Shown: one piece after another, positions 1-64,000 of the stretch
Layout of the letters: every line of letters starts with the position of its first letter
Numbering within the stretch: position 1 is the stretch's first letter
Source: a virus
Lineage: Duplodnaviria > Heunggongvirae > Uroviricota > Caudoviricetes
Strand: one strand, 5' to 3'
Length of the DNA: 64,000 nucleotides
IMG/VR virus record: IMGVR_UViG_3300036801_000212
Location: 1 to 64,000 of that record
Program-made: the position numbers and the translations under genes
Notes under the pieces: model-generated
The model's database searches: none
Told to the model about the DNA's origin: nothing
The model's input: the letters and a program-made list of their open reading frames with translations, nothing else

Positions 1-2
1 AC

Positions 3-614
3 GTCACCTCAAGCGACTCGTCCACGGTGACGGCCTACGACTCGTCCACGGTGAGGGCCTACGGCTCGTCCACGGTGACGGCCTGCGGCTCGTCCACGGT
101 GACGGCCTACGACTCGTCCACGGTGAGGGCCTACGACTCGTCCACGGTGAGGGCCTACGACTCGTCCACGGTGACGGCCGGAAGTCGCACGGCGGTTCAT
201 CTGCACTCTGGAGAGGCCCGCATTGAGGGTGGCGTCCTGATCGATCACACGACCATTGATGAGTCCATCCCGTCCACTTGGGTCGACTACCACGGCGCGG
301 AGATCATCGAAGAGATCGTCACCCTTTACAAGGCGGTTCGCGCCGACCTAACGTCCGCGCACGGCACCCTGTACGAGATCGGGTCCGAAGTGTCGTGTGA
401 CGACTGGCGCGACACCGATGAGTGCGGCGGCGGATTGCATTTCTGTCCCTCCCCAGTGCAAGCATCGGCTTACGACTTGGACGCAACACGCTGGCTGGAA
501 TGCACAGTCGCGCTGTCCGATTTGCGTCCCCTGACGGATTCGTCCACTGCCAAGGCAAAAGCACCTCGAGCTCGAGTGGTGCGCGAGGTTGATATAGCCG
601 GCCGACCTATCTAG
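3..614 (+). CDS. C-terminal portion of a repeat-containing protein (5-prime truncated by window edge)
   Basis: Frame open from window start; seven tandem 8-aa repeats STV(T/R)A(Y/C)(D/G)S followed by ~140-aa Cys-containing C-terminal domain; stop at 612-614. Confidence 0.5.
   Translation, partial: VTSSDSSTVTAYDSSTVRAYGSSTVTACGSSTVTAYDSSTVRAYDSSTVRAYDSSTVTAGSRTAVHLHSGEARIEGGVLIDHTTIDESIPSTWVDYHGAEIIEEIVTLYKAVRADLTSAHGTLYEIGSEVSCDDWRDTDECGGGLHFCPSPVQASAYDLDATRWLECTVALSDLRPLTDSSTAKAKAPRARVVREVDIAGRPI
16..183 (+). repeat. 24-bp tandem repeat x7 (gactcgtccacggtgacggcctac and variants) inside coding sequence
   Basis: Direct reading of sequence; unit repeated head-to-tail with 1-3 substitutions per copy. 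Confidence 0.85.
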
Positions 615-633
615 TTGAGTTTGGAGTGAGAGT

Positions 634-951
634 GTGTCCGAGTACGAACTAATGTTGCGTGCGCTAGCTAATCATATATGCATGTTCGGTACACCTTCAG
701 ATCATTGTGGTGCGCCGGCGGATATCCATGCGAAATTCCACGAGAACAAGGAGATCATGATCTGCCAGGATCATTTGCTTGACCTCATGTTCCACGGCTT
801 CCGGGATGCACATCCAGTACAAGAATCATGTGGCATGGCTGGGATGGGTTGGTGGCCCTCCTGTGGACATGGTCCCGGGTATTGCTACAACCTTCTGAGT
901 CTCCCCTCCTTGGGTTCACGTATTCTGGCGTTGGAGTCTGACTGTGGGTGA
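634..951 (+). CDS. hypothetical protein (Cys/His-rich, lower GC than neighbours)
   Basis: ORF with GTG start; GTGGGTGA overlap with downstream ligase gene. Confidence 0.35.
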   Translation: MSEYELMLRALANHICMFGTPSDHCGAPADIHAKFHENKEIMICQDHLLDLMFHGFRDAHPVQESCGMAGMGWWPSCGHGPGYCYNLLSLPSLGSRILALESDCG

Positions 952-2044
952 TGTTTACTTGAGTGATCTGTTCGCTGAGGGTGACCTCCAGAAGGCTATC
1001 GACGACGGATATGTGCGGACCCAGACGCATCCCACGCTCCCCTATGTGATCTTCAACTACACGGAATTGGCCCAGTTCGCGCGGCACTGGACTCCGGTGA
1101 CTCGCCAGTGTCGTGGCCTGATCGTGAACGTCAGCTCCCGCGAGGTCTTGGCACGACCGTTCCCCAAAGTCCATAACTACAATGAGCCCGATGCACCCAA
1201 GATTGCATTAGACGAGCCGATTGTCGCCACGGACAAAGTGGACGGCTCGCTAGGGATTTCCTATCCGATCGGCGATGGTGAATACGCGATCGCCACTCGT
1301 GGTTCATTCGCCTCTGACCAGGCGACACACGCCACTGAAGTTTGGCGTAGTCGATATCGCGATCGCACCTCCATTCCCGATGGAGTCACGGCACTGTGGG
1401 AAATATTGTTCCCATCCAACAGAATCGTAATCGACTACGGTTCCACTGATGACATCATTCTCCTCGGCGGGATTTGTGTTGCATCTGGGGACTTCATTTC
1501 GGCGGACGATCTTTCGGAAATGATGTCCTGGTTCGGTCCTATCGCTCAGACGTTCCCCTTCAAGACGTTCGGTGAAATGCTCGCCGCGCCATCAAGGGAG
1601 AATAGGGAAGGATTCGTAGTCCGCTCTATTCCAACCGGTGCGACCGTCAAGTTTAAATACGAAGATTATGTCGCCTTGCATAAGCTTATCTTCGGGATGA
1701 ACGAACGCGTCGTCTGGGAACACCTCGGCGAAGGCAGGCCACTTCAAGAGCTCATCGAACCGCTCCCCGATGAATTTCACGCATGGTTGATGAGGGTCGC
1801 GGACCGCCTCTACGCCGAGGAGGCGCAAGCTGTGACCGCGGTAGAGCATGCCTACGACGAGCTCCTCGCCTCCCTCCCGCAGAACTGGACACGCAAGGAC
1901 TACGCCTTGGCTGCGATGCGATATGACGTGCTGTGGCCGTACCTGTTCAACCTTTTGGACGGGAAAGACCCACGTCCGGGGATTTGGAAGACGCTTCGTC
2001 CATCTGGTGCGGTGACCATGTCTTCTACCGAGGAGTCAGCGTGA
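944..2044 (+). CDS. ATP-dependent RNA ligase, Rnl1 (T4 RnlA)-like
   Basis: Nucleotidyltransferase motif I KVDGSLG (lysine adenylation), motif IV EGFVVRS, motif V VKFKYEDY; N-terminal VIFNYTE...QCRGLIV resembles T4 Rnl1 IFSYNYAS...ECRGIMF. Confidence 0.8.
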   Translation: MGDVYLSDLFAEGDLQKAIDDGYVRTQTHPTLPYVIFNYTELAQFARHWTPVTRQCRGLIVNVSSREVLARPFPKVHNYNEPDAPKIALDEPIVATDKVDGSLGISYPIGDGEYAIATRGSFASDQATHATEVWRSRYRDRTSIPDGVTALWEILFPSNRIVIDYGSTDDIILLGGICVASGDFISADDLSEMMSWFGPIAQTFPFKTFGEMLAAPSRENREGFVVRSIPTGATVKFKYEDYVALHKLIFGMNERVVWEHLGEGRPLQELIEPLPDEFHAWLMRVADRLYAEEAQAVTAVEHAYDELLASLPQNWTRKDYALAAMRYDVLWPYLFNLLDGKDPRPGIWKTLRPSGAVTMSSTEESA

Positions 2045-2967
2045 TCGGGAAACTGACAATCACCAGAGGTCTGTCCGGTAGCGGGAAGACCACCATCGCA
2101 CGGGAGATGGTTGACTCCCGTCCAACTGGGGAGATCGTTCGTCTCAATCGTGACGACCTCCGCGCGATGCTTCTACCTTCCTATTACCGCCAACCCGAGT
2201 ACCGTCCCGAACAGATCGTCACCCGAATTCAGCACGGTCCGATCACCGCGCTCCTCACTGAGGGAGTTGATGTTATTGTCGACGATACCAATCTTCGACT
2301 CCGCACGGTACGAGAATTAGCACAGCTCGCGGAACGTGCCAATGCTGAGTGGGAATGCATGGACACTTGTCTTGCGGTCCCGCTAGAGGAGTGTATCCGA
2401 AGGGATACCGGGAGGGAGAAGCCTGTAGGTGAGGATCTGATCCGCCGGCAGTGGCGGAAGTATCTGTCTCACGGGCGGACGCTCGAGGTGCCGGTGTTGG
2501 ATGCACCGGTGGTGGGGAAGCCGTACACAGCACCAGAAGGTGGGCAGCTGGCGATTATCGTGGATATAGACGGTACAGTTGCAATCTGCGGTGACCGTGA
2601 TATCTACGATGGCTCTCGTGCTCACCTGGATACGCCGAACGTTCCTGTTGTCAATGCCGTCTTTAGGGAGTGGGAAGATGGCTATCACATCATATTCTGC
2701 TCCGGCCGGGATGAGCAGTTCCGCAATGTCACTGACAAATGGATTCGGGACAACATTTTCCCGGACATAGAGTTCCCGTGCTTTGATCTATTCATGAGGC
2801 CGGCGGGAGATCGTCGCAAAGATTCCGTAGTCAAAAGTGAGCTGTTCGACCAATACATCCGCCACACGTACGATGTGGAACGAATTTACGACGACCGTGC
2901 GTCCGTCTGTAAAATGTGGAGGTCGCTCGGTCTCACTGTCCTGCAATGTGACGAAGGGAACTTCTAA
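2041..2967 (+). CDS. pnk: polynucleotide kinase-phosphatase (Pnkp): N-terminal P-loop 5-prime kinase + C-terminal HAD 3-prime phosphatase
   Basis: GTG start overlapping upstream stop (GTGA); Walker A GLSGSGKTT; HAD motif I DIDGTVA and downstream D-rich motifs; same architecture as T4/mycobacteriophage Pnkp. Confidence 0.85.
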   Translation: MIGKLTITRGLSGSGKTTIAREMVDSRPTGEIVRLNRDDLRAMLLPSYYRQPEYRPEQIVTRIQHGPITALLTEGVDVIVDDTNLRLRTVRELAQLAERANAEWECMDTCLAVPLEECIRRDTGREKPVGEDLIRRQWRKYLSHGRTLEVPVLDAPVVGKPYTAPEGGQLAIIVDIDGTVAICGDRDIYDGSRAHLDTPNVPVVNAVFREWEDGYHIIFCSGRDEQFRNVTDKWIRDNIFPDIEFPCFDLFMRPAGDRRKDSVVKSELFDQYIRHTYDVERIYDDRASVCKMWRSLGLTVLQCDEGNF

Positions 2968-3054
2968 ATGAACACCAATCCCCATTGTCCCGATTGCGGC
3001 GGAGTAGGTTCTGAAAATTGCGTGCGCTGTAAGCATGCTGGAGGTCAATAACAA

Positions 3055-4137
3055 GTGAGCACCTTTAAGGTCACGATCGAGAGACTAACTGTGACACCAC
3101 ATCCGAATGCGGATCGTCTAGAGCTAGCGCAGGTAGGTCTCTACCGCGCCGTGGTTCCCAAGGGGGAGTACGAAACCGGCGATTGCGCGATCTATATCCC
3201 CGAGGCGGCGATTCTCCCCGATGACTTGATCGAAGAACTCGGCCTCACAGGAAAGCTCGCCGGCAAGGAGAAGAACCGAGTCAAGGCGGTACGTCTTCGG
3301 GGCGAGCTGAGTCAGGGGATCGTGTGTCAGCCCGCGAAGTTCTCCGACTGGGAATACGACCTCATGGAGAGCAGCGGGATCGACTTCGCACCCGAGCTCG
3401 GCATCACAAAGTGGGTCCCCGAGATTCCCACTCACATGTCCGGGAAGGTCATCCCCGCTCCTGACCTCATCCGGTGGGTAGATATCGAGAACCTCAAAAG
3501 ATACCCAGACATTTTCTCCCCGGGGGAAATGATTACAGCGAGTGAGAAGGTGCACGATTCTGCCTGTCTAACGACGTACCACGTTGACTCAGATACGCTT
3601 TATGTCACGAGCAAAGGCTATGGCGAAAAGAACCTCGCATTAGAAGAAAACGGCGCAAACATCTACTGGCGTGCCGTGGAGAAATTCGAACTCAAGAAGA
3701 ACTTACAGCTGATGGCCGTCGGGTTGGACGCAGTCTCGGTGGCGATCTTCGGTGGGGTCTACGGTCAAGGTGTGCAAGACTTGCACTACGGAAAGTCGGC
3801 TCGTCACAACGACACATTAGGTTACGTAGCTTTCGACGTTGCCTGGGTGAGTCGGGTGACGGGAAAAACTTGGATGAACCCCACAGACTTCGCTCAGGTG
3901 ATGACAGGATTCCACATTCCCACCGCCCCGATTCTCTACGAAGGTCCGTTCGACCTCGAGAAGCTCACCAAGGTTGCTTCCGGACCGACCGTCCTAGGAA
4001 ATGGTGTACACATCAGGGAAGGAATTGTCATCCGTCCACAAGAGGAAAGTCACAGTGACATCCTCGGGGGAAGAAAGATCGCGAAACTCGTCTCCGATGA
4101 GTATGTGCTGCGCAAGGATGGAACGGAGTTTGAGTAA
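3055..4137 (+). CDS. RNA ligase with N-terminal OB/tRNA-binding-like domain and C-terminal nucleotidyltransferase domain (Rnl5/DraRnl-like architecture)
   Basis: N-terminus HPNADRLELAQVG...GDCAIYIPEAAILP resembles Trbp111/PheT-type OB tRNA-binding fold; C-terminal motifs EKVHDSA (motif I, Rnl2-like KIHGTN variant), EGIVIRP (motif IV), RKIAKLVS (motif V). Confidence 0.6.
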   Translation: MSTFKVTIERLTVTPHPNADRLELAQVGLYRAVVPKGEYETGDCAIYIPEAAILPDDLIEELGLTGKLAGKEKNRVKAVRLRGELSQGIVCQPAKFSDWEYDLMESSGIDFAPELGITKWVPEIPTHMSGKVIPAPDLIRWVDIENLKRYPDIFSPGEMITASEKVHDSACLTTYHVDSDTLYVTSKGYGEKNLALEENGANIYWRAVEKFELKKNLQLMAVGLDAVSVAIFGGVYGQGVQDLHYGKSARHNDTLGYVAFDVAWVSRVTGKTWMNPTDFAQVMTGFHIPTAPILYEGPFDLEKLTKVASGPTVLGNGVHIREGIVIRPQEESHSDILGGRKIAKLVSDEYVLRKDGTEFE

Positions 4138-4525
4138 TAGCTTTCACCACGCTCAATCTTCGGCGAGGAGGTGGGGTGGTACTCCGGAAATCTATCTCCC
4201 AATCCATGAGTTCATCGACGGCAGTAAGAGAACATTCGGAGACGTCCGTCACAGAGCCCTGCTGCACAACACTTGGGGTGTGTGGGTGGCACAGGAAGTC
4301 TTCGGGAGAATCCTCCATGTTCCGTTTGAAGACTCAGAGAGATTCAAACCAATCCCCGTGAGGGAGATAGCTGAGCGTCACATCGAAGAGGATTTAGGAT
4401 TCATTCCTTCTCCTGGCGATTGGTTACAGCATATGAATGTCGTCACGTGGATGGGCGGCCGGAGGCATACGTTTATCGGCCGGGAAGAACTTCTCAACCA
4501 GATCGTCAAGGACGGTAAGAAATGA
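4118..4525 (+). CDS. hypothetical protein
   Basis: ORF; ATG at 4118 overlaps end of ligase gene by 20 nt; no recognisable motif. Confidence 0.4.
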   Translation: MERSLSNSFHHAQSSARRWGGTPEIYLPIHEFIDGSKRTFGDVRHRALLHNTWGVWVAQEVFGRILHVPFEDSERFKPIPVREIAERHIEEDLGFIPSPGDWLQHMNVVTWMGGRRHTFIGREELLNQIVKDGKK

Positions 4526-4986
4526 CTGAGGTTTGTGGTCGTCCCGTTACCGGTGAGATCAGTCGCTATGGACGCGCCCAGTGCGAGCAGTGGTCGGGCG
4601 AGAAGTTCATGGAAATGCTTGACGCCGTGCTAAATCAGCCCGGGATCGAGTCAGTTAGATGGAGTCAGGGTACGCCGAGCTGGAACGACGGTGAGCCTTG
4701 CACCTTCGGCATTAATGAGTTCCTCGCCAAGCTTGCAGACGGAGAGGAAGACGCGGGCGACAACGAGGACGGCTTCCTGGACTACTACTCCCTTGAGCAA
4801 ATGAAGGCGGGGGCTCAATCGGGTATCGATTTCACATCTCTCCACGCGGCAGGCCACGCTCTCCGCGAGCTGGCAATTAGTAGTGGCCGTTTCGAAGAAT
4901 TCCTCGAAGAATCCTTCGGGGACCCCGCTGAGATCACAGCGACTAAAGACGGCTTCCACGTCGCCGAATACAACATCTATGACTGA
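4522..4986 (+). CDS. hypothetical protein (acidic)
   Basis: ORF with ATGA overlap to upstream gene. Confidence 0.5.
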   Translation: MTEVCGRPVTGEISRYGRAQCEQWSGEKFMEMLDAVLNQPGIESVRWSQGTPSWNDGEPCTFGINEFLAKLADGEEDAGDNEDGFLDYYSLEQMKAGAQSGIDFTSLHAAGHALRELAISSGRFEEFLEESFGDPAEITATKDGFHVAEYNIYD

Positions 4987-5143
4987 AACGAGGAATCTCC
5001 CCCGAGGGGTGGAGCGTCGTCACAAAAGATTCCGTGCACGAATCTGGATTGAGAACCGTCAGATCAACATCGGAACCTACGACACGCCAGAAGAAGCACA
5101 CGAAGCGTACAAATCTCGACACGAGGCGTGGCATGGAAGCTGA
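4979..5143 (+). CDS. AP2-domain DNA-binding protein (small)
   Basis: RGVERRHKRFRARIWIENRQINIGTYDTPEEAHEAYKSRHEAW matches AP2/ERF-like domain pattern common in phage HNH-associated proteins; ATGACTGA overlap. Confidence 0.55.
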   Translation: MTETRNLPRGVERRHKRFRARIWIENRQINIGTYDTPEEAHEAYKSRHEAWHGS

Positions 5144-5393
5144 AGGTACATTCTTGGTCCCAGTCCGTATCTATTCTTGCGGGAACACGAGATGCCAGAA
5201 CTTCGGTCCCGACCTCGAACATCAGGTATGGCCACATCGCAGGGGTAGTCAATTTGTATTCGAAGACCACAAGTCTTGCGCGTGTGGGAAGGTGTTCACT
5301 CTCTATCAGACGAAGGAAATCGAACCTTCCGGCGCCTGGGTTCCGGGGGTTCATGAGGACAACCCGAGGATTGATTTTTTGGGGAAGTCATGA
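5133..5393 (+). CDS. hypothetical protein with Cys cluster (possible Zn-binding)
   Basis: ATG overlapping upstream stop; C..C..C.C pattern. Confidence 0.4.
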   Translation: MEAEGTFLVPVRIYSCGNTRCQNFGPDLEHQVWPHRRGSQFVFEDHKSCACGKVFTLYQTKEIEPSGAWVPGVHEDNPRIDFLGKS

Positions 5394-6178
5394 CTGAGCC
5401 GGAGAAGGTTCTCATCGCCGGCGACTGGCACGGCAACGGCGCGTTCGCTACGGCAGTCATCGATCACCTCCCGGACTTTATACCCAATGGTCCACGCATC
5501 CTTCTGCATGTCGGAGACTTCGGAATCTGGCCGGGAGATGCTTTCTATCTGTCCGCAGTGGATGAAGCACTTGAAGAGGTTGATGCTGAGTTGTGGTTTG
5601 TGGACGGCAACCACGAATGTCACGATCGACTCACGGGGCTGATGCAGCAACGCGAACTGGAAGACCGCCGCACCTCTCCCTACAGAATCAACAGTCGAAT
5701 CAAGTGGCTACCTCGCGGCTATCGCTGGCAGTGGCATGGTCGGACATGGTTGGCGCTGGGTGGGGCCACCTCCGTCGACCGTCCCATCCGAACCCCCGGT
5801 AGAGACTGGTGGCCGCAGGAGTCCATCTCGTACGACGACTTCCTCGCCGCGACTTCTCGAGGAAAAGCGGACGTCATGGTTGCACACGACTGTCCAAAAG
5901 GTGTTCCACTTCCGCTGCCCACGTTGATCCCGCACTGGTGGGAACTTGGCCCAGCGGAGGAGCACAGAAGAGTGCTTCGCCAGGTCGCATTGGAGGTCAA
6001 ACCCGAATGGCTGTTCCACGGTCACTATCACCTCTACCACGACACCACCGTAGATTTAGGTTGGGGTGACATGCGCACCATCGGTCTGGACTGTGACGGC
6101 GCATACACGGGACAAAGTGTCCTATGCGACGTCCGCACGATGGAAATCACAAACCCATGGCAGGAGGGTCATGGCTGA
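5390..6178 (+). CDS. metallophosphoesterase (calcineurin-like Ser/Thr phosphatase family)
   Basis: Motifs GDWHGN, HVGDFG, VDGNHE, AHDCP, HGHYH in canonical order. Confidence 0.85.
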   Translation: MTEPEKVLIAGDWHGNGAFATAVIDHLPDFIPNGPRILLHVGDFGIWPGDAFYLSAVDEALEEVDAELWFVDGNHECHDRLTGLMQQRELEDRRTSPYRINSRIKWLPRGYRWQWHGRTWLALGGATSVDRPIRTPGRDWWPQESISYDDFLAATSRGKADVMVAHDCPKGVPLPLPTLIPHWWELGPAEEHRRVLRQVALEVKPEWLFHGHYHLYHDTTVDLGWGDMRTIGLDCDGAYTGQSVLCDVRTMEITNPWQEGHG

Positions 6179-6482
6179 GCCAATGCCGAAGATTTGGTGG
6201 TCGAACGGTTCGCAGGGTTGGTTCTCTCAAGACGATGGAGGTATCTATCGGCTCCTCGGCGGGTTAAAAGTCCACACTCTCCCGCCGGATATTGACGAGC
6301 TTCAGATCGCCGGCGAGGTTGAGTGGGGTTTGAGTTACGGCAACGGCGCCCCTGGGTTGGATACGAAGGATCATGTTCGCCGACGTGTCGGTTACGTAAG
6401 GGAGTTTGCGCCGCAGGTTGAAGTACATGCGTGGCGTCGCACAATCGGTCGGTCGGAATGGGAGGAAGTGAAGGATGTCTAA
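6171..6482 (+). CDS. hypothetical protein
   Basis: ATG overlapping upstream TGA; ORF. Confidence 0.45.
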   Translation: MAEPMPKIWWSNGSQGWFSQDDGGIYRLLGGLKVHTLPPDIDELQIAGEVEWGLSYGNGAPGLDTKDHVRRRVGYVREFAPQVEVHAWRRTIGRSEWEEVKDV

Positions 6483-6708
6483 CGAAGACCGAGGACTCAC
6501 CTATGCCGACCTACTCAATGAACTTTCGGGGCTGCACTATGGACTCGAACGACTACAGAAAGAATGGAAACGTCACGCCGACCGGAGCGAGACGCCATCT
6601 TCACGTCTGACGGAGATGGGGCGGATGGCGCTGATGATCGAGGCGAAGACCCTACGTGGTTGCGGGGAGGATATTCGTGCACTCGTGGAGCGGTGCGATG
6701 CCGACTGA
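6475..6708 (+). CDS. hypothetical protein
   Basis: ORF, start-stop overlap. Confidence 0.45.
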   Translation: MSNEDRGLTYADLLNELSGLHYGLERLQKEWKRHADRSETPSSRLTEMGRMALMIEAKTLRGCGEDIRALVERCDAD

Positions 6709-6856
6709 CGATCAAGTCAACCACGCTCTTATTGTCGTTGCTGGGGTATTCGCGCTCGTTCTCCCCTGGCCGTTTCAGTCTCTCTACGCGGGCTGGACTC
6801 TCCCTCATTGGTATCGGACGGTTCGTGCATCTCAAAGACGCCGGGAGGAGCGATGA
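6698..6856 (+). CDS. small membrane protein
   Basis: ATG overlapping upstream stop; single hydrophobic helix LIVVAGVFALVLPWPF. Confidence 0.4.
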   Translation: MPTDDQVNHALIVVAGVFALVLPWPFQSLYAGWTLPHWYRTVRASQRRREER

Positions 6857-7083
6857 GATACGCAACCTATCCCCCCGTCTCCGCGGATGTAGTGCTCAGC
6901 GTAATCCCCGGTTACTTCTATCCGTGTCCCGACGTTTCCACGGTGGACCGTTTTTTGGCTAATCTCCAAGCGAATTTTCTGCGGCCGGATTCTAACGCCA
7001 CCGAGGAGTACAAGGCGAAAGTTCGGATGGACATCGACCAGCTTCTTTTGCGGCGAGTGTATCTAGAGACGGTGCGAGGATGA
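6853..7083 (+). CDS. hypothetical protein
   Basis: ATGA overlap; ORF. Confidence 0.45.
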   Translation: MRYATYPPVSADVVLSVIPGYFYPCPDVSTVDRFLANLQANFLRPDSNATEEYKAKVRMDIDQLLLRRVYLETVRG

Positions 7084-7292
7084 TGTACGGCCCCGGCTAC
7101 ACTCCTTCCCCTTCTTTCCGTGCTCACATCGCCGCGGATGAGGCGCGGAAAGCTTTGATAGATTTCCCGATCCTCTCCAGCATCCTCTTTCAAGGACTTA
7201 CGTGGATGGCTGATGCTACGTGGATGGGGAATCCGATCCGATCCGCTGAGGCCGCAGCCGAGGTAAAGAAACTAGCGGAGAGGTTGAGATGA
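7080..7292 (+). CDS. hypothetical protein
   Basis: ATGATG start overlapping upstream stop. Confidence 0.45.
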   Translation: MMYGPGYTPSPSFRAHIAADEARKALIDFPILSSILFQGLTWMADATWMGNPIRSAEAAAEVKKLAERLR

Positions 7293-7582
7293 TTGGAACG
7301 TCGGTTGTCGCTGAGCTGCGTAATCGAATGACGGGTAGGGACAACTTTGACCGAGTATGTGTCCCGGTGGGACAGTTACGGGAGTTGATTTCGGACTACG
7401 ACCGAAGTAGGCATGACGTTCAGTGGTTGCGATCGGAACTAATGTTACCGACTGAAGCTTTAGTGTTGATCGTCGAGATGATTACTGGACCACCCCATCT
7501 AATGATCTCCGAACATATCGATTGGGAAAAGTCTCTCTGGTCGCGTGCCGACGATATTGCAAGACGCGCGGCGCAGGCATGA
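7289..7582 (+). CDS. hypothetical protein
   Basis: ATGA overlap; ORF. Confidence 0.45.
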   Translation: MIGTSVVAELRNRMTGRDNFDRVCVPVGQLRELISDYDRSRHDVQWLRSELMLPTEALVLIVEMITGPPHLMISEHIDWEKSLWSRADDIARRAAQA

Positions 7583-7938
7583 ACTATGAGCAGATGATCA
7601 AGGAACGCCTCTACGACATTGAAGATGCCCGTCAAGAGCTGAGAAGGTGCCACCGAATCAAACGGTGGCTGATCGCTGGCGTCGTCCTCGGCATCCTTGC
7701 CGTGACGGGTGCGATAGCGATCCCGATCCTGGTGCAGGCCGTTGGACACGGTTCGCGATGTGCCGGGAATGCCGCCGAACATGACGGCTTGATCCCACTC
7801 CTGTGGGTCGCTGGGATTCTCCTGGTCATCTGCTTCGGACCACCCGCTGCTGTCGTGGCGCTTAGCGAGATCGGCTACCGCGAGAGAATGCTCCGTGCGG
7901 CTCAGTGTGACTACGAGCAAGCGCTTGATGCCGAATGA
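7579..7938 (+). CDS. membrane protein (two predicted TM helices)
   Basis: ATGA overlap; hydrophobic segments LIAGVVLGILAVTGAIAIPILV and LLWVAGILLVICFGPPAAVVAL. Confidence 0.5.
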   Translation: MNYEQMIKERLYDIEDARQELRRCHRIKRWLIAGVVLGILAVTGAIAIPILVQAVGHGSRCAGNAAEHDGLIPLLWVAGILLVICFGPPAAVVALSEIGYRERMLRAAQCDYEQALDAE

Positions 7939-8120
7939 GCTGCGCGAAACAAATGCACACCACCCGTGAAGACGCATATCGCTCCTACTGTAGAACCAAA
8001 CACAACTCTATATGGCCTTCTATAAATTTGTACCAATGCAACGAGTGCAAATTCCCCGGCGGGAAACGTGCTTGGCACTGGGGACATGTTCGTCCGTTCA
8101 AAGTTGGGAGAAGACCGTGA
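7935..8120 (+). CDS. small Cys-containing protein
   Basis: ATGA overlap; C..C...C.C pattern. Confidence 0.4.
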   Translation: MSCAKQMHTTREDAYRSYCRTKHNSIWPSINLYQCNECKFPGGKRAWHWGHVRPFKVGRRP

Positions 8121-8380
8121 GTCTGAAGACTCGCTTGCATGCTTGGCTGCTGGAGAAGACGGCACCGGAAGGTCATCCGTCGGCTTCTCGACAGAGCTAC
8201 AACCCTGGGATCAGCTTGGTACCGAGCGACGAGCTGCCTCCCAACTTCCCGCTCCCAGCGGCCGCCCCGGATCGAGCTGTGCATCCGGTGTGCCGTCCCA
8301 CTCGGAGTTTCGCTGACATCGATGATTATGACGACGGCCCTTACGTCGCCGATGACCCGTGGGACTCCAGTGGCATCTGA
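8117..8380 (+). CDS. hypothetical Pro/Ala-rich acidic protein
   Basis: GTGA overlap with upstream gene; low-complexity composition makes coding status uncertain. Confidence 0.3.
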   Translation: MSLKTRLHAWLLEKTAPEGHPSASRQSYNPGISLVPSDELPPNFPLPAAAPDRAVHPVCRPTRSFADIDDYDDGPYVADDPWDSSGI

Positions 8381-8585
8381 CAAATACGCCCGCTACCTCC
8401 TCCATGCTCGTCTGTATCTCTTCGACAGCCTGGATCAGCGTAGAGGTCAGGCCTTCATGAACTACCTGCACATGTTTGATCCAGACGCCTACGAGCTTCT
8501 CCCCGAGGCGCTCAACCCGTTCGAGCGGGAGGTTGTCTTCCATGACTTCCTGGCGTACTTGAAGGATGCGTGGACAGGGTCTTGA
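8322..8585 (+). CDS. hypothetical protein (start ambiguous: ATG 8322, 8328 or 8352)
   Basis: ORF with three in-frame ATGs; downstream portion YARYLLHARLYLFDSLDQRRGQAFMNYLHMF looks protein-like. Confidence 0.35.
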   Translation: MIMTTALTSPMTRGTPVASDKYARYLLHARLYLFDSLDQRRGQAFMNYLHMFDPDAYELLPEALNPFEREVVFHDFLAYLKDAWTGS

Positions 8586-8627
8586 CGGACACTCTTTCTT
8601 GCCATATACGATTCCCGGAGAGGCCTG

Positions 8628-8810
8628 ATGGAGACTTGGATAACCTGGACGTCGCGGTACAGCAAAAAGCAGACAGAGACGGCTCATCAAGTGAGGGGCA
8701 TGTTCGATACCGCGATTCAGATGCGAACTCGATGTGGCGAGCGAGTCGCTGGCCGACGCGCAACCCTGGCAAGTTCCGGTGTTCCCCGCTGCAGAAAATG
8801 CTCGTGGTGA
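8628..8810 (+). CDS. hypothetical small protein
   Basis: ATG preceded by GGAGAGG Shine-Dalgarno-like sequence. Confidence 0.35.
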   Translation: METWITWTSRYSKKQTETAHQVRGMFDTAIQMRTRCGERVAGRRATLASSGVPRCRKCSW

Positions 8811-8830
8811 AACGTTTTTAGGAGTGTGAA

Positions 8831-9394
8831 TTGGCTCCAGCCCACCGTCGACAGTATCCGCTAGACAACTTCAACCGAGCATCGAATCGATCTTGGCTTG
8901 TGAAGATAGGCGCAGTGGGATGTGCCTTGGGGTGTTTGGTTGTTGTAGGCGAAAGACCGAGTTCAGTGGCGGTCGCTGCTCCCCAGCGGCTGTATCCAGC
9001 TCCCGTACTTCAGGTTCCCGCGCTCATCGTTCCGAGGTTGAAGGCTCCTCTCCTTCAAGACGTGGTTGACGTTCACCCGTTGAGTTCTGTAGATCATCTG
9101 CACGCCTTTTCCTGGCACGAAGCGATCCCTTCTACGATCGGACGGCATCGTTCTCACGCATCATCTGAGGGAGCTTTTTCTAGGGATTTTTCCCGGGGCG
9201 AAGATCATCACGAGGCGGACCGCGAGAGCCACGAAGGTGATCACCATGAAAGTCACCACGAGAGCCATCACGAGAGCCATGATCACGGTGGCCATCACGG
9301 TGGTGGTCACAGTGGTGGTCACGGAAGTCACGGTGGCCATAGCGGAGGTCACGGGGGTCACGGCGGCGGAGGTGGTCATGGCCACGGTCGATGA
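8831..9394 (+). CDS. secreted/membrane-anchored histidine-rich protein
   Basis: N-terminal hydrophobic segment IGAVGCALGCLVVVG; C-terminal HE/HG-rich tract (HHESHHESHHESHDHGGHHGGGHSGGHGSHGGHSGGHGGHGGGGGHGHG); TTG start after AGGAG. Confidence 0.55.
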   Translation: MAPAHRRQYPLDNFNRASNRSWLVKIGAVGCALGCLVVVGERPSSVAVAAPQRLYPAPVLQVPALIVPRLKAPLLQDVVDVHPLSSVDHLHAFSWHEAIPSTIGRHRSHASSEGAFSRDFSRGEDHHEADRESHEGDHHESHHESHHESHDHGGHHGGGHSGGHGSHGGHSGGHGGHGGGGGHGHGR

Positions 9395-9395
9395 G

Positions 9396-9737
9396 ATGAA
9401 CCCCGATTCCTGGTACGAACTCAAGCTCTGTGCCGGGTGCGGGAAGCGCATGGAGATCGGCGCAAGTAGAGGCCGGATCGAATCTAAACACAACTATAAC
9501 AACCGCAACTTCCACAATGCCATGTGCGAAACTCTGATCCGCGTGGAAGCTCCGATCAAGCATGGAACCGTCTGGGGATACGAACGCTGCCACGAACGTC
9601 CCGGCGGTGCCTGTAGTGAATGTCGGAGACGAAACTCTGACCGCGCCAGAAAACGTCTAGACAGAGTCACCACTCGAGCACTGCAAAGACTAGCTGAAGA
9701 GTATCCCGACAAATTCACGGAACTCTTGGAAACGTGA
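9396..9737 (+). CDS. Zn-finger protein, paralog of 9977..10414
   Basis: Shares CAGCG...IES...GT.GYERC..RP.GAC..CR pattern with gene downstream of WhiB. Confidence 0.5.
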   Translation: MNPDSWYELKLCAGCGKRMEIGASRGRIESKHNYNNRNFHNAMCETLIRVEAPIKHGTVWGYERCHERPGGACSECRRRNSDRARKRLDRVTTRALQRLAEEYPDKFTELLET

Positions 9738-9976
9738 CGCATGACTGGATGTCATCAGCGCCATGCGCGACAGTCGACCCGGAGCTGTTCTTTCCTGAGG
9801 AGGGTGACTACATCAAATCCCGGGCGGCGAGACGAATCTGCGGGGCCTGTCCCTACAAAGCGCCCTGTGTGCTGATGGCAATCCGGAACGACGTCAAGTT
9901 CGGCATTTTCGGGGGATTGAATCCTCCCGGCCGGAAACGACTTGCGCAGGAATTGAACCTCAAGGTGGAGGCGTAG
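9734..9976 (+). CDS. whiB: WhiB-family transcription factor (Fe-S cluster, 4 Cys)
   Basis: C-x24-CGAC-x5-C arrangement and GIFGG (G[VI]WGG-like) turn motif; basic C-terminus. Confidence 0.8.
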   Translation: MTHDWMSSAPCATVDPELFFPEEGDYIKSRAARRICGACPYKAPCVLMAIRNDVKFGIFGGLNPPGRKRLAQELNLKVEA

Positions 9977-10414
9977 GTGCAGACCTATCATCTTCACGAC
10001 TGCGCCGGCTGTGGCACTCGAATCCAGATCAGGGAAACCCAAAAAGGTATCGAGTCTCCCGCCGCCTACCGTCACCGTACATTCCACGGTTCCGAATGTC
10101 GCGAGCTGGCACACGTCTATCCGTCGGATGCGTCAACGAAATACCGACATGGCACTCCCGGTGGATACGAGAGATGTCGAAACCGACCGGAAGGTGCATG
10201 TCCGCTGTGTCGTGATGCCAACGCTTTCCACTTCAAGCTGGAGGTGTTGAAGCAGCTGGCGAAACTTCACCCCCATGACTATGCGGAAGTTATGAAGCAG
10301 TGTTTCACAAGAAGGGAATCGGATGGCGAACATCGAAAAGCTGGAAGCTGTACTCGACCACATCAAGATGCACCCGGAAAGTCACAACCAGGAAGTCTGG
10401 GCAGAGAAAACTGA
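9977..10414 (+). CDS. Zn-finger protein, paralog of 9396..9737 (3-prime end overlaps first family-A gene)
   Basis: Same Cys pattern as 9396..9737; GTG start directly after WhiB stop. Confidence 0.5.
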   Translation: MQTYHLHDCAGCGTRIQIRETQKGIESPAAYRHRTFHGSECRELAHVYPSDASTKYRHGTPGGYERCRNRPEGACPLCRDANAFHFKLEVLKQLAKLHPHDYAEVMKQCFTRRESDGEHRKAGSCTRPHQDAPGKSQPGSLGREN

Positions 10415-10709
10415 GTGTGGTACCGCCTACTGCATGGCCGGTTGGGCTGTGGCTCTAGCCGGTTACGAGTTTTGCTGGCGCAGCGACGGCACCACAAGCA
10501 GTGTGATAACTGAACGCACCGCGACTTCGACCCACTGTGAACTCATCGAGGAGATCGCGACAGCTGTTCTAGGTCTTGACTTCCGCGACGCCGATGACCT
10601 TTTTCATTCACTCAACACCGTCGATGACCTGGAACTCATGGTGAAGAATCTCTCGAACGGAGAGCCGATCCGTGATGGCGTTCCGATGCGCATTGAAAAG
10701 GGTCTCTGA
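10323..10709 (+). CDS. tandem paralog family A, copy 1 (uncharacterised ~120-aa protein)
   Basis: Consensus N-term MAN[IVL]EK[LC]E.VL..I+.HPE.H[DN]Q..W......CGT..C.AGW and C-term DDLE[LR].VK[ND]I[SA]N shared by six consecutive genes. Confidence 0.6.
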   Translation: MANIEKLEAVLDHIKMHPESHNQEVWAEKTECGTAYCMAGWAVALAGYEFCWRSDGTTSSVITERTATSTHCELIEEIATAVLGLDFRDADDLFHSLNTVDDLELMVKNLSNGEPIRDGVPMRIEKGL

Positions 10710-11083
10710 TGGCGAACATCGAAAAGCTCGAGGCCGTCCTGGGTCAGATCAAGGCTCACCCGGAGCAGCACAATCAGCGGGAATGGGCGGAACGCAATGA
10801 GTGTGGGACTTCATATTGTCTCGCTGGCTGGGCAGTCGTTCTCGAAGGCCACGAAATCCTGTGGGACGAGGTCGCTGAAGGAGTCTACTGTGCCCTCGAC
10901 GAGAACGGAAATATTGACAGCATCAAGAGACTCGCTGGTCGCATTCTCGACTTGTCCCCGTATCAGCGAGCGCAGATATTTTACCGTTACAACACTGTCG
11001 ACGACATCGAACTGATGACGAAGAATCTCGCAAATGGAAATCCCATCCACGCTGACATTCCGGGGCGTAGGTTTACTTTCTGA
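10709..11083 (+). CDS. tandem paralog family A, copy 2
   Basis: Same consensus; TGATGG stop-start overlap with copy 1. Confidence 0.6.
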   Translation: MANIEKLEAVLGQIKAHPEQHNQREWAERNECGTSYCLAGWAVVLEGHEILWDEVAEGVYCALDENGNIDSIKRLAGRILDLSPYQRAQIFYRYNTVDDIELMTKNLANGNPIHADIPGRRFTF

Positions 11084-11463
11084 TGGCCAACGTCGAAAAG
11101 TGTGAAGAAGTCCTCCAGTTCATCAAGGACCACCCCGAGAAGCACGACCAGAGAACGTGGGGCTACAAGAGCGACTGCGGCACGACTGCATGTTTTGCCG
11201 GCTGGACTGCCGTTCTGAACGGATACGAGTTCTATTTCGGTAGGATGGTATTCGAAAGGTATTATTCCGGGGTGAAGTCATTGAAAACCGGTGTGCATAG
11301 TTCCACCTCCACCGCTGCAGCGGTGGTTCTCGAACTCACCTGCGACGAAGCAATGATGCTCTTCGATGGCGGCAACACCTTCGAAGAGCTTGAGCAGATG
11401 GTCAAAAACATCTCAAACGGTGACCCGATCGAACGCAACACCCGCCACGACGAGGAAGACTGA
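11083..11463 (+). CDS. tandem paralog family A, copy 3
   Basis: Same consensus (MANVEKCEEVLQFIKDHPEKHDQRTW...CGTTACFAGW). Confidence 0.6.
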   Translation: MANVEKCEEVLQFIKDHPEKHDQRTWGYKSDCGTTACFAGWTAVLNGYEFYFGRMVFERYYSGVKSLKTGVHSSTSTAAAVVLELTCDEAMMLFDGGNTFEELEQMVKNISNGDPIERNTRHDEED

Positions 11464-11801
11464 TGGCTAATCTAGCGAAGATCGAAGCTGTCCTGGATTA
11501 CATTCGCACCCATCCCGAGGAGCACGACCAGAACACTTTCGCCTACCGGAATGCTTGTGGCACCCAAATGTGCTTCGCGGGGACAGCTGTTCATCTTTCT
11601 GACCAGTACAAGATCGTGTGGAGTGGTCGGGAATCCGCGGGGTGTGTCGACGCGAACGGGAATCTTGAGTCCATGCCGGACGCTGCTACAGAGATTCTCG
11701 GTCTGACCGATCAGCAGTCTTTCCAGCTTTTCCACGTCGCGCGGAACCTCGACGACCTTGAGCGCGTGGTCAAAGACATCACCAACGAGCAGGTGGCGTG
11801 A
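11463..11801 (+). CDS. tandem paralog family A, copy 4
   Basis: Same consensus (MANLAKIEAVLDYIRTHPEEHDQ...CGTQMCFAG). Confidence 0.6.
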   Translation: MANLAKIEAVLDYIRTHPEEHDQNTFAYRNACGTQMCFAGTAVHLSDQYKIVWSGRESAGCVDANGNLESMPDAATEILGLTDQQSFQLFHVARNLDDLERVVKDITNEQVA

Positions 11802-12145
11802 TGGCCAATGTCGATCTTCTTTACAAAGTTCTGGATCACATCCGTGAAAATCAAGACCAGCACGATCAGTCCAGCTGGGCGCGGAAGACGGACTGTGGAT
11901 CTAGTTTCTGCTTCGCCGGCTGGACGGTACAGCTCAGTGACTACGAGATTGTCTGGAATCAGCGGTTTCAGCAGGAGGGAGCTGACTTCTGCACCGCCCC
12001 GGGTGGTGACTACTTTTACAGCATTGAGCACGTGGCCCAGTCGCTCCTTGGGCTCGACATCCTGCAGAAGCAAGCACTGTTCTTCACTTCACAGACCTTC
12101 GATGATGTCGAGTCTGTAGTCAAGGACATAGCGAATGAGGCCTGA
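11798..12145 (+). CDS. tandem paralog family A, copy 5
   Basis: Same consensus (MMANVDLLYKVLDHIRENQDQHDQ...CGSSFCFAGW). Confidence 0.6.
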   Translation: MMANVDLLYKVLDHIRENQDQHDQSSWARKTDCGSSFCFAGWTVQLSDYEIVWNQRFQQEGADFCTAPGGDYFYSIEHVAQSLLGLDILQKQALFFTSQTFDDVESVVKDIANEA

Positions 12146-12501
12146 TGGCTGACGTTGCGAAGTTGGAAGCGGTGTTGGACTACATCCGGATGCACCCGGA
12201 GGAGCATGACCAGGGCGATTGGGCGCGACGCACCGACTGTGGCACTACTTTGTGCTTCGCCGGGACTGCCGTAGTTCTGGCTGGGTACCAGCTCGACTGG
12301 ACTAACCACTCCGACAGGACGGGACGCTGTGTGACTTCAGCGGGTGACCCGCTCTCTTTGGCGGGGACAGCTTCTATCTCTGCCGTCGCCGCGCGGGAGC
12401 TGTGCTTGGCCCCTGAGCAGGTCGAAGCCCTCTTTTGGGCCGCTGACAGCCTCGATGACTTGGAACGTATAGTCAAAGACATCGCTAACGAGGCTGCCTA
12501 A
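12145..12501 (+). CDS. tandem paralog family A, copy 6
   Basis: Same consensus (MADVAKLEAVLDYIRMHPEEHDQ...CGTTLCFAG). Confidence 0.6.
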   Translation: MADVAKLEAVLDYIRMHPEEHDQGDWARRTDCGTTLCFAGTAVVLAGYQLDWTNHSDRTGRCVTSAGDPLSLAGTASISAVAARELCLAPEQVEALFWAADSLDDLERIVKDIANEAA

Positions 12502-12504
12502 CCG

Positions 12505-12657
12505 TGGCTCAGGATTGTCCGGTCTGCCGAGGTGGCTCTCTCCACTGGGTTAGCAGCGGCACCGACGTTTCCGATTGTCCCCATTGTGTATTGGGTATGC
12601 CAGTTGTTTATCTACGGTGGTATGAAGACGAGGAAGTGAATGGTCCAGCAAGCGCCT
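12505..12657 (+). CDS. possible small Zn-ribbon protein (CPVC...CPHC)
   Basis: GTG-initiated 50-codon ORF not in track; overlaps start of exonuclease gene by 18 nt. Confidence 0.25.
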
Positions 12658-13455
12658 AAGCGTTCAAAAGGGTGGTACGAATTACCTTCGGGGGAGAAGC
12701 TTCTCTCGGTCACGACAATAAAATCTCTTGGCATTCCCCTTGATTTGACTGGGTGGGCTGGCTGGGAAGCTGGCTGGTGCGCGATGGAAAGCCTTCCGAG
12801 GCTTGTTCGCACCCGGGGATACACGCCGCGGCGGAAGATGGCGTACTGGCTGGGCCAGGCCTCGGAGAGGAAGAAGTCCGAGGCTGGTGCATTAGGCTCC
12901 TCTATCCACAAAAAGATCGAAGCCTTCATCCTGGGGAAACCGGTCGCGGAGCCGACCGAAGAAGAGGCTCCTTTCGTGGCCGCTTTTCACAAATTCATGG
13001 AAATTGAACAACCCGCCTTTGAAGCCGTGGAACTGGTGGTAGCAAACCCTGAGGATGGTTGGGCTGGGACCGCGGATGCTTTCTTGACTTTGCCGAATAT
13101 CGGACCAGCATTACTGCTCGGGGACCACAAAACCGGGAACTCGATCCACTCCGAGTTTGCATTGCAGCTGTCGGCCTATAGGCGAGCGACGGTCGGTTGG
13201 CTGAGCGACGGGACCCAGGTCGAACCCCCGAAGACTGACGGTGCCGTGGCGATCCATTTCCGGCCCGAGAAATATCCGGACACCGGGTACCGCATCTATC
13301 CGCTGGACACATCCGATGCTGTCTACGACTGTTTTTTGACGGCGAGGAAGACCGCCTTGGAATGGGCACTTGGATTGGAGAAGACGGCGGTAGGCGAACC
13401 CTATGAGCCGGGTCAACCAGTGCTGGATGCAGAAGTTGTTGAGGAGGTGGCGTAG
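12640..13455 (+). CDS. Cas4-family PD-(D/E)xK exonuclease (RecB-like nuclease domain)
   Basis: GWYELPSG...SVTT N-terminus typical of phage Cas4-like exonucleases; catalytic-type motifs GTADAF, LGDHKTG (D/ExK), QLSAYR. Confidence 0.75.
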   Translation: MVQQAPKRSKGWYELPSGEKLLSVTTIKSLGIPLDLTGWAGWEAGWCAMESLPRLVRTRGYTPRRKMAYWLGQASERKKSEAGALGSSIHKKIEAFILGKPVAEPTEEEAPFVAAFHKFMEIEQPAFEAVELVVANPEDGWAGTADAFLTLPNIGPALLLGDHKTGNSIHSEFALQLSAYRRATVGWLSDGTQVEPPKTDGAVAIHFRPEKYPDTGYRIYPLDTSDAVYDCFLTARKTALEWALGLEKTAVGEPYEPGQPVLDAEVVEEVA

Positions 13456-14604
13456 GTGGCCGGTCGTATCTTAAGCATGCAGGCCCAGCTAAAAGAGCTG
13501 GGGCGACTACGCAGCGGTCTGTACGACGTCTCGGGGCGTAAGGGGCGCCCGGCGAGGTCGGAGACGTGGATTCTCACTTCCCATGCTCAACACTACGTCC
13601 AGGCCGCGGCTGATGCGTGGGGTGGGAGCGTAGAGAAGTGGCAGCCACAAGGTGGTGGCGCTGCGCAGTGGCGGGTTATAACTGAGCAGATCACACTGGA
13701 TGCGATTCTGCCGCCCGGCGACCCTCTCTCGCAAGCGCTCGAGCTTTGGTCCGGGGGGGGATGCAAACGGCGCTGCACGGGTGTGACGGAGATGCTGTCC
13801 GACTCGCCATGCATCTGCCAGTCGAAGTTCGGTGCTCAATTCCATGAGCAGCCGGCGGGGACTGTGTGCTCGGCCACGACACGTCTGAATGTTCTCCTGC
13901 CGGACATGCCAGACATTGGTCAGTGGATTCTCGTCACTCATTCGTGGTATGCCGCGATGGAGATCGCCGGGGCTGTAGACCTCATCAAGGCCGCGGTGGG
14001 ACATGAGGCGACGATCCCAATTCGTCTGAGAATTGAACAGCGGCAACGCAAGTCCGACGGTCAGACCAAAAAGTTCCAGGTGATCGTGGTTGAGTCGAGG
14101 GGTCTCAACACCGGTGATCTGCTGAATGGTTCCGTGGTCAAGGCGATTGAAGCTGCCGCCAAGCCGGCCATCACGGCTCCGGAACCCAAGGTCCAGATCG
14201 ACATCGACTCTCTTCATGACGCTCTCTTCGCGGTCGAATCTCTGGAGGATTGGTCGGAAGTCTGGCCGATGATCAAAGAAGCTGGGGACGCAGAACTCAC
14301 AGAGGAGGCCGAAACGATCGCCAAGGACTTTCTCGAGCGAACTACCTCAGTGGATGAGTTGAAGAGTCTCTGGAAGTTCGCGGTAACGCAGAAGTTGAAG
14401 GATGCCGCCACATCTCATGCCGGGACGTTGAAGGCTAAAAAGTCCGACGAGTCTCCGAATCAAGTGTGGTCGAAGATCATGGAGACAGTTCCGGAATCGT
14501 GGCCAACGTCGAAGGTGGAACAGGAGTTCGAAAGGTTCGCTAAGACGACAGTGCAGGAGGCCACCCGTCCGCAGATGGAGGCTTATCTGGAGACTCTCGC
14601 ATGA
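13456..14604 (+). CDS. hypothetical protein with 4-Cys cluster and acidic helical C-terminal half; possible recombination partner of the exonuclease
   Basis: GTG start immediately after exonuclease stop; CKRRC...CIC...C cluster; position suggests recombination function but no family assignable. Confidence 0.5.
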   Translation: MAGRILSMQAQLKELGRLRSGLYDVSGRKGRPARSETWILTSHAQHYVQAAADAWGGSVEKWQPQGGGAAQWRVITEQITLDAILPPGDPLSQALELWSGGGCKRRCTGVTEMLSDSPCICQSKFGAQFHEQPAGTVCSATTRLNVLLPDMPDIGQWILVTHSWYAAMEIAGAVDLIKAAVGHEATIPIRLRIEQRQRKSDGQTKKFQVIVVESRGLNTGDLLNGSVVKAIEAAAKPAITAPEPKVQIDIDSLHDALFAVESLEDWSEVWPMIKEAGDAELTEEAETIAKDFLERTTSVDELKSLWKFAVTQKLKDAATSHAGTLKAKKSDESPNQVWSKIMETVPESWPTSKVEQEFERFAKTTVQEATRPQMEAYLETLA

Positions 14605-14969
14605 GTGCGGCGCTTCTACATTTGGGGAAGGTCTCTCGAGCCTACGAGGCCAAGGCGGACGAGTACATCACGGCCTGTGGTGATGCCGCGATGGCGAAGG
14701 CGGCGTTCACCAAAGCTAAGGCTGTATTCAAGGTGGAGGCCAGGTTCAATAGCGACAAGGTCAGCGATGTGGAGCTCGAAAGCAGAGCTCACGCCGATGA
14801 CAGAATCTCCTCTCTGTACGAGGACATGCTCCTCAAGGAATCGACCGAAAAGTCGATGTATGAGAAGCTTCGCCAGCTTCGTGAGCAGCAGGCCAATGGC
14901 AGAACCAGTGTTGTGGAGAGTAGAGCTATTGATCAACTGCACGCACAGGGCTTGACTGGTGCGGCGTAG
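14601..14969 (+). CDS. hypothetical alpha-helical protein
   Basis: ATGA overlap; ORF. Confidence 0.45.
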   Translation: MSAALLHLGKVSRAYEAKADEYITACGDAAMAKAAFTKAKAVFKVEARFNSDKVSDVELESRAHADDRISSLYEDMLLKESTEKSMYEKLRQLREQQANGRTSVVESRAIDQLHAQGLTGAA

Positions 14970-15305
14970 TTGAATGAACGTCTCGCTCGGGAGATCGTCG
15001 CGGAAAGGGCGGACGGAATTTGCGAGCGCTGCCGAGGTGCAAGACAATCGAATTGTCACCATCGTAAGCCGCGGTCGCAGGGAGGGTTGTGGACGCCGTC
15101 CAATTTACTAGCGCTTTGTGGAAGTGGCACTACCGGATGTCACGGTGAGGTGGAGTCGCGGCGCACGGTGAGTTACGAACAGGGCTGGCTAGTTCGCCGA
15201 AATCACATCCCAGCCGATGTCCCGGTTTGGATGTTCGGATGGGGTTTCGTTCTACTCGATGACAGTGGCCAAATCATAAGATTGGATGACGATGACGTTT
15301 ACTAG
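14970..15305 (+). CDS. HNH endonuclease
   Basis: CERC...CHHRKPRSQGG...N...ALC..C H arrangement (HNH beta-beta-alpha metal finger). Confidence 0.7.
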   Translation: MNERLAREIVAERADGICERCRGARQSNCHHRKPRSQGGLWTPSNLLALCGSGTTGCHGEVESRRTVSYEQGWLVRRNHIPADVPVWMFGWGFVLLDDSGQIIRLDDDDVY

Positions 15306-15630
15306 ATACGCCCCACCACAGCAGGTAAGGATGGCCCTAGAGCCATACATAGCAAAGCTGAGTTCGTTCACCACCGCGGATGAGATCAGATCTTTCCTTC
15401 AAGACGAAGGTGTGAAAGGTAAGTGTAAGGCAGTAAGTGAATGCGCATTAGCCGAGTATATTCTCAGGGAGAGTGGGTATTCGGTTCACGTTGGCAAGTA
15501 CCAGATCGACAGTGTCCTTCCGATCAACGACAGAATGCCGTTTGGGAGACTGTGCAAAACGACGAATGCTATGCATGACTTTATCCGCATGTTCGATTAC
15601 GGTTTCTACCCGGAGTTGATGAAGAAGTGA
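15286..15630 (+). CDS. amplified family B, copy 1 (uncharacterised ~100-120-aa protein)
   Basis: Family consensus ..[LV]EPYI.KL..F.T.[ED]EIR.FL..EG[IV]KA.......CA[IL]AEY[IV].RE.G..V.V ... FI..FD.G[FY]YPEL. Confidence 0.55.
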   Translation: MTMTFTRYAPPQQVRMALEPYIAKLSSFTTADEIRSFLQDEGVKGKCKAVSECALAEYILRESGYSVHVGKYQIDSVLPINDRMPFGRLCKTTNAMHDFIRMFDYGFYPELMKK

Positions 15631-15942
15631 ACCTCGAAGATATGCGTCTGGCCGTGGAACCCCTATATAGGTAAGCTCGCGGGATTCAGTTCCGCGCAAG
15701 AAGTGAGAGAGTTCCTCGCCGGCGAAGGGGTGAAGGCGACACCGAAACAAGCCGACAGCTGCGCCATCGCTCACTATCTACACCGTGAGACTGAGCAGAT
15801 CGTCTCTGTTCACCATAATGGCGTCATGGTCTGGGAAAAGGCGCTCATGTTCAACGGCACGGAGGTTGCACAGCACACCGAGGCCACGCTCGACTTCATC
15901 AACCACTTCGACCAGGGCGACTACCCGGAGCTGGTTGCGTGA
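15627..15942 (+). pseudogene. amplified family B, copy 2, disrupted by +1 frameshift in a CCCC run (15660-15663)
   Basis: GTG 15627 reads VNLEDMRLAVEPLYR then stop; shifting one base restores EPYIGKLAGFSSAQEVREFLAGEGVKAT... through FDQGDYPELVA. Confidence 0.5.
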
Positions 15943-16241
15943 TGGAAATCGAAGAGCTGAAGCTGACGGTCGAACCTTACCTCAATAAACTTGCCGGATT
16001 CGATTCCCCAGATGAGATCGCAACGTTCCTCGCCGGCGAAGAAATCCAAGCCATCCCCGGGAAGGCCAAGTACTGTGCTATTGCGGAGTACTTCCATCGC
16101 GAAACCGGCCAAGAGTTTGACGTGAGCTACGACACCCTAAGGACCCTGGGATATGTGGGACTCGGTGAACACACGGATGCCATGCGTGCGTTTATTGAGC
16201 GATTCGACAACGGGTTCTATCCGGAGCTGGAGGCGAAGTAA
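15939..16241 (+). CDS. amplified family B, copy 3
   Basis: MMEIEELKLTVEPYLNKLAGFDSPDEIATFLAGEEIQA...CAIAEYFHRETGQ...FIERFDNGFYPELEAK. Confidence 0.55.
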   Translation: MMEIEELKLTVEPYLNKLAGFDSPDEIATFLAGEEIQAIPGKAKYCAIAEYFHRETGQEFDVSYDTLRTLGYVGLGEHTDAMRAFIERFDNGFYPELEAK

Positions 16242-16654
16242 TGGAGTACATCGACCCGGAGAAGCTGGCGGGGATTAGGCTGGATCACGGTGCGCATTCC
16301 ACTCGGGAAATGGGACTCTGCTTAATGGAGGCGGTTTCTTTTCTGGCTGGTGAGATGCATTCTGACCATCCGGAGTGCGTTTCCCGTATTCTCACGAGTT
16401 TTGGCATCTCGATCAACGACAGATGCACGAACGACCTGCGTCAGCAGCTTATCCCGCTCATCCCATCTTTGATTGGAACTCGGGGTGACGGCCTCGACGA
16501 AGAGCGACGCGAGATGGTAATTAACTCGTCAGTCGTGCAGGACACCTCCCCCTGTGGCACCCCTTTCACGAGCAGACTCCGGGGTCGCTTCGAAGAGGTA
16601 CTCCAGTTCTACACCGATCTCATCAAAGTCCCCGAGGCGAAGCGATGCAACTAA
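16241..16654 (+). CDS. family C, copy 1 (uncharacterised; paralog of N-terminal domain of 33463..34290)
   Basis: Shares GAHS..EMGLCLME.....AGE.HSD.P.CVS..L..FG.S.ND....DLRQ.L..LIPSL.GT..DG.DERR with 33463 gene. Confidence 0.5.
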   Translation: MEYIDPEKLAGIRLDHGAHSTREMGLCLMEAVSFLAGEMHSDHPECVSRILTSFGISINDRCTNDLRQQLIPLIPSLIGTRGDGLDEERREMVINSSVVQDTSPCGTPFTSRLRGRFEEVLQFYTDLIKVPEAKRCN

Positions 16655-17004
16655 ACGAAATCCGCACCATTGTTGAACCCTACATCGGGAAGTTGTCCGC
16701 TTTTCAAACCGCTGAAGATATTCGAGAGTTCCTCAAGGGGGAAGAGATTCTCGCCGAGGAGAGAAGGCCTATGCATTGCGCGATTGCGCAGTACATTCAC
16801 AAGGAAACCGGACAGGTGGTCCGCGTGGGACGGCGAGAAACTAAAGCAGCTTGTGAAGACGGAACTGAGCCGCTTATCTATTTCCCGACAGATAGCGACT
16901 TTCCGAAGATTGTGAAATTCGCGGAGGTTGGGAAACACACTTCGGCGATGACCACTTTTATCGACAACTTCGACGACGGATATTACCCGGAGCTGGTGAA
17001 ATAA
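16645..17004 (+). CDS. amplified family B, copy 4
   Basis: MQLNEIRTIVEPYIGKLSAFQTAEDIREFLKGEEI...CAIAQYIHKETGQ...FIDNFDDGYYPELVK. Confidence 0.55.
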   Translation: MQLNEIRTIVEPYIGKLSAFQTAEDIREFLKGEEILAEERRPMHCAIAQYIHKETGQVVRVGRRETKAACEDGTEPLIYFPTDSDFPKIVKFAEVGKHTSAMTTFIDNFDDGYYPELVK

Positions 17005-17339
17005 TGGACTTCGAAGACATCAGGCTCGCGGTTACACCCTATCTGGAGAAGCTGGCTGAATTTGAGACCGCGGAACAGATTCGGGACTTTCTCGTGGTCG
17101 AGGGGATTAAGGCCACGAGAGGAAACCCATACAGCTGTGCTATCGCGGAATACGTTTACCGTGGCAGTGAGGTGCCGGTGAGGGTGAGTAGCGGTTGGAC
17201 CTCAAGCGCCTCCGTCCTCAGCTCTGCGCCCCTCAGCTCTGCGCCCCTCATCTCTGCGCCCCTCGGATTGCACACGGACGCGATGTGCGAGTTCGTTGGC
17301 AACTTCGATCAGAATCATTACCCGGAACTTGTCGCGTGA
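17004..17339 (+). CDS. amplified family B, copy 5 (contains internal SSAPL x3 tandem repeat)
   Basis: MDFEDIRLAVTPYLEKLAEFETAEQIRDFL...CAIAEYVYRGSE...FVGNFDQNHYPELVA; 3 x 15-bp repeat ctcagctctgcgccc. Confidence 0.55.
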   Translation: MDFEDIRLAVTPYLEKLAEFETAEQIRDFLVVEGIKATRGNPYSCAIAEYVYRGSEVPVRVSSGWTSSASVLSSAPLSSAPLISAPLGLHTDAMCEFVGNFDQNHYPELVA

Positions 17340-17362
17340 GTGACGAGAGAGAAGAGTGAATA

Positions 17363-17800
17363 ATGTCCCAAGGGGATGTAGCAGTAACAGTGATCGGCAA
17401 TTTGACGGCGGACCCCGAGATTCGCTTCATCTCGTCCGGCGCCGCGGTAGCAAACTTTACCGTGGCTGCGACACCGCGGACCTTCGACAAGCAGCGCAAC
17501 GAGTTTGTCGACGGTGAAGCTCTGTTCATGCGCTGCTCAATCTGGCGTGACGCGGCGGAGAACGTGGCCAACAGCCTCACCAAAGGCGCGAGGGTGATCG
17601 TCCAAGGACGTCTGCAGTCCCGCTCCTACGAGAAGGACGGACAAAAACACACCATCATTGAGTTGGCCGTGGATGAGATCGGTCCCTCCTTGAGGTACGC
17701 CAAGGCTGACGTACAGAAAGTTTCCAACGGCGCGGCTAATCGGGGTCGGGGTCAGCAGCAGGAAGAATGGGGACCTTCGGAGGAAGCACCGCCGTTCTAA
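17363..17800 (+). CDS. ssb: single-stranded DNA-binding protein
   Basis: OB-fold SSB signature ([13 protein letters not shown]...G.AVANFTVA...[12 protein letters not shown]) and acidic C-terminal tail EEAPPF. Confidence 0.9.
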
Positions 17801-17846
17801 GTCGTTGGTCTGTCTCCTCGTTGCGATATATTTAGGAGTTCAGTAA

Positions 17847-19442
17847 GTGTCAGAACCAAAGTTGGAATATATTCCGATCGGCGATCTCGTGCCGCATCCG
17901 GACAATCCACGGCTGACCCTTCGTGAAGATGTGGTAGCACAACTCGCGGCCGAGATCGAACGCGTCAGGTTCGGCGCGCAACACGCGATTCTCGTACGTC
18001 CGCTCGGTGACAAGTATCAGATCGTCTCCGGCCATCACCGAGTCGAAGCTGCGTCTCGTGCTGGCGTCGACGTGGCGCCAGCGTGGGTCAACGAAGACAT
18101 GGACGACGATGAAGCGTTCATGCAGCTGGTGCTGTCCAACTCGCAAGGCGAGTTGTCGTCGCTGGAGATCGGCATGCACGCGTTGAAGGCCGTGCCGCTC
18201 GGCAAGCGTGGCCGCGGGAACCTCGGCGGAATTGCCGACTATTCCCGACGCATCGGATGGTCAGACGACTCAGTGCGTCAATGGCGTGCGGCGGCCGAGG
18301 TCGCCTCTGAAAATCCCGACACGTGTCGGGATTTTACGGACAGGGCTCGAAATCTTTTCGAGATCAGCAAGGCTCGCCGCGAGGTGTGGCACTTACTGGT
18401 GGATGCGCTGAAGTCGAAGGAGTGGACGGTCGCGCAGACGGCTGCCGCAGTCGGCAGGGTCGGCGAGTTCGCCAGCCATCTGACTAGCGACAACGCCAGC
18501 TGGTTGCCCATGGTGGACGTCATCGCCAAGCATCTCGCTCAGCCGGAGCGGTTCACGCCCACCACGGTGACCAGACTCCTCAACGCGGCGGCGCAGGTCG
18601 ACGACTGGATCAGTAGTAGTGGCACCAGCGCCGACGCCAACGCGTTCGATTCTTGGCTCACCGATAACAGTGGCGGAGATTCGTGGGACTACCGCAAGAT
18701 CATCAACTACCGCGCTGAGCTTGTGGCAGCAGCGGCCGCCAAGGCTGACGCGGAGAAGACCACTGCGAAGCTAGAGGTCCCCGACTGGCACCTCGGTTCG
18801 TGGGAAACCCACATTGACAATCTCTCTGACGGTTCGGTGTCTCTACTGCTGACCGACCCTCCATACGGGATGGACTACCAGTCCGACTACCGAGTTGACC
18901 GAACCGTTGAGCACCGACACGAGGTGCTCGAAGGTGACAGCAATCTCGCCGACGCGATGGCAACGCTGTGTGACTGTGCCGAGCGCATGCATCCCAAGCT
19001 AGCGGAAGATGCTCATCTCCTAGTGTTCTGTACGGCTCGCACCGAGCCTGTCACTCGCAACGCCCTTGAAGAGGCTGGCTACACCTTCCGCAGCTCTCTG
19101 ATCTGGGTGAAGAACAACACCGGCATGGGAGACCCGTCGACCACGTTCGCACCGAAGCATGAACGGATCATGCACTACGTCAAGGGGTCTCCAAAACTGC
19201 TGCGCCGGGAGCCCGACGTCCTTGAGGCAGACCGGATTAAGACCGATCGGCACCCGACCGAAAAACCGGTCGACCTACTGGAGCGCCTCATTGAGGCGTG
19301 CACCTCGCGCGGCCAGCGAATAGCCGACCCGTTCGCCGGCGTGGCTTCTACGTGTGTGGCAGCGAAGAGCACGGGTCGCACGTGGTGGGGTTGCGAGATC
19401 AATGAAACCTACTGGCGACACGGAGAGGAGCGACTGTCGTGA
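17847..19442 (+). CDS. ParB-like nuclease domain fused to DNA methyltransferase (N6-adenine/N4-cytosine type)
   Basis: N-terminal ParB/Srx motif ILVRPLGDKYQIVSGHHRVEAA; C-terminal MTase motifs DPPYGMDY (motif IV) and TEKPVDLLERLIEACTSRGQRIADPFAGVAST (AdoMet binding). Confidence 0.8.
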   Translation: MSEPKLEYIPIGDLVPHPDNPRLTLREDVVAQLAAEIERVRFGAQHAILVRPLGDKYQIVSGHHRVEAASRAGVDVAPAWVNEDMDDDEAFMQLVLSNSQGELSSLEIGMHALKAVPLGKRGRGNLGGIADYSRRIGWSDDSVRQWRAAAEVASENPDTCRDFTDRARNLFEISKARREVWHLLVDALKSKEWTVAQTAAAVGRVGEFASHLTSDNASWLPMVDVIAKHLAQPERFTPTTVTRLLNAAAQVDDWISSSGTSADANAFDSWLTDNSGGDSWDYRKIINYRAELVAAAAAKADAEKTTAKLEVPDWHLGSWETHIDNLSDGSVSLLLTDPPYGMDYQSDYRVDRTVEHRHEVLEGDSNLADAMATLCDCAERMHPKLAEDAHLLVFCTARTEPVTRNALEEAGYTFRSSLIWVKNNTGMGDPSTTFAPKHERIMHYVKGSPKLLRREPDVLEADRIKTDRHPTEKPVDLLERLIEACTSRGQRIADPFAGVASTCVAAKSTGRTWWGCEINETYWRHGEERLS

Positions 19443-20038
19443 GCCGAAAGGTTCACGACCTCTCGTTGGCACGCAAGCTTGGAGAGCGCTGGGAGCGCCA
19501 CTTCGGGACCATGGCCGCGTCACATGGACTGGTCTTCACTCCGCATCAGATCGTGTGCGGCACTGGTGAGTCGGCGGCGGCATACGGCCAAGAGAACGGC
19601 CAATGGAAGACGTACCTTCTACCAGACGTGACGGTATGGACGGCGCCCGGTGAGCACCACGAGATCAAACATAAGGAACGCGACAACCAGTTCTGCTACG
19701 GGTTGGAGCGATACCGGCTGGATGCCTTGGTCGGGTGGGCCAACAAGACACGTCAACGAGTCTGCTACACGATCCATGATTACAACGACGCATGCGGCCA
19801 GCTACAGTATTACCCGATCGCGGCGGAGACTGACACCCCCAACGACATTCGTCACTGGTGGTGTGCCGACATCCTCAATCTCGCCCAGAAGAACACCAGG
19901 GTCAATCCGAACGACACGTCGTTGATCAACGGCCGGCTGAGATCGCCAGTGGAGGTTGTGTACTGGCGACGAAGCGAATTCTTCCGGCCGCTCCGGGAGC
20001 TGTGGACTCCGCCGGACATTCCGCGCCAACGGAGATAG
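19439..20038 (+). CDS. hypothetical protein with possible PD-(D/E)xK nuclease core
   Basis: GTGA overlap with MTase gene; LLPDVTVW...GEHHEIKHK fits PD...ExK spacing; otherwise unassigned. Confidence 0.45.
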   Translation: MSRKVHDLSLARKLGERWERHFGTMAASHGLVFTPHQIVCGTGESAAAYGQENGQWKTYLLPDVTVWTAPGEHHEIKHKERDNQFCYGLERYRLDALVGWANKTRQRVCYTIHDYNDACGQLQYYPIAAETDTPNDIRHWWCADILNLAQKNTRVNPNDTSLINGRLRSPVEVVYWRRSEFFRPLRELWTPPDIPRQRR

Positions 20039-20251
20039 ACCATGACATCCGACGAGAGCAACTGTTGGTTCAATAATTTTGGGACGGTGATGAGCGTCCA
20101 GCGAACTGGCCGGACGCCATCCCGTGGCCAACGCAGATAGAAGAGCTTCCGCTAGATTGGGTTCAACAGCGCAGAGAAGAACTCGGCTTGAAAGTATCTA
20201 AGCCGTCCAAGTAGTCCCCGGAAGGAGGTCCGCCGTGGCATCTCGGCGTGC

Positions 20252-20671
20252 TTGGGTATGACGTGGCTTCAGGTCGATGATCACCTTTCGGATCATTACA
20301 AGGTGGTGGCCCTGGGCGCGGACCAGATGGTCGGCATTGGATTGCTGACACTTTGCGGCGCGTGGTGTGCAGACCGTCAGTCCGAGGGGTTCGTGCCGCA
20401 ACAGGTCGCCGATAGGTACGACCCCGGACTTCAGGTAGCGCGCCGACTCGTAGAAGTTGAATTATGGGATGACGCGTCCCTGGACGGCATTGTTGGCTAT
20501 CGGTTCTGCGACTGGGCCGACTACCATCTCGGCGCCGCCCCAGGTCTCAACAGGAAGTCGACTATCCGCGCGGCCGGAAGAGAGCGTCAGCGACGGTACC
20601 GCCAGCGTCGCAGCGCGGAACTCTCGGAAGTGTTTGACGATTCAGCTCAGTCGGGACGGGACTCACGGTGA
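20252..20671 (+). CDS. hypothetical protein; N-terminal domain paralogous to 20668..21654
   Basis: Shared W.KVDD....H.KV...G....G...L.CGAWCA....EGF.PQQV pattern. Confidence 0.45.
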   Translation: MGMTWLQVDDHLSDHYKVVALGADQMVGIGLLTLCGAWCADRQSEGFVPQQVADRYDPGLQVARRLVEVELWDDASLDGIVGYRFCDWADYHLGAAPGLNRKSTIRAAGRERQRRYRQRRSAELSEVFDDSAQSGRDSR

Positions 20672-21654
20672 GCTGGTTCAAGGTGGACGACTGCTTTCAT
20701 TCACATCCAAAAGTCTTAGATGCCGGGAACGAAGCCGTGGGGCTATACGTCAGGTGTGGGGCGTACTGCGCACAACACTTGACGGATGGGTTCATCCCGC
20801 AGCAGATTGTGTTGCTCTACGGCTCGAAGACGTTGGCGCAAAAGTTGGTGGATGCTCGGCTGTGGCGAGCCGTTGTGGATGGTTGGGAAATGAACGATTT
20901 TTTGACGTACAACAAGTCTCGATCGCAAGTCTTGGCGGAGCGCGCTGATAGTGCCGAACGGCAACGGCGATTGAGGGCGCGACGCGACCCCGGAACCGAG
21001 GAACTCGATTTCGCCACCGCCGACAGTAACGATGTTAGTCACGGTGTGACCGAGCCTTCTGAGTCCCCGAGTAACACCGTGACAAATGAAATGTCACACC
21101 TGCCCCGTCCCGTACTACCTTTAAGTACTAAAGAATCCAACATAACTTGTGCACAAGGTAAATCCAGCGATCCCTTCGACGAGTTCTGGTCCAGCTACCC
21201 GAGAACGGTCCAGAAGCAGGACGCCAGGAAGGCTTGGACGCAACAACTGCGCAAAAATGTCACTCCCGAGCAGATGACTACCGGGGCCAAGGGCTACGCG
21301 GCCTACCACCAACGCCGGAACACCGATCAGGAGTTCATCAAGCACCCGGCATCTTGGCTCCGAGCCGGCGGATACGAGGACTTCCAGCCGGAAGCTCCGC
21401 CCGAGATGGACGCCCGGACGCCAGTGGAGATTCTGCGTGACCTCTGGCGTGCCGCCGATGCTCAAGCCGTAGCTCGCATCTTGCGCGTCCCCTACTCCGA
21501 CCCAGGGCAGCCGCCGTCGGACCCCACTCCGCACGCAAAGTGGATTCGAGCAAGGCATCAAGAGTGGATTGAGGAACATCGGGATACCGCCATCAAGGTC
21601 CTCACCGAGAAAGCCGCTGAGATGGCCGCAGAGGAAACGGAGGGTCATGTCTAG
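20668..21654 (+). CDS. putative replication initiation/replisome-organiser-like DNA-binding protein
   Basis: N-terminal domain paralogous to upstream gene; C-terminal FDEFWSSYPR...KAW...GAKGYAAY...HPASWLRAGGYEDF resembles phage replication-protein DNA-binding motifs (inference). Confidence 0.5.
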   Translation: MSWFKVDDCFHSHPKVLDAGNEAVGLYVRCGAYCAQHLTDGFIPQQIVLLYGSKTLAQKLVDARLWRAVVDGWEMNDFLTYNKSRSQVLAERADSAERQRRLRARRDPGTEELDFATADSNDVSHGVTEPSESPSNTVTNEMSHLPRPVLPLSTKESNITCAQGKSSDPFDEFWSSYPRTVQKQDARKAWTQQLRKNVTPEQMTTGAKGYAAYHQRRNTDQEFIKHPASWLRAGGYEDFQPEAPPEMDARTPVEILRDLWRAADAQAVARILRVPYSDPGQPPSDPTPHAKWIRARHQEWIEEHRDTAIKVLTEKAAEMAAEETEGHV

Positions 21655-22048
21655 CCACGGACACGAGGGTTCCCACTCTGAGTCGTTAGCGTTGAATCTG
21701 GGCGGCAAAGAGACGGCACTGCGAGACGACAGTGGAAGCCTTGATGGCTTCAGGGTCGATTCCCCGCGGTACGTGTACTTCATTCGCGCCGTGAACGGTG
21801 GTCCCATCAAGATCGGTTCCGCCAACTATCCCGGCCAACGACTGAGTCAACTACAGACAGGTAACCCGATGGAGTTGACGATAGTTGGGTTGATTCCCTT
21901 GGACGACAACCCCGCGCTGGAGCAACGGCTCCATGTGAAGTTCGGCCGGATGCGACTACTGGGTGAATGGTTCGCTCCGAGCAACTCGCTTCTGCGCTAC
22001 ATCCAGTCGAACGCCGCATCCCCCTCTCGGCTGGGAGTGGACTGGTGA
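21647..22048 (+). CDS. T5orf172 (MUG113-like, GIY-YIG-related) domain protein
   Basis: YVYFIRAVNGGPIKIGSANYPGQRLSQLQTGNP..L.IVG...D...LEQRLHVKFGRMRLLGEWF matches T5orf172 domain pattern. Confidence 0.55.
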   Translation: MSSHGHEGSHSESLALNLGGKETALRDDSGSLDGFRVDSPRYVYFIRAVNGGPIKIGSANYPGQRLSQLQTGNPMELTIVGLIPLDDNPALEQRLHVKFGRMRLLGEWFAPSNSLLRYIQSNAASPSRLGVDW

Positions 22049-23330
22049 CCGACTTCACCGAACTCGAATTACGCTCAGACCCCGCTGAGTCTTGTCTTCT
22101 AGGCGCTCTTGGATACCACGCCGAGTCCATGCGTCACGTCCTCGAATCCGTCTCCCCTCAAGACTTCTTCAAGCCCGCGAGAGAATCGGTCTGGTCCGCC
22201 GCTAGGAAACTTCTCGCGGACGGGAAACCCATCGACCCCGTGGCTATTGCAAGACAGTTGCACTCCGATGGACAGTACAACAACGCGGTTGAGCGTTTGA
22301 TCTCAACGGAGATGTCCTCCCCGTACTCGGTTGATCTTGCGTCTAGGTACGCTGAGACCGTTGTCGATCTCGCTCACAAGAGAAAACTCCTCCGCGCCTG
22401 TCAAAAGGCCATCGACATTGTCGGCACCCATCCGGGTCAGTGGTCCGAGGCACTCTCTGCGGTCAAGGCGCAGTTCGATGGCTTCAACACTGACAAAGAT
22501 GAGCCTTCAACGCTCAACTGGTCACAGTTGGTGGACGAGTTTGAAGTCACCCACGCTCCGGGCGGCTCCCGTCCGCCGACACCGTCGCCGTGGTGGCAGT
22601 TAGATCAACTTATCGGCGGGTTCTTCGGCTCACGCGTCTACGTGATAGGCGGGAGGCCTGGTACGGGAAAAGTTCGGCGGCCATAATGGCCGGCACCCAC
22701 GCAGCTAGAGAATCCAACAAACAGGTACTGATCTTCTCGAAGGAAATGCCGACAATCGACGTCACCGGCAGAATCGTATCCGCCGGCGCGGAGATTCCGT
22801 TGCAGGAAATCGCGGAAAGAAGGTTGAACGACGAAGCGAGACAACGTATCAGAGCGTGGACGAGGAAGATCGGCAACATCCCACTTCGAGTCAACGCACG
22901 GCCGTGTAATCTTTCCCAGATCAAAAATCAAGCTCGAGCTCAGCATGCTCGTGTCGGGTTAGATTTCCTCGTCGTTGACTATGTCCAATTGGTGCGGACC
23001 GGGTCTTCTTCGCAGAGTCAGGAGCAAGAAGTCGCCGAGGTGTCAAAGCAGATGAAAGCTTTGGCGATGGAGCTGGACATCCCCGTTGTCCTCCCGGCGC
23101 AGTTGAATCGCCAGTCGGTGAACCGTACCGATCCGCGTCCCACCATGGCCGACCTTCGTAACAGCGGACAACTTGAACAGGACGCTGACGTGGTGATACT
23201 CCTGTACCGGCCGCCGGATGAGCACGGTCAGCCGACCCGAGGGATTGAGTTGCTTGTCGACAAGAACCGTCACGGCCCTACGGGGACTGTCGAACTCGAT
23301 TGGTACGGAGCCTACGGGGTGATCAAGTGA
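22045..23330 (+). CDS. dnaB: DnaB-like replicative helicase, reading frame interrupted by 1-nt shift in A-run at 22668-22671 (frameshift/pseudogene/sequencing error)
   Basis: N-terminal DnaB domain (AESCLLGALGYHAESM); Walker A GGRPGTGK continues in +1 frame as SSAAIMAG; downstream motifs DFLVVDYVQL, SGQLEQDAD, KNRHGPTG. Confidence 0.7.
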
Positions 23331-23602
23331 CCCGTCCCTCCCTAGATAAAACAATAGAAGCCATGACGGAAATGGCCAAAACCAACCAAAGTCCAGAACT
23401 CCACGACCTCCTAGCGGCAGCGGAATACATAAACTTCGACCACCAATCACAAGACGAATACTCCACGAAAAAAGGTTGGGGTAAATGTGAAACATGCAAT
23501 ACAAAGTGGCCGTGCATTGCGTGGAAGACAACAGAAATGGCGATCGTCGAGTGGTTGATCAAATCTAGCACTTGCTTGATTGAGACATGGAGGGATAGAT
23601 GA
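23327..23602 (+). CDS. hypothetical protein
   Basis: GTGA overlap with helicase stop; ORF. Confidence 0.4.
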   Translation: MTRPSLDKTIEAMTEMAKTNQSPELHDLLAAAEYINFDHQSQDEYSTKKGWGKCETCNTKWPCIAWKTTEMAIVEWLIKSSTCLIETWRDR

Positions 23603-23793
23603 GCATCTACACAGTAGAGACTCGAAAGTGGCGGCACCTTTGGGAACTAACCATCTTTGACCCCGACGGTAAGGAGATCGGAGTTACCGCCTCCACATCT
23701 CTTCTTCGCGCCGATAAAATGGTGAGAGATTACCTTCGACTGGACGGTATATATGACGCTGAGATCATCATTCGTGGGGATACCGACCAATGA
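23599..23793 (+). CDS. hypothetical protein
   Basis: ATGA overlap; ORF. Confidence 0.45.
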   Translation: MSIYTVETRKWRHLWELTIFDPDGKEIGVTASTSLLRADKMVRDYLRLDGIYDAEIIIRGDTDQ

Positions 23794-23912
23794 GTTGGGA
23801 CCCGGTCCACATCTGTTACATATGTAATCTCGAAGTGGACGAGCACTGTCGAAAATGCGACGCGTGCCATCACGAACCGTGTCCCCTCCCGGAGGAATGT
23901 GAGAACTCGTGA
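23790..23912 (+). CDS. small Cys-rich protein (40 aa; CYIC...HCRKCDACHHEPC)
   Basis: ATGA overlap with upstream stop; not in 60-aa ORF track; part of coupled chain. Confidence 0.3.
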   Translation: MSWDPVHICYICNLEVDEHCRKCDACHHEPCPLPEECENS

Positions 23913-24073
23913 CGACCGACATTCAACGCATCAAGAATATTCTTCGAGCCAATGATATGCACGAAGAAGCTTGTGCGAGACGCCAGGAGGTGAAGATTCG
24001 CCAGCTGTCGGATGTCCTATATATACAGAACCTGCCACCATGCGATTGCCTGCTAGTGGAGGAGAATCAATGA
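23909..24073 (+). CDS. small hypothetical protein (54 aa)
   Basis: GTGA overlap upstream and ATGA overlap downstream link it into the coupled gene chain. Confidence 0.3.
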   Translation: MTTDIQRIKNILRANDMHEEACARRQEVKIRQLSDVLYIQNLPPCDCLLVEENQ

Positions 24074-24264
24074 TCGTTCTGGACGTGTTCGCGGGGATAC
24101 TCATCTTCGTGATGTTGTTGATCGTGGCGGTGGGTCCGATGAATTGGTTCTCTCGTCTACCTCTCCCAGAGTTCGTCAAATTTTCCATCTACATTGGTTG
24201 GATTCTTGCGAGCGGGGCGGGAGTTCCGGTAACAATCATCTATTTCCTCGGTTGGTTGCGATGA
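24070..24264 (+). CDS. small membrane protein (two TM helices)
   Basis: ATGA overlap; hydrophobic segments GILIFVMLLIVAVG and IYIGWILASGAGVPVTIIYFLGWL. Confidence 0.4.
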   Translation: MIVLDVFAGILIFVMLLIVAVGPMNWFSRLPLPEFVKFSIYIGWILASGAGVPVTIIYFLGWLR

Positions 24265-24671
24265 TCGAGTACGACTGGTCCCTTTTCATTCCCGGGCGGC
24301 CAGCTCCACAGGGGTCGAAACGTCATGTCGGCAACGGAGTCTTGGTGGAGTCATCGAAGGCATTGGCTCCGTGGCGAACGCTGGTGGCGTGGAGTGCCGC
24401 ACAGCATTGGCGTGAGGCTCCCCTTCTGGGCGCGGTGTGGGTGCAGTTGCAATTCGTGATGCCGCGACCGTTGTCCACCCCGAAGAAAGCCACCCCCCCG
24501 GCGATTAAGAAGCCGGATGCGGACAAGCTCACCCGCGCCATCTTTGACGCTCTAAGCGGAGTGTGCTGGAAGGACGACTCCCAGATCGTCGATCTTCATG
24601 CTTCTAAGCGGCTTGCGGAGCTTGATGAACTGCCGGGAGTCCAGATCGACATTGGAGAGCCTGATGGGTGA
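24261..24671 (+). CDS. rusA: RusA-family Holliday-junction resolvase
   Basis: IPGRPAPQGSKRH...PW...A........P.WVQLQFVMPRP.S...PDADKLTRAIFDALSGV.WKDDSQIVDLHASK matches RusA motifs. Confidence 0.8.
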   Translation: MIEYDWSLFIPGRPAPQGSKRHVGNGVLVESSKALAPWRTLVAWSAAQHWREAPLLGAVWVQLQFVMPRPLSTPKKATPPAIKKPDADKLTRAIFDALSGVCWKDDSQIVDLHASKRLAELDELPGVQIDIGEPDG

Positions 24672-24719
24672 CCGTAGACGCCATCTCGTTTTCGCTGACC
24701 AAAATGCGTAGCGCGCAAG

Positions 24720-25988
24720 CCCCCGGATTTATCCGTGGGGTTAGCGCATCAAGTGACAGCGCAGTCGGGTACGCTGTCACCCATGAGCGGTCGGGTGGTG
24801 AAGCGGGCGTACCGCTACCGCTTCTACCCGACCGACGATCAGGCTCAACAGCTCGCCCGCACCTTCGGTTGCGTCCGCTACGTCTACAACCGTGCCCTCG
24901 CCGAACGGTCCCGGGCGTGGACGCAGGAGCAGCGGCGGGTCACCCACGCGGAGACCGACAAGATGCTCACCGCATGGAAACGCGACCCGGAAACCGAGTG
25001 GCTCACCGAGCCGTCGAAAGGGCCTCTGCAGGCCACGCTGCGGAACCTACAGACCGCCTATGTCAACTTTTGGGGCAAGCGGGCGAAGTACCCGACGTTC
25101 AAGAAGCGCGGCAAGACGACCGACGCGGCAACGTACTTCCGGAACTGCTTCACCTTCCGCGAAGGCGTGCTCACACTGGCCAAGCAGGACCAGTCGCTGC
25201 GGATCGTGTGGTCGAGACCGTTGCCCGAGGGTGCGGCGCCGTCGCAGGTGACGGTGTCCCGGAACTCGCGGGGCCAGTACCACATCTCGATCCTGTGCGA
25301 GTCGATCGTGCACGACGGGCCGACCACGGGCACGTCGGTGGGTGTGGACGCCGGGATCACCTCGCTGGTGACCCTGTCCACCGGGGAAAAGATCACCAAC
25401 CCGAAGCACGAGAAACGGGATCGAGCCCGGCTCGCGCTCGTGCAACGGCGGTTGTCCCGGAAGGCGAAAGGCTCCGCGAACCGGACGAAGGCTCGGCTCA
25501 AGGTAGCGAAGATCCACGGCCGTATCCGCGACCGCAGGCTCGACGTCCTCCACAAATTATCGACTCGTCTCGTTCACGAGAACCAAGTGATCGTCATCGA
25601 GGACTTAGCAGTACGCAACATGGTGAAGAACCACAGCCTGGCCCGCTCAATCTCCGACGCGAGTTGGTCGGAGTTGCGGCGCCAACTGGAGTACAAGGCC
25701 GACTGGTACGGCCGGACCGTGATAGCCATCGACCGGTGGTATCCGTCGAGCAAAACATGCTCGACCTGTGGGGCGATCGTCGAATCTCTGCCGTTGAACA
25801 TCCGCGAGTGGACGTGCACCTGTGGCGCGACCCACGACCGGGATGTGAATGCGGCGCGCAACATACGAGCGCTCGGGCTGAGCGTGCTCGCCTCTGGAGA
25901 TGGTGTGAGACCGCCTCGCGTCTAGCGCGAGGAGGCAGCCGTTGATGAACGAGGAATCCCCCGGCTTCAGCCGTGGGGAGCAAGTCAA
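24720..25988 (+). mobile_element. IS200/IS605-family insertion sequence carrying tnpB only (IS1341-like), ~1.27 kb
   Basis: Left-end hairpin CCCCCGGATTTATCCGTGGGG (24720-24740) and right-end hairpin CCCCCGGCTTCAGCCGTGGGG followed by AGCAAGTCAA; same termini as second element at 40409-41705. Confidence 0.65.
24783..25925 (+). CDS. tnpB: TnpB (IS605 OrfB-family RNA-guided nuclease-like transposon protein)
   Basis: KRAYRYRFYPTDDQAQQLARTFGCVRYVYNRAL N-terminus, RuvC-like core, C-terminal Zn finger CSTCG...CTCG, NAARNI motif. Confidence 0.85.
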   Translation: MSGRVVKRAYRYRFYPTDDQAQQLARTFGCVRYVYNRALAERSRAWTQEQRRVTHAETDKMLTAWKRDPETEWLTEPSKGPLQATLRNLQTAYVNFWGKRAKYPTFKKRGKTTDAATYFRNCFTFREGVLTLAKQDQSLRIVWSRPLPEGAAPSQVTVSRNSRGQYHISILCESIVHDGPTTGTSVGVDAGITSLVTLSTGEKITNPKHEKRDRARLALVQRRLSRKAKGSANRTKARLKVAKIHGRIRDRRLDVLHKLSTRLVHENQVIVIEDLAVRNMVKNHSLARSISDASWSELRRQLEYKADWYGRTVIAIDRWYPSSKTCSTCGAIVESLPLNIREWTCTCGATHDRDVNAARNIRALGLSVLASGDGVRPPRV

Positions 25989-26373
25989 CGAATCGGTTCG
26001 GACGGACTGGCCGGAACTGGCGGACGCATTGGATGAGTTAGTGGGGTGCACAACTTTCTCACTGGACCGGATCGAGACCGCAGGAAACGCTGCCAAGATG
26101 CGGTTCAACTTTGGCGAGAAAGGTGAACCTACTGACGACATGTGGCGTGGTGTAGCTCGTGCCGTTGCCGAGGCGTTTGGATATAGGGAAGCGGCTGGAG
26201 TGATCGGAAGCTTGACGGCCGAGAACGAGAAGCTACTGACACGCGCTGAGCATGCCGAGTCCGAGCTAGCACGGACACGGGAAGAGCGCGACCGGTTCAA
26301 GCTCATTGCCGACCTGGCCATCGACTCGTGGAATCGTCTCGCCCGTTACCCGACGGAATACGAGAGTGAGTGA
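25942..26373 (+). CDS. hypothetical protein (N-terminal codons lie within IS right end)
   Basis: ORF; first ~15 codons coincide with IS right-end hairpin, so true start uncertain. Confidence 0.35.
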   Translation: MMNEESPGFSRGEQVNESVRTDWPELADALDELVGCTTFSLDRIETAGNAAKMRFNFGEKGEPTDDMWRGVARAVAEAFGYREAAGVIGSLTAENEKLLTRAEHAESELARTREERDRFKLIADLAIDSWNRLARYPTEYESE

Positions 26374-26545
26374 GCGGTGCATGAACTCTGGCTGGCGGCG
26401 GAGAACGAATGGCTTCGCGCAGTGCGTGAACTTTTGACAGAGATCGTCGATGAATGTCTTGAGTTGGACGGTAGGAAAGAGTTGGTGATCCCAGTTTCGC
26501 TTCGCTGGAAGATAGTTACCGCACGTGATGCGTTGGGGATGTGAT

Positions 26546-27670
26546 ATGACGCTTACCGCTCGAAGCTACTGCTCTGGGTATCTCGGGTTGGATCGTGCCG
26601 TCCGTGATGCATTCGGCGACTTCGAGGTGCTTAGCCATTCCGACATCAAGCCCGCTTCGATGGCACTCTTGGACTATCACTACCCCGACGTTCCGAATCT
26701 TGGCGACATGCGCAAGATTGACTACGACAGCTTAGAGCCAGCAGATTTGTGGATCGGTTCATGGCCATGCGTCGGTGAATCCGTCGCCGGGAAAAGACTA
26801 GGAGAGGACGACCCCCGTGATCTCTGGCCCGAGTACTACCGAGGCATCAAAGCCACGCGGCCGAAAATCTTCTTCGGCGAGAACGTTGCCCGAATCACCT
26901 CAAGTGGTGGCCTTCGCCGAGTTGTCCAAGGTCTTGCCGAACTCGGGTATGTGGGGTGTTGGCGGGTGCTCAGCGCTGCCGACGTCGGAGCATGTCATCT
27001 GCGGAAGAGATGTTTTGTCGTTGCTGCCGACGCCGACGGCGAAGTTGGGTGGTCCCCGCGGAACACCAAGTCAGGAGACGGCGAGAGCGCGGATGGCTTC
27101 CGGTCGAAGGAATCTGGACGACGCGATCATGGCGCTGGATTGACGCTCCTCCCGACTCCCCGAGAGTCTGACGGCACCAAGGGCGGTCCGGGGATGCGCG
27201 GATCGTCCGGGGACTTGATGTTGCCGTCTGCGGTGATGTTGCTGCCTACTCCGACTGTCAACGACTCACGTGGTGGCCGGAACGCTACAGCTAACCGCTC
27301 GCCGGGGATGGATCATCACCATTCTGGCTGGACGCTCTCCGACATTGCACATGCTGAACGGTGGGGAATCTATGCCGAGGCGATCGCTCGACACGAGGGG
27401 GTCCTCGGTAGGCCCGCGCCGACGCCGACGCAGCTCAGTGAACGCAATGGAAAACCACAATTGAGCAGTCGCTTCGTCGAGTTCATGATGATGCTCCCAG
27501 AAGGTTGGGTAACCGACGTTCCTAACCTGGTCGATAGTCCCCGTAAGCCTGTGCGAAATGCGCAGCTCTCCCTTCTTGGCGATGGCGTTGTCCCACCTCA
27601 AGCCACTGCGGCGTTCCGCTTCCTACTCGATCATCTCGCTCAGCGTCTGGGATCGGAGATAGCAGCATGA
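26546..27670 (+). CDS. DNA cytosine-5 methyltransferase
   Basis: Motif I-like YCSGYLGLD, catalytic motif IV GSWPCVGES (PC), motif VI ENV, motif VIII HLRKRCFVVA. Confidence 0.8.
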   Translation: MTLTARSYCSGYLGLDRAVRDAFGDFEVLSHSDIKPASMALLDYHYPDVPNLGDMRKIDYDSLEPADLWIGSWPCVGESVAGKRLGEDDPRDLWPEYYRGIKATRPKIFFGENVARITSSGGLRRVVQGLAELGYVGCWRVLSAADVGACHLRKRCFVVAADADGEVGWSPRNTKSGDGESADGFRSKESGRRDHGAGLTLLPTPRESDGTKGGPGMRGSSGDLMLPSAVMLLPTPTVNDSRGGRNATANRSPGMDHHHSGWTLSDIAHAERWGIYAEAIARHEGVLGRPAPTPTQLSERNGKPQLSSRFVEFMMMLPEGWVTDVPNLVDSPRKPVRNAQLSLLGDGVVPPQATAAFRFLLDHLAQRLGSEIAA

Positions 27671-28257
27671 TCAGGTACCGGACGCTGGTCGTCGACCCTC
27701 CCTGGCCACAGAAAGGCGGAGGTCCGCTGAAGGGCGGACACGGCGAGGGATTCGTTGGAACCACCGGGTCGCAGCCGATGCCGTACCGGACAATGTCCAT
27801 CGCTGAAATCAAGGCACTGCGCGTGGCCGATGTGGCCGATGCTGGATGTCACCTCTATCTGTGGACCACGAACGGCTTCCTTCGTGACGCGTTTGATGTT
27901 GTCAAGGCGTGGGGATTCACCTTTTCCACTCTCCTGACCTGGGCGAAGAAGCCAATGGGTGGTGGACTGGGTGGCGCCTACGGTATCTCTTCTGAGTACA
28001 TCCTTTTCGCCCGGCGGGGAACTCTTCCTGCGCTGTCCCGGGTTAGTGGAACGTGGTTCAACTGGAAGCGTCCGTATGATAAGCGTGGGAAGCCGATGCA
28101 TTCGGGGAAGCCGCCGGAGTTCTTTGAGATGGTCGAGACGGTTAGCCCGGGTCCGAGGCTAGAGATGTTCGCTCGCAGGTCTCGGGAGGGTTGGGATTCG
28201 TGGGGAGACCAGGCTCCCGCTTCTGTTGATCTGTCAGCTTTGGACGGTGCGGCATGA
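27667..28257 (+). CDS. MT-A70-family N6-adenine DNA methyltransferase
   Basis: VVDPPWP (DPPW catalytic motif) and LYLWTTN...WGF.F......W.K pattern; ATGA overlap. Confidence 0.8.
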   Translation: MIRYRTLVVDPPWPQKGGGPLKGGHGEGFVGTTGSQPMPYRTMSIAEIKALRVADVADAGCHLYLWTTNGFLRDAFDVVKAWGFTFSTLLTWAKKPMGGGLGGAYGISSEYILFARRGTLPALSRVSGTWFNWKRPYDKRGKPMHSGKPPEFFEMVETVSPGPRLEMFARRSREGWDSWGDQAPASVDLSALDGAA

Positions 28258-28658
28258 CATTCCGCATCCTTCTAACTGGCTCAAGGCTTTGGCTAGATCG
28301 TCCAGCCATCATTCGTGGTCTATGCGACTCCCTCCGCAACTCTCCCGAAGACGAACCCGCCGTCCTCGTCCACGGTGCCGCGGTTGGTGCAGACTCTATC
28401 GCTCACTCAATCTGGTGTGGTTGGGGTCAAGCGTTCGGAGACCCCTATCTTCCCCCGGAAAAATATCCTTCGAAAGACTTCCAAACTCCGCTCGAACGCA
28501 ACAAGTACATGGTCAGTCTAGGTGCTGACGTCTGCGTAGTTTTCGCCATGAAATGGTCCTCGGGCTCTGGTCACTGTGCACGTCTAGCACGTGCCGTCAA
28601 GATTCCCGTTCTCGACTTTGGCGTGTCCACTGCATATTCCGACCGCGCTGTACTGTAG
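28254..28658 (+). CDS. DUF2493 (SLOG/DprA-like Rossmann) family protein
   Basis: ILLTGSRLWLDRPAI...LVHGAAVGADSIAHSIW pattern typical of phage DUF2493 proteins. Confidence 0.55.
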   Translation: MTFRILLTGSRLWLDRPAIIRGLCDSLRNSPEDEPAVLVHGAAVGADSIAHSIWCGWGQAFGDPYLPPEKYPSKDFQTPLERNKYMVSLGADVCVVFAMKWSSGSGHCARLARAVKIPVLDFGVSTAYSDRAVL

Positions 28659-28829
28659 GGAGTTAGAGTTGACATGCTATGAGAGACCTTTCCTCGACTA
28701 CACCGGTCCCCTGCCGGATTCGCAGCTTCGCGCAGCTGCGGGGTTTGTCAGTCGGAAGCTTGCGAACGATCCGTGGATGAGCGAGGCGCTGGAGATGTTG
28801 GGTCTTGACGGGATAGAACTGGAGGCGTA

Positions 28830-29045
28830 GTGACAACTGACCGTTCTCATTCTCAGTGTTGGGTAGACGACCACTACGAACACCAATGCCAAGAACCGTC
28901 TGGTCGGACATGTATTGACTGCGATGAGACTGCCGGTACGTGGTGGGGACCGTATTGGTGTCCAGACTGCGATGTCAAACGTCTGGACAGGTGCAGTGCT
29001 GGGTTCGCTGAGATCGCGGCGGTGTTCGCCAAGGAAGTCGATTGA
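28830..29045 (+). CDS. small Cys-rich (Zn-ribbon-like) protein
   Basis: GTG start overlapping TAG; multiple CxxC pairs (CIDCDE, CPDCD). Confidence 0.4.
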   Translation: MTTDRSHSQCWVDDHYEHQCQEPSGRTCIDCDETAGTWWGPYWCPDCDVKRLDRCSAGFAEIAAVFAKEVD

Positions 29046-29093
29046 ACATTTGTGCAACTGTGAAGCTTGCCAAGCTCTCGCCGAGGAGATGCG

Positions 29094-29801
29094 ATGAGTA
29101 TTGATCTACCAGACGAGGTGCGGGAACGAGCAGCCAAGGCTGGATGGCGCGCCTACTGGGAAAACGAGCGCGGTCCCGAAGAGGACCTTTGGGGACGGCG
29201 GTATTGGCTTGCCGCCGCGGATGCCGTAGCCGAGGTACTAGCCGAACACGCCCATGTGGAACGCAACGAGATGAAGGCCGAGATGGCCACGAAAGCTGAG
29301 GCCGCGCGCAAGTGGGAGCGCATGGCCGAGAGTAGTCGCGCTGAGCGAGATGCATTGCGACGCAAGCTACGGAAGGCGAACAAGCACCGTAAGCGTCTCG
29401 AAGCACGCGCAGACAAGCTCGCCGATGAGTTGGACCTCGTCTCTAGAGGCTGGGAAGCGCGCGTGGCTGCCCGAGATAAGCGACATGAGGAGCACAGCGC
29501 TGTAACCGAGGAACGCGACCAGCTTCGGCTGAAGGTCGCCGAGCAGGCCAACCAGTGCGATGCCATGTCTCAGATGCTGCGTCGGATGGCACGGAAGCGC
29601 ACCGCGGATCGCGGCATGGCGCGTCTAAGCCTCAGCTACTGGACTTCCGCGAGGGATTTAGCCGTGGAGCAGCGGGACAAGCTCCGTGACGAGATGGTGT
29701 CAGCTCTGGGACTGCCGCCCATGTCGACCCCATGGGAGTGGGGATACGCACATAAAGTGGTGATTGACCGGATCAAGAAACTCCAGTCACAGTCGTCGTG
29801 A
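29094..29801 (+). CDS. coiled-coil protein (Arg/Glu/Ala-rich)
   Basis: ATG after GAGGAG; long heptad-like charged helices. Confidence 0.5.
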   Translation: MSIDLPDEVRERAAKAGWRAYWENERGPEEDLWGRRYWLAAADAVAEVLAEHAHVERNEMKAEMATKAEAARKWERMAESSRAERDALRRKLRKANKHRKRLEARADKLADELDLVSRGWEARVAARDKRHEEHSAVTEERDQLRLKVAEQANQCDAMSQMLRRMARKRTADRGMARLSLSYWTSARDLAVEQRDKLRDEMVSALGLPPMSTPWEWGYAHKVVIDRIKKLQSQSS

Positions 29802-29804
29802 ACT

Positions 29805-30020
29805 ATGAGTGAGACTTCCTGGCTGGCTCAAGCGGATCAATATAGACACCCTTACGAGATCAAGCTAACTGAATGGGTGGCCGCGACGAAGGTACGTCTG
29901 GCTCAAGGCGAGGATTCAACTCGGGTGTGGAACACGGTGGCGTTGGATTTGTACCAGGCCATAGGTATTCCCGCTCCGTGGCTGGCTTCAGCGTTGATCA
30001 GATTGGCGAGGCAGCCGTGA
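29805..30020 (+). CDS. hypothetical protein
   Basis: ORF. Confidence 0.4.
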   Translation: MSETSWLAQADQYRHPYEIKLTEWVAATKVRLAQGEDSTRVWNTVALDLYQAIGIPAPWLASALIRLARQP

Positions 30021-30202
30021 AGACACTGCCGGTCGTAGTCAAGGGCGTGCTCACGTTCCTCACCGTTCTGCTCGCCTTCGTGGCTTCCGGTGCTATTCGA
30101 CATGCACTTGGACTTGGCAGCGACACTCCGTTTTCGTTGATCATCGTGTTTTGTTGCAGTTTCGGGTTCACGTACTTCGCCTTACATCTCTTCTGGGGGT
30201 GA
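30017..30202 (+). CDS. small membrane protein
   Basis: GTGA overlap; two hydrophobic helices. Confidence 0.35.
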   Translation: MKTLPVVVKGVLTFLTVLLAFVASGAIRHALGLGSDTPFSLIIVFCCSFGFTYFALHLFWG

Positions 30203-30207
30203 CACTT

Positions 30208-30390
30208 ATGAAAGACATAGCAAACTCACACATGCTGGGTTATGCACTCAGCGTAACCGCGATCGTCTTCACGGGATGGTATCTGGTCTCAGGTGACGTC
30301 AAGATTGAGTTCTCCGCAATTTGGTGGCAACTTACCCAACTCAACTTTTGGTTGTGGATTGTATCGCACGAGTGGTTGGAGACGAAGTGA
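30208..30390 (+). CDS. small membrane protein
   Basis: ATG after GGGGG; hydrophobic helices; Trp-rich. Confidence 0.4.
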   Translation: MKDIANSHMLGYALSVTAIVFTGWYLVSGDVKIEFSAIWWQLTQLNFWLWIVSHEWLETK

Positions 30391-31070
30391 GCGACCTGTT
30401 GTGGAAGGCGACCCGCCCGGATGGCACGACCCGGGGTGGTGTGCGGTGGACGGTCGGTGAGGTGACGACTCATCCCACTTCGACCGTGATGGTGCGGGAT
30501 CGTGCGGAAACGTATTTGTCGCTAAGTTCCGAGCCGGGCGAGACGCTGATCGGCGGCAGCTGGCCGTGCCGGCTTTTCAGAGTCGAACCGGTCGGCGACG
30601 TGACCACCTCGGACGAGCACGCGCACAAGCGGTGCGTGCTGGCGGCGCGGGTGGTGGAGGAGGTGCCGGCGCATCTGGCGCTTGGCCCGATGGGTGTGCA
30701 CGTCGCCGCGCTGATCGCCCGCGCGAAGACGCTCACGGAAGCGGAGGTACGGAATCTGGCCGCCGCCTGGTCCGCCGCCGGGTCCGCCGCCTGGTCCGCC
30801 GCCGGGCACGCCAGGCACGCCGCCGGGTCCGCCGCCTGGTCCGCCGCCCGGTACGCCGCCTGGTCCGCCGCCTGGTCCGCCGCCCGGTACGCCGCCCGGT
30901 GCGCCGCCCGGTGCGCCGCCGAGTCCGCCGCCGTGGCTCTTGTGGTGCGCGGCCTCATCGGTGCCCCCGGATGGGACCAGGCCGCCTACGACCTGCTGAC
31001 TGGAACCTGGGCACGGGTGATCGGCCCGGCGCACCCGGATGACGCGCCTGTCCGAGCATGGACGGAATGA
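30387..31070 (+). CDS. hypothetical protein with ATRPDG N-terminal motif and AAWSAAG low-complexity repeat tract
   Basis: GTGA overlap; LWKATRPDGTTRGGVRWTVGEV...; nucleotide-level tandem repeats gccgcctggtccgccgccggg between 30770 and 30930. Confidence 0.5.
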   Translation: MSDLLWKATRPDGTTRGGVRWTVGEVTTHPTSTVMVRDRAETYLSLSSEPGETLIGGSWPCRLFRVEPVGDVTTSDEHAHKRCVLAARVVEEVPAHLALGPMGVHVAALIARAKTLTEAEVRNLAAAWSAAGSAAWSAAGHARHAAGSAAWSAARYAAWSAAWSAARYAARCAARCAAESAAVALVVRGLIGAPGWDQAAYDLLTGTWARVIGPAHPDDAPVRAWTE

Positions 31071-31300
31071 CGGCCGGAATGAGGATGCGTAACTTCTTCT
31101 GGTTCACCGTAGGCGTTGTCACCGGAGTGATGTCGCTGTGTGCCTACGCTATGTACTGGGCGAAGGCACGCACCAAGATTGCTTCGTTGCGCTGTCCTTA
31201 CTGCGACAAAAGATTCACTTGTCGTCACGGGGAAACTGACGCCGCGATCCAGTATCACCAAGAATTTGATTGTCCCGAGTACGAAAGTGAGATGGATTGA
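31067..31300 (+). CDS. membrane protein with C-terminal Zn-finger (CPYC...C..H...C)
   Basis: ATGA overlap; TM helix FFWFTVGVVTGVMSLCAYAMYW. Confidence 0.45.
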   Translation: MTAGMRMRNFFWFTVGVVTGVMSLCAYAMYWAKARTKIASLRCPYCDKRFTCRHGETDAAIQYHQEFDCPEYESEMD

Positions 31301-31489
31301 ATGCGTATCGCTGGTCGTCGGATGCGGGCACGCGTATACAAACTGTCGGACGGCTGGTATTGGTGGTGTCCGAGTCCTTGCGCTCGCGGCGGGGATAAGG
31401 TCCGGACTTTTGACGGCGCCATGGAAGAGTTGTTGATACATTTTCGCGAGCATCGCGTGTTTGGTTTCCAGACTGGGAGGAAGAAGTAG
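31301..31489 (+). CDS. small hypothetical protein
   Basis: ATG directly after upstream TGA. Confidence 0.4.
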   Translation: MRIAGRRMRARVYKLSDGWYWWCPSPCARGGDKVRTFDGAMEELLIHFREHRVFGFQTGRKK

Positions 31490-32373
31490 TGCTCTGGTTC
31501 ATCATTGCGATGTTGGTGGCGTGCATCGCTGTCGTATTGATCGTGGTAGATAGGGGGTTGGAGTCCGGTCACGAGATGAAGAGCGCTGGGACCCTCGCCG
31601 GAATCTCCCTCTTGGTGATCGCTGCCGTCGTGACCCTCTGCGACATGGCCACCGCGGTCTCGGCGAATTCGGTGGGCATCGAAACCAAGTTCGGTCGGCC
31701 GGTTGGCACCTTGCAATCCGGTCTGCATTTCCTCGCGCCGTGGGCGGACGTACAAGAATTCAGTACGCGGGTGCAAGTGACCGACCGTCAGCAGAGCGCC
31801 CAAGGTGATGTGCCCGGTGCCGATTGCGTGCAAGTGAACTTGAAGGGCGGAGCGTCCGCGTGCGCTGATGTGGCGGTCCGGTACGTGATCAACCCGACTG
31901 ATGCGATTGACCTGTGGCGTCGGTATGGTGATTTCGACACGGTTCGGGACCGGTTGCTGCGAACGGCGACGGACAACGCGGCGAAGTTGGTTTACGGACA
32001 GTTTGACCCGCAGTCCGCAATCTCTGGGGATGCGTTGCCGCAGCTCACTGCCGGGTTGACCAAGGAGTTGACCAACCAGTTGGCATCTTCTGGGCTGACC
32101 TTGGTGGCTATCGCTCCCGGTCAACTGCATCTGTCACCGGACGTGCAGCAGCGGATCAACGACGTGCTCAACGCGGCCACCCAGACGCAGATCGCGCAGC
32201 AAACCCTGGCGCGCAACCAGGCGCAAGCGGCGGCCAACCAGGCGTTGCAGGGGTCACTGTCCCAGCAGGTGTTGATCCAGCAGTGCATCGAGGCGGCGAA
32301 GGAGATTCACCCAGCGGTTTTCGACTGTTGGCCTGGCAATGCCGCCACGCCACTCGTGAATGTGAGTCGGTGA
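31489..32373 (+). CDS. SPFH/band-7 (stomatin/prohibitin-like) membrane protein
   Basis: N-terminal TM helix, core IETKFGRPVGTLQSGLHFLAPWADV resembling band-7 GLHFK/PF motif, followed by Gln-rich coiled coil. Confidence 0.6.
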   Translation: MLWFIIAMLVACIAVVLIVVDRGLESGHEMKSAGTLAGISLLVIAAVVTLCDMATAVSANSVGIETKFGRPVGTLQSGLHFLAPWADVQEFSTRVQVTDRQQSAQGDVPGADCVQVNLKGGASACADVAVRYVINPTDAIDLWRRYGDFDTVRDRLLRTATDNAAKLVYGQFDPQSAISGDALPQLTAGLTKELTNQLASSGLTLVAIAPGQLHLSPDVQQRINDVLNAATQTQIAQQTLARNQAQAAANQALQGSLSQQVLIQQCIEAAKEIHPAVFDCWPGNAATPLVNVSR

Positions 32374-32996
32374 TGCTGAGCCACCAGGAGTACTCCGATA
32401 AGGCTCACAAAGCCTCCCACGTCGCCGCGGGGGAAACAAACACCTTCCAGCAGCAACAGTCTTGGGCTCATCGAACTACCTGCTTCCACCGTACCAACGG
32501 TAAGGAAGAGAAGTGGAGTAGGGAGAAGTCCCCGAGAGGGGTTTACTCCACGTGGTTGCGGGGTGACATTGCGGTGCTGAACCCAGACCTAGACCCCCAA
32601 GGTCTCGCCTACCTCATTGGCCGGAAGATCGTCGGTGTCGACATGACTGAAGGTGAGCTGAGGTTCCACACCGACAGTGAGACTCTGACCTATGCGGTAG
32701 ATGGCGACTGCTGTTCCCGTAGTTACTTCTACGATATGCACGGCAAAGAGAAGCTACTCGAGAACGGTCCCGTTGTTTCCATCGGAACGATCGAGCTTGA
32801 CAAACCTGACGACAAAGACCCAGACGACGACTACGAGTCTCACTACGTCCAGGCTTATGGTTTCGAGATTGTCACTAAACATCCCAAGTGGGGAGAGCAA
32901 ACTACTACGTTCTCTTTCCGCAACGACTCGAACGGTTGCTACGGCGGCGAGATGCACTTCGTCGGAGAAAGCCGGCGGAAAATTGGCCAAACGTAA
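32370..32996 (+). CDS. hypothetical protein
   Basis: GTGATG start overlapping upstream stop; ORF. Confidence 0.45.
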   Translation: MMLSHQEYSDKAHKASHVAAGETNTFQQQQSWAHRTTCFHRTNGKEEKWSREKSPRGVYSTWLRGDIAVLNPDLDPQGLAYLIGRKIVGVDMTEGELRFHTDSETLTYAVDGDCCSRSYFYDMHGKEKLLENGPVVSIGTIELDKPDDKDPDDDYESHYVQAYGFEIVTKHPKWGEQTTTFSFRNDSNGCYGGEMHFVGESRRKIGQT

Positions 32997-33024
32997 AGAT
33001 TATGGACGCGGAGGAAGAGGACAA

Positions 33025-33288
33025 ATGACCGAACAGGAATGTAATCACATTCCGGGCAGCGGATATGGGAGCGGCGTAGCTCGGGGCAGAGCTGAACTAA
33101 GGGCGTGGGCGACCGACACAACCCTGGAAGGTCATGTCTGTGAGGTCACCATTTCACGGTGCACTGATTGCGGGCAACTCGTGATTTTCGCGCAGGTCAA
33201 CGAGGACAAGTTTCCCGTATGGAAGGGCTGGATCACCTTCCCCACCACGCTTGTTGAGATGAAGATGGACCTGAGGAAGAAAAAGTAA
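33025..33288 (+). CDS. small Cys-containing protein
   Basis: ATG after GGAGGAAGAGG; C..H...C..CTDCG. Confidence 0.4.
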   Translation: MTEQECNHIPGSGYGSGVARGRAELRAWATDTTLEGHVCEVTISRCTDCGQLVIFAQVNEDKFPVWKGWITFPTTLVEMKMDLRKKK

Positions 33289-33462
33289 GCGCCGGCGGAA
33301 AATAATCCCTTCCCCCAAAAGGAAAATCGATGGAAGACGAACCCGAAGAGGTCACCTGCAAAGTATGTGGCTGTCTAGGTCTACGTCACGAAGAGGACGA
33401 GACTCTAGTTGTGCATCCAAGAAGTCTAGTTCCCTGTCGGGAGTCTGAATGAAAGGTACAAA

Positions 33463-34290
33463 GTGAGTATTTACGACTATGACGCCTACTACCTGACCGA
33501 TCTAGCCAAGGGCGCCCACAACAGCCCAGACGAAGGGTTGTGCCTGATGGAGTTGACGGCGATGTTCGCCCGGGAGCAGCACTCTGACAGTCCGCGGTGT
33601 GTGTCACCCGTGTTGGGCGAATTCGGCCGGAGCTTGAACGATGTGTTGCCGGACGGTCTGCGGCAGGAGTTGAAGGGACTGATCCCGTCGCTGCCCGGTA
33701 CTGCAAACGATGGCTGGGATGAGCGGCGGAGCTTTATGGCGTTGGATTGGCTGATCCGGACGTGGCTGCCGGCGTGGCTGGACCTTTCGCCTCAGTGCCG
33801 CGAGGGCGCCCGGAGGGTGCGTGAACTGGGTCGGATCGTTGACTTGGTTTCAGCTGAGCGTGCCGGATCGATCGTGCGGGAGGCGCAGAAGGGCGCGGCT
33901 GCCGCTCGGGCTGCCGTTCGGGATGCCGCTTGGAATGCCGCTTGGAATGCCGCTCGGGATGCCGCTGGGGATGCCGCTAGCGCTGCCGCTCGGGCTGCCG
34001 CTTGGGATGCCGCTCGGGATGCCGCTCGGGCTGCCGCTCGGGCTGCCGCTCGGGCTGCCGCTGGGGATGCCGCTCGGGATGCCGCTTGGGCTGCCGCTTG
34101 GGATGCCGCTGGCGCTGCCGCTTGGGATGCCGCTTGGGATGCCGCTTGGGATGCCGCTGGCGCCGCCGCTTGGGATGCCGCTCGGGATGCCGCTGGGGCT
34201 GCCGCTGGGGCAGCTTTAAGTCCCACGGTTCATGGGTTGCAGCTATCTGCAATCGATCTGTTCGCCGAGATGATTAAGAACCCGCGGTGA
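33463..34290 (+). CDS. family C copy 2 fused to AAW[DN]AA low-complexity repeat tract
   Basis: N-terminal ~110 aa paralogous to 16241..16654; C-terminal repeats encoded by tandem gatgccgct(c/t)gg(g/a) units 33900-34200. Confidence 0.5.
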   Translation: MSIYDYDAYYLTDLAKGAHNSPDEGLCLMELTAMFAREQHSDSPRCVSPVLGEFGRSLNDVLPDGLRQELKGLIPSLPGTANDGWDERRSFMALDWLIRTWLPAWLDLSPQCREGARRVRELGRIVDLVSAERAGSIVREAQKGAAAARAAVRDAAWNAAWNAARDAAGDAASAAARAAAWDAARDAARAAARAAARAAAGDAARDAAWAAAWDAAGAAAWDAAWDAAWDAAGAAAWDAARDAAGAAAGAALSPTVHGLQLSAIDLFAEMIKNPR

Positions 34291-34325
34291 CGCTGCCGTG
34301 AGCCGACGGAGAAGGAAAGTGAGCA

Positions 34326-34685
34326 TGGATTTCAATGATGCAGAGCCCTATATCAACAAGTTGAAGGCGTTCCAAACTTCACGGGAGATCGCGAAGTTCC
34401 TGATTGGAGAGGGGATCAAGGCTGAACAGCGGCGGAATATGTCTTGTGCTCTCGCCGAGTAACATTCATGAGGGTTCCGGCACTTACGTGTCAGTCAGCT
34501 ACGAGAACATCTGCTCGTCCTCTGTGCGCCTAGACAGCACAAATCCCCGCTCCCGGCAGTGTTACCTCGAAGACGATGGAACGCTGAGTTGGGTCGAGAG
34601 TGAAGTTCTCGCCGTCCCCACCGCGGCGATGAAAAAGTTCATCAGGGACTTTGACCTGGGCGAGTACCCCGAACTCATCGGGTAG
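34326..34685 (+). pseudogene. amplified family B, degraded copy 6 (N-terminal 45 codons then frame change)
   Basis: MDFNDAEPYINKLKAFQTSREIAKFLIGEGIKAEQRRNMSCALAE stop; C-terminal FIRDFDLGEYPELIG in another frame ending 34685. Confidence 0.4.
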
Positions 34686-35918
34686 ATGATCAATCCTCAA
34701 TGGGTTGCCGATGCCACCGGAGTTGTATCTCTGGTGGCTATCGTGCTTGCCTTGGTGGCGGCGGCGAGGGTGAAATCTTTAACCCGGGTGTTCGGGATCG
34801 AACTGTATTCGGTCCATCGGTGGCTGGGGATCATCTCCGTTCTGGGGGTGGTAGGTCATATCGTTTTTGTTCTTCTGATGTCCAGTTCGAATCTTGGAAA
34901 ACTGTTCATCTGGGACGGAACGTTAGCTTCGAAAGCCGCTGATGTCTCAACGTATTCTTTGATTGCTTTGCTTCTCTGGCGACAGAAACAAAACTACGAG
35001 CAGTGGCGACGGTGGCATCTTGTTTTAGCTTCCGCTGTTGCCTTGGCGGGCTTTATTCACATCATTCTGTTGGCGCATCTTATAAAGCACACATCTTTCG
35101 CCGGCTCAATCACGGTTCTAGGGTGTGTTGTTGTGATAGCCGCTTTCTATAGACTGACCTCTTCACCTTATTCCGTGATAGGTGTACATCCAGAATCCCC
35201 CACTGTTTCCACCGTGACCTTAGCTCCGAAATGCGGTAAGCATCGTCCCACGCAGAGAAGGAAACGATTCCAACCGGGACAGTTCGGGTGGTTACGTCTC
35301 CATGGACAGCCAGGGAACGATCATCCTTATTCTTTCTCATCCTCGGCGAACAACAGTCAAGAGATACAGGTAACGGTAAGAAAGACCGGGAACTTCACCG
35401 ACAAGTTAACAGATTCTGTCCCCGGAAGAACCATCTGGGTGGATGGTCCCCACGGGAGTTTCTCCCCACCAGACTCCGCGCCAGGATTAGTTCTGATCGG
35501 AGCCGGAGTAGGGATGACACCGATGATGTCCATTCTTAGAACCTGCGCGGATCAACAAGACACGCGATCTATCAGGTTGATACAGTCCGCCGAATCCCCC
35601 GAAGAATTGTTATACTTCGAGGAGGTGAATCAACTTCCGTTGAATCTGGAGATCACGAGAGTGATAACTCGACCCCGCCCAGGGTGGGTGGGGAAAGTGG
35701 GGAGGATTGACATTGCGTTGTTGCATCAAGTTCTCCCGGGGAGACCGGTGAGAGAAAACCAAAGTTTCTTCCTCTGCGGGCCTCCGATGATGGTGGTTGA
35801 TACGGAATGCGCCTTGGTTTCCCTTGGTATCCCCGCGATAAATATCCACACCGAAAGATTCAACATGTCCCCCACGAAAGGTAAACCTAAACACGCATTG
35901 GAGGTAGAGCGTGGATAA
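34686..35918 (+). CDS. ferric-reductase/NOX-like transmembrane flavohaemoprotein (ferric reductase TM domain + FAD/NAD(P)H-binding FNR-like domain)
   Basis: Six hydrophobic helices with His pairs (HRWLG..H, HIIL..H); FNR-type motifs HPYSF (FAD), GPHG, LIGAGVGMTP (NAD), FLCGP; region AT-richer than surroundings. Confidence 0.75.
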   Translation: MINPQWVADATGVVSLVAIVLALVAAARVKSLTRVFGIELYSVHRWLGIISVLGVVGHIVFVLLMSSSNLGKLFIWDGTLASKAADVSTYSLIALLLWRQKQNYEQWRRWHLVLASAVALAGFIHIILLAHLIKHTSFAGSITVLGCVVVIAAFYRLTSSPYSVIGVHPESPTVSTVTLAPKCGKHRPTQRRKRFQPGQFGWLRLHGQPGNDHPYSFSSSANNSQEIQVTVRKTGNFTDKLTDSVPGRTIWVDGPHGSFSPPDSAPGLVLIGAGVGMTPMMSILRTCADQQDTRSIRLIQSAESPEELLYFEEVNQLPLNLEITRVITRPRPGWVGKVGRIDIALLHQVLPGRPVRENQSFFLCGPPMMVVDTECALVSLGIPAINIHTERFNMSPTKGKPKHALEVERG

Positions 35919-36123
35919 AATCTTGATGACGGAACATCGAACCACGGTAAAGAAGATCAGCGAGGCATGGGTGGTGACCTGCAATAACTCCGACTGTCCC
36001 TTCTACGACACTCCCTCTTTGTTTATGAACTGGGGGAACGCTGTGCACGCCGGGAATTTGCACGCGTGGCACGGAGTGAAAGCTCTTCCGGTGGACTATT
36101 CCGTAGCGTTGAGGTGGAGGTGA
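35911..36123 (+). CDS. hypothetical protein
   Basis: GTG start overlapping upstream stop. Confidence 0.4.
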   Translation: MDKILMTEHRTTVKKISEAWVVTCNNSDCPFYDTPSLFMNWGNAVHAGNLHAWHGVKALPVDYSVALRWR

Positions 36124-36244
36124 TCACCCCGCGTGCACGACAGATCATCTGGGAACACATCGTTAGTTTCGGGTGGAATATCTTCTTCTTCCTTGCTGGC
36201 GTTGTGTTTTTGGTGGTTAGCATCCATCTAGCAGTGAGGTACTG

Positions 36245-36787
36245 GTGATGGTAGAGACATTCCCTCCGCATTCTGATCAGCCGATCGAACCTCGAGCGCT
36301 GACCAACGAAGAGACCGACCTCGTGCTGTGGTTGATTGCCGAACGCGGGTGGCAGTCCGAGGAACTTGGTCGTATTGCGGCGAGGGAGCTGCGGGACCGA
36401 AAGAAGAACGAAGCTGAAGCTGCGAAGCGGAAGACATTGGACGCACACAGCGCACTCGTGGAGTCCGCGTCGGGGTTCCGTCGCGCCGTACTGGAAAAGC
36501 ACGGGCCATACGCGCCGTGGGCCCACGATGACCTAGTCCTGTGTTTCGTTTGTGGGGACAACCAGGGGAGCTTTGATTTTCCGTGCGACGAGTACGAGTT
36601 CGCCCGCGATTGGCGTGACGACCATTCCGGGTCTGACTGTTCCGACACATGCACGTTAGCCGTCCTAAAGGAACTCGCTGAGTTTGTCTGCGAACAATGC
36701 CCGGTTGGCCACTGTCAAGACTCCGACGACCGCACGACATGGTGTCTGTCTTGCCGTGCACGAGGACTGGTCGCCGGCGGAAAATAA
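36245..36787 (+). CDS. Cys-rich hypothetical protein
   Basis: ORF; several CxxC/CxC clusters in C-terminal half. Confidence 0.45.
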   Translation: MMVETFPPHSDQPIEPRALTNEETDLVLWLIAERGWQSEELGRIAARELRDRKKNEAEAAKRKTLDAHSALVESASGFRRAVLEKHGPYAPWAHDDLVLCFVCGDNQGSFDFPCDEYEFARDWRDDHSGSDCSDTCTLAVLKELAEFVCEQCPVGHCQDSDDRTTWCLSCRARGLVAGGK

Positions 36788-37036
36788 TCCCTGAAAAAAA
36801 TTCCAAAGTGACCTGAAACGAGACGGTCCGCCCTCGACCTATTGTAAGAGAGCGAGGACGGACCGGGTAGAAAACCTACCGCTTAGAATCCTAACGCGGA
36901 GGTTAAGATTAACGACGACTTTGATCGACCAATAGGGGCGTGTCTCACCTGTCGTCCCCCAAAAAACTACGCCTGGAATAGAGCAGACGAAAACTACCAC
37001 ACCTGTGGACTCTGTAGAGACAACCTCCGCAAAGGT

Positions 37037-37762
37037 TTGAACGAGATCGCGGAACGATATCTCATGCTCGACCCCACCCCCAGTAGCGGAGGATGGGACG
37101 GTAGCAGAGGTTCCCCCGGTTTCGGTTCTCGCTCCCCCGCCAGTGACCACATTATTGCGATGATGGATCGTAGGTCCAGTTCCGACGCTCGAGTATGGGT
37201 TGGTGGGGATGGGAGGGTTCATCGGGAGGCGACGAATCCTCCGCTGTCGGTGTTCTCCGTGCTTGATACATGGGCGTGGGATGTGGCGGAACAAAGAGGC
37301 TTCGACCATCGACAGCTGGTTTCCGTCGAGGCTGTCTGTCGCTGGCTGGACAATCAACTCGACTGGATTTGCCGGCATGAAGCTGTCGCGGACTTCCATG
37401 AGGATGTGCGGAAGCTTCTGGGACAGTTGAGGCCAGTCACTGGGGATCGCTGTATCCAGATTGGGGACTGTCCCGAGTGTGACACTGCACTTTTCGCTCC
37501 CCTTCAAGGTGACACCATCACCTGTGTGGAGTGTGGCGAGAGCTGGAACAAAGACCGCTGGCTGGCGCTAGCGGAACGGATGGGCGTCGATCAGGATGAT
37601 TTCGTGAGCACTGCTGGGGTGAGTGTTCGTTACAACATCACGATCAGCGCTGTTCGGTCTAGGGCAAGCAGGGAGAAGTGGACTCCGTACGGTCCGCCAA
37701 GGGAGCGATTCTGGTCTCTGAAGGAGGTCAGAAAATCTTTCGAAGAAATCCCAGAGCGGTAA
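37037..37762 (+). CDS. hypothetical protein with C-terminal Zn-ribbon (CPECD...CVECG); possible N-terminal extension to ~36890
   Basis: TTG start in track; same frame is open upstream and encodes a second Zn-ribbon (CLTCR...CGLC) without canonical start codon. Confidence 0.5.
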   Translation: MNEIAERYLMLDPTPSSGGWDGSRGSPGFGSRSPASDHIIAMMDRRSSSDARVWVGGDGRVHREATNPPLSVFSVLDTWAWDVAEQRGFDHRQLVSVEAVCRWLDNQLDWICRHEAVADFHEDVRKLLGQLRPVTGDRCIQIGDCPECDTALFAPLQGDTITCVECGESWNKDRWLALAERMGVDQDDFVSTAGVSVRYNITISAVRSRASREKWTPYGPPRERFWSLKEVRKSFEEIPER

Positions 37763-37987
37763 ATTTATATACTTAGAATGTAGGCGGCGGGTAAGGGATA
37801 CTCTACGCCGAAAATCTTAAGCACCGTAAAATCCCAGACGGCCAGCGGGCAAACGAACATCTCGAAGATGTAAACATAAGCTGGGTCGGTGCGAGGGGCT
37901 AGTTGCGATCCCGTCGTAAACTAGCGAACGTAAACCCCGGGTCCGTTAGGTCGGACACCGGGGTTTACTGCATGTCAGAGAGGTTTC

Positions 37988-38695
37988 GTGCTGAAGCTCT
38001 GTCTAAGATGTGGCCAGTTCAAGTCCCACGGTGTTCGTCTCAACGGTGATTTTCAAAGCGCCTGCGTCGACTGCATCGGGGACGTTCACCTCCCGGTGGA
38101 AGAGGTGGACATCCTTCCTGTCTCCCTCAACAACGCGCACATCTACTTCGCTCAAGGCGTTTCTGGCGGGCCGGTTAAAATCGGTCGTACAGTTTGCCTG
38201 TCGGCACGATTGAAGTCGTTGCAGACCGGGAGTCCGCTGACGCTCAAGTTCGTCGGGGTCATCCCGTTCGGCGGTGCTGCGACCGAGAAGACTCTCCACA
38301 AGAAATTCGCTAACCTCCATGCCCACGGTGAGTGGTTCCACCCGGGAGAAGAGTTGCTTGAGTACATCAAGACCTACTCCTCCGCGCCGGCGGATGTCCC
38401 AGATAGGGTCCCGCCGGAAGAGCCGAGTCCCTCTCGATACGTGGGTCTCACGCGAGAGTTCGCCTCGGATCACGAGGAAGATATCGCACTTCTCAAGGGG
38501 CTCGTGAGGTTCATCCGCCTCGGAGGAGAAGCGGGACGTAGCCATGGCGAGATCAGTAAAGATCATTTTGACAGCAGCGTGAAGAAGAATGAGATCGACG
38601 GCCTCCTAGCTAACCTTCTTTGCGAAGGTAGGGTCAAGAAGGCACTGACCGCTCGTGGTAGCGTGAAGTATCTTTATCCTCGCGTTGTTGTGTGA
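37988..38695 (+). CDS. T5orf172-domain protein with N-terminal Zn-ribbon (second copy in window)
   Basis: CLRCG...C.DC then IYFAQGVSGGPVKIGRT...RLKSLQTGSPL.L...IPF...EK.LHKKFANLHAHGEWF. Confidence 0.55.
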   Translation: MLKLCLRCGQFKSHGVRLNGDFQSACVDCIGDVHLPVEEVDILPVSLNNAHIYFAQGVSGGPVKIGRTVCLSARLKSLQTGSPLTLKFVGVIPFGGAATEKTLHKKFANLHAHGEWFHPGEELLEYIKTYSSAPADVPDRVPPEEPSPSRYVGLTREFASDHEEDIALLKGLVRFIRLGGEAGRSHGEISKDHFDSSVKKNEIDGLLANLLCEGRVKKALTARGSVKYLYPRVVV

Positions 38696-38700
38696 GGCTC

Positions 38701-38772
38701 AGAGCGGGATGGCGCAGTAGTAGCGCGTTGGGCTCATATCCCAAAGGTCGTGGGTGCGACTCCCACTCCCGC
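38701..38772 (+). tRNA. tRNA-Met (anticodon CAU; could alternatively be lysidine tRNA-Ile)
   Basis: Cloverleaf folded by hand: acceptor AGCGGGA/TCCCGCC (1:72 A-C mismatch), D-stem GCGC/GCGC, anticodon stem TTGGG/CCCAA loop CTCATAT, T-arm GTGGG-TGCGACT-CCCAC; no encoded CCA. Confidence 0.7.
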
Positions 38773-38824
38773 CACGTGTCACGCCCGGACAATGGGTTCC
38801 TCACGGTTCGCCCGTCCGGGTTAT

Positions 38825-38899
38825 CTGCTCGTGGGCCAATCTGGTTAAGCCACTGCTTTTGGGAAGCAGACAGTGGAAGTTCGAATCTTCCCGAGCAGA
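38825..38899 (+). tRNA. tRNA-Pro (anticodon UGG)
   Basis: Acceptor CTGCTCG/CGAGCAG perfect, anticodon stem CTGCT/AGCAG loop TTTGGGA, T-arm GGAAG-TTCGAAT-CTTCC; discriminator A, no encoded CCA. Confidence 0.75.
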
Positions 38900-38923
38900 C
38901 GCGATTTGAGGAGGTGAGCGCCG

Positions 38924-39061
38924 ATGAAGATGTCCCGTAAACATCTAGACGTAGTGCAGCAGCGACGTTCAAGTAACGCCTCCGGTCCTCACCAGGATAA
39001 GAGGCAAAGGCGAGCCCGAACAAGGTCGGCAACGTTGAAGAGGGAGCTAGAGCGACAGTGA
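38924..39061 (+). CDS. small basic protein (45 aa)
   Basis: ATG 6 nt after GAGGAGG; GTGA overlap with next gene; not in 60-aa track. Confidence 0.35.
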   Translation: MKMSRKHLDVVQQRRSSNASGPHQDKRQRRARTRSATLKRELERQ

Positions 39062-39291
39062 AGGTCTATCTCGTCCTCGTCGAAGATCGCCACACGGGGA
39101 TTGACGTCACCCCATTCGCCACTCTCGAGGCCGCACTTGATCATGCCAAGTCAGAGGTGCTCTCTTTCTTCGACGACGAAGACGAGATCGAGTGGCCAGA
39201 TGATCCTTCGGAGGAGAGAGTTAGCTGGTGGGTGAGTTGCTCCCCCGAGAGTGATTACGTCAGTCTGATCAGTCGAGAGATGCACTCGTGA
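39058..39291 (+). CDS. hypothetical acidic protein
   Basis: GTG start; ORF. Confidence 0.45.
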   Translation: MKVYLVLVEDRHTGIDVTPFATLEAALDHAKSEVLSFFDDEDEIEWPDDPSEERVSWWVSCSPESDYVSLISREMHS

Positions 39292-39428
39292 CCTGGACTA
39301 TCGTCGTTCTCCTCCTGGCTGTCGGTGTCTGGATTGGCTACCGTCTCGGCCGATGGAATGCTGAGGCTGGTAGAGCAACTCACGATATGTCGAAGACCTG
39401 GGAGCGTCGCTCGGACTACCGAAGCTAA
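39288..39428 (+). CDS. small membrane peptide (46 aa)
   Basis: GTGA overlap; TM helix TWTIVVLLLAVGVWIGY. Confidence 0.3.
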   Translation: MTWTIVVLLLAVGVWIGYRLGRWNAEAGRATHDMSKTWERRSDYRS

Positions 39429-39493
39429 GTCGTGTCACACAACGCTCCGCCATATTTTTCGCCGCCTCGCGCGGCCGTGCCTGAAAGAAGATC

Positions 39494-40195
39494 ATGACCT
39501 GCTCCCGTCCTTGGCGTTCTACCGCTCGCAAGAATCAAATCCCACCTGAGGGTGACTGGCTTGTGTTCTTGATGTGTTTCGGCAGGGGCGCGGGAAAAAC
39601 GTGGGCCGCATCAAACTGGATCGCCGAGCAAGCCGCTGCTCGTCCAGGCACGCACTGGGCTATCGTGGCACCTACCTGGCGCGATCTACGACTAGTCTGC
39701 ATCGAGGGCAGTTCAGGCATCCTCAGGGCTCTCCAGTCGGGCGAACTTGACAGCTTCAACCATAGCGACATGAGTGTGCGTTTGAAGAATGGCTCACAGA
39801 TTCACGGCTACTCCAACGATGGGGTCGAACGCATCACCGGTCAGTACGCCGGCGCGTGGATCGAGGAGCTTCGCGGCATGGAGAACGCGGAGAAGATGTG
39901 GCGTGAGCATCTCCTCCCGACGATGGCGAAGATGGTTCAGCCGAGAGTTTTTGTGACCACCACACCAGAGAATCCCGATCTCCCACTGGAGTGTCCAACG
40001 CAGGGTCCGTTCCGGCCGAATGCTCTGCAGAAGACTTTCATGAACGACACCAGTGGCATGGTGGCCAAGGTCCTCGGTAGCACCTGGGACAATGTGGAGA
40101 ATCTGTCACCTTGCGCGGTTGAGGAGTTGAAGAAGCGCTACGGCAACACTCTCGCGGGCCGTACTCAGCTTGAGGGTATCTCTCTCCCCATGTGA
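39494..40195 (+). CDS. terminase large-subunit-like ATPase domain only (no nuclease domain)
   Basis: Walker A FGRGAGKTWAAS, Walker B YAGAWIEEL, terminase-type coupling motif VFVTTTPENPD; ORF ends 200 nt before IS element. Confidence 0.6.
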   Translation: MTCSRPWRSTARKNQIPPEGDWLVFLMCFGRGAGKTWAASNWIAEQAAARPGTHWAIVAPTWRDLRLVCIEGSSGILRALQSGELDSFNHSDMSVRLKNGSQIHGYSNDGVERITGQYAGAWIEELRGMENAEKMWREHLLPTMAKMVQPRVFVTTTPENPDLPLECPTQGPFRPNALQKTFMNDTSGMVAKVLGSTWDNVENLSPCAVEELKKRYGNTLAGRTQLEGISLPM

Positions 40196-40408
40196 ATAAC
40201 TGGTAGGCTCAAGCTACATCCCAGGTGATGCGGATCGCCTGAGCTGGCACGGTTGTCGGCCATACCGTGAGGATTAGGGAGTGTCGGGTAATCGACCAGG
40301 TCCAGGGACAGCCAGCAAAAGCCACCGGTTCCGGTCATCACAGCAAGGCCGGCTTCTGGAACCAACGGTATCCGCACCCTAACTTCACCCGAGAAAGCTC
40401 CGAGGAAG

Positions 40409-41705
40409 CCCCCGGATTTATCCGTGGGGAGGAATCGGAGTGCCGTGCCTTACTCATGTCGTGCCCTCTGGTAAAGTGGATGTCGTGAGGACGGCGTACA
40501 AGGTTCGTGCCTACCCCGACACTGAGCAGGCGACGCTGCTGCGTCGCACCTTCGGGTGTGTGCGCCTGGTATGGAACAAGACCCTCGCCGATCGGCAATG
40601 CCGCTACACCGTCGAGCAGCGCAGCACTCCGTATAAGGAGACTGACGCCGCCCTCGCTGCGTGGAAACACACCGACGAGCTGGCGTTTCTGTCCGAGGTG
40701 TCCTCGGTTCCGTTGCAGCAGACGTTGCGGCATCAGCACACCGCGTTCCAAAACTTCTTCGCCAAACGAGGCCGCTACCCGAAGTTCAAGTCCCGCAACT
40801 CGCGCCAGTCCGCGCACTACACCCGGTCGGCGTTCCGCATCAAACCCGATGGATTGTGGCTGGCTAAAACCACTGCGCCGTTGAAAGTGGCGTGGTCGTG
40901 GCCCGACATTGACATGACCGGACTCGACCCGACGATGGTCATCGTCAGCGTCGAACCCGACGGCCGCTGGTACGTCACCTTCGCCGTGGACGTTTCCGCT
41001 CCGGCTCCGCTGCCCGCCGTCGGCGAGACGGTCGGAGTCGACGTCGGGTTGAAGGACTTCGCTGTCCTGTCCACCGGGGAGCGCATCGCCAACCCACGGC
41101 ATCTAGCCAAGCGCGCCCGGAACTTGGCCCGCTACCAGCGACGCATGACCCGCTGTAAGCGTGGCTCCGCGAACCGAGCCAAGGCCAAACTGAAGGTCGC
41201 TCGGGCACACTCGAAGGTCCGCGCTGCACGAAACGACTTCCTGCACAAGACCAGCACCACATTGGTCCGCCGGTTCGATCGGGTCGGCATCGAAGATCTG
41301 AACGTATCCGGCATGGTCCGCGATCACCCGCTCGCCAAGGCGATTTCCGACGTTGGGTGGGGCGAGTTCCGGTCCATGCTCGAATACAAGGCGCAACGCG
41401 CCGGACGTCAGATGATCGCCATCGACCGCTGGTACCCGTCGAGCAAGACATGCAGTTCGTGTGGCCACCTGCTGACCTTCCTTTCCCTTGGTACGCGTCA
41501 GTGGACGTGTCCCGGATGCGGCACCCGACATGATCGGGACTTGAACGCCGCGAAGAACATCGATACGGCGGCCGGGCTGGTCGCTGCTGCCTCCGGAGGG
41601 CCGGTGAGACCTGTGCAGGCAACTGCTGGGCACGGCCCAGCGAAAGAGGAACCCCGACTCGTGAGGGTTGGAATCCCCCGCCTTTAGGCGTGGGGAGGAA
41701 GTCAA
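40409..41705 (+). mobile_element. second IS200/IS605-family tnpB-only element, ~1.3 kb
   Basis: Left-end hairpin CCCCCGGATTTATCCGTGGGG identical to first element; right-end hairpin CCCCCGCCTTTAGGCGTGGGG followed by AGGAAGTCAA. Confidence 0.65.
40485..41687 (+). CDS. tnpB: TnpB (diverged paralog of 24783..25925)
   Basis: RTAYKVRAYPDTEQATLLRRTFGCVRLVWNKTL; RuvC-like motifs; CSSCG...CPGCG Zn finger; NAAKNI. Confidence 0.85.
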   Translation: MRTAYKVRAYPDTEQATLLRRTFGCVRLVWNKTLADRQCRYTVEQRSTPYKETDAALAAWKHTDELAFLSEVSSVPLQQTLRHQHTAFQNFFAKRGRYPKFKSRNSRQSAHYTRSAFRIKPDGLWLAKTTAPLKVAWSWPDIDMTGLDPTMVIVSVEPDGRWYVTFAVDVSAPAPLPAVGETVGVDVGLKDFAVLSTGERIANPRHLAKRARNLARYQRRMTRCKRGSANRAKAKLKVARAHSKVRAARNDFLHKTSTTLVRRFDRVGIEDLNVSGMVRDHPLAKAISDVGWGEFRSMLEYKAQRAGRQMIAIDRWYPSSKTCSSCGHLLTFLSLGTRQWTCPGCGTRHDRDLNAAKNIDTAAGLVAAASGGPVRPVQATAGHGPAKEEPRLVRVGIPRL

Positions 41706-41824
41706 GTAGACCTCTACACTGAGCCGAGAGACGGTCCCGTTCTTGTTGAGCACATCCGCTTTCCCCTCGAATTCTGAAGAGAAACCCCCGAAGTTTCTGA
41801 AGAAGGAATCGTGAGTCCCTGCGC

Positions 41825-42112
41825 ATGAGAAAGAGTTTCGGCTTCTACTACACCCGCGAAGACGAGGTACGTCTTCGGATCCGAGAGTATCCGTGGCGCT
41901 GGCACTTTCTTGCTTACGCAGCTGACGTCGTCTGCGCCATGACTCGTCACCGACTGTGTAACAGTCTTGTTTCGTGGGCTTATGACAAGGCCGATGGCCA
42001 CGTGGGCTACAAGGAAGAGTTCCCCGCCTCGAAGGAACAATGGGTGGAGTTCGCTAAGGCTACCGGCGGCGAGGACCCTTCGTGGTGGTGGACTGAAGAA
42101 GAGGAATCGTGA
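41825..42112 (+). CDS. hypothetical protein
   Basis: ORF; Trp-rich acidic C-terminus. Confidence 0.45.
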   Translation: MRKSFGFYYTREDEVRLRIREYPWRWHFLAYAADVVCAMTRHRLCNSLVSWAYDKADGHVGYKEEFPASKEQWVEFAKATGGEDPSWWWTEEEES

Positions 42113-42537
42113 AGATTTACCGCGAACATAACGTCGGCTACTCCTGTAGAGGTTTCGCACTCTTCATCACGGAATTCCCTATGCACCGTTGGGCTTTGGG
42201 TGAGGTCGGATACAACCTTATCGGACGTTTGAGGTGTTCCGAACTTTCCCACCGTGCGTTGAATGCGATCATCGACTGGCAGCATAAATACACGTTCACT
42301 GTGGCGGAAATTCCGTTGACGACGGAACAAGCGTTGATTCTATGTCCCAGCTATGAGGACGAGATCGAACCTGAGGGTTGGATCACAGTTAACGGCGCTG
42401 ATGAGCATGGGGATATCTACGAGGACGCGGCGTTGACCGTCGCTAGGTGTAGGGAATGTGGTCAGATGCTCCCCGCGAATGGTCGTTGGTGGCAGAAGAT
42501 CATTGATGAACACCGACCTTTTTGCGCGGCGAGTTGA
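42109..42537 (+). CDS. hypothetical protein
   Basis: GTGA overlap; ORF. Confidence 0.5.
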   Translation: MKIYREHNVGYSCRGFALFITEFPMHRWALGEVGYNLIGRLRCSELSHRALNAIIDWQHKYTFTVAEIPLTTEQALILCPSYEDEIEPEGWITVNGADEHGDIYEDAALTVARCRECGQMLPANGRWWQKIIDEHRPFCAAS

Positions 42538-42743
42538 TGACCGACGAATACTGGGGTGGGGAACTAGCTCCCGCTGATAGATGGGGTAGATGTCCCATCC
42601 GTGGCAATGCGGTGAAGATCGTTCACGAAACTCTATGTGATCACGCTGAGTTCGAAGATGCCGCACTGTGTGGTCCGACGGCTTCGTTGGTCGTCGATAG
42701 GTTGATTGAGGCTGAGATTTTGCCGGACGAGATGGCCGAATGA
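42537..42743 (+). CDS. hypothetical protein
   Basis: TGATG stop-start overlap. Confidence 0.4.
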   Translation: MTDEYWGGELAPADRWGRCPIRGNAVKIVHETLCDHAEFEDAALCGPTASLVVDRLIEAEILPDEMAE

Positions 42744-43093
42744 GACGCTTCGATAGCATCGGTATCGGCGAAGACTACTTGGCGATCGACCGGTATCCGT
42801 GGTACTGGTGGCCAGTCAAAGAGTTCCTCCACCTCTTCTGCAAGGCGACTGGCTGTCGTTTCTGCATGTCGCACCTGGTGTGGAAGTTGGACCACAAGTT
42901 TCTCAATTCCCCGCACCAGACCTTGAAGATTCCGATGTCTCCCGAGTTGCGGGTTGAGATTGCCAAGGCATACGGCATTGAGTTGACGTGTCATACGTGG
43001 CTCGACGACGAAGAAGACGATCAACTGTGTGAGCTTCCGGCTCTGCATGAGGGTGAACATTTCGACTCGGACACCGGCCGGCGGTGGACGTGA
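42740..43093 (+). CDS. hypothetical protein
   Basis: ATGA overlap. Confidence 0.45.
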   Translation: MRRFDSIGIGEDYLAIDRYPWYWWPVKEFLHLFCKATGCRFCMSHLVWKLDHKFLNSPHQTLKIPMSPELRVEIAKAYGIELTCHTWLDDEEDDQLCELPALHEGEHFDSDTGRRWT

Positions 43094-43560
43094 GCTTCGG
43101 AATCGCGGGTGAAGACGAAACCTTCGACACTCTCGAAGAGCTTCATGCGCACTGCTGGAACAAGAAGACGACTCTTGAGAAGATGAAGCTTCAGATCAGA
43201 CGTCGTTACCTTTGGTGGTTCCGGAACCCGATCCGTGACGCACACTATGCCGTGAAGTGGGCTTGGCAACGAGTCTTTCGTGGCTGGGATGACCGTGCGA
43301 TCTCGAACCTTGACTGTCACCTAGGCGAGACCCTCGGTGCGCAGCTAGTTAAATTGGCCGAAGAAGGCCACGTTTGGCCGGGTGAAGAGTGGGGAACCGT
43401 CGAGCAGTGGGACACTGACCTAAAGAGGCACGGTGAGGCGCTCTTGGCGTACTGTGGACTATGGGAGGCCGAGACCCGCGAAGAAGAAGAAGTCCTCGTC
43501 AAGGCCGCGCAGGAAGCTATGCACTGGGTGGCAGAGAATCTAGGGAGTCTGTGGGACTGA
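43084..43560 (+). CDS. hypothetical protein
   Basis: ORF overlapping upstream stop. Confidence 0.45.
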   Translation: MDVSFGIAGEDETFDTLEELHAHCWNKKTTLEKMKLQIRRRYLWWFRNPIRDAHYAVKWAWQRVFRGWDDRAISNLDCHLGETLGAQLVKLAEEGHVWPGEEWGTVEQWDTDLKRHGEALLAYCGLWEAETREEEEVLVKAAQEAMHWVAENLGSLWD

Positions 43561-43787
43561 TGGTCGCGGTGATTGACCCTTGGGATTACACCTCCCTAGC
43601 TCACCACTATCCCTGGGTGCGAAATCTCGGCTACGACGATGTTGTCACTTTCGCCTACGAACTTTCATCCTTCCATGCTGATGATCATCAAGGTCGTCAA
43701 CAGTGCATCCTTGAGTGGAAGAATACGGCGGAGATTCTAGCCGACCCCGAGTTGACCAAGCTGCTGACTACTCCCGTCGATGAGTGA
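43560..43787 (+). CDS. hypothetical protein
   Basis: TGATG overlap. Confidence 0.4.
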   Translation: MVAVIDPWDYTSLAHHYPWVRNLGYDDVVTFAYELSSFHADDHQGRQQCILEWKNTAEILADPELTKLLTTPVDE

Positions 43788-44010
43788 CGACATCTCTTTC
43801 CTGGTGGACTTCAATGAGCTTGACGACGACGGCATTCTGAGTGCGTTCGCATCTACAAATGCACTCAAGGGTCGCAAGGTGCACATGTATGACGACGACG
43901 GGAATGCGTGCATTGGGGAGATCGTGTCCTGCACTGGAAGACTCGTGAAAGTGTGTCCGGATTTTTCGTACTGGATGCCAGCGAGTCCCGAGTTCGCCGC
44001 TCATGAGTGA
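43780..44010 (+). CDS. hypothetical protein
   Basis: ORF. Confidence 0.45.
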   Translation: MSDDISFLVDFNELDDDGILSAFASTNALKGRKVHMYDDDGNACIGEIVSCTGRLVKVCPDFSYWMPASPEFAAHE

Positions 44011-44299
44011 AGCTGACGACGCTGCCGCCGCATTCTATGAGGACCCAGCGAACAGGGTAGCGGTCGGTCCCGGTCGCAAGCGTCGCCCCAAGCGCATGGA
44101 ACCTGAGCGCACCCCCGAGTCCTTCAAGGGTCATGAGGGTGAATGGCTGGCGGTGAAGAACGGTCACGAGATTGTGGCTACCGGGAAGACTCCATTTGAG
44201 GTCACCCGCAAGGTGATGGCCGGTGGTGACGAGATGAAAGACGTTGTGATCCGATACCACCCGGAGTACTCGGACGTAATCGTGATTGGTCTTGGCTAA
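44003..44299 (+). CDS. hypothetical protein
   Basis: ORF. Confidence 0.45.
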   Translation: MSEADDAAAAFYEDPANRVAVGPGRKRRPKRMEPERTPESFKGHEGEWLAVKNGHEIVATGKTPFEVTRKVMAGGDEMKDVVIRYHPEYSDVIVIGLG

Positions 44300-44329
44300 T
44301 GTCTCGCCGCCGGAAAAGGGGAGGTTCTG

Positions 44330-44626
44330 ATGGACGGCCGATTCTTCGACCTGCTCGGAATCGACCCGACCGACCCCACCCAACAGCTCGCCCTGGAGCT
44401 CGTTGACTCCGACGATCGCCTTTTGCAGGGGCTCGTCGCGTTGCGCGGCGCCAAGCACCTGAGCCAGGCAGAGGTTGGTCGGCGGATGGGGGTCACCCAG
44501 CCGGCGGTGGCCGCTTTCGAACGCGCCGACGCTGACCCGAAGCTCTCCACGATCCGCCGCTACGCCCTCGCAGTGGGTGCGATGGTGCACCATGTGACGC
44601 TAACGAAGCCCGGAGTGGATACGTGA
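44330..44626 (+). CDS. XRE-family helix-turn-helix transcriptional regulator
   Basis: LSQAEVGRRMGVTQPAVAAFERADADPKLSTIRRYALAVG matches HTH_XRE. Confidence 0.6.
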   Translation: MDGRFFDLLGIDPTDPTQQLALELVDSDDRLLQGLVALRGAKHLSQAEVGRRMGVTQPAVAAFERADADPKLSTIRRYALAVGAMVHHVTLTKPGVDT

Positions 44627-44699
44627 GCCTACTTGTAGCATTAACAGTTGCGGCCGGTATTCTTTTTCTGTGGCTCCTGGCGATGAGACTTTGAGGGAA

Positions 44700-44987
44700 A
44701 TGTCTGACACGCAAATCAAGATCACGTTCACGACCATCCCGGAGACTTCCCGTGTCCTCAATGCGACCGCAATTCACGTGATGAACGGTGGCCTCGACAT
44801 CTATCGAGAATCCCGCAAGATCGCGCACATCGTCGAGGGTCATTGGAAATCGTGGGAGATCGTCGAAGCGAACGCCAGTATTGCCGTCTCTGTCGATGGT
44901 AAGCCGTTGCGCACCGTGGGCTCTGTCGATGGTAAGCCGTTGCGCGTCGTGGCGATCCTCAAAGACTCTACGGACTCCATTGGCTGA
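44700..44987 (+). CDS. hypothetical protein with 33-bp internal tandem duplication (SVDGKPLR x2)
   Basis: ORF; duplicated segment tctgtcgatggtaagccgttgcgc. Confidence 0.4.
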   Translation: MSDTQIKITFTTIPETSRVLNATAIHVMNGGLDIYRESRKIAHIVEGHWKSWEIVEANASIAVSVDGKPLRTVGSVDGKPLRVVAILKDSTDSIG

Positions 44988-44998
44988 TTTCGCAAATT

Positions 44999-45478
44999 TT
45001 ATTTCCCTCGCGCGGCCGTACGCTCCGACCTTATCGCCATTGCTTCCTTCTTGAGTTGAGCTGGGGTTTTATTCCCCACCTCTTTTTGGACAAGTGCCGC
45101 TCGTGCCTGTCGTGGAGTGATTTTCCCGTGTCCGGGTTTGAGGGTGTACATTTCCCCGTCTGGACCTTTCTTGTAGTCCGGCCGGGCGGAAATGAACTCC
45201 AAGATAGTTCTCGCTCCACGTCGGATGGCATGCCAGTACTCAAGTCTGTACACGAGGTTGCATGAGGTACAGGGTTTCCTACTCACCAGGTACCCCTCGT
45301 CGGTGAAGTCGGTGAACACTCTTTCACTCCCCCGCGTGGGTGCATAGAGATGCCTACCCCTCTCCCGACATGCGGCTACACCGTCACTGGCCGAGTCCAT
45401 GTACTCGAGGACGTCTACTTCTTCGGCGCGGGTGACTTTGGGGCGCTCGTTCTCGCCTTGGATGCTTCGTAGGGTCAT
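44999..45478 (-). CDS. hypothetical protein (leftward island)
   Basis: Minus-strand ORF; first of three consecutive leftward genes. Confidence 0.45.
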   Translation of the reverse strand: MTLRSIQGENERPKVTRAEEVDVLEYMDSASDGVAACRERGRHLYAPTRGSERVFTDFTDEGYLVSRKPCTSCNLVYRLEYWHAIRRGARTILEFISARPDYKKGPDGEMYTLKPGHGKITPRQARAALVQKEVGNKTPAQLKKEAMAIRSERTAARGK

Positions 45479-45528
45479 AACGTTTCCTTCCGTTGGAGCT
45501 TGTTGCTCGGGATGGGTAGATCGCTGCG

Positions 45529-45990
45529 TTAAGCCAGCCGCCGACGAGGCCTACCGCCTCTACCCATGGGAACATTTGCCAAGAGACCGGCGGCACGTGC
45601 TTCGTTGATCCAGCGGGCGGCGGTGGAAGTGGCCACGCCGAATGAATCTGCCACCAACTTACGTGGCGGCGCGCACATACTTTCGGCCATCTGATACATC
45701 AGCGCCACGATGCGGACGCGTGGCGCGTCAAGCTTCGCCAGGGTGTCCCGTGCGAACGTCTCGACTGCGACCTGCATCAGTGCAGCGGTTGGCAAGTCTG
45801 GTGGCTCCGTCTGGGTCGGTGTGTTGAGCGTCAAATTGATTACCTGGGGATGGTACCTGTCAAACATGCGCTCAAGCCGCATTGAGACGGCATAGCCGCA
45901 CCAATCGGGGATGTCCACGATGAGCACCGACGGCAGCCTCAGGTTCTCGCTCAGCCAGTCGTCATTTACCGTGGTGACAGTTGCGTCCAC
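45529..45990 (-). CDS. putative DNA-binding protein with C-terminal HTH
   Basis: C-terminal VADSFGVATSTAARWINEARAAGLL resembles resolvase/sigma-r4-type HTH. Confidence 0.5.
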   Translation of the reverse strand: MDATVTTVNDDWLSENLRLPSVLIVDIPDWCGYAVSMRLERMFDRYHPQVINLTLNTPTQTEPPDLPTAALMQVAVETFARDTLAKLDAPRVRIVALMYQMAESMCAPPRKLVADSFGVATSTAARWINEARAAGLLANVPMGRGGRPRRRLA

Positions 45991-46000
45991 TACTTGGTCC

Positions 46001-46387
46001 TCAGCCTCGTTGACCGCACTCGTTGCAGGTGAATCCTGCTGGCGGGTTGTCGTGGCACACGGGACACTCTGGCTCCAGTTTGATCACGGGGATGAGCGCG
46101 GCAAGCTTGCTGACGTCGACCTGCAGCAGTCCCGTGAGGGTCAGCGCTTCCTGGATGGGAATCGGTCGTGCCGCATGTTCGTTCTTGGCGATTGTCGACT
46201 GAGGCGACCTGAACCCCAGCTGCTGCATCTTCTGGGCGAGCTTCCTCTGGGACCAGCCGAGGTTCACCCGAGCATCCCTCACGAGCTTACCAAACTGGGC
46301 TTCTATGCTCATACCCGAGGAGCCTACCCCACGCCGGGTTCGTCGAGCAAATCCTTGTGGGGACTCATGATCGAACCTCAGGAGCAT
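46001..46387 (-). CDS. XRE-family repressor-like regulator with C-terminal Zn-ribbon
   Basis: HTH LGWSQRKLAQKMQQLGFRSPQSTIAKNE; C-terminal CPVCH...CNECG. Confidence 0.6.
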   Translation of the reverse strand: MLLRFDHESPQGFARRTRRGVGSSGMSIEAQFGKLVRDARVNLGWSQRKLAQKMQQLGFRSPQSTIAKNEHAARPIPIQEALTLTGLLQVDVSKLAALIPVIKLEPECPVCHDNPPAGFTCNECGQRG

Positions 46388-46742
46388 ACCCGAAGACTCT
46401 CAAGATCGCGAACCGCGCTTGGAAGGGGTGTGCTGTGGCTAAAGTCAAGGAGCTTCCTGAGTACAGCTACAGAGGATTCGGCGGGGAAATCTACGACTGT
46501 CCCACCATCAAAGCAGTCGACGCCTACCTTGTGCAAAACTCTGCCTCCATCAAAAAGTGCTCACCACTGCTGGTGAACAAACTTAAAGTGCTACAGCTAG
46601 ATCGAGATTTGCTTTTAGATCTCAGATGGTTGCTGGCACCAAATGCTTCGTCCTCTTGAGTCCTAACACCGCACTTAAATTCTAATTCCCGGCGGACTTC
46701 ATAGAGACTCTAGAGGACGATCCCTTTCCCGATGTCGAACGG

Positions 46743-46786
46743 GATAAAGGTGTTATGTCAGTCGGCGTTGATGTAACACCTTTATC
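46743..46786 (+). promoter_or_regulatory. perfect 13-bp inverted repeat GATAAAGGTGTTA-n18-TAACACCTTTATC in divergent intergenic region (operator or hairpin)
   Basis: Seen directly; lies between leftward repressor-like gene and RBS (GAGGAG) of rightward gene 46803. Confidence 0.4.
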
Positions 46787-46802
46787 CTCCCGAGGAGTAA
46801 AA

Positions 46803-47045
46803 ATGCGTTGGCGTTGGGAACTGGTTAAGGCTGCGTTCGGACGTACACCACCCACTTCGGAAATGCTCGTCAATGTCGACCTGACGCTGTCTCCGAAACA
46901 GCTCCGAGAGTATGAAGCTGTCTTTAATGACTGCTTGGAGCATCCGACTGAACGTCACCGTGCCAAGTTCCTTGAGCCACCCAGCGTTGGACTCTCCATT
47001 GGTGACATCTGGAGTCAGTCTGCGATTGAGCGGCCAGTCGACTAA
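46803..47045 (+). CDS. hypothetical protein
   Basis: ATG after GAGGAG; ORF. Confidence 0.4.
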   Translation: MRWRWELVKAAFGRTPPTSEMLVNVDLTLSPKQLREYEAVFNDCLEHPTERHRAKFLEPPSVGLSIGDIWSQSAIERPVD

Positions 47046-47170
47046 TGAGGATAGCTCTATCTGTTCTCGGCTTTGAGCTCTGGTGTCTATCTGTCGAACC
47101 GGGTGAATGCGGCGAGGACGATATTCCGTCGATCCGTCTCGGTTTTCAAGGAAGTGCACCCTCAGAGGTT

Positions 47171-47207
47171 GACGACGAATAGGTCGTTCCGGGCATTTTT
47201 TCTTTTC
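47171..47207 (+). terminator. possible intrinsic terminator (imperfect hairpin followed by TTTTTTCTTTT)
   Basis: gacgacgaataggtcgtt stem-loop then T-run, 130 nt downstream of 47045 stop. Confidence 0.3.
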
Positions 47208-47274
47208 CTCGCGCGGGCGAGCGAGTGCCATATTTCATGGACGTTTGCGTCCACCAACAAATAAGGACGTATCC

Positions 47275-47577
47275 ATGACTGCTACTAACTATTTGCCTCT
47301 ATCTGAGGTGGCGAAGGTTCAGCCCTTCGTCCAGTTCTCAAGCACCACTACCGCTTTGGCCACTGCGCTGAATACTGCATTTGCCGCCGCCGCTGGATTC
47401 ATTCAGGTCACGGCGGATGCCACGACGGGGCAAACGACCAACGCTCTAGTCGTGGCGTCGGATGTTGTGGTGTTCAGCGTGCCGGTTAACAACTGGGTCA
47501 CGTTTTTTAACGGCACGTGGAGCCAACTGACTCCTACTCAGCTTGCGGCGTCGTATGCCCAGTACTTCACCAGCTGA
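47275..47577 (+). CDS. hypothetical Ala/Thr-rich protein
   Basis: ATG after AAGGA; ORF. Confidence 0.45.
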   Translation: MTATNYLPLSEVAKVQPFVQFSSTTTALATALNTAFAAAAGFIQVTADATTGQTTNALVVASDVVVFSVPVNNWVTFFNGTWSQLTPTQLAASYAQYFTS

Positions 47578-47634
47578 CCGTTTTACTTGCTAACTACATG
47601 CCGCTGCTTAGTAGTCTAAAAGGGAGTTTTACCG

Positions 47635-48705
47635 GTGTCTTCCGTTAGTTATATCCGTCGTCCACACGCCGCCGCTTCGGGGTATAACGCCCGCCAGGTC
47701 GCGACCGCATACAACTGTCCCATTACTCAATACGACGGTACCGGTATCACTGTAGGCGTCATCGAACTTGGTGGCGCCTGGAATCCGTCCGACTTCCAGG
47801 CTCTTGGTCTAAGCACCGCGAATGTCACGGTTGTGTCCGTGGATGGTTCGCAGCCGGTGTCCGATGGTCCGAATGGTGCCGACGGGGAGGTGGCTTTGGA
47901 CCTGGAGGTTATAGCTGGGGTCGCCCCGGGCGCGAAGATCAGGTGTTATTTCAGTGCCAATACCGATCAGGGCTTCCTAGACGGCATCAACCAGGCTGTG
48001 ACCGATGGTTGCGACTTTATCTCGATCAGCTGGGGTGGTCCGGAATCGCAGTGGCCAGCGTCGACTATCCAGTCCTTCGATGCCGCATTCGCCGCGGCAA
48101 AGGCCAAAGGCGTCCTAGTGTTCGTGGCGTCGGGGGATTCTGGTCCCGATGACGGCACCCGTAGGCGCACCGTGGATTTCCCGTCCAGTGACCCGAATGT
48201 GGTGGGCTGCGGCGGTACTCGACTTGTGTTGAATTCCTCCGGTGGCCGGCAGTCCGAGACGGTGTGGGATGACAATCCGTCCAGCGATGCTAGTGGCGGC
48301 GGTGTCAGTGGGGTTTTCCCCGGCCGCAAGGTACCTGATGTCTCTGGTTGCGGTGATCCGGTGACCGGCTACGAGGTGGAAATCGATGGCGAGTCTGGGG
48401 TGATCGGCGGCACTAGCGCGGTCGCTCCGCTGTACGCGGCGATGTGCGCGGTAACCAAGCAGGCCCTCGGCAAGAACTTCGACCTGGTGGCGACCGTGAC
48501 GGCCAACCCGTCGATCTGTTTCATTCCCACGGCGGCCAGCGATGGCGTCACCGGCGGTTTGGGAGTTGTCGACTTCGGCAAGCTCCTCGCCGTACTGCAG
48601 GGTGGAACGGTAACCCCTCCCCCGCCTCCGTCGGGTGATACCGATCCCAGCGATGTGGCCGTGGCAAGCGCGATGCACACCTGGCTTTCTGCCAAGGGGC
48701 TGTAG
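47635..48705 (+). CDS. S53 (sedolisin/kumamolisin-like) serine peptidase
   Basis: VGVIELGG, DLEVIAGVAPGA, ISWGGPE, and catalytic-Ser motif GGTSAVAPLYAAM in subtilase-like order. Confidence 0.7.
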   Translation: MSSVSYIRRPHAAASGYNARQVATAYNCPITQYDGTGITVGVIELGGAWNPSDFQALGLSTANVTVVSVDGSQPVSDGPNGADGEVALDLEVIAGVAPGAKIRCYFSANTDQGFLDGINQAVTDGCDFISISWGGPESQWPASTIQSFDAAFAAAKAKGVLVFVASGDSGPDDGTRRRTVDFPSSDPNVVGCGGTRLVLNSSGGRQSETVWDDNPSSDASGGGVSGVFPGRKVPDVSGCGDPVTGYEVEIDGESGVIGGTSAVAPLYAAMCAVTKQALGKNFDLVATVTANPSICFIPTAASDGVTGGLGVVDFGKLLAVLQGGTVTPPPPPSGDTDPSDVAVASAMHTWLSAKGL

Positions 48706-48708
48706 ACA

Positions 48709-48972
48709 ATGCCGAACTTTAACCTCGAATTCACTGGTGACGCTTCGAAGCTTCTGAAGACTATCGACGAAGCCAAGGCTGCACTCAAAGAGCTGGAAGT
48801 GGCGGCCGCGAAGGTTTCCTCAGCGAAGATCACCAAGATCGAGGTTGACGGTCTCCGCGTAGAGTTCGATAAGCCAATCTCGCAGGATGAAGCCGATGCG
48901 TGGATTTCGAGGTATCGGAAGGCATATCAGTTCGGTACTGATATTTTTATGGCGGCCGGCGTGCCCAGTTAA
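48709..48972 (+). CDS. hypothetical protein
   Basis: ORF immediately after peptidase. Confidence 0.45.
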   Translation: MPNFNLEFTGDASKLLKTIDEAKAALKELEVAAAKVSSAKITKIEVDGLRVEFDKPISQDEADAWISRYRKAYQFGTDIFMAAGVPS

Positions 48973-49038
48973 TTCGTGCTGTGCAATTAGTTGGAGGTTG
49001 AACGCACGATTTTCAGCTCCGATCCATCGGAGGCGGTT

Positions 49039-49437
49039 ATGTCCGAACCTGACAACCATATTCAATACGTTACTCAAGGTGAACTCATCTCTAGCCTTGA
49101 GCCCATCTACACCTACATCATCGAGCTCGTCGATGGCTACAACGCGCTAAACACTGAACTACAGACCTTGAAGGAGAAACAAGTGGCTACTCAGGCCGAT
49201 GTTGACGCTCTCACCTCCGCTCTCCAGGCGGAGGACTCTGAACTGTCCACTGCCGTGTCTGGCCTCCAGACTTCTGTGACCGCCATCCAGGCGGAGATTG
49301 TGCAGTTGCAGCAGGCTAACCCGACTCTGGACTTGTCCGCGCTGACCGCTGAGGTCGCTAACTCGCAGGCTCAGGCCGATGCAGTGCAGTCCGCTGTAGC
49401 CGCGGCTGCGGCGCTCGTCCCGCCGCCGGCCAGCTAA
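49039..49437 (+). CDS. coiled-coil protein (Ala/Gln-rich)
   Basis: ATG after GGAGG; heptad-like LQTLKEKQVATQADVDALTSALQ... Confidence 0.45.
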   Translation: MSEPDNHIQYVTQGELISSLEPIYTYIIELVDGYNALNTELQTLKEKQVATQADVDALTSALQAEDSELSTAVSGLQTSVTAIQAEIVQLQQANPTLDLSALTAEVANSQAQADAVQSAVAAAAALVPPPAS

Positions 49438-49516
49438 TTTCGTGTACGATAGGGGGAACTCGATATCCTGGGTTCCCCCTATCGACCATATATCCCAACG
49501 CCGAGGGAAAAAGACG

Positions 49517-50233
49517 TTGTTCGAACGCTTCACAGATAGAGCGAGAAGGTGCGTAATCCTCTCTCAAGAGGAGGCTAGACTCCTCAACCACAGTTATATC
49601 GGCACAGAGCACATCCTTCTAGGCCTCATCCAGGAGGGTGAAGGTGTAGGAGCACTTGCTCTAAAGTCGATGGGTATCGAACTTGAGAACGTTCGTAAAC
49701 ATGTTGAGGAAGTCATCGGCCGGGGACAGCAGGTAACTTCCGGACATCTCCCGTTCACTTCCCGAGCGAAGAAGGTGGTCCTAGAACTGGCCTCGAGGGA
49801 AGCGCTTCAACTGGGACACAACTATATTGGCACAGAGCATCTCCTCCTTGCGTTGATCCGTGAAGGGGAAGGTGTTGGTGCGCAGACTTTGGTGAAGTTG
49901 GGTGCTGATCTAAACCGTGCACGTCGGGAAGTTTTACAGCTGTTGAACCCGCCGCGGAAAAAAGACGCCGAGAAGAAGGACCCCCCATTCACTGTCGCGG
50001 TTGACGGCCACTTATTGACTCCCAATCAGGTCCGCGAGAACCTCTCCGGCACCCCGGCTGGCGATGATGTCCAGGTTAAGCAATCCCCCTCCGTCCGTCT
50101 TCTGCACTTGTGTCAGCGTCTTGGACATTATCAGATTTCGGGTATGGAATTGGATGGATACGACTTCAACACTAGTGACGTTGATGGCTTGCTTGAGGAG
50201 CGACTCACTATCAGGTGGCGACCGACGACGTGA
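49517..50233 (+). CDS. stand-alone Clp N-terminal domain protein (two Clp_N repeats, no AAA+ module)
   Basis: TTG start gives MFERFTDRARR as in ClpC; repeats ...LLNHSYIGTEHILLGLIQEGEGVGA... and ...LQLGHNYIGTEHLLLALIREGEGVGA... Confidence 0.65.
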   Translation: MFERFTDRARRCVILSQEEARLLNHSYIGTEHILLGLIQEGEGVGALALKSMGIELENVRKHVEEVIGRGQQVTSGHLPFTSRAKKVVLELASREALQLGHNYIGTEHLLLALIREGEGVGAQTLVKLGADLNRARREVLQLLNPPRKKDAEKKDPPFTVAVDGHLLTPNQVRENLSGTPAGDDVQVKQSPSVRLLHLCQRLGHYQISGMELDGYDFNTSDVDGLLEERLTIRWRPTT

Positions 50234-50239
50234 AGCGCG

Positions 50240-50443
50240 ATGACTGAACCGATCAAATTCGACCTGGAAGTTCGACCCGGCTATCTAGGCGAGTACGTGA
50301 TCACGCACTACCTCAAGGGCGACGTCTTCCTACTCCAACAGCCCGGCGCCGACAAGTCCAAGGGGATTCCGCTGACCCGTGAGCAACTGGTCGGGGTGCG
50401 CGACACGATCAACCGGGCACTCGGAGACGGAGAAGCCGAGTGA
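50240..50443 (+). CDS. hypothetical protein
   Basis: ORF. Confidence 0.4.
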   Translation: MTEPIKFDLEVRPGYLGEYVITHYLKGDVFLLQQPGADKSKGIPLTREQLVGVRDTINRALGDGEAE

Positions 50444-50700
50444 CGGAAGCATGGGATATCTACTGGCACCTCATCTTGCCGCTCGCCATCGCTGGCGTCT
50501 TAATCTGGCCTCCCCTGGTCGTCTGGACGAAGATTCAGAGCGACAAGCTAGCCGCGTTGTTTATCTTTGTTTTCACGTTCGTCTATCTGCCGCTACTGCT
50601 TACCGGTTTCGGCATCCTCGCATCCGTGGGTGCTGCCGTGAGCTACGAGGCTGCCCGCCGCGCGAGTCAAATCTTGGGATGCTCTGCCAGCCATGACTGA
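50440..50700 (+). CDS. membrane protein (two TM helices)
   Basis: ATGA overlap; hydrophobic helices. Confidence 0.45.
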   Translation: MTEAWDIYWHLILPLAIAGVLIWPPLVVWTKIQSDKLAALFIFVFTFVYLPLLLTGFGILASVGAAVSYEAARRASQILGCSASHD

Positions 50701-50926
50701 CCCGGTCGACTTCCTACGCGCCAAGCTGGACGAGGTTGAAGCTCCGAGCGAAGGAAGCTGGCGAGCGACTCGGAAGATGCTAGAGATTCACTATCCGACC
50801 CTTCCCGGCACTGAGTGCACGCTCTGCGGGTGGGGTGAACCCGACGATGGCCGAGACCCGTCCGAGGGTTACTGGCCGTGCCCGACACTGAGACTTGTCG
50901 CGGAAATGTGGGGTTGGCATGAGTGA
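50693..50926 (+). CDS. hypothetical protein
   Basis: ORF. Confidence 0.4.
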   Translation: MTDPVDFLRAKLDEVEAPSEGSWRATRKMLEIHYPTLPGTECTLCGWGEPDDGRDPSEGYWPCPTLRLVAEMWGWHE

Positions 50927-51227
50927 CGACAAGCCGAAATTCGTCCAGTACACGTGGGGGTGGACGAACAAGAACTACGATTCAATCACCGTGTACGAAA
51001 GCATGAACGGCCGAGTTACCGTAGCGGATCTACTTGAGTATCTACGCGAGGCCGCACCCGATGCGCCCGTGGACGACGTGCACATAAACGGCTCGATCAA
51101 CTGGAGACAGCCTCCATCGGAAGAACAAACCGCAAAACTCGTGGAGCATCAGCGTAAGAGTGATGAGCGTCACGAGAAATGGGAACGTGACATGTGGGAG
51201 AAGCTGAAGGCGAAGTACGGTGAGTGA
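50919..51227 (+). CDS. hypothetical protein
   Basis: ORF; 8-nt overlap. Confidence 0.4.
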   Translation: MSDDKPKFVQYTWGWTNKNYDSITVYESMNGRVTVADLLEYLREAAPDAPVDDVHINGSINWRQPPSEEQTAKLVEHQRKSDERHEKWERDMWEKLKAKYGE

Positions 51228-51372
51228 GTGTTCTCTCTATATCCGGACCTAGATTTCGGCTCCGTCCTCACCACTCATCAAAGAGTGAGAAAGTGGATAT
51301 TCCCGTTCTCCAGTTTCATGCTTCTCTCGACGAAAGAGTTAACGGACAGTCAACATCAGAGAGGAAGAGGCC

Positions 51373-52092
51373 GTGGGGCGTCACAGTAAGCCGTCTCAGT
51401 CTCATGCTGGACGCAACATCGCAGCCGTGGCTACTTCCGGAGCTTTTGTAGCGGTTCCACTGACACAGGGAACCGCGTTTGCAACTACAGAAGAAACGCA
51501 CCCGGCAATTGAATCAATTGCGCAAGCGGATGGTCCGCCACAAGGGTGGGGCGGCGTTGTGAAATGTGAATCCGGTGGCCGCATAGACGCGGTCAATCCG
51601 GAGAGCACGGCGAGTGGCGCTTTCCAGATACTGGATTCGACGTGGCGGTCGAACACTGGTTTGCAGTACTCCCGCCGCGCGAAAGATGCGACTTTTCAGC
51701 AGCAATTGAATGTCGCTAATCATATTTATGCGCAGTCGGGATTAGTCCCTTGGACTGCATCGAGGCATTGCTGGCGCCACATCCTCAGCACTCCCCTGCG
51801 GATCGTCGGCGGACTCCTGGGGATGGCTCAGCGGCAGCCCGAGGAGCGGCTCATCTCGGATGAGCACAGTACGGGCCGCCACCGCCGTTTCGGCCGCCAC
51901 CGTGCTATTCAGACCCCTGTAGCGCGGCCCCAGATCATTCAGGCCTCGCAGAGGTACACGGTCAAGCCGGGAGACACGTTGTCGGCCATCGCGACAGAGC
52001 ATGGTCACACCTGGCAACAACTGTTCGAGTCGAACCGTGCGACGGTCCATGACCCGAATTTAATCCACGTCGGTCAAATCCTGAGCCTGTAG
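51373..52092 (+). CDS. secreted Rpf-like lytic transglycosylase domain + C-terminal LysM
   Basis: Signal peptide; core CESGGRIDAVNPESTASGAFQILDSTW...SGLVPW resembles resuscitation-promoting-factor/transglycosylase-like domain; LysM YTVKPGDTLSAIA...NLIHVGQIL. Confidence 0.7.
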   Translation: MGRHSKPSQSHAGRNIAAVATSGAFVAVPLTQGTAFATTEETHPAIESIAQADGPPQGWGGVVKCESGGRIDAVNPESTASGAFQILDSTWRSNTGLQYSRRAKDATFQQQLNVANHIYAQSGLVPWTASRHCWRHILSTPLRIVGGLLGMAQRQPEERLISDEHSTGRHRRFGRHRAIQTPVARPQIIQASQRYTVKPGDTLSAIATEHGHTWQQLFESNRATVHDPNLIHVGQILSL

Positions 52093-52103
52093 GTGAGACG
52101 CCA

Positions 52104-52955
52104 ATGCTGCGTCATCGTTTAGTCGTCGCACTTCTCGTTGTAGTCGCGCTTGTCGGCTTAACGCTGCCCGCGGTAGCACGATCTCACCACCACAAGCACC
52201 ATCACCATCATAAGCACCACTCGTCAAGTCAGTTCGAGGATCACCACAAGAAGAGGCATCACCACGGGAGCAACATTTCCCTCGGAGGTGTCTCTAACGC
52301 GTCCGGTAGTACGGACAGCTCGGGCATTTCGAGTGGTGCGACCTCGAGCGGCTCTGACGCCAGCACGGATACCGGCAGTGCGGTACCCACCGCTAATACT
52401 CCCGCGGTGGCTCCCGCCACGGGCTTGACTGCGCCCGATGCGACGACCGCGACACCAGCTGCTGGCCTCGTCCCAGGCGGTACGCAGGAAACGATCATGA
52501 GAACGGGCTATGCGGCCGCCGACAATAATCCTGCTGGTTCAACCACAATTAGCCAACCGGTTATCCATTCAAAGGCCGGTGGGACCTGCACGAACTCAGA
52601 CCCGACAACTTTCGCATCCCCCGGAAGTGCCGGTTCAACGGAATTCCCTAAAGGTGAGCGCGTTTATTTTCCTGATCTACAATGCTACGGAATCAGTGAG
52701 GATAGCGGCGCAACTAAGGAATCGGTTAAACATATTGATTTGTGGTCCGGGAATCAAGCTAAGTCCATTACGGATAAATGCGAATCCGACATTACCGGCA
52801 GCACGACAATCATTGTGAATCCCCCGTCGAATGAGCCCGTTAACCCCGGAGCCTTGACTACAGCCTCAGGCTGTCACTTCCCGGCGGGGTTTAGTAGCGG
52901 TGGCTCAAGTGGTGGCGGCAAGAAGCATCACAAGAAGAAGAAGTCCGACAACTAG
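52104..52955 (+). CDS. secreted His-rich protein with Ser/Thr-rich linker and C-terminal domain
   Basis: Signal peptide LVVALLVVVALVGLTLPAVA; HHHKHHHHHKHH...HHKKRHHHG; low-complexity S/T/A tract. Confidence 0.55.
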   Translation: MLRHRLVVALLVVVALVGLTLPAVARSHHHKHHHHHKHHSSSQFEDHHKKRHHHGSNISLGGVSNASGSTDSSGISSGATSSGSDASTDTGSAVPTANTPAVAPATGLTAPDATTATPAAGLVPGGTQETIMRTGYAAADNNPAGSTTISQPVIHSKAGGTCTNSDPTTFASPGSAGSTEFPKGERVYFPDLQCYGISEDSGATKESVKHIDLWSGNQAKSITDKCESDITGSTTIIVNPPSNEPVNPGALTTASGCHFPAGFSSGGSSGGGKKHHKKKKSDN

Positions 52956-52973
52956 ACGCCGAAACGGACGGAC

Positions 52974-53255
52974 ATGCAGGAACCGGTAGCGATCAAGCCT
53001 AAGTTCGTATACACACCTCCGACTCATGCATGGCTTGTCACCGAGGACAACATGCAGCAGGTAGCGGACTGGTGTGGTGGGACGATACGTAGCGGCGGTG
53101 ACATGATCGTGTTCCCGATCCGTGATCCGTGGGCAGATGCAGACCCGTGTTGCAGCAGCGACGGTGCCGGACCTGGCGACTACATCGTCAAGTACCCCGA
53201 CGGTTTCGCGTCGTACGGCGCGTCCATCTTCGTCGATAGCTACGTGGCCACGTGA
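52974..53255 (+). CDS. hypothetical protein
   Basis: ORF. Confidence 0.4.
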   Translation: MQEPVAIKPKFVYTPPTHAWLVTEDNMQQVADWCGGTIRSGGDMIVFPIRDPWADADPCCSSDGAGPGDYIVKYPDGFASYGASIFVDSYVAT

Positions 53256-53364
53256 GCTGGATCGAAGTCCTATCGTCCCACGTTGAACTTCCCTGAAGTT
53301 AGCATGCGAAATCGGATTCCCGGTAAGGTTCATGGTCCGCACGAACTACGAGGGAAGAATCACT

Positions 53365-53577
53365 ATGGCCAAGAACCACAGACAGAGCATCTCGTTCTCT
53401 GACGAAGCGTTCGGATTTCTCAGCAAGCTAGCCGAGAAGCGCGGTGTTACGGTCTCCGAGGTAGTGCGAACGGCGATCAACCGCGAAGCGTGGTTTGACA
53501 ATGTCACCGAGAAAGGCCAGATCTACTACAAGCCAGATGACGCCGCGGCCCCGCATCCGGTGGAGTTCGTCGATTAG
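53365..53577 (+). CDS. ribbon-helix-helix (CopG/Arc-like) DNA-binding protein
   Basis: MAKNHRQSISFSDEAFGFLSKLAEKRGVTVSEVVRTAINRE fits RHH beta-strand + two helices. Confidence 0.5.
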   Translation: MAKNHRQSISFSDEAFGFLSKLAEKRGVTVSEVVRTAINREAWFDNVTEKGQIYYKPDDAAAPHPVEFVD

Positions 53578-53680
53578 CGTGCCTGAGCACTCCAGTTCTC
53601 AACCACCACAACATCTAAACAGGTTGCAGCGTTGGGTCAATCATCTAGCCGAACTGGAAGAGTTGCGGAAGAGGGAGTAA

Positions 53681-54055
53681 ATGCATCTCCACCCCGCGAT
53701 ACATAAAGTCCATCTTCGTCGCACCGCTAGTATCCAGCTTCGTGTAGCAGATTTGATCACCCGCTTTGCCGGGTCGATGAATTTCGTTTACCTTCACCTC
53801 GTTGCCTTCACTCTGTGGATGCTGTTCGCAGAGACAACCCCGTGGCCAACCTTAACTTTGGTCGTCTCCCTCGAGGCTATCTTTCTGTCAACGTTCGTGA
53901 TGGTGGGACAGAATAGAGCTCAGGAGCTGCAGCAGGCGAAAGCGAACCACGATTTCGTCGAGCAAGAGGCTGAGTTGAAAACCAACACCCAGTTGACGAG
54001 GGAAATTCACGCGTTGACTACGGAACTGCATAGAAGGACGGCGAGCAGCAAATGA
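53681..54055 (+). CDS. DUF1003-like membrane protein
   Basis: MNFVYLHLVAFTLWM...PWP.LTLVVSLEAIFLSTFVMVGQNRAQ pattern. Confidence 0.5.
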   Translation: MHLHPAIHKVHLRRTASIQLRVADLITRFAGSMNFVYLHLVAFTLWMLFAETTPWPTLTLVVSLEAIFLSTFVMVGQNRAQELQQAKANHDFVEQEAELKTNTQLTREIHALTTELHRRTASSK

Positions 54056-54062
54056 ACAAGCA

Positions 54063-54275
54063 TTGGTGACGAAGATTTCTGTCACGATTTCAGATGAAGC
54101 TCTCGAGGACCTCCGAACTTTAGCCGCAGAGCAGAATTTAACTTTCCGCGCGGCGGTGGAGCAATCTATTCAAACGATGAAGTTCCTTCACGACGATATG
54201 AAGAATGGCAGCAATCTGGTGCTGGAGAAACCTAACGGTAAGTTAGCGCGGATCATTTGGTCGGTACCGTGCTAG
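54063..54275 (+). CDS. possible RHH-type small DNA-binding protein
   Basis: KISVTISDEALEDLRTLAAEQN resembles RHH N-terminus. Confidence 0.4.
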   Translation: MVTKISVTISDEALEDLRTLAAEQNLTFRAAVEQSIQTMKFLHDDMKNGSNLVLEKPNGKLARIIWSVPC

Positions 54276-54508
54276 AACTTTCTTCTCTAGACCGTTTTTC
54301 CATCTCCGGTAGAGGTGACGCTGTCGTTGTCGAACTTGACTCCGAGTGGGTCGATCATAACGACCCCAAGTTCCTCCGCGGAATGTCAGTGATGGTCGAC
54401 GGGGTGATTCACATCGTGGCCGGGGTTGAGACTTCGCTCCATCCGTGGCGTCCGGACGAAGGTCATATTCTCTCCCGCCGGCGAGTTTCGTTGCTTCTTA
54501 GCGATTAG
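54257..54508 (+). CDS. hypothetical protein
   Basis: ORF. Confidence 0.35.
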   Translation: MVGTVLELSSLDRFSISGRGDAVVVELDSEWVDHNDPKFLRGMSVMVDGVIHIVAGVETSLHPWRPDEGHILSRRRVSLLLSD

Positions 54509-54567
54509 GTCTTACCCACGGAGTCTACGCCGATTTTAGGGAAAATCATGAATGGTGGGCCAGTCTT

Positions 54568-54852
54568 GTGACCGACGAAGAGGGTATGGCTCCCGTCTAT
54601 TCAGTAGACAGACTATCTTCGACGAATGCCGTGGTTCCCCCGGAGAAGCTCGACCCGTCGGAGAGGGTGCGTATTGACGCTGCTGCATCCCGTGCGAGAA
54701 AAGTTTTCGGAGGTCCGGTGGGGGAATTTCTCGAAACCGAGTTGAGGTCGTGGGTCGTGCTATCCCTTCGTCTGGATCAACGAGGTCTCGTCTCCCGTAT
54801 GGTCAACGCCATCCTTGACATGCCAATTCCCGAAACGCCGAAAGTGGTTTGA
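54568..54852 (+). CDS. hypothetical protein
   Basis: ORF. Confidence 0.4.
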   Translation: MTDEEGMAPVYSVDRLSSTNAVVPPEKLDPSERVRIDAAASRARKVFGGPVGEFLETELRSWVVLSLRLDQRGLVSRMVNAILDMPIPETPKVV

Positions 54853-55289
54853 ATGCCGTTCTTCCGCAAAGAGACCTACGAGCAGGCATGACCGTGGACT
54901 GGTTGGATTACGAAGTTGTCCCGCTGACTCCCCACATCCGCTATGTCGCGAGAAAAATCGTATGTCTGTATTACGACCATTTCGCCGGAGGGAAACTTTA
55001 CCCGCAAACGGAAAGATTCTGGCTGCGCGACCGTGACTTAGATGAATGCGAGTTGGATACTTTCGACGACGAGGAACTTTCTTGCTTCGAAGCTATCCGA
55101 GACTTGTCTTTAAATGAGCGTGCCACTTCGATGGCTTTGGGTCACGGTTTTTGGCGGGGCGTGGCTCACGTTAATGACGTCCGTGTGGAACACATGCTCC
55201 ACTGGCGGGAAGAGTCGAAGAATCTCGGTGGTGCGTATCCGAGGTTCACTATCTGCCAGTTCGGGACTTTTGCTAGTGGGTCGTCATAG
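54849..55289 (+). CDS. hypothetical protein
   Basis: ATGA overlap. Confidence 0.45.
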   Translation: MNAVLPQRDLRAGMTVDWLDYEVVPLTPHIRYVARKIVCLYYDHFAGGKLYPQTERFWLRDRDLDECELDTFDDEELSCFEAIRDLSLNERATSMALGHGFWRGVAHVNDVRVEHMLHWREESKNLGGAYPRFTICQFGTFASGSS

Positions 55290-55390
55290 GCTGCAAATGT
55301 GAACATTGCCTGCTGCGTAAAGAAGTGTTGCGTCGGTTGAGGCGTGAACAGTCTTTGTTTCGTAAGTTGTGGAAGAAACGAAAGTGAGCT

Positions 55391-55909
55391 ATGGATTCCA
55401 GGCTTAAGATTGTCAACACTGAAGGTGTTGGCTTCAAAACCAAGATTTTCATCGACGGCGAAGATGTTTCTTCTTGTTTCAAAGAAGCCAAGATCGGTAT
55501 CGCCTACGATGGAGCGGTTGAGGTTGAGCTCTCCCCCGTCCTGGCTGAGATCGAGATTGACAACGTGATGCAGTTGAAGATGCCAGTGGACGGCACTCGT
55601 GAACTGTTGGTGAAGCACGGTTGGACTCCCCCGGTGGAACCTAAGGTGGTGAAGGCGGTCAGGACCACGTTCCCGTACGAGCCATTGGATTTCGGCTTGG
55701 TGGAGGATGGGGAGTCTGTCGGCGGCGTTGAGCTCCTGAGTAGGTTCTTCTCCCGCGTCCAGGAAGAGTGGGAACCGAACGATGCCGACACTCTGACCAT
55801 GAGTCGAGTTTACGACGATCTTGGCCGTTCGATCCCGGGGAAGCGTAAATACCTTCTCGAGGTCACGATGGATTCGGCGGAAGAGTTCGCTCGGTCGGAT
55901 TGTGAATGA
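55391..55909 (+). CDS. hypothetical protein
   Basis: ORF. Confidence 0.45.
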   Translation: MDSRLKIVNTEGVGFKTKIFIDGEDVSSCFKEAKIGIAYDGAVEVELSPVLAEIEIDNVMQLKMPVDGTRELLVKHGWTPPVEPKVVKAVRTTFPYEPLDFGLVEDGESVGGVELLSRFFSRVQEEWEPNDADTLTMSRVYDDLGRSIPGKRKYLLEVTMDSAEEFARSDCE

Positions 55910-56226
55910 AAACTTCCCTCACCGCAGAATACGATACGGAACTTTCTCGTATGGTTTTGTCGTTGATGGCGGATGACGCAATCGGTTTTAGAGTTTTCCT
56001 CGTCAAAGACGGTGGTCGTGAACTTGTCCGTGGATGTCCCGGATATTGGCCGGCGGAAAAGAATTCCGCCACCGTGGTTTACGACTATGAGGTTCACGGG
56101 AAAGTTACGTATTCCGCGTTTGGTTATTTCGGGGAGTCTCTGTCTCCCGGGCCGTGGTCACGGAATGTCACGGTGAACACTTCTTGGCCTGCGCATTGGC
56201 TGTTGAGGGACGAAGAGTTTGAATAG
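55906..56226 (+). CDS. hypothetical protein
   Basis: ATGA overlap. Confidence 0.45.
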   Translation: MKTSLTAEYDTELSRMVLSLMADDAIGFRVFLVKDGGRELVRGCPGYWPAEKNSATVVYDYEVHGKVTYSAFGYFGESLSPGPWSRNVTVNTSWPAHWLLRDEEFE

Positions 56227-56231
56227 TGCTT

Positions 56232-56283
56232 TGGTCGCCAGGCTCGGACTTGAACCGAGCATTACCAGACCCAACGTCTGGCG
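56232..56283 (-). ncRNA. tRNA 3-prime-half-like element (acceptor-like stem + T-arm + discriminator A + CCA); possible att-core remnant or minihelix RNA
   Basis: Minus strand reads CGCCAGA-n17-CTCGG TTCAAGT CCGAG-CCTGGCG-A-CCA; T-loop and 6/7-bp acceptor pairing but no anticodon or D arm. Confidence 0.45.
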
Positions 56284-56420
56284 GGCTTGAAGCCTCACAG
56301 AACTTGACGCTGCCCGGTGCACTCGGGTCTGCCGTTGCTGTCACGCTGGTCACCGTTTCCGGTGCCGCCTTTACCCCACTGGCGATGACTCCACCCTACC
56401 AGCAAAGTCAGGATGTTGGC

Positions 56421-56705
56421 ATGACTTTCGAGCGAGCGCAGTGGCAGTACGACAACATGCTCCCGCCGGAAATCTGGTACTGCGATTGTGGGATTCGTAT
56501 CGACGAGGATGAAACGATGTGCGCGGATTGTGCCCAGCTTCAGGCGCTCCTTGCGGACGCTCAAGAGCTCGCAGACCACGGAGACTGGTACGACGACACC
56601 GCTGACGAGATCGAGGAACGGACCTCGATCACACAGGCGCTGATGCCAGCACAGCTCGCCACCGAGCTCTGGCAAGATCATTATTCGCTCGGGCGCCCCA
56701 TGTAG
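56421..56705 (+). CDS. hypothetical acidic protein with Zn-ribbon (CDCG...CADC)
   Basis: Internal ATG of track ORF 56226..56705; upstream part of that ORF overlaps the tRNA-like element. Confidence 0.4.
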   Translation: MTFERAQWQYDNMLPPEIWYCDCGIRIDEDETMCADCAQLQALLADAQELADHGDWYDDTADEIEERTSITQALMPAQLATELWQDHYSLGRPM

Positions 56706-57330
56706 CCACTGCGTGGGCGCCCAAGACTCGAACCTGGGTGTATGCCATTCGCCCATCTAACTTCCCTCGCCTCGCCTAGCCACGCCTCGCACTGCCGCGC
56801 CATGCCTGGCCTAGCCTTGCTTATGCCGTGCGTGGGTGCCGCAGACTCGAACCGCGGTGTATGCCGTTCACCCGCCAAACTCCCTCGCCTTGCCGTGCCC
56901 AGCCATGCCCAGCCCAGCCTCGCCATGCCAAGCCGCGCCTGGCCTCGCCAAGCGTTGCCGTGCGTGAGCGTCGAGGACCCGAACCTCGATGTATGCCGTC
57001 CGCTCTCCATCTATCCCTAGCCCTGCCACGCCGTGCCGTGCCCAGCCCAGCCACGCCGTGCGTGGGCGTTCGGGACTCGAACCCGAATGTGTGCCACTCG
57101 CCCTCCAACTATCCCTAGCCTCGCCTTGCCACGCCCGGCCCCGCCATGCCGCGCCCAGCCGTGCCTCGCCTTGCGTGAGTGCCGACGGCTCGCACGTCGG
57201 TGCCTGCTGGCCACTCAGTACTCCCCCTGCCTCGCCTAGCCGTGCCCAGCCATGCCCGGCCTCGCCGTGCCGCGCCACGCCGTGCCTTGCATTGCCGAGC
57301 CTAGCACTGCCAATGCCGTGCCACGCCCAG
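56706..57330 (-). repeat. array of five degenerate ~100-130-bp tandem repeats, each containing a tRNA top-half-like minihelix (minus strand; cores at 56711-56756, 56828-56875, 56960-57008, 57058-57105, 57175-57218) separated by GC-rich pentamer-like spacers
   Basis: Each core: 7-nt acceptor-like strand, conserved 11-nt linker (RAYGGCAYACA), 6-bp stem with loop TTCGAGT (TTCGGGT/TGCGAGC variants), complementary 7-nt strand, tail GCAC; compensatory substitutions between copies; all six reading frames open only because of repeats. Confidence 0.7.
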
Positions 57331-57390
57331 TCCCACGGGTTCGGCGCCCATCGGGTGCGTCAGCGGCGGGACTGGGTAGGCTGACGGATG

Positions 57391-57417
57391 CCGGAGCCAG
57401 TCACGAGCTGGCTCCGG
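57391..57417 (-). terminator. perfect 10-bp stem-loop CCGGAGCCAG-tcacga-GCTGGCTCCGG directly downstream of minus-strand gene 57420..57620
   Basis: Seen directly; no U-tract (common for actinobacterial terminators). Confidence 0.35.
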
Positions 57418-57419
57418 CC

Positions 57420-57620
57420 CTACAGCCCGAAGTAGTGCTTGCCTTGGTGACTGTGCGCCCGGAGGCAGAACAAGTTCCCCGAGCTGCTCTCGGCCATGCA
57501 CAGTCTAACCATCTTGTTGTTGATCACTCCATAGGCCCGCTCTCCGTCCTCGAAGTGATCCACACCGATCGCGTGGAACTTCATACCTAACCGCTGGTTG
57601 TAGTCGGACGATTTACTCAT
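57420..57620 (-). CDS. hypothetical protein
   Basis: Minus-strand ATG preceded by AAGGAGAGAAA Shine-Dalgarno-like sequence. Confidence 0.5.
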   Translation of the reverse strand: MSKSSDYNQRLGMKFHAIGVDHFEDGERAYGVINNKMVRLCMAESSSGNLFCLRAHSHQGKHYFGL

Positions 57621-57652
57621 TTTCTCTCCTTGTTTTTTCTTGCGAGGTTGTC

Positions 57653-58171
57653 ATGGAATTTCAAGACCTGAACTCTCTCCCTCCTCTCCCGCCGAAACGT
57701 CGTAGACGAAGCAACAATCAACGAACCGGCATGAACGCGCTCGAAACGTGGCAACGAGACTACAAATGTGTCCAGATGCGTAAAGCCGGCCACGATTGGG
57801 AATCCATTTGTGCCACTTTGGGATACTACGATCATTCCCACGCTTCTCGTAGGCTGATGGGTTTCCTTAAAGAAACCGTCCGCGAAGATGTCGACGAGTT
57901 GCGTGAGTTGGAAATGCAACGCCTTGACGAGAAGATTCTCCAGCTGGAAGACATCATTCTCCAAGGTGGTAACGGCGCCGCGAGAGCGATTGAGATTTGG
58001 AACAAACTTTCCGAGCGGCGGTCTAAGCTGATGGGTCTGGATCGCCCGGAGAAGAAAGAAGTCACCGTTCTCACCGCGGACACGATGGATGCGGCTATCG
58101 CGAAACTCAACACTGAGATGGAAATGAAGGCCCGGGAGGCCGGAGTTAATCTGGCGGAGTTGACAGAGTAA
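57653..58171 (+). CDS. putative DNA-binding protein (N-terminal HTH then coiled coil); terminase small-subunit-like architecture
   Basis: WESICATLGYYDHSHASRRLMGFL HTH-like, basic N-terminus KRRRRS; divergent from 57620 gene. Confidence 0.45.
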   Translation: MEFQDLNSLPPLPPKRRRRSNNQRTGMNALETWQRDYKCVQMRKAGHDWESICATLGYYDHSHASRRLMGFLKETVREDVDELRELEMQRLDEKILQLEDIILQGGNGAARAIEIWNKLSERRSKLMGLDRPEKKEVTVLTADTMDAAIAKLNTEMEMKAREAGVNLAELTE

Positions 58172-58228
58172 GACTCGCTACCGAAGGAATAGGCGTAGAT
58201 ACGAGTCACTCCGTGTCTACGCTTATTC

Positions 58229-58516
58229 CTACCTTTGCTCCTTCGTCAACTGCGCATCGATCGAGGCAAGCTGGTCGAGAAGTCGCTGACGTTCCGCCAT
58301 TAGCACGGTTTCTTCGTTGAGCATGTCGGCGAGCGACTTGCCAAGGACGTGCGAGATCGCTACGGCCAAGTTGAGTCGGATAGATCGGTTCCCCTTCTCG
58401 ATCTTCGTGATGGCGGTCGGGTCTAGCCCTACTTTCTCTGCCAGCGTGGACTGACTGAGTCCCTGCTGCTCACGGCTTGCGCGCAGCACGGCGGCGAACA
58501 CCTGCTCTGGCTCCAT
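58229..58516 (-). CDS. XRE-family HTH regulator (Cro/CI-like)
   Basis: LSQSTLAEKVGLDPTAITKIEKGNRSIRLNLAVAISHVL. Confidence 0.6.
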   Translation of the reverse strand: MEPEQVFAAVLRASREQQGLSQSTLAEKVGLDPTAITKIEKGNRSIRLNLAVAISHVLGKSLADMLNEETVLMAERQRLLDQLASIDAQLTKEQR

Positions 58517-58577
58517 CTACGCTCTCCAGGCTTGATAAATCGTGGCACGGTCCCTTCAGCGGCCGAGCATGGGCCGT

Positions 58578-58769
58578 TTAATCTTCGGGTCGATGGCTGC
58601 GCGGCATTCCATCCAATATATTCAGTATGGTGGTAATTGTCTCGCCTTGAGTGCGTTGGGTAGCTTCTAGGTGTTCGATCCGCTCCCGTAGTTCAGCGAC
58701 GATTGTGGCGTGGCGACCATCGCGAATTAATTTAACCGCTTTCCACGCGCTCATCAACGTTAGCTCCAA
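58578..58769 (-). CDS. small hypothetical protein
   Basis: Minus-strand ORF between regulator and recombinase. Confidence 0.4.
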   Translation of the reverse strand: MELTLMSAWKAVKLIRDGRHATIVAELRERIEHLEATQRTQGETITTILNILDGMPRSHRPED

Positions 58770-58797
58770 TATGTCGGGTCGGGTAGGGTGTGTCTGG

Positions 58798-59358
58798 TCA
58801 CTGCTGCTTCTGTAGCGCTCGGTAGATGGTAGCGCGGCTCACCTCCAAGGCTCCGGCGATCTCCTCGACCTGGTAGTCGTCACTGGCCATCATCGCACGT
58901 GCCAGCCTCACCTGATCTGGAGACAGCTTGGCCTTCCGACCGAGTTGCTTCCCGCTCCTCCTGGCCGTCCTTAAACCTTCATGGGTGCGCTCGACAATTA
59001 ACTCTCTCTCGAACTCCGCGAGAGCGCCTAGGATGGTGTAAAACATCCTCCCAATAGCAGTGTTGGTGTCAATCCCCTGATCCAAGATTCTTAAAGCTAT
59101 CCCACGCTCGGATAAATCCGCCGACAATTCCAGAAGATGCTTCACTGACCTCCCGGCTCTATCGAGTTTGGTCACAACCAAAGTGTCGCCTTGACGCAGA
59201 TATCCTAGACACGCGTCCCACTCTGGCCTTGACGCCAGCTTCCCCGATACTGCTTCGTCGGTGAAAACTTTTTCGCAGCCACACTCTTTCAAACGTGACA
59301 CCTGGTCTAGGACGTTCTGTTTGTCGGTTGAGCATCTTCCGTAGCCTATGAGTGCCAT
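58798..59358 (-). CDS. small serine recombinase (resolvase/invertase family)
   Basis: N-terminal MALIGYGRCSTDKQ (catalytic Ser), resolvase core, C-terminal HTH VEEIAGALEVSRATIYRAL. Confidence 0.8.
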   Translation of the reverse strand: MALIGYGRCSTDKQNVLDQVSRLKECGCEKVFTDEAVSGKLASRPEWDACLGYLRQGDTLVVTKLDRAGRSVKHLLELSADLSERGIALRILDQGIDTNTAIGRMFYTILGALAEFERELIVERTHEGLRTARRSGKQLGRKAKLSPDQVRLARAMMASDDYQVEEIAGALEVSRATIYRALQKQQ

Positions 59359-59361
59359 GGT

Positions 59362-59739
59362 TTACCCTCGATGATGTCGATGGTGATGTTTGTGGTGTTT
59401 GCGATGGTGATGTCTAACGTGGTGATGGTGCGTCTTATGTCCTTGAGCATGGCTGGTATGAGCAGAAACGTCGTGAAGTCGCCGCGAATGTAGAGAAACT
59501 CGAACGGCTCGCGCATGCCGCCGAATGCTGGTGTACACCGATCGCTTGCCTGACCGACGATGATCGAGCTTAGCTGGAATCCCATGGGCGGAGACCGGCA
59601 GCGTGTGAGCGGTTGGTGAATTTGTAGGTTGGATATCGTGTTGGGTAGTGGTTCCACTCGTTAAGAGGAGGAACACACCGACCAACATAGTTCCTACCGC
59701 TATAGCTAGTTTGTTTCTGGGTTGACTGTGCCGGCCCAT
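59362..59739 (-). CDS. secreted/membrane-anchored His-rich protein (third His-rich protein in window)
   Basis: N-terminal hydrophobic helix LAIAVGTMLVGVFLLLTSG; C-terminal HKTHHHHVRHHHRKHHKHHHRHH. Confidence 0.5.
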   Translation of the reverse strand: MGRHSQPRNKLAIAVGTMLVGVFLLLTSGTTTQHDIQPTNSPTAHTLPVSAHGIPAKLDHRRSGKRSVYTSIRRHARAVRVSLHSRRLHDVSAHTSHAQGHKTHHHHVRHHHRKHHKHHHRHHRG

Positions 59740-59820
59740 GGCTCCTCCTCTCTATGTAAAAGCGACACGCCGCATTTGAACTCACCAACTGCCCAGGTTC
59801 ACGAAGTAGCCTAAACCAGT

Positions 59821-60321
59821 GTGAGCGATCCACTACAGAAACTCCGTGAGTACCAAGACGGTAAGTGTGCCGTATGCGAGGAGCGAAAAGAACTCCTTGT
59901 CGATCATGACCACGACACAGGCTGGGTGCGTGGACTACTGTGCAACCGCTGCAACACAACCGAGGGGCAAAAGGACTGGCCCTGGCTTCGCGCGTATCGA
60001 GAGAATCCGCCAGCCAAGCGGATCGGACTTAAGGTTCGATACAGCGCCCACCAGGCACAAGGACTTCGGGAACACTTCCAACGCAAGCGCGAAGACCCCG
60101 CGACGCCGAAGACGCTCATCAAGCGCACGGCTGCCCGCGAGACACTCCGCTGTGAGGGTGGAGCGTGCGAGGTGTGGGGCTGCCGTTCCATTGCCTACCG
60201 TCTCGGATTGTGTACTTCTCATTACGAAGATGCTTGGCGTCATCCTCAGCACCCCGCCGCAAGTGTCGTAATGTGCGTCCAGAAGGCTAGCGGAGTTGTT
60301 CGGTCGGATGCGGCGGCCTAG
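59821..60321 (+). CDS. endonuclease VII-family (T4 gp49-like) recombination endonuclease with extra C-terminal Cys cluster
   Basis: GKCAVCEERKELLVDHDHDTGWVRGLLCNRCN matches Endonuclease_7 Zn-binding core. Confidence 0.7.
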   Translation: MSDPLQKLREYQDGKCAVCEERKELLVDHDHDTGWVRGLLCNRCNTTEGQKDWPWLRAYRENPPAKRIGLKVRYSAHQAQGLREHFQRKREDPATPKTLIKRTAARETLRCEGGACEVWGCRSIAYRLGLCTSHYEDAWRHPQHPAASVVMCVQKASGVVRSDAAA

Positions 60322-60422
60322 CGAAAACTCTCCATTTCGCAAACAAGCAAAGGCCCGCTCATCGATCGGCGACAGTGCAGCCGTCTACAGTTCTTGACTT
60401 CCGTAGGCGACCGTGCTGACCC

Positions 60423-61514
60423 TTATCGTCGTCCGTTGATCATCGCCGGCGAGTCACCGGTGATGACGATCCATGTTGCCTTCGTTGCTCCCCTACCGCC
60501 GGGCATGAGACTCCACAGGCCAGCCCGGACGAGATAAGGTTCCACATCCCGAGTCAGCTCGGTGATGTCCATACCCAAGGTTGAGGCCAACGGTGTTAAG
60601 CCTATGGGTCCACCATCGAAGTCTTGAAGCATGACAGTCATGACCCTTCTGTCCCTCTCTTCAAGGCCGTATGTATCCACACCGGCGAACTCTAAACCCT
60701 GCTTAGCGGTCTCGACATCAATCGGAGCATCAATATCTTTTGTGACGGTGAAGGCGTAATCTCTCACGCCACCCAACAGTTTGATGGCGATTCTCGGTGT
60801 GTATCTTGATGCGCCAGCGATGATTTCCGCCGCGTCGTCGTCTAGTTTCATTCCCGAACGCTCAGCGTAGGTTAACAAAACTAATTGAAGGTCGTCAAAG
60901 TCGTAGGGTTCCAAATGTCCCACGAACTTGAACCTGTCCCTCAAAGGTTGGCTTAACTTCCCGGGATGGGTTGTTGCAGCTATCAACGTGAAGGCCGGAA
61001 CCTCAAATCTAATCGCCGGGGATTTATTGTTTCCTTCGACGAACATGATTCCGTCTTCCATCACCCTCAAAAGGGCACACTGGACTGACGTTTTCATGGC
61101 CTGGATTTCGTCCACGAACAGAACATCACCGGTGGAGAGTTTCGAGAGCTCGACAGCCAACTTTCTCGGGTTCGAGATTGCATCGGCTGTTATTTCGTGA
61201 AAGCGGGATTCCACTCCCGCGGCGCAGAGTTCTCCCGCTACACCTTTGGCGATTGTCGTTTTACCCAATCCCGGACCCCCATCGAGCATGATGTGTCCGG
61301 GCTGTGACCCCCGGGCGATGGCGGCCTCTAGGTGGGTCTGCAATCTCCACAGAAGGCGGGTCTGTCCCACCATTGCGGAAAAGCGTACGGGTCGCTCTAC
61401 GTGGCTCTCAGACGCCTTTACAGGGGTGTCCGGGACGACATGTAGGTTAACTCGCCGCGTCGGCGGAGAAATAACCCCTCTCACCATTGCAACTCGTTCA
61501 AATGCGGACGACAT
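60423..61514 (-). CDS. RuvB-like AAA+ ATPase (Holliday-junction branch-migration helicase homolog)
   Basis: Walker A GGPGLGKTT, Walker B LFVDEIQA, sensor/arginine motifs LIAATTHPGKLSQPLRDRF in RuvB order. Confidence 0.7.
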   Translation of the reverse strand: MSSAFERVAMVRGVISPPTRRVNLHVVPDTPVKASESHVERPVRFSAMVGQTRLLWRLQTHLEAAIARGSQPGHIMLDGGPGLGKTTIAKGVAGELCAAGVESRFHEITADAISNPRKLAVELSKLSTGDVLFVDEIQAMKTSVQCALLRVMEDGIMFVEGNNKSPAIRFEVPAFTLIAATTHPGKLSQPLRDRFKFVGHLEPYDFDDLQLVLLTYAERSGMKLDDDAAEIIAGASRYTPRIAIKLLGGVRDYAFTVTKDIDAPIDVETAKQGLEFAGVDTYGLEERDRRVMTVMLQDFDGGPIGLTPLASTLGMDITELTRDVEPYLVRAGLWSLMPGGRGATKATWIVITGDSPAMINGRR

Positions 61515-61579
61515 GACACCTCCTATTTGTTGATCACTCAGGCTGCATCACCGACAGTCGATGACACAGACTCAAACGA

Positions 61580-61747
61580 TCAATCCGTGTGTTCGGCGAG
61601 GTAGTTTAATTCCTCCGCCGTGAGGTACAGCCGCACGTCAACCCGAAACGTGCCAGCGTAATGACCTTTGTCGCAGTAGTGATTCTGCGGTGCGAGGTTC
61701 ACTGCCTCGGCCAGCTTGCGGTAGATACCGCGCTCTGTGGTTTCCAT
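61580..61747 (-). CDS. small hypothetical protein (55 aa)
   Basis: Minus-strand ATG after GGGAGAGGAAAGAG; not in 60-aa track. Confidence 0.35.
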   Translation of the reverse strand: METTERGIYRKLAEAVNLAPQNHYCDKGHYAGTFRVDVRLYLTAEELNYLAEHTD

Positions 61748-62027
61748 GACTCTTTCCTCTCCCTTGACAAGCTCTCAGATCGTCTGTGCGGGATTCAGAT
61801 AGGGTGCATTCCCTACGATTGCGGAGAAACCCCGTAAGTCGCTCTAGCGGGCTCTCAGCCGTGTCTACGGCGGTCTGTGAGATGAGTTGTGCACCAAACA
61901 TTCCCGCCGGCGGAGAAAAAGCTCTTTCCCTCAAAGCAAAAACACTCTTAGACGACATAAAAGTCCTCCTGATCACTCAGTGAGCGCTACCTCTACAAGA
62001 GATAGCGCAAGACTCAATGATCAGTGA

Positions 62028-62270
62028 CTAAGACTTGCTTGCTTGATCCCGTTGGTACTGTCGTTCCGAGGCTTGACGTGTGATTGACTCGACCCTTTCC
62101 CCGTAGCGTCGGACGAGTTCGTCCTCTTCGGTAGTGATTTTCTCTGAAGGACGTTTGCTGGCCAACTCTTTGAGCTCTTCCATGATCAGTTGAACGTCAT
62201 CAAGTGGCAGACGTCGGGTTAGTACCTCGAGTATCTCAATTTCGCTGTAGAACATTTCTCTCCATTCCAA
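62028..62270 (-). CDS. hypothetical acidic helical protein
   Basis: Minus-strand ORF. Confidence 0.4.
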   Translation of the reverse strand: MEWREMFYSEIEILEVLTRRLPLDDVQLIMEELKELASKRPSEKITTEEDELVRRYGERVESITRQASERQYQRDQASKS

Positions 62271-62328
62271 ACTTTTTCACTGATAGTTCAGGACACGTCA
62301 CCAGTGGTGATGACGTGATACTCAACTA

Positions 62329-62571
62329 TCAGGCACGCTTCATATCCCACACGTGTCCAGCCTTGGTCGCGGTGAACCTCACCAGCTGGCCGATCAGGCT
62401 GTCAGGGCCGCCGTTGTAGTTGGAGACGCTGTAGCCGATTGAAGAGTCAGTCTGGGTGCGGTAGTTACCCTTGTCGGTCTTGAGCTCCCACGTAGGGTTG
62501 CCGTTGACGCTGTTGTTCTTCCTGGTCGCGCCGTGATATGTCGCGGTGAAAGTGATGTCTGTGCTGGTCAT
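62329..62571 (-). CDS. hypothetical protein
   Basis: Minus-strand ORF. Confidence 0.4.
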   Translation of the reverse strand: MTSTDITFTATYHGATRKNNSVNGNPTWELKTDKGNYRTQTDSSIGYSVSNYNGGPDSLIGQLVRFTATKAGHVWDMKRA

Positions 62572-62757
62572 GATCGTTTCCTTTCAGCGGTTGTTTTTAA
62601 GCCAACGTGCATAAGCGATCTTGTCTGACGGGTCCGGCATCTACCGTTCCCTCATGGTTGCATTTCCTCTTTCCGAGACGGCCTCGTGAATTAGCTTGCG
62701 GATCATCTCGGACACGTTCCGCCCGTCATCTCGGCCGCCTTGGACTTCACCCAATCT

Positions 62758-63051
62758 TCATCGTCTGGGTCGATTCGAAACACAACGAGCCTGGTGGCGC
62801 TTGGTTTCAAGACCGCACACTCGGCGCTGCCGTGCAGGACGTTGTACTTGGGGATCCTCAGTCTTAATGGCGACTCGCTCAGCCGTTTCCGCTTCGGCGA
62901 GTGTGGGATAGGACTCGGTCAAGACTGCCGTGATCGGTTCCTGCCACGCCTTTTCGAGCCGGTGTTGCTTTACGCGTCTTTCCGGGTTGTTGCTGCATCC
63001 GACGTAGAGCAGGTCGTCCCCGCTGTAGATTCGGTAGACGTAGTGAGTCAT
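62758..63051 (-). CDS. GIY-YIG nuclease domain protein
   Basis: MTHYVYRIYSGDDLLYVGCSNNPERRVKQHR matches GIY-x10-YIG + conserved Arg/His. Confidence 0.65.
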   Translation of the reverse strand: MTHYVYRIYSGDDLLYVGCSNNPERRVKQHRLEKAWQEPITAVLTESYPTLAEAETAERVAIKTEDPQVQRPARQRRVCGLETKRHQARCVSNRPRR

Positions 63052-63227
63052 GAATGCCAACCCCTCGGCATGTTCGATACCGCGTACTTGATCAACCTTC
63101 GTGCCGCTTCGGTCCATGACACACCATCACGATCGGCGATATCCTGGACAGCTTGAATGCCGCCGGGACGGAATCTGAGCGCCCGGACCTCGATCCGAGG
63201 CTCTGGCTTAGGTGGTTTCGTTGTCAT
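63048..63227 (-). CDS. possible ribbon-helix-helix DNA-binding protein
   Basis: Internal ATG of minus ORF gives MTTKPPKPEPRIEVRALRFRPGGIQAVQDIADRDGVSWTEAARRLIKYAV; ATGA overlap with GIY-YIG gene. Confidence 0.4.
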   Translation of the reverse strand: MTTKPPKPEPRIEVRALRFRPGGIQAVQDIADRDGVSWTEAARRLIKYAVSNMPRGWHS

Positions 63228-63437
63228 CGTGACTACGATTCTAGCACATTTTCGGCCAGCGTTGTCACTGTGACTACGCTGTGAACAGCGAGTATGTGAT
63301 CTTGAGTGCCACTCTCCCACCGGCCGGAGACCAACCGGGGAACGCTGTTCTTAAAAAAGAAAAAAACACTTCCAAAAAAACCCAACCAGTCGAGTAGCTG
63401 AAAGCGCGCACCTACTGGAGATGCGCACGACCGAAAC

Positions 63438-63611
63438 TCAACGAGCGTATTCATCCTGATGTGACTCAATCCCTGGCACCCAAATATGCCAGGACATTGA
63501 TTCACCACAAAAATAGGCTTCCAGCTTCCCTTGACTGTGGATGACGAAATTCATGGCACCTTTCTCGGGAAGTTCCCTCCGGTGACATCGAGGGCACATC
63601 GGTTGTTGCAT
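63438..63611 (-). CDS. small Cys-containing protein
   Basis: Minus-strand ORF from internal ATG; CPRCH...C. Confidence 0.3.
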   Translation of the reverse strand: MQQPMCPRCHRRELPEKGAMNFVIHSQGKLEAYFCGESMSWHIWVPGIESHQDEYAR

Positions 63612-63808
63612 CACTGTGTTCCACTCCCTCCGCACGACGGACAGACGGTCTGGCACGGCTCGACCGAGCCGGTGTCGCGGTTGAGGGTAGCCTGCCACAC
63701 CCACCCGTGACCACCGCACCCCGAGCAAGGTAGGGAGTGCTCTGACGGTTCGGGTTTAGGTGTGGTTTTCTTGCTGGCGTCCCAAGATTGTTTGTCGCGG
63801 TTACTCAT
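63611..63808 (-). CDS. small Cys-rich protein (CSGCGG...CPSCGGSG)
   Basis: Minus-strand ORF, Zn-ribbon-like. Confidence 0.35.
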   Translation of the reverse strand: MSNRDKQSWDASKKTTPKPEPSEHSLPCSGCGGHGWVWQATLNRDTGSVEPCQTVCPSCGGSGTQ

Positions 63809-64000
63809 GCGTCAGCTTGGGGTAGTTTGGACAAAACTTCCCCGCGGACTAGATCATGTGGTCCGCCGAGTAGTCCTCCGCAGATATCGCATACTTCGTC
63901 GCGGTTCATCCTAGCTTCCGGTAGAGGTTGATGTGCCGCTTGATTTTCTTAATCAACGGCGAGAGCATGTCGCCGCCGAGGTCGGTGTCTGCGTGCCTCT

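Follow-up and report, generated by a model that had tools for sequence, protein, structure and literature searches.

A compact actinophage RNA-repair operon with an intact Rnl1–Pnkp pair and a probably ligase-dead DraRnl/Rnl5 relative

Does a phage RNA-repair cassette in which ligases of two different families flank a polynucleotide kinase-phosphatase (Pnkp) contain two working sealing enzymes or only one? This question is raised by three co-directional genes (944–4137, + strand) in a 64,000-nucleotide stretch of phage DNA (the window). The first-pass annotation had identified them as an Rnl1-like ligase (ORF1), a Pnkp, and a DraRnl/Rnl5-type ligase with an N-terminal OB domain (ORF3). All three reading frames are real and lie where that annotation placed them, and the family and domain order of each protein were borne out by profile support far beyond chance (Table 1). 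We consider it fairly probable that the locus is an intact Rnl1–Pnkp RNA-repair operon that also carries a ligase-dead relative of DraRnl/Rnl5.

Table 1. Features of the cassette and its 3′ neighbors (positions in the window)
Feature	Position	Strand	Remarks
ORF1, Rnl1-type ATP-dependent RNA ligase	944..2044	+	366 aa; profile, structure, and motif evidence
ORF1 K98 nucleophile	1235-1237	+	
ORF1 E153	1400-1402	+	
ORF1 E222	1607-1609	+	
ORF1 K236 and K238	1649-1657	+	
Pnkp, bifunctional polynucleotide 5′-kinase/3′-phosphatase	2041..2967	+	308 aa; GTG start
Pnkp P-loop GLSGSGKTT	2068-2094	+	
Pnkp NRDDLR	2146-2163	+	
Pnkp DIDGT	2563-2577	+	
Pnkp SGR	2701-2709	+	
Pnkp DDR	2890-2898	+	
Mini-ORF	2968..3051	+	MNTNPHCPDCGGVGSENCVRCKHAGGQ, then stop; 27 codons; Cys4 zinc-ribbon type, CxxCxGxG...CxxC
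ORF3, DraRnl/Rnl5-family protein	3055..4137	+	360 aa; N-terminal OB, C-terminal NTase
ORF3 motif I K165-V-H167-D168 (KVHD)	3547..3558	+	family K-x-H-G (G168D)
ORF3 motif III position 234 Gly (FGG)	3754..3756	+	family FGE (E234G)
DUF6915 protein	4118..4525	+	135 aa; PF21866 4e-38, phrog_8143
Calcineurin-type metallophosphoesterase	5390..6178	+	262 aa; PF00149 3.8e-9, phrog_1649 9.5e-48

The source is probably a large uncultivated actinophage, and the tight packing of the genes suggests a single compact, co-transcribed operon for the repair of broken RNA. The GTG start of Pnkp overlaps the stop of ORF1 (GTGA, 2041–2044); the Pnkp frame is open from 1933, and the true start was set by homologous contigs and the position of the P-loop. 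The 87-nt "gap" between Pnkp and ORF3 (2968–3054) is occupied by a mini-ORF that had been missed before. Its ATG abuts the Pnkp stop (TAAATG, 2965–2970), its own stop lies 3 nt upstream of the ORF3 start, and it contains the Shine-Dalgarno sequence of ORF3 (GGAGG, 3040–3044). Uncalled by the gene finders used for the homologous contigs, the mini-ORF is present in all seven copies of the cassette as two diverged alleles that retain the frame and all four cysteines. Promoter and terminator signals in the operon interior did not rise above shuffled background.

Downstream, the DUF6915 gene overlaps the 3′ end of ORF3 with its start. It is found directly 3′ of the OB-ligase homologue, or one small gene on, in contigs L008 (73% identity by tblastn), L012, L013, L014, L015, and L016. 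The metallophosphoesterase gene accompanies the cassette in L001 and L012, and a Metallophos_2 gene adjoins Pnkp in L011 and lies close to RtcB in L006. This enzyme could possibly be an accessory end-healing 2′,3′-cyclic phosphodiesterase, an activity on record for lambda-Pase and CthPnkp (PMC2190708).

The genome arm that houses the cassette is devoted to replication and nucleotide metabolism; a clamp loader, a replication initiator, and methyltransferases are encoded there as well. The window contains only two tRNA genes, which lie ∼35 kb from the cassette, a point that had escaped the first-pass annotation. Comparison with related contigs revealed the cassette region to be strongly mosaic, and the deposited phage collection holds no relative of the cassette at the DNA level. 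Copies of the cassette in which the DNA of the ORF3 gene could be read come from seven assemblies (the window, L001, and L012–L016) and at least six different samples.

ORF1 matches PF09511 (E = 2.8e-10), phrog_562 (4e-66), and, over residues 33–249, the structure of T4 Rnl1 (PDB code 2c5u; 8e-16), which is also the top Foldseek match (E = 3.6e-17) of its AF2 model (pLDDT 94.8). The motifs KVDGS (residues 98–102) and EGFVVRS (residues 222–228) are present as previously quoted. All 12 positions essential in T4 Rnl1 hold either the same residue or one that occurs among 119 homologues (Arg for K119, in 119/119; His for F77, in 16/119). With all catalytic residues in place, the ligase is intact by sequence and is predicted to be active. 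The C-terminal domain of ORF1 gave no sequence-level match to the tRNA-specificity domain of T4, and the score of the protein for the T4 RnlA equivalog model (58 bits) falls below the cutoff of 242.

Pnkp combines a P-loop kinase domain (PF13671, AAA_33; 4.6e-20) with a HAD phosphatase domain (PF25109, HAD_PNKP; 1.6e-44) and matches phrog_505 (2e-83). Over its full length it aligns with bacterial Pnkp1 (PDB code 4xrp; E = 1e-33) and T4 Pnkp (PDB code 1ltq; E = 1.7e-28). It is a T4-type enzyme that retains every catalytic residue and, as judged from these, is intact. The completeness of the catalytic residues in both proteins supports the healing-and-sealing logic originally proposed for the pair. 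The HAD domain would yield a 3′-OH at the RNA break, the P-loop kinase would then yield a 5′-phosphate, and the Rnl1-type enzyme would rejoin the break via lysyl-AMP at K98. By analogy with T4, the broken RNA may be tRNA.

ORF3 consists of an OB domain (residues 1 to ∼91), a variable linker (∼92–125), and a nucleotidyltransferase (NTase) domain (∼126–360). A ligase NTase is well supported for this gene by PF09414 (3.5e-17) and TIGR02306 (329.5 bits, cutoff 151; E = 1.9e-98), and the OB domain matches PF21189 (4e-12). The earlier description of this OB domain as tRNA-binding-like, based on the HPNADRL motif (residues 16–22), holds in part: hhalign aligns it with tRNA-binding OB domains at 94% probability, whereas the match to Pfam tRNA_bind has an E value of only 0.098, below threshold. 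The relationship is real but remote and is a trait of the whole Rnl5 family. DraRnl (Deinococcus radiodurans DRB0094) and NgrRnl (Naegleria gruberi) have the two-domain architecture and fold of ORF3 in common (TM about 0.8; 0.77–0.84 for the ORF3 model against NgrRnl, with a sequence E value of 1e-17). All three further conserve the nucleophilic lysine, the KxHG His, and motifs Ia, IIIa, IV, and V. ORF3 retains K165, H167, S186-K187, F260, E322, and K344, as well as N-domain contacts such as K119.

However, ORF3 differs from DraRnl and NgrRnl at motif I (Gly to Asp) and motif III (Glu to Gly), two substitutions overlooked in the first-pass annotation. D168 is encoded by GAT (3556–3558), where intact relatives have GGC or GGG, and the GGG codon of position 234 is one A-to-G transition from the GAG of the family. 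The swap drops one carboxylate (E234) and gains D168 nearby in sequence, and a site with a relocated carboxylate is conceivable; in a left-handed turn conformation, Asp is more tolerant than Ala, the residue tested in DraRnl. The motif I Gly is found in all 269 other homologues (119/119 close ones and 150/150 diverse representatives picked at 50% clustering), and the motif III Glu in 264 (119/119 and all 145 representatives that cover the position), with every close homologue reading K[ILV]HG and FGE. Neither these 269 homologues nor pattern scans yielded the substitution pair in another lineage. Within the present lineage both changes are fixed in nine of nine distinct protein variants, with DNA from seven assemblies, and are therefore not sequencing errors.

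Experiments on orthologues bear on both positions, and any reading of ORF3 as inactive extrapolates from them, NgrRnl being ∼23% identical to ORF3. DraRnl G168A has <1% activity and is defective in both step 1 and step 3, and DraRnl E230A, E230D, and E230Q have ≤1% activity, with adenylylation and nick sealing blocked (PMC1807946). NgrRnl E227A is inert and has lost the catalytic Mn, despite the Asp in motif I of NgrRnl (PMC7261155). The motif I Gly is needed for adenylylation and for phosphodiester formation, and the motif III Glu holds the catalytic metal and the ribose 2′-OH. Because two invariant residues, each indispensable in DraRnl and/or NgrRnl, are lost, ORF3 is probably ligase-dead and predicted to be unable to self-adenylylate or to seal nicks. 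The cassette would therefore have one working sealing enzyme, not two, and the earlier proposal of two active ligases for two classes of RNA break is unsupported.

ORF3 clearly belongs to the DraRnl family and probably derives from a genuine DraRnl/Rnl5 nick-sealing ligase, with G168D and E234G carried in the present phage lineage. Because its fold, OB domain, lysine, and other conserved residues are all retained, it would be a relic of recent inactivation or else a noncatalytic partner that has been kept and binds RNA or nicks. Selective maintenance as a pseudoenzyme is a tentative possibility: ORF3 could be a nick-, end-, or tRNA-binding subunit that aids Pnkp–Rnl1, for example by substrate presentation or end protection, or a decoy for a host factor. 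The alteration of only two catalytic positions fits this, as do the retention of 106 of 111 conserved columns (five deviations; control range 0–6), of the OB domain with its tRNA-binding kinship, and of basic surface residues, and a reading frame that is uninterrupted in all seven assemblies and is served by a Shine-Dalgarno sequence of its own. The nine variants do not differ at all in NTase residues 200–331; differences cluster in the linker, which varies across the family, active members included. With the linker excluded, pN/pS comes to about 0.36, near the 0.49 of the neighboring Rnl1; this constraint is not significant (binomial p = 0.09), because divergence in the lineage is tiny (dS about 0.01–0.03). 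Recent inactivation would likewise leave an intact ORF.

Equally tentative is the possibility that ORF3 is a recently inactivated gene heading for loss, dispensable beside the Rnl1–Pnkp module. Between ORF3 and its L001 copy, 10 changes are nonsynonymous and 3 are synonymous, with one indel of three codons as well; the dN/dS of about 1.0 speaks against maintenance and contrasts with 0.11–0.38 for neighboring genes (Fisher p = 0.08); whole-gene pN/pS (0.76) is indistinguishable from neutrality. Close intact relatives occur without adjacent Rnl1–Pnkp (L002 and L006–L010), and the mosaicism of the region fits as well. However, none of the seven copies has a frameshift, stop, or truncation, and most nonsynonymous changes fall in the linker. 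In L011 the OB-ligase is intact although Rnl1 and Pnkp are present too, so redundancy alone does not bring about loss.

It is unlikely that the cassette serves an RNA or DNA end task other than countering tRNA nucleases, such as transcript processing, repair of RNA–DNA junctions in replication, or, as has been proposed for DraRnl, the repair of damaged nucleic acids. Its genomic setting, the distant tRNA genes, and the ORF1 C-terminal domain agree with such a task, and DraRnl loss is reported to make Deinococcus sensitive to radiation (PMC5397189). Yet T4 Rnl1 and Pnkp are the experimentally established anti-PrrC pair, annotators of actinophages tie Rnl1 plus Pnkp to tRNA repair (PMC5511906), and Streptomyces phages carry the pair among tRNA genes.

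Least likely, both ligases are active, Rnl1 sealing anticodon-loop breaks and the Rnl5-type enzyme nicks in duplex RNA, with D168 standing in for the missing Glu in contacting metal and ribose. An acidic residue is lost and gained together in every variant, the remaining active site and N-domain contacts are intact, general decay is not seen and rate acceleration was not detected, classical KxDG ligases have a metal-binding motif I Asp (NgrRnl D172, PMC7261155), and L011 makes the two-ligase set a real arrangement. Nevertheless, that Asp fails to rescue NgrRnl E227A, the 1% activity of DraRnl E230D points to a tight constraint on distance, DraRnl G168A is inactive, D168 lies at K+3 whereas the KxDG Asp lies at K+2, and the substitution pair turned up in no other lineage among the 269 homologues or in the pattern scans.

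Several known systems come close to the cassette. T4 likewise has an Rnl1-family ligase (gp63), a P-loop kinase/HAD phosphatase (pseT), and a gene of a nick-sealing ligase family (Rnl2), with the presumed logic of healing and sealing nuclease-cut tRNA. In contrast to T4, the genes of the cassette are contiguous and overlapping, and the second ligase gene is of the Rnl5 type and without two essential catalytic residues. Ligase–Pnkp pairs occur in Arthrobacter phage Seahorse (gp81–gp82, with a stop-start overlap as in the cassette), Streptomyces phages Sham and StarPlatinum, and mycobacteriophage Clusters E and J (for example CrystalP, Cjw1, and Omega; PMC5511906). Their Rnl1-type ligases are 43–48% identical to ORF1 and have Pnkp adjacent or near, whereas a DraRnl-type gene is attached in none of the inspected neighborhoods. 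Among related uncultivated phage contigs, L011 (OB-ligase, Rnl1, Pnkp, and metallophosphoesterase) and L006 and L007 (OB-ligase and RtcB) have the same RNA-repair repertoire within a few kb. Their gene orders differ from the cassette, some have RtcB as partner pathway in place of Rnl1–Pnkp, and their OB-ligases (65–68% identity to ORF3) are intact, with KIHG and FGE. The bacterial Pnkp1–Rnl–Hen1 complex (PDB codes 4xrp and 4xru), the best solved-structure match for the cassette Pnkp, also joins a T4-like Pnkp to a separately encoded ligase (PMC4411300). [quoted passage not shown]

The Rnl1–Pnkp healing-and-sealing pair is thus already known in actinophages, and two ligase families with a Pnkp are not new as such, since T4 carries Rnl1, Rnl2, and Pnkp. 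The cassette is an unusual variant of this known kind of system.

Three large ORFs on the + strand at 944-4137 carry all of the motifs quoted in the first-pass annotation, which had read them as a Pnkp flanked by two RNA ligases of different families. The family assignments themselves were borne out by profile searches for ORF1 (Rnl1-type), ORF2 (Pnkp), and ORF3 (DraRnl/Rnl5-type). The genes of the cassette are co-directional and tightly packed and make up a true phage operon for RNA repair, of an already known type. Its unusual point, judged from sequence, is ORF3, an Rnl5-type member that is naturally doubly mutated at two globally critical catalytic residues.

Features of the RNA-repair region and selected other loci in the window (L numbers denote related contigs)
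Feature	Coordinates	Strand	Remarks
DUF7666 protein	27-614	+	N terminus with a run of short, nearly identical peptide repeats (SSTVRAYGSSTVTACGSSTVTAYDSSTVRAYDSSTV)
ORF overlapping ORF1 start	634-951	+	upstream neighbor
ORF1, Rnl1-type RNA ligase, 366 aa	944-2044	+	Pfam RNA_lig_T4_1, PHROG 562
ORF2, Pnkp, 308 aa	2041-2967	+	GTG start 2041, GTGA overlap with ORF1 stop
Cys4 mini-ORF, 27 codons	2968-3051	+	MNTNPHCPDCGGVGSENCVRCKHAGGQ; CxxCxGxG...CxxC; ATG abuts Pnkp stop
ORF3, DraRnl/Rnl5-type, 360 aa	3055-4137	+	OB domain aa 6-90, RNA_ligase aa 161-346
DUF6915 (PF21866) gene	4118-4525	+	overlaps ORF3 stop
154-aa protein (phrog_9564)	4522-4986	+	downstream of DUF6915 gene
Calcineurin-type metallophosphoesterase	5390-6178	+	counterparts: L001 4300-5088; L012 5527-6315; L011 7863-8405; L006 11891-12481
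tRNA-Met(CAT) and tRNA-Pro(TGG)	38703-38900		the two tRNA genes of the window
Transposase-like gene, 415 aa	40440-41687	+	phrog_506, E 9e-128; ~1.5 kb past the tRNA genes

ORF1 scores 40.9 bits against PF09511 (E 2.8e-10; gathering score 28.3) and matches the T4 gp63-type RNA ligases of its PHROG family at E 4e-66. Sequences of T4 Rnl1 crystal structures match aa 33-249 (E 8e-16). To check its catalytic residues, we aligned ORF1 with 119 homologues and with T4 Rnl1 (residues 1-254). In this alignment, R57, K75, K98, D100, and G101 of ORF1 correspond to R54, K75, K99, D101, and G102 of T4 Rnl1, and E153, E222, G223, K236, and K238 correspond to E159, E227, G228, K240, and K242; all of these residues are kept. 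The equivalent of T4 K119 is an arginine across the whole ORF1 clade, and that of F77 is a histidine in ORF1 and 16 homologues. Its NTase domain contains the lysine nucleophile as well as motifs I, III, IV, and V. In the AF2 model of ORF1 (pLDDT 94.8), the C domain (aa 240-350) is entirely helical, and Foldseek ranks T4 Rnl1 first (E 3.6e-17), followed by fungal Trl1 ligase domains; the full-length alignment of the model with T4 Rnl1 has a TM score of 0.57 and an rmsd of 14 Å. Past aa 249, no sequence similarity to the C-terminal tRNA-specificity domain of the T4 enzyme was detected, and ORF1 reaches 58.2 bits over aa 34-248 only against the NCBIfam T4 RnlA equivalog TIGR02308 (cutoff 242.25). 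Because the C domain has no T4 sequence match and the score lies far under the RnlA cutoff, we can only infer a tRNA specificity for ORF1.

The reading frame of ORF2 is open from 1933, and its start was set by related contigs, in which the Pnkp gene begins 4 nt before the ORF1 stop. The protein assumes the layout of T4-type Pnkp, with kinase and HAD 3′-phosphatase in a single polypeptide: an N-terminal P-loop kinase domain (AAA_33, PF13671, 4.6e-20) is followed by a C-terminal DxDxT phosphatase domain (HAD_PNKP, PF25109, 1.6e-44). Full-length alignments were obtained both with bacterial Pnkp1 (4xrp, E 1e-33) and with T4 Pnkp (1ltq, E 1.7e-28). All motifs by which we defined T4-type Pnkp are present (GxxGxGK[ST], the RDD general-base region, the DxDGT nucleophile, SGR, and DD(R)), in ORF2 as GLSGSGKTT, NRDDLR, DIDGT, SGR, and DDR, and they align with their Pnkp1 counterparts. 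From their sequences, ORF1 and Pnkp thus look functional.

The HAD-phosphatase half of Pnkp (approximately aa 163-305), together with the mini-ORF behind it, forms a recombinant segment (for comparison, Pnkp lies at 1802-2722 in L001). The allele shared by the window and L016 and that shared by L001, L012, and L015 are ∼77% identical at the protein level in this segment, whereas identity is 96-99% in Rnl1 and ORF3 on either side. This contrast points to a mosaic exchange inside a single Pnkp gene.

Profile and structural comparisons place ORF3 in the Rnl5 family. Its N terminus matches the PHA02142 OB-fold domain (PF21189, 4e-12), and the first-pass annotation had named a profile search of this ORF beforehand as a possible refutation of its reading; PF09414 supports the RNA_ligase domain with 3.5e-17. 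The order of an N-terminal OB and a C-terminal NTase domain, without a C-terminal appendage, is that of Rnl5. ORF3 scores 329.5 bits against TIGR02306 (RNA_lig_DRB0094; cutoff 151.15), an equivalog built on DraRnl, and the Naegleria gruberi RNA ligase (NgrRnl) matches it end to end (E 1e-17). The AlphaFold model of ORF3 (pLDDT 86.9) superposes on NgrRnl structures with TM scores of 0.77-0.84, with T4 Rnl2 well behind. Motifs Ia (S186-K187), IIIa (F260-D261), IV (E322-G323), and V (K344) are all conserved.

Two catalytic positions of ORF3, however, depart from the rest of the family. An alignment of ORF3 with its 120 best homologues (52-96% identity) shows SEKVHD in motif I and FGGVYG in motif III for ORF3 and its 96% relative, whereas the other 119 homologues share [TS]-E-K-[ILV]-H-G and FGE, with the glycine at position 168 and the glutamate at position 234 each found in 119/119. 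We also searched 1.84 billion cluster representatives exhaustively and obtained 150 diverse family members (35-62% identical), in which K165, H167, and G168 are each invariant (150/150); the glutamate at 234 is kept by 145/145 sequences covering the column. ORF3 keeps K165 and H167, but it has an aspartate in place of the essential glycine of T-E-K-x-H-G and a glycine in place of the motif III glutamate, the residue in contact with the catalytic metal and the ribose 2′-OH. The underlying codon changes are GG[CG] to GAT at 168 and GAG to GGG at 234.

Both residues have been studied by mutagenesis in related enzymes. In DraRnl, whose motif I reads 163-TEKLHG-168, the G168A variant keeps <1% of the nick-sealing activity, and E230A, E230D, and E230Q each keep ≤1%; both G168 and E230 are needed for adenylylation and also to form the phosphodiester at a nick that is already adenylylated, and, in the authors' inference, the glutamate carboxylate is subject to a strict distance requirement (PMC1807946). 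The corresponding E227A variant of NgrRnl is inert; it does not take up the catalytic Mn2+, and the contact to the ribose 2′-OH is lost, even though Asp172 of motif I binds metal (PMC7261155). With the essential glycine and glutamate lost, ORF3 is therefore predicted by homology to have neither self-adenylylation nor nick-sealing activity. The NgrRnl and DraRnl data also argue against a compensating role for D168. Since ORF3 is a natural double mutant, the earlier proposal that two ligases repair two classes of RNA break is probably wrong for this lineage.

The double variant is real and fixed in the lineage. Both substitutions are present in 9/9 distinct protein variants of ORF3's 90%-identity cluster, which come from JGI and Logan assemblies with contigs of up to 120 kb. 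We read the DNA of the ORF3 gene in seven assemblies (the window, L001, L012, L013, L014, L015, and L016), and all five that reach upstream (the window, L001, L012, L015, and L016) share the Rnl1-Pnkp-ORF3 order. To look for independent motif I HD variants, the pattern A-[ST]-E-K-x-H-D-[ST]-[AC]-C-L was back-translated and scanned in viral, genome, and metagenome collections. None of the hits was genuine; the scan returned 0 viral, 1 genome, and 2 metagenome hits, all chance matches in unrelated sequence.

A general decay of ORF3 is not apparent from its sequence, because it is off-consensus at only 5 of the 111 columns that are conserved to ≥95%, and control sequences depart at 0-6. Two of these five departures are the invariant catalytic positions. 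Tajima relative-rate tests of ORF3 against 11 sister sequences with 6 outgroups likewise detected no acceleration. A pairwise comparison with L001 gave 10 nonsynonymous and 3 synonymous changes and one 3-codon indel (dN/dS ∼1.0, versus 0.11-0.38 for the neighboring genes), which hints at relaxed selection on ORF3, albeit from tiny counts (10 versus 3) and with a Fisher p of 0.08. Among the seven copies, the linker between OB and NTase domains (aa 92-125), which is also variable among active family members, holds 9 of the 15 nonsynonymous ORF3 events. Outside the linker, 5 synonymous and 6 nonsynonymous events remain (pN/pS ∼0.36, p = 0.09), and the neighboring Rnl1 has a pN/pS of 0.49. Together, these data would fit a recent relic and a maintained non-catalytic protein alike.

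We put forward only tentatively, and as a rather unlikely reading, either that ORF3 is a selectively maintained pseudo-ligase that binds nicked RNA or tRNA without catalysis, or that G168D/E234G creates a relocated-carboxylate site with altered cofactor or chemistry. As a pseudo-ligase, ORF3 might present substrate to Pnkp and Rnl1, shield RNA ends, or act as a decoy for a host nuclease or sensor. Either version, if true, would give the Rnl5 family its first described functional deviant.

The OB domain of ORF3 had been described as tRNA-binding-like from its motif. The likeness appears to be real, but it extends to the Rnl5 family as a whole. The tRNA_bind profile (PF01588) reaches only 13.2 bits on the N domain (E 0.098, aa 76-97 only) and misses its gathering score of 27; it is absent from the Pfam matches of full-length ORF3 at E ≤ 0.1. 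A profile of the N domain found two colinear, sub-threshold matches to PheRS-beta chains (E 0.35-1.4), which fall on PheT residues 46-67 and 104-126 of the tRNA-binding OB domain. Its hhalign comparison with an Escherichia coli PheT segment gave a probability of 94% and E 1e-7 over 76 columns, a match that we count as a lead. In NgrRnl, the demonstrated role of the OB domain is to position the ATP γ-phosphate and the PPi leaving group for adenylylation, not to bind tRNA (PMC7261155).

The mini-ORF between Pnkp and ORF3 ends 3 nt before ORF3, contains its GGAGG, and is not called by gene finders. It is present in 7/7 cassette copies, in two diverged alleles with the frame and the four cysteines preserved, and is probably a real zinc-ribbon micro-gene. 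Downstream, the DUF6915 gene and the gene for the 154-aa protein follow the OB-ligase gene, as we call the DraRnl/Rnl5-type gene, in the window, L008, L012, L013, and L016, with DUF6915 directly after it or one small gene away. L014 and L015 reach DUF6915 and then end, and L001 has neither gene. Both proteins may be further components of the module. With L008, the window shares only DUF6915 and the next gene; a 195-aa protein found upstream in both is a coincidence, as tblastn detected no similarity. The metallophosphoesterase repeatedly accompanies RNA-repair genes (window, L001, L012, L011, and L006), and a search of its sequence against solved structures in the PDB gave no match. By analogy to lambda phosphatase and CthPnkp, it might supply 2′,3′-cyclic phosphodiesterase activity.

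A scan of the operon for internal promoters and terminators gave no signal above shuffled background, PADLOC defense models matched none of six cassette-region proteins, and no RtcB homologue was found in the window. The rest of the window codes for methyltransferases, a replication initiator, a transposase, and a clamp loader; the stretch represents the early or replication arm of a large, uncultivated actinophage. Next to the phage tRNA genes lies an apparent mobile element. At the left end, an opposite-strand ORF at 9-293 mirrors the DUF7666 repeats and is probably an artifact of the repeat. The closest cellular homologues of both ligases come from Nocardia, Streptomyces, and Nonomuraea, and megablast of the cassette against deposited phages found no DNA-level relative.

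Pnkp together with an RNA ligase is a textbook phage countermeasure to tRNA-cleaving host defenses, and another actinophage case is therefore ordinary. T4, with Rnl1, Rnl2, and Pnkp, is a precedent for two ligases alongside a Pnkp. The Rnl1-Pnkp pair of the window has already been annotated in other actinophages. As in the window, gp81-gp82 of Arthrobacter phage Seahorse (L003) form a pair with a stop-start overlap; in Streptomyces phages, the pair is looser and lies among tRNA genes. In Cluster E mycobacteriophages, RNA ligase and Pnkp are “implicated in tRNA repair” (PMC5511906). Seahorse gp74 (L003 592-1200; 202 aa), ∼3 kb upstream of its Rnl1-Pnkp pair, is also annotated as an RNA ligase, another actinophage case of more than one such annotation near Pnkp; it is possibly a 2′-5′ ligase or a LigT-type enzyme.

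Phages of Aeromonas, Caulobacter, Mycobacterium, and Sinorhizobium were already noted to have DraRnl homologues (PMC4408790). Among the related contigs, L011 carries an intact OB-ligase, Rnl1, Pnkp, and a metallophosphoesterase within 7 kb in an order that differs from the window. L006 and L007 combine an intact OB-ligase with RtcB, a 3′-phosphate/5′-OH ligase, a few genes downstream (L006 10510-11685; L007 7490-9607), and L002, L008, L009, and L010 have an intact OB-ligase with neither Rnl1-Pnkp nor RtcB nearby. This shuffling suggests that OB-ligase, Rnl1, Pnkp, RtcB, and metallophosphoesterase constitute a modular RNA-repair toolkit of soil actinophages. The L007 RtcB, at 705 aa, is about twice the normal length and may contain an intein. 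Some Rnl5-family representatives are also long (P0253, 734 aa; P0270, 772 aa; P0395, 703 aa); their matches to ORF3 split at aa 171-172, and motif I reads KxHGC in them, which suggests an intein inserted directly after catalytic motif I.

Homology-based annotation would credit this phage with two RNA ligases, since ORF3 scores far over the TIGR02306 cutoff yet lacks two indispensable residues; inferences such as the repair of two classes of break would then be wrong. Precisely the two residues that stood out as globally critical in DraRnl mutagenesis are mutated naturally in this lineage, and the protein is otherwise well conserved. ORF3 thus offers a clean test case of whether a ligase fold can be repurposed as a non-catalytic RNA binder in phage-host conflict, and of whether the motif III carboxylate can be relocated.

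Follow-up and report, generated by a model that had tools for sequence, protein, structure and literature searches.

Six neighbouring genes of a soil actinobacterial phage are old, diverged copies of one small acidic phage protein

Introduction

Why should a phage keep six copies of one small gene side by side, and what might their products do? The question arises from the window analysed here, a 64 kb stretch of DNA from a soil actinobacterial phage in which six neighbouring genes are old diverged copies of one small acidic phage protein. An initial annotation had described them as translationally coupled tandem paralogs, rapidly diverged, with a few shared motifs around a hypervariable middle, of the kind expected from an arms race and with no function assignable from sequence. 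Here we consider the layout of the array, the family to which it belongs, its neighbours and its recent changes, and weigh what the proteins may be.

Results

Six consecutive open reading frames of 112-128 aa, all on the + strand, make up the array at positions 10323-12501, in agreement with the initial annotation: copy 1 (10323..10709; 128 aa, pI 4.57), copy 2 (10709..11083; 124 aa, pI 5.0), copy 3 (11083..11463; 126 aa, pI 4.77), copy 4 (11463..11801; 112 aa, pI 4.63), copy 5 (11801..12145; 114 aa from the ATG at 11801, pI 4.29, or 115 aa from an alternative GTG start at 11798) and copy 6 (12145..12501; 118 aa, pI 4.40). All five junctions read TGATGGC, so that each stop codon overlaps the next start by one base, and SD-like purine-rich stretches lie 5' of the array starts. 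Both features are consistent with the translational coupling that had been proposed. The array and the downstream exonuclease gene form one operon segment; a promoter and terminator scan of the array gave no signal exceeding shuffled expectation.

The six proteins match a family HMM far past chance (E 1e-42 to 1e-50; copy 1, 3e-50) and all six match the phrog_889 HMM (E 1.5e-15 to 8.4e-28; copy 1, 7e-25; copy 3, 8e-28) over profile positions ~15-150 of 162. No further copy was found in the 64 kb window outside the array. Protein identity is 41-53% against copy 1 and 33-52% over all copy pairs, the nearest paralog of copy 2 being copy 1 (47-51%). The motifs previously described recur with small deviations, namely HNQ in copies 1 and 2 and NQDQHDQ in copy 5 within the N-terminal helix, and CMAGW in copy 1, CLAGW in copy 2 and CFAGT in copies 4 and 6 within the Cys block. 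Even at the conserved 5' ends the DNA of the copies is merely 60-74% identical, and they are therefore old duplicates. Recent tandem amplification (an "accordion") was rejected on these protein and DNA identities and on the lack of long exact repeats. Synonymous divergence between the paralogs is saturated; all six reading frames are intact and their motifs kept.

Each copy encodes a small protein, strongly acidic and with a single alpha/beta domain. The pI values of the array proteins span 4.3-5.0, with a net charge of -7 to -13 per ~120 aa, and the median pI among 203 family members was 4.55. Five of the copies were picked up in a crude ORF set of the window, where they fell at the 4th-16th percentiles of charge per residue; acidic proteins are common in actinobacteria and actinophages. 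Across 198 members, a conserved core of N3 (92%), Q23 (99%), W26 (94%), C32-G-T (C32, 98%; T34, 97%) and C37-x-A-G (C37, 100%) surrounds a variable beta-hairpin. Only two cysteines are conserved in these members, His17 and His21 are Asn or Trp in many of them, and no conserved His, Asp or Arg able to complete a catalytic site was found, there being no such column conserved at 70% or more.

An AF2 model built on copy 3 (pLDDT 93.5, pTM 0.86) predicts an N-terminal helix and a Q/W loop; the Cys-Gly-Thr-x-x-Cys motif leads from a strand into helix 2, and three C-terminal helices come after it. C37 stands directly before helix 38-45, at the N-terminus of helix 2, within the conserved T34-x-x-C37. 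The variable middle noted earlier is evident at residues ~48-74, which form the beta-hairpin of the model. Structure searches revealed neither a housekeeping fold nor any relative of the model in the PDB, PDB sequences searched with a profile yielded chance matches only (ribosomal uS4, E ~0.1), and scans of the six copies against Pfam-A, NCBIfam and PADLOC gave nothing past thresholds (best chance matches E 0.02-0.09). With no match in any of these, the earlier judgement that no function can be assigned holds. Since the model is confident and has no solved relative, solving the structure by experiment would probably establish a new fold family.

A papain-like, C39 or NlpC-P60 peptidase and a peroxiredoxin-like thiol enzyme were also considered. 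C37 has the position of a thiol-enzyme cysteine, at a helix N-terminus, but no partner residue for catalysis (His/Asn or Arg) is conserved, no peptidase or thioredoxin fold was found, and these candidates were rejected. Longer homologs carry no fusion to a known domain; they merely repeat the family domain in tandem or have extensions that lack annotation. Natural two-domain fusions were predicted as one compact unit (pTM 0.81), a compactness which suggests that the domains may pair.

phrog_889 is a very large, very common and uncharacterised actinophage and prophage family, with 17,041 cluster representatives at E<=1e-3; phrog_30739 is its N-terminal relative. With some 17,000 cluster representatives, the family is no peculiarity of this phage, and it is mostly single-copy. 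Members include Mycobacterium phage Omega gp104, LittleE gp98, Corndog gp98, Henry gp93 and Bxz1 gp13, and Gordonia phage Yvonnetastic gp90-92. These cultured-phage proteins are 28-41% identical to the array copies over their full length by tblastn and share their size, motifs and predicted fold (BFVD TM 0.64-0.78). They are annotated as hypothetical only and occur as one copy each, except in Yvonnetastic, which has three matching places; against these one to three copies, six in tandem is the largest array found here. Omega gp104 comes after a repressor and an HTH gene, near the immunity/early switch.

The family is recorded in 134 GenBank actinophage records, in IMG/VR loci and in prophage-like contexts of actinobacterial genomes, and the phages with members infect Mycobacterium, Gordonia, Rhodococcus, Streptomyces and Nocardia. 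A strict DNA pattern search of bacterial genomes yielded nine loci, all nine prophage-like, while tblastn against plasmids found no family member, megablast of the region against GenBank phages no close relative, and a literature search no description of the family. Copy number is usually one, with two to five copies in 22 of the 78 sampled phage loci and six as the extreme. Copy number thus differs among relatives (1 to 6), and the copies do not correspond one to one as strict orthologs between phages.

Upstream of the array lies a WhiB-like gene (9734..9976, + strand; PF02467, E 1.8e-17), and a WhiB gene is found near family members in 10 of 85 loci, including that of Mycobacterium phage Henry. 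A Cys-rich 145-aa ORF (9977..10414, + strand), 95% conserved in relatives and a paralog of 9237-9737 (BLASTP 36% identity, E 4e-20), shares 92 nt with the start of copy 1. On the other side, a 51-aa CxxC...CxxC mini-ORF (12504..12659, + strand), 96-100% conserved in relatives and with no significant match in family profile searches, stands between the array and the exonuclease gene (12640..13455, + strand; phrog_298, E 6e-24). The latter starts 139 nt past the array end and belongs to the recombination module directly downstream. A Gp3-like gene (13456..14604, + strand; PF18897, E 7e-38) occupies the annealing-protein slot, and the C-terminus of its product is homologous to that of an ERF protein in a relative (L003). 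The array sits in the early replication/recombination arm, "early" being read from gene position.

Elsewhere, a recombination gene was present within 2.5 kb of the family in 25 of 85 loci, 22 times downstream and three times upstream (p 1.6e-4). The downstream neighbour in those 22 loci was an exonuclease or annealing-protein gene, and the order family, exonuclease, annealing protein was seen with three exonuclease families and three annealing-protein types. The remaining 60 of 85 loci have no recombination gene nearby, and in Henry, Omega and Bxz1-like phages the family gene is not adjacent to one. Extra family copies lie directly upstream of SSB in two loci (L003 and L005).

Within-locus paralogs of the window and of 21 other multi-copy loci were 29-56% identical, none of them recent, and several paralog lineages are common to distant phages; the duplications are therefore ancient and retained. 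The "rapidly diverged" amplification of the initial annotation did not survive this comparison, and the array is a differentiated multigene family of long standing, not the product of recent amplification. The recent events seen in it are contractions. Copy 2 is present solely in the window haplotype and missing from L009-type and L010 contigs, where its deletions have two different crossover points at the junctions; it has been lost twice, by unequal crossover between conserved 5' ends. In L010, copy 5 is cut to 51 aa by a ~200 bp deletion.

Alleles differ as well. The L009 allele of copy 3 is 73-79% identical with a dS of 0.44, and is therefore imported or chimeric. In L009 and L010 the copy 6 allele shows 82% identity and has its near-invariant cysteine replaced (C32R), and the copy 1 orthologs in L009 and L010 are 90-92% identical (dN/dS 0.8-3.7). 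In natural populations, array copy number thus changes and alleles are swapped while the flanking genes stay frozen. A search of IMG/VR and JGI metagenomes for more alleles, with the Gp3-like neighbour as query, yielded one short distant locus only.

Rates of protein change were estimated from three haplotypes, whose short divergences inflate omega. Nonsynonymous and synonymous differences number 56 and 18 in the array, but 6 and 20 in the flanks (Fisher p 3.5e-6). Pooled omega of the array is ~0.9, not significantly above 1, against 0.02-0.1 for flanking genes. The exonuclease protein is 100% identical between the window and L009 (dN/dS 0.02), and the Gp3-like gene has a dN/dS of 0.06-0.19. 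Omega was 0.51 at core sites and 1.09 at non-core (variable) sites (one-sided p 0.45 versus neutrality); over the longer divergence of copy 3 the values were 0.12 for the core and 0.42 for variable sites. Copy 4 differs between the window and L009 by 12 nonsynonymous and two synonymous changes, and single pairs reach an omega of 1.6-3.7 on few substitutions. Amino-acid changes in the array accumulate near the neutral rate, far faster than in the flanks. That the proteins change faster than their neighbours agrees with the initial annotation, but an omega not different from neutrality demonstrates no arms race; relaxed constraint explains the rates equally well.

Discussion

We favour, at a probability of about 0.4, the reading that the array proteins are early accessory protein-binding antagonists of host proteins, serving host takeover or anti-defence, of which a Gam-like anti-nuclease would be the most specific version. 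Early in infection the proteins would bind host proteins stoichiometrically and so block or modulate them; all paralogs would have the scaffold in common, but each a hairpin and surface of its own, and hence a different target or target variant. In the most specific version, host end-processing nucleases (for instance AdnAB or RecBCD) or nuclease-based defences would be inhibited, and phage DNA ends and recombination intermediates would be protected, as by lambda Gam upstream of bet and exo. This version is put forward because the gene order family, exonuclease, annealing protein recurs.

Counted for antagonists of host proteins were phrog_889 membership and phage-borne occurrence only, the acidity, the confident AF2 fold with no PDB relative, the lack of a conserved catalytic His, Asp or Arg, the recombination-gene order, the place of Omega gp104 near the immunity/early switch, the fast change with copy loss and truncation, the repeated independent expansions with long retention, and the compactness of the fusions. 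Counted against them were the lack of any likeness in sequence or fold to a known inhibitor, anti-defence protein or Gam, the polar cluster N3/Q23/W26/C32/T34/C37, which resembles a ligand, metal or redox site more than a scaffold, the frequency of acidity in actinobacterial and actinophage proteins, the 60 of 85 loci with no recombination gene, an omega not different from 1, which demonstrates no positive selection, and an early expression deduced from position.

The likeness to lambda Gam and other phage anti-RecBCD functions is one of small acidic early proteins encoded directly upstream of exonuclease and annealing-protein genes: recombination genes lie downstream in 22 of the 25 family loci that have them, and the array pI is 4.3-5.0. 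Gam, however, is a single-copy, all-helical dimer, whereas phrog_889 proteins have an alpha/beta domain that bears a Cys motif and occur in one to six copies, and the two share no sequence or fold likeness. Anti-CRISPR loci, Ocr/ArdA-type DNA mimics and tandem immunity-type arrays are likewise small, often acidic, poorly conserved and accessory; anti-defence clusters also evolve fast, occupy early regions and vary in copy number between close relatives. The genes of an anti-CRISPR locus are usually unrelated to one another, whereas the array holds paralogs, and in contrast to anti-defence clusters it matched no known anti-defence fold and no Aca-type regulator was identified. Profile and structure searches gave no sequence or fold likeness to known inhibitors, anti-defence proteins, Gam, Ocr, ArdA or other solved mimics. 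In gene accordions of the poxvirus K3L type, tandem copy number shifts by unequal recombination, much as contractions are visible in the array population; accordions, though, are near-identical recent copies, whereas array copies are 33-52% identical in protein and 60-74% in DNA.

A bolder proposal, which we regard as rather doubtful, would make phrog_889 a superfamily with a new fold whose members counter host defence or inhibit host nucleases on behalf of actinophages. Each paralog would neutralise a different nuclease, defence system or allelic variant through its hairpin, with the Cys-Gly-Thr-x-x-Cys pocket as a shared element for dimerisation, metal bridging or covalent trapping.

The same pocket, formed by the TxxC motif, the second Cys five residues upstream, N3, Q23 and W26, could instead serve a Cys-dependent small-molecule, metal or redox function, which we consider unlikely. 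It would bind a ligand or metal, for instance as an immune-signal "sponge" or as a Zn or Fe-S site bridging a dimer, or carry out thiol-disulfide chemistry possibly tied to the neighbouring WhiB, and ligand or partner would differ between the paralogs. The 92-100% conservation of its six residues in 198 members and the modelled position of C37 at the helix 2 N-terminus favour such a site, as do the adjoining WhiB in 10 of 85 loci and the dimers suggested by two-domain fusions; known phage sponges are likewise small, widespread, previously unannotated proteins. However, since just two Cys are conserved and His17/His21 are often Asn or Trp, the family does not conserve a classical four-ligand metal site in a single chain. 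No thioredoxin-, peroxiredoxin- or papain-like fold was matched, the widely sampled copy 6 allele has C32R, and a shared ligand would leave the retention of six diverged copies unexplained.

Rather than antagonising host proteins, the array products might work as accessory parts of the recombination/replication machinery of the phage itself, for example as adaptors that interact with SSB, or as mediators or specificity factors that serve the exonuclease and annealing protein. The directional gene order does recur across non-homologous recombination modules, extra copies lie directly upstream of SSB in L003 and L005, and translation links the array to the exonuclease gene within a single operon. 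We nevertheless think this quite unlikely. Machinery partners should co-evolve slowly, yet array omega is ~0.9 beside exonuclease and Gp3-like proteins that are 99-100% identical, and copies were lost or truncated while the module was unchanged. The family also persists in phages far from such genes, and its association with three unrelated exonuclease families argues against a specific physical partnership.

Were the paralogs instead largely dispensable and drifting, a decaying remnant of old duplications carried inside the operon, then the non-core omega indistinguishable from 1, the double loss of copy 2, the truncation of copy 5 and C32R in one allele would all fit. Useless DNA is, however, quickly purged from phage genomes, and six intact reading frames with motifs kept despite saturated synonymous divergence, a core omega of 0.51 (for copy 3, 0.12 core and 0.42 variable), the same paralog lineages kept in distant phages and thousands of intact members make drift improbable.

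A recombination directionality factor (RDF) or excisionase-like DNA-binding protein, suggested by the BFVD match G1D2E5 of Mycobacterium phage Henry, labelled "RDF protein", and by an alpha3-turn-alpha4 segment (A..LGLT..A..LF) superficially like a helix-turn-helix, was already disfavoured and is highly improbable, as the proteins are acidic, have no HTH or Xis Pfam match and have no integrase in the array neighbourhood. The label was traced to Henry gp93, whose current GenBank record reads hypothetical, and was rejected as evidence; Omega gp120, which does bear an RDF annotation, has no relationship to the family and resembles a lipoprotein.

If the array proteins are antagonists of host nucleases or defences, a large untouched family of ~17,000 sequence clusters would be opened, with a bearing on host range, the engineering of therapeutic mycobacteriophages and recombineering tools. 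Should the new-fold inhibitor reading prove true, phrog_889 would be among the largest phage families without annotation, and array contraction and allele swaps in soil would represent ongoing adaptation to local host defences. Function aside, the array offers a clean natural case of a differentiated phage multigene family, trimmed by unequal crossover beside identical neighbours, and the locus is a tractable system for asking why phages retain several diverged copies of one small protein.

An array of six diverged paralogs

Six ORFs run back to back on the plus strand: copies 1 (10323-10709), 2 (10709-11083), 3 (11083-11463), 4 (11463-11801), 5 (11801-12145) and 6 (12145-12501), each encoding a product of 112-128 aa. 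The six-gene array proposed in the initial annotation is real: the proteins can be aligned end to end (copy 1 sharing 41-53% identity with the others; 33-52% protein identity across all pairs) and every copy matches the family HMM with E 1e-42 to 1e-50. The motifs described there were recovered with small deviations. All 5/5 junctions read TGATGGC, a one-base overlap of the stop and the next start, and are preceded within a few bases by purine-rich stretches; this arrangement fits the translational coupling that had been proposed. A signal scan revealed no promoter-like or terminator-like signals interrupting the array, and the family HMM detected no seventh copy in the 64 kb window. The best-conserved DNA among the copies is an 81-nt 5' segment, yet this reaches just 60-74% identity. 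Thus, the duplications are old.

The array proteins belong to phrog_889

Scans of the array copies against Pfam, NCBIfam and PADLOC gave no match, and 6/6 were assigned to phrog_889 (PHROGs, function unknown; E 1e-15 to 1e-28). This already catalogued family is very large and lacks curated annotation: at E<=1e-3, an exhaustive profile search returned 17,041 representatives of clusters built at 50% identity, of which 7,467 also passed E<=1e-10. By tblastn, it is present in 134 GenBank actinophage records, from phages of Mycobacterium, Gordonia, Rhodococcus, Streptomyces and Nocardia, where its members are all labelled hypothetical and nearly all single-copy; Gordonia phage Yvonnetastic was matched at three places. 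Matches in bacterial genomes were surrounded by phage-like genes and plasmids yielded none. We found no published account of phrog_889 in the literature searched. The array copies are strongly acidic (pI 4.3-5.0, charge -7 to -13); over 203 family members, pI has a median of 4.55.

Certain homologs are natural fusions carrying two family domains in one chain. Three metagenomic proteins (P0077, P0085 and P0086; 287-315 aa) form a conserved subfamily of such fusions with a GRPVSGRNP-type linker. AF2 predicted P0086 as one compact unit (pTM 0.81), which hints that family domains pair, P0086 perhaps being a fixed pseudo-dimer.

Copies come and go

Across 78 IMG/VR loci, surveyed 6 kb either side, one copy was present in 56, two in 18, three in 2, four in 1 and five in 1, making the window's six the largest array seen. 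Paralogs within one locus always shared 29-56% identity. The nearest relative lay in the same locus for 17 copies, indicating independent duplications, and in another phage for 43, indicating old paralog lineages held in common.

Contigs almost identical to the window, whose exonuclease and Gp3-like proteins match at 99-100%, carry three array haplotypes. The first is the six-copy window type. The second, typified by contig L009, lacks copy 2; its copy 3 allele (73-79% identity, dS 0.44) is divergent enough to have been imported, and its copy 6 allele (82% identity) bears C32R. The third, contig L010, also lacks copy 2, and a deletion of ~200 bp leaves its copy 5 with only 51 aa. In L009, copy 1 is followed by a gene that joins the copy 2 5' end to copy 3 at a junction visible in the sequence, and that is thus a crossover product. 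The L010 crossover point lies further upstream, within TGATGGC; at least two separate losses of copy 2 must therefore have occurred. As read from these junctions, the losses are attributable to unequal recombination between conserved gene starts. Because copies come and go, the array is accessory. Its recent events are contractions, and the array itself is old; the rapid amplification originally envisaged is thus not supported.

The family typically lies upstream of recombination modules

The genome is actinophage-like and ~120 kb long, and its non-structural arm makes up the window, which contains RNA ligases, a ParB-methyltransferase fusion, a replication initiator, methyltransferases, a transposase, two tRNAs and a clamp-loader-like ATPase. 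The two RNA ligase genes, the ParB-DNA methyltransferase fusion, the transposase gene (phrog_506, E 9e-128; within the phage arm) and the tRNAs (tRNA-Met, tRNA-Pro) account for features at 944-2044, 3055-4137, 17847-19442, 40440-41687 and 38703-38900.

A WhiB gene (9734-9976) lies 5' of the array, flanked by Cys-rich paralogs at 9237-9737 and 9977-10414 (36% identity, E 4e-20; CxxC...C...C..C) whose products have no Pfam or PHROG match. The latter ORF, between the WhiB gene and the array, runs 92 nt into the start of copy 1, read in a different frame, and its conservation in relatives is 95%. Directly after the array, a 51-aa zinc-ribbon-like ORF (12504-12659; CxxC...CxxC) overlaps the start of the exonuclease gene (12640-13455; phrog_298); it is 96-100% conserved in related contigs, and no family assignment was found for it. 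The Gp3-like gene (13456-14604) follows.

Among 85 non-redundant family loci, a recombination gene occurred within 2.5 kb in 25/85. In 22 of those loci it lay downstream of the family, and in the other 3 upstream (binomial p 1.6e-4, with loci that are not fully independent). The exonucleases represent three different families (DUF3799/PDDEXK, phrog_298 type and YqaJ); the other genes encode RecT-like, ERF or Gp3-like proteins. WhiB was nearby in 10 loci. In Mycobacterium phage Omega, the single copy (gp104) follows a repressor and an HTH gene. The family is typically placed early and upstream of the recombination module.

The 382-aa Gp3-like product has an N-terminal PF18897 domain ('Gp3-like, recombination directionality factor-like'; E 7e-38), and its gene, directly 3' of the exonuclease gene, occupies the slot of the ERF annealing protein in related phages. 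Its C-terminal ~140 aa are homologous to the ERF C-terminus of one such phage (L003, 10100-10819; 33% identity, E 3e-20), which looks like an N-terminal domain swapped on a common C-terminal module. The shared C-terminus and the ERF slot suggest that the Gp3-like domain may itself be a single-strand annealing protein.

Possible functions of the array

The array is a multigene set that is old, differentiated and translationally coupled, drawn from a phage-specific, acidic, new-fold family. We favour, with a probability of roughly 0.4, a role for these proteins as stoichiometric binders of host proteins, serving host takeover or anti-defence. In the most specific version, they would shield phage DNA ends from host nucleases, a protective role proposed by analogy with Gam; what suggests it is the directional association with non-homologous exonuclease/annealing modules, along with how small and acidic the proteins are.

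The main rival centres function on an invariant Cys/Thr/Gln/Trp/Asn cluster engaged in ligand, metal or redox chemistry. Across 198 members, N3 (92%), Q23 (99%), W26 (94%), C32 (98%) and T34 (97%) are conserved; C37, A39 and G40 (100%) top the list, and P18, G33, A79, L83, L93 and F94 are also among the most conserved positions. None of the columns conserved among these members is His, Asp or Arg, and we regard such chemistry as unlikely. An accessory part in the phage's own recombination would draw on the same neighbouring genes, found at a minority of loci, and appears somewhat less probable still.

In the comparison of the window with L009, copies 1, 4, 5 and 6 pooled show 56 nonsynonymous and 18 synonymous changes (omega ~0.9), against 6 and 20 in flanking genes (Fisher p 3.5e-6), where the exonuclease gene has omega 0.02 and the Gp3-like gene 0.06. 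Split by site, array omega comes to 0.51 where the family is conserved and 1.09 elsewhere, neither significantly above neutrality, so the data allow, but do not demonstrate, the arms race initially proposed. The array is weakly constrained outside its conserved core. Copy 3, compared across a longer divergence, gives omega of 0.12 at conserved and 0.42 at remaining sites, indicating purifying selection on the scaffold, and we consider near-neutral decay improbable. We disfavour a role as RDF or DNA-binding protein for these acidic products. The RDF label itself is inconsistently applied: it is carried by Omega gp120 (L001, 10670-11053), which is unrelated to the family and starts with a lipoprotein-like signal (MKKLITAAVAAAAIIGLSAC), and, as 'RDF protein' in UniProt/BFVD, by gp93 of Mycobacterium phage Henry (L018, 28967-29410), whose current GenBank record omits it.

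Tandem families of diversified accessory phage proteins are a kind already known. To these, the putative host-protein binders described here add a confidently predicted model without solved relatives, with a predicted conserved Cys pocket, and a six-copy array with its population-level dynamics and directional link to recombination modules.

Follow-up and report, generated by a model that had tools for sequence, protein, structure and literature searches.

The window, by which we mean the whole 64,000-nt stretch of viral DNA that was analysed, very probably contains two intact non-autonomous elements of the IS200/IS605 family (IS1341-type, TnpB-only), both on the plus strand and in intergenic positions of an actinobacterial, phage-like genome. 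Element 1 occupies positions 24701-25988 (1288 bp) and element 2 positions 40390-41705 (1316 bp), where each left end is placed to within ±1 nt, as no empty site was found. The GC content of element 1 and element 2 is 63.9% and 63.4%, respectively, as compared with 57% for the window, while the tnpB genes account for 1143 of the 1288 bp and 1203 of the 1316 bp. Both elements are textbook cases of a known kind and do not constitute a new type of system.

The gene tnpB1 (24783-25925, plus strand) encodes a protein of 380 amino acids, and tnpB2 (40485-41687, plus strand) one of 400 amino acids counted from the GTG at 40485. The mechanically called ORF of the latter begins at 40440, and the GTG start is supported by homologues that begin with MRTAYK and are 400 amino acids long. 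Both proteins contain the Pfam domains HTH_OrfB_IS605 (PF12323), OrfB_IS605 (PF01385) and Cas12f1-like_TNB (PF07282), and match the NCBIfam model guided_TnpB (NF040570; cut-off 100) with 358.6 bits (TnpB1) and 337.9 bits (TnpB2). TnpB1, which was the one queried, matches the solved structures of ISDra2 TnpB (8h1j and 8bf8) over nearly its full length at about E = 1e-72. Together, the Pfam, NCBIfam and structure matches support the view that both elements are TnpB-only members of the IS200/IS605 family, as proposed in an earlier sequence-only reading of this DNA. The RuvC triad (D189, E273 and D354; TnpB1 numbering) and the zinc-finger cysteines are invariant in an alignment of 10 homologues which includes both window proteins. 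TnpB1 and TnpB2 are both full length and share 48% identity, which agrees with the earlier view of them as diverged paralogs. Membership in the IS607 family was rejected, as the IS607_TnpB model yields about 200 bits where 350 would be required and there is no adjacent serine recombinase; the sole one that Pfam reveals in the window is located at 58798-59358 on the minus strand, at least 17 kb from either element.

The element boundaries were defined from relatives in different flanks. For element 1, the window and three other loci (L028, L012 and L013) are alike only from TGACC (24696-24700, plus strand) on, with unlike upstream flanks, and TGACC is found at equal distance in L031 and L032 as well. 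As for element 2, the window copy and copies of P0135 with three distinct left flanks (L018, L024 and L026) are alike only from TCACC (40385-40389, plus strand) on. Family 1 thus has TGACC upstream in four flank contexts and family 2 has TCACC there in four, and the two motifs are provisionally identified as the targets (TAMs) of element 1 and element 2, with the cores TGAC and TCAC, where the final C of TGACC is either part of the target or the first base of the element. The flanks on either side of an insertion are not repeats of one another, so there is no target-site duplication, and the termini (AAAATG.../...GTCAA and CGAGAA.../...GTCAA) form no terminal inverted repeats. Both right termini are GTCAA. 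The IS608-like TCAA right end postulated from the sequence is borne out by the homologues, since 61 of the 62 aligned ones end with GTCAA or GCCAA and the remaining one is gapped at the G.

The hairpin sequence CCCCCGGATTTATCCGTGGGG, with AAG directly before it, is located at 24720-24740 and again at 40409-40429. The near-identical terminal hairpins of the two elements had been noticed at these positions before, but the placing of the left terminus at the hairpin does not hold, because the flanks of the relatives put the true ends 19-20 nt upstream. The left end of element 1 contains the DNA guide CAAG (24716-24719) and the subterminal hairpin CCCCCGGA-TTTA-TCCG(T)GGGG (24720-24740; whole feature 24716-24740, plus strand), while that of element 2 contains the DNA guide GAAG (40405-40408) and the same hairpin (40409-40429; whole feature 40405-40429, plus strand), with the outer stem CTCCGA / TCGGAG. 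The right-end hairpins are CCCCCGGCTTCAGCCGTGGGG in element 1 (25958-25978), followed by AGCAAGTCAA, and CCCCCGCCTTTAGGCGTGGGG in element 2 (41675-41695), followed by AGGAAGTCAA. The hairpin consists of an 8-bp stem with a bulged T. A degenerate hairpin pattern has six matches in the window, where 0.69 are expected, and none of 100 shuffles reaches six. Four of the six are the element ends (24720, 25958, 40409 and 41675), all on the plus strand, and the other two (35673, and 37072 on the minus strand with one mismatch) flank no tnpB; the match at 35673 is taken as chance, since it is internal to a ferric-reductase-like gene and no TCAA accompanies it.

The cleavage sites may be read through tetranucleotides complementary to them on the 5' side of the hairpins, as the corresponding pattern is present. 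GAAT before the right hairpin goes with the TCAA terminus in both elements, and the left tetranucleotide covaries with the target, CAAG being combined with TGAC and GAAG with TCAC. Across loci, the base located 4 nt ahead of the foot of the hairpin, i.e. the first base of the guide, changes in concert with TAM position 2: G in the TAM is matched by C in the guide in all elements with the target TGA(C/T)C, and C by G in most elements with the target TCA(C/T)C. The covariation at DNA-guide position 4 has two exceptions (L044 and L055). These comparisons were drawn from loci with an unambiguous left hairpin, because automatic detection of the left hairpin misregistered several.

In each element, the terminal ~120-140 nt, which overlap the 3' end of tnpB, are predicted to be the omega-RNA scaffold. 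The scaffold of element 1 (25870-25988, plus strand, with an approximate 5' end; predicted from the alignment, RNAalifold and single-sequence folding) comprises helices at 25870-25884, 25891-25896/25946-25954, 25899-25904/25938-25943 and 25911-25920/25926-25935, followed by GAAT (25954-25957), the right-end hairpin and the terminal TCAA (25985-25988), but is devoid of the penultimate hairpin found in most relatives. The scaffold of element 2 (41569-41705, plus strand) contains the same helices and the penultimate hairpin (41655-41670), followed by GAAT (41671-41674), the right-end hairpin and TCAA (41702-41705). The RNAalifold consensus of 62 element 3' ends has 32 pairs, 25 of which show compensatory changes. 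With the 29-pair structure, for which compensatory changes are likewise counted in 25 pairs, the share of paired cells is 95.7% versus 31-56% with the partners slid, and the covariation score is 0.517 versus at most 0.134 in the slid versions, with 0 of 500 shuffles reaching 0.517. The sense strand of the structure contains many G-U pairs. The window copies retain nearly all consensus pairs, with one mismatch in copy 1 and two gapped pairs in copy 2, and their single-sequence folds give the same helices, with modest z-scores (-1.6 and -1.9). The strong covariation over the 62 homologues substantiates the suggestion that the end structures are under selection and that omega-RNAs reside in the ends.

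It had further been proposed that each guide could be predicted from the flank downstream of the scaffold, and 16-nt guides could indeed be proposed for both elements from the DNA next to their right ends. The putative guide 1 is CGAATCGGTTCGGACG (25989-26004, plus strand), which occurs once in the window, and the putative guide 2 is GTAGACCTCTACACTG (41706-41721, plus strand), which has one other match in the window with three mismatches; the function as guides is taken from the family mechanism (PMC10055086). A weak match to the Rfam family HgcC (RF00062) is located at 41623-41717, and as its 17 bits are far below the gathering threshold of 50, the RNA of element 2 falls outside this family. 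Nevertheless, the right-end hairpins of the window elements resemble the sotRNA / HgcC hairpin, which is placed close to the 3' end of the RNA and consists of an 8-bp stem capped by the tetraloop UUCA or UUUA (PMC4615843).

Close relatives of both elements are found in other surroundings. Locus L028, from another metagenome, is 98.6% identical to positions 24696-25988 of the window without gaps and has unrelated flanks. An 81%-identical TnpB (P0024) is present in two flank contexts, and an 80%-identical TnpB (P0135) in at least three left-flank and at least four right-flank contexts, many of which are phage-like. In every one of the P0024, P0135 and L028 contexts, the common sequence starts with TGACC or TCACC and stops at GTCAA. 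The case that would speak against mobile elements, i.e. fixed tnpB genes devoid of shared end hairpins, is thus not what was found, as the same or very similar elements occupy unrelated flanks elsewhere. A comparison with empty sites, as advised in the sequence-only reading, yielded none for site 1 (pattern search of metagenomes), site 2 (pattern search of IMG/VR) or the P0135 relative (pattern search of metagenomes), but the relatives in different flanks served to define the boundaries and target motifs. A close relative of the host genome did not come to light: megablast against INPHARED gave one 36-nt match only, the flanking genes gave no exact-protein matches, and tblastn of the flanking proteins together with IMG/VR gave distant relatives only. 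No Y1_Tnp domain was detected by Pfam in the 137 window ORFs called by longest-ORF selection, which leaves out alternative-frame and opposite-strand ORFs, and no HUH...Y motif was detected in the six frames of the window with a crude regular expression. Transposition would therefore need TnpA in trans.

There is a high probability that the two elements represent separate, independent insertions into intergenic DNA, each consisting of a left subterminal hairpin, an intact tnpB and an omega-RNA-encoding right end. Should the tnpB genes instead be domesticated and immobile phage genes (e.g. a co-opted RNA-guided nuclease or regulator) with the hairpins as relics, the lack of TnpA in the window, the failure to find an empty site and the co-orientation of both genes with their neighbours would be readily understood. 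Such domestication is nonetheless very unlikely, since both ends are complete and comply with the rules for TAM, guide and TCAA, the proteins retain their catalytic residues, the elements are richer in GC than the genome around them, a 98.6%-identical copy lies in different flanks and close homologues occur in several contexts. An interpretation of the hairpins as intrinsic terminators or as REP-like repeats that flank the genes by chance can practically be dismissed: although they are GC-rich, intergenic stem-loops, no T-run follows them, the tnpB-flanking hairpins in the window are the four element ends, and homologous hairpins with compensatory changes occur at the same positions in 60 elements of other genomes. 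The identity between the two left ends is confined to a 24-mer (AAG plus hairpin), which might have arisen by short-patch gene conversion between two copies in one genome rather than by independent selection by a common TnpA. This origin would fit the 24/24 nt identity, which includes the uncommon loop context ATTTAT, and the other hairpin sequences carried by the nearest relatives of each family. It is, however, rather unlikely, because L028, in another genome, already carries the 24-mer, and because seven unrelated viral contigs, AT-rich ones included, also have the exact 24-mer at the right end of tnpB genes with no more than 30-36% identity, which points to a functionally constrained hairpin in wide use, not to one peculiar to this pair.

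The surroundings of element 2 call for a further comparison. The terminase-like ORF at 39494-40195 matches Terminase_6N only (Pfam) and ends 194 nt before the element, in line with the ATPase-only terminase-like gene described earlier at about 200 nt upstream. If element 2 were part of an IStron-type insertion which splits a terminase large-subunit gene and is removed by splicing to restore it, the homology to full-length TerL could be expected to stop as it does, exactly at the ATPase/nuclease linker 194 nt before the element, and inteins are known in the TerL of relatives. This origin is nevertheless highly improbable, as Rfam reveals no group I or group II intron in 39900-42300 at E values up to 10 and none window-wide at gathering thresholds, no nuclease-domain homology was detected in the whole 64 kb (tblastn, Pfam), the terminase-like ORF stops well before the target site, and genes for a TerL ATPase domain on its own have been annotated in the genome of another large actinophage. 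With neither an intron nor a nuclease exon, a terminase-like gene split by element 2 was ruled out, and IStron membership was rejected, as Rfam shows no group I intron at the 5' side of the element.

For two independently inserted TnpB-only elements, whose structure is directly visible in the window, the steps of movement are inferred from the family. A Y1 (HUH) TnpA acting in trans, most likely from the host or another element, would excise and insert the top strand by peel-and-paste; likely hosts are Frankia, Pseudonocardia or Nocardia-like actinobacteria. It would locate its cleavage sites via tetranucleotide pairing, on the left of CAAG/GAAG with TGAC/TCAC and on the right of GAAT with TCAA, and insertion would take place 3' of T(G/C)AC(C) without target duplication. 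TnpB with its omega-RNA, the guide of which would be the 16-20 nt of flank past TCAA, may then cut copies of the locus that lack the element, by means of TAM and guide match, and recombinational repair from an occupied copy would restore the element (homing or retention). The near-identical copy in other flanks is consistent with both Y1 TnpA-driven transposition and RNA-guided TnpB cleavage. The uninterrupted alleles implied by the insertions would be ...TTTTCGCTGAC(C)CGAATCGG... at site 1 and ...AACTTCAC(C)GTAGACC... at site 2. A more tentative and less probable reading is that the TnpB/omega-RNA units act chiefly as nucleases for RNA-guided homing or exclusion in co-infected cells, cutting sibling alleles of the form TGACC+CGAATCGG... 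or TCACC+GTAGACC... and copying themselves in by recombination, in which case TnpB-only elements would spread among actinophages with little or no need for TnpA. The identical or nearly identical TnpBs in several phage-like contexts and the lack of TnpA in the window are compatible with this mode of spread.

IS608 of Helicobacter pylori, the reference element of the IS200/IS605 family, reportedly (Ton-Hoang 2005, Barabas 2008, Guynet 2009) carries a subterminal hairpin at each end, both oriented alike, whose 8-bp stem is closed by a 4-nt loop and has a bulged T ahead of GGGG. In the same studies, cleavage is said to take place ~19-20 nt upstream of the hairpin on the left and 10 nt downstream on the right, with GAAT pairing with TCAA on the right and AAAG:TTAC on the left. 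Both window elements share this hairpin architecture, orientation, the cleavage distances and the right GAAT/TCAA, while their left guide/target combinations (CAAG:TGAC and GAAG:TCAC) correspond to AAAG:TTAC except that one base pair is exchanged for another Watson-Crick pair, so that the target is T(G/C)AC(C) instead of TTAC. IS608 carries tnpA and tnpB, whereas the window elements carry tnpB only. ISDra2 of Deinococcus radiodurans, with the TAM TTGAT, likewise has its own tnpA, which the window elements lack. Its TnpB is strongly similar and agrees in domain order and RuvC triad, and its scaffold also overlaps the tnpB 3' end and the right end, with a guide read from the flank, as predicted in the window; within this comparison, element 1 is without the penultimate hairpin of most relatives.

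The ISGst elements of Geobacillus stearothermophilus are characterized by TAM/TEM motifs, covarying DNA guides, peel-and-paste by TnpA and homing by TnpB at the donor joint (Meers et al. 2023, PMC10055086), the principle of complementary tetranucleotides and the covariation of TAM and DNA guide having been described there for the family. The window elements resemble them in their TAM/TEM-type motifs and covarying DNA guides, but the ISGst motifs (TTTAT/TTCAT and TTCAC) are different, and ISGst elements reside in a bacterial chromosome with TnpA at hand. Among actinophages, TnpB-only 'transposase' genes of the IS1341 group are known from the Propionibacterium freudenreichii phages E6 and Anatole and from Mycobacterium phage SwagPigglett (PMC5831693), and TnpB2 shares 69% identity with P0211, the protein of SwagPigglett. 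The ends of those genes could not be defined (PMC5831693), whereas ends, target motifs and a predicted guide RNA are defined for the window elements, which clarifies the nature and ends of "transposase" genes in actinophage genomes. For annotation, the window thus provides two TnpB/omega-RNA elements whose ends are clearly defined and for which TAMs (TGAC(C) and TCAC(C)), guides and a covariation-backed scaffold are predicted, and element 1 offers a naturally shortened predicted scaffold, being without the penultimate hairpin. They may help in the search for compact RNA-guided nucleases in actinobacteria of high GC content and in the phages of these bacteria, while the understanding of the IS200/IS605 family itself is unchanged.

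The right end of element 1 had been thought to supply the first codons of a downstream ORF. The ORF at 25942-26373 does start inside this right end, but its extension is most likely incidental rather than meaningful, because its ATG forms the 3' strand of a helix of the predicted omega-RNA. The left end of element 1 contains a second inverted repeat, GTGACAGCG...CGCTGTCAC (24753-24780, plus strand), identified by folding, and similar repeats are found in L012 and L029. The fold of the whole 82-nt left end, subterminal hairpin included, has a z-score of -4.8. The hexamer TACGCT (24770-24775), within the second inverted repeat and 7 nt before the ATG of tnpB1, could act as the -10 box of a leaderless mRNA, and TAAAGT (40472-40477) is located 7 nt upstream of the GTG of tnpB2.

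Two elements of a known type, IS200/IS605 TnpB-only, are found in the window, element 1 (24701–25988) after TGACC and element 2 (40390–41705) after TCACC, each with defined boundaries, a target motif, end hairpins, guide/target covariation and an intact TnpB protein. Every defining feature of this type that can be tested in silico was found, and identification as IStrons or IS607 elements was rejected, as the features of both were lacking. IS1341-type genes, which are of the same type, have been noted previously in actinophages (PMC5831693); their ends were undefined there, whereas they are defined here.

Database searches with the flanking genes and proteins found no close relatives of the surrounding genome, and the ends were thus defined from copies of close homologues in differing flanks. 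Of the homologous database proteins, P0024 (81% identical to TnpB1) occurs in two flank contexts, and P0135 (80% identical to TnpB2) in at least three on the left and at least four on the right, of which many are phage-like. In every case the contexts share sequence from TGACC (family 1) or TCACC (family 2) through to GTCAA. A Logan contig of 1349 nt (L028) is 98.6% identical to positions 24696–25988, gapless, and is unrelated beyond that span. The limits of element 1 thus follow from the flank comparison and the L028 match, and those of element 2 from the flank comparison; the left boundaries of the sequence-only reading lie 19 nt too far in. The C after TGAC/TCAC fits either base 5 of the target or base 1 of the element. 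Judged from sequence comparison, element 1 is shown to have been present recently in another genomic context. Three pattern searches of metagenomes and IMG/VR for empty sites (site 1, site 2 and that of the relative P0135) gave no match.

Both left ends carry the 21-mer CCCCCGGATTTATCCGTGGGG (24720–24740 and 40409–40429) directly after AAG, and the right ends have related hairpins followed by AGCAAGTCAA (25958–25988) and AGGAAGTCAA (41675–41705); the shared left hairpins, related right hairpins and intervening tnpB genes reported earlier were all recovered. A degenerate hairpin pattern, expected 0.69 times in the window, occurs at six sites (none of 100 shuffles reached six), four of which are the ends of elements 1 and 2, while site 35673 is intragenic without TCAA and site 37072 is on the minus strand with one mismatch. 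Folding gives an 8-bp stem with a bulged T and a 4-nt loop (TTTA or TTCA). The left ends read T(G/C)AC-C, 15 nt, (C/G)AAG and hairpin, and the right ends GAAT, hairpin, 6 nt and TCAA. The ends of IS608 pair as AAAG:TTAC on the left and GAAT:TCAA on the right, and elements 1 and 2 share this arrangement, except that one paired left position is swapped from T:A to G:C in element 1 and to C:G in element 2. Among fetched loci with an unambiguous left hairpin, the guide base four positions ahead of the hairpin foot is C wherever the target is TGA(C/T)C and, in most cases, G where it is TCA(C/T)C, while target base 4 and guide base 4 form a second, mostly covarying position with exceptions. This is the type of covariation between TAM/TEM motifs and DNA guides described, and found functionally important, by Meers et al. 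(PMC10055086). A right-end hairpin with a UUCA tetraloop is a motif common to IS1341 sotRNAs and the HgcC family (PMC4615843), which explains a weak Rfam match to HgcC at 41623–41717.

The ORF between each hairpin pair encodes all three TnpB Pfam domains. TnpB1 and TnpB2 are 48% identical over their full length, in keeping with their earlier description as diverged paralogs, and against the NCBIfam model for the RNA-guided TnpB subfamily both exceed the cut-off, whereas neither reaches that of the strict "exception" models IS200_TnpB and IS607_TnpB. Residues 6–368 of TnpB1 match the ISDra2 TnpB structures 8h1j, 8bf8, 8ex9 and 8exa (E of about 1e-72), and aligning both proteins with eight homologues shows no variation at the RuvC residues D189, E273 and D354 or at the zinc-ribbon cysteines. 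Homologues of each TnpB number in the thousands, the best of those with a name coming from Frankia, Parafrankia, Pseudonocardia, Nocardia, Micromonospora and Rhodococcus, and a "transposase" of Mycobacterium phage SwagPigglett is 69% identical to TnpB2. Homologue comparison places the start of tnpB1 at ATG 24783 and that of tnpB2 most likely at GTG 40485, giving a predicted product of 400 aa. A TANNNT hexamer lies 7 nt before each start (TACGCT, 24770–24775; TAAAGT, 40472–40477), with a similar hexamer 6–7 nt upstream of tnpB in the fetched loci L012 and L018, which suggests a candidate −10 box for a leaderless tnpB mRNA. The full 595-nt model of Rfam RF02743 (Sernc389, Saccharopolyspora 'sRNA 389') matches antisense to tnpB2 (40672–41266, minus strand; 165 bits), and the Rfam entry itself seems to represent nothing more than the reverse strand of a tnpB coding sequence.

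Right ends were located in 80 related loci fetched from bacterial genomes, and the last 220 nt of 60 elements (57 from the scan plus L012, L018 and L028) were aligned with both window copies. RNAalifold predicted 32 pairs for these 62 right ends, with compensatory changes in 25. In a 29-pair structure, standard pairs occupy 95.7% of cells, against 31–56% with partners slid by 1–3 columns, double changes affect 25 pairs against 10–15, and the covariation score of 0.517 compares with 0.134 or less; none of 500 shuffles reached the observed values. This covariation supports a predicted RNA scaffold and bears out the earlier proposal of selection on the end structures as omega-RNA scaffold. G-U pairs are frequent on the sense strand, consistent with transcription of the RNA in the same direction as tnpB. 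Nearly all pairs are kept in the window, where copy 1 has a single mismatched pair and copy 2 two gapped ones, and single-sequence folds of both copies reproduce the helices with modest z-scores (−1.6 and −1.9). The penultimate hairpin is absent from element 1, L012, L032, L072 and some proteobacterial relatives. Right end 1 had been read as supplying the first codons of a downstream ORF; ATGAACGAGG is indeed there, but it forms the 3' strand of a long-range helix (25946–25954 pairing with 25891–25896), so the ORF extension is probably incidental and most likely a by-product of RNA structure.

The two left ends are identical only over a 24-mer, AAG plus hairpin (AAGCCCCCGGATTTATCCGTGGGG). Short-patch conversion between copies 1 and 2 could account for this, as the nearest relatives of each family have other stems or loops, but it is improbable, since the exact 24-mer also occurs in seven IMG/VR contigs (L001–L007), in four of which (L001, L005, L006 and L007) it lies at the right end of a distant tnpB (about 29–36% aa identity by tblastn). 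The terminal motifs after it vary (TTAC, TCAA, TCAC and TGAC), and its surroundings look AT-rich in L002 and L005. The 24-mer is therefore read as a widely reused hairpin, which would be constrained by TnpA or the omega-RNA.

Pfam detected no Y1 transposase domain among the 137 called ORFs, and a six-frame scan of the window gave no HUH...Y motif; both elements are thus non-autonomous, requiring TnpA in trans. By analogy with the family, TnpA so supplied would mobilise them, the omega-RNA would be expressed and TnpB would cut the empty allele. A tentative and rather doubtful proposal is that these units serve mainly as nucleases for homing or exclusion between phages that co-infect a host.

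Element 2 starts 194 nt past a terminase-large-subunit-like ORF (39494–40195) with an ATPase domain only, as seen before, whose homology to full-length TerL ends at the domain linker (...QLEG). Splitting of a terminase gene by element 2, or an IStron there, was rejected: no TerL nuclease domain is detectable in the 64-kb window by Pfam or tblastn, Rfam detects no intron in the window or the element 2 region, and in Microbacterium phage Cece the TerL ATPase and the TerL nuclease are annotated as distinct genes. Inteins are present in TerL of the IMG/VR relatives L008 and L010.

GC content is 57% for the window and 63–64% for the elements, and element 1 begins 29 nt past the RusA stop codon. Neighbouring genes are of phage-like DNA metabolism (RNA ligases, WhiB, Gp3-like RDF, SSB, ParB-methylase, DnaB, RusA and methylases), with two tRNAs (38703–38774 and 38825–38899), while no virion structural genes were recognised across the 64 kb. 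The source, whose nearest database relatives are distant and similar at the protein level only, could be an actinophage of very large size or some other mobile element. Transcription is on the plus strand outside a minus-strand block (58229–62571) encoding an HTH_3 protein, a small serine recombinase (Resolvase + HTH_7; 58798–59358) and a RuvB-like AAA+ protein (60423–61514). A ferric-reductase-like membrane protein (34686–35918; Ferric_reduct + NAD_binding_1) is an unusual accessory gene in this phage-like context, and a Band_7/SPFH protein is encoded at 31489–32373. Two tandem arrays, one of about five small paralogous genes sharing the N-terminus MAN(I/V)EKLEAVL...HP(E)QHDQ (10709–12501) and one of several copies with EPY(I/L)xKLxxF...YPEL (15286–17339), have no match in Pfam or annotated PHROG. 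ORFs 30321–31070 and 33463–34290 have at their 3' ends long low-complexity tracts of the (A)AWDAARDAA/AAWSAA type, and the N-terminal part of the latter resembles ORF 16241–16654.
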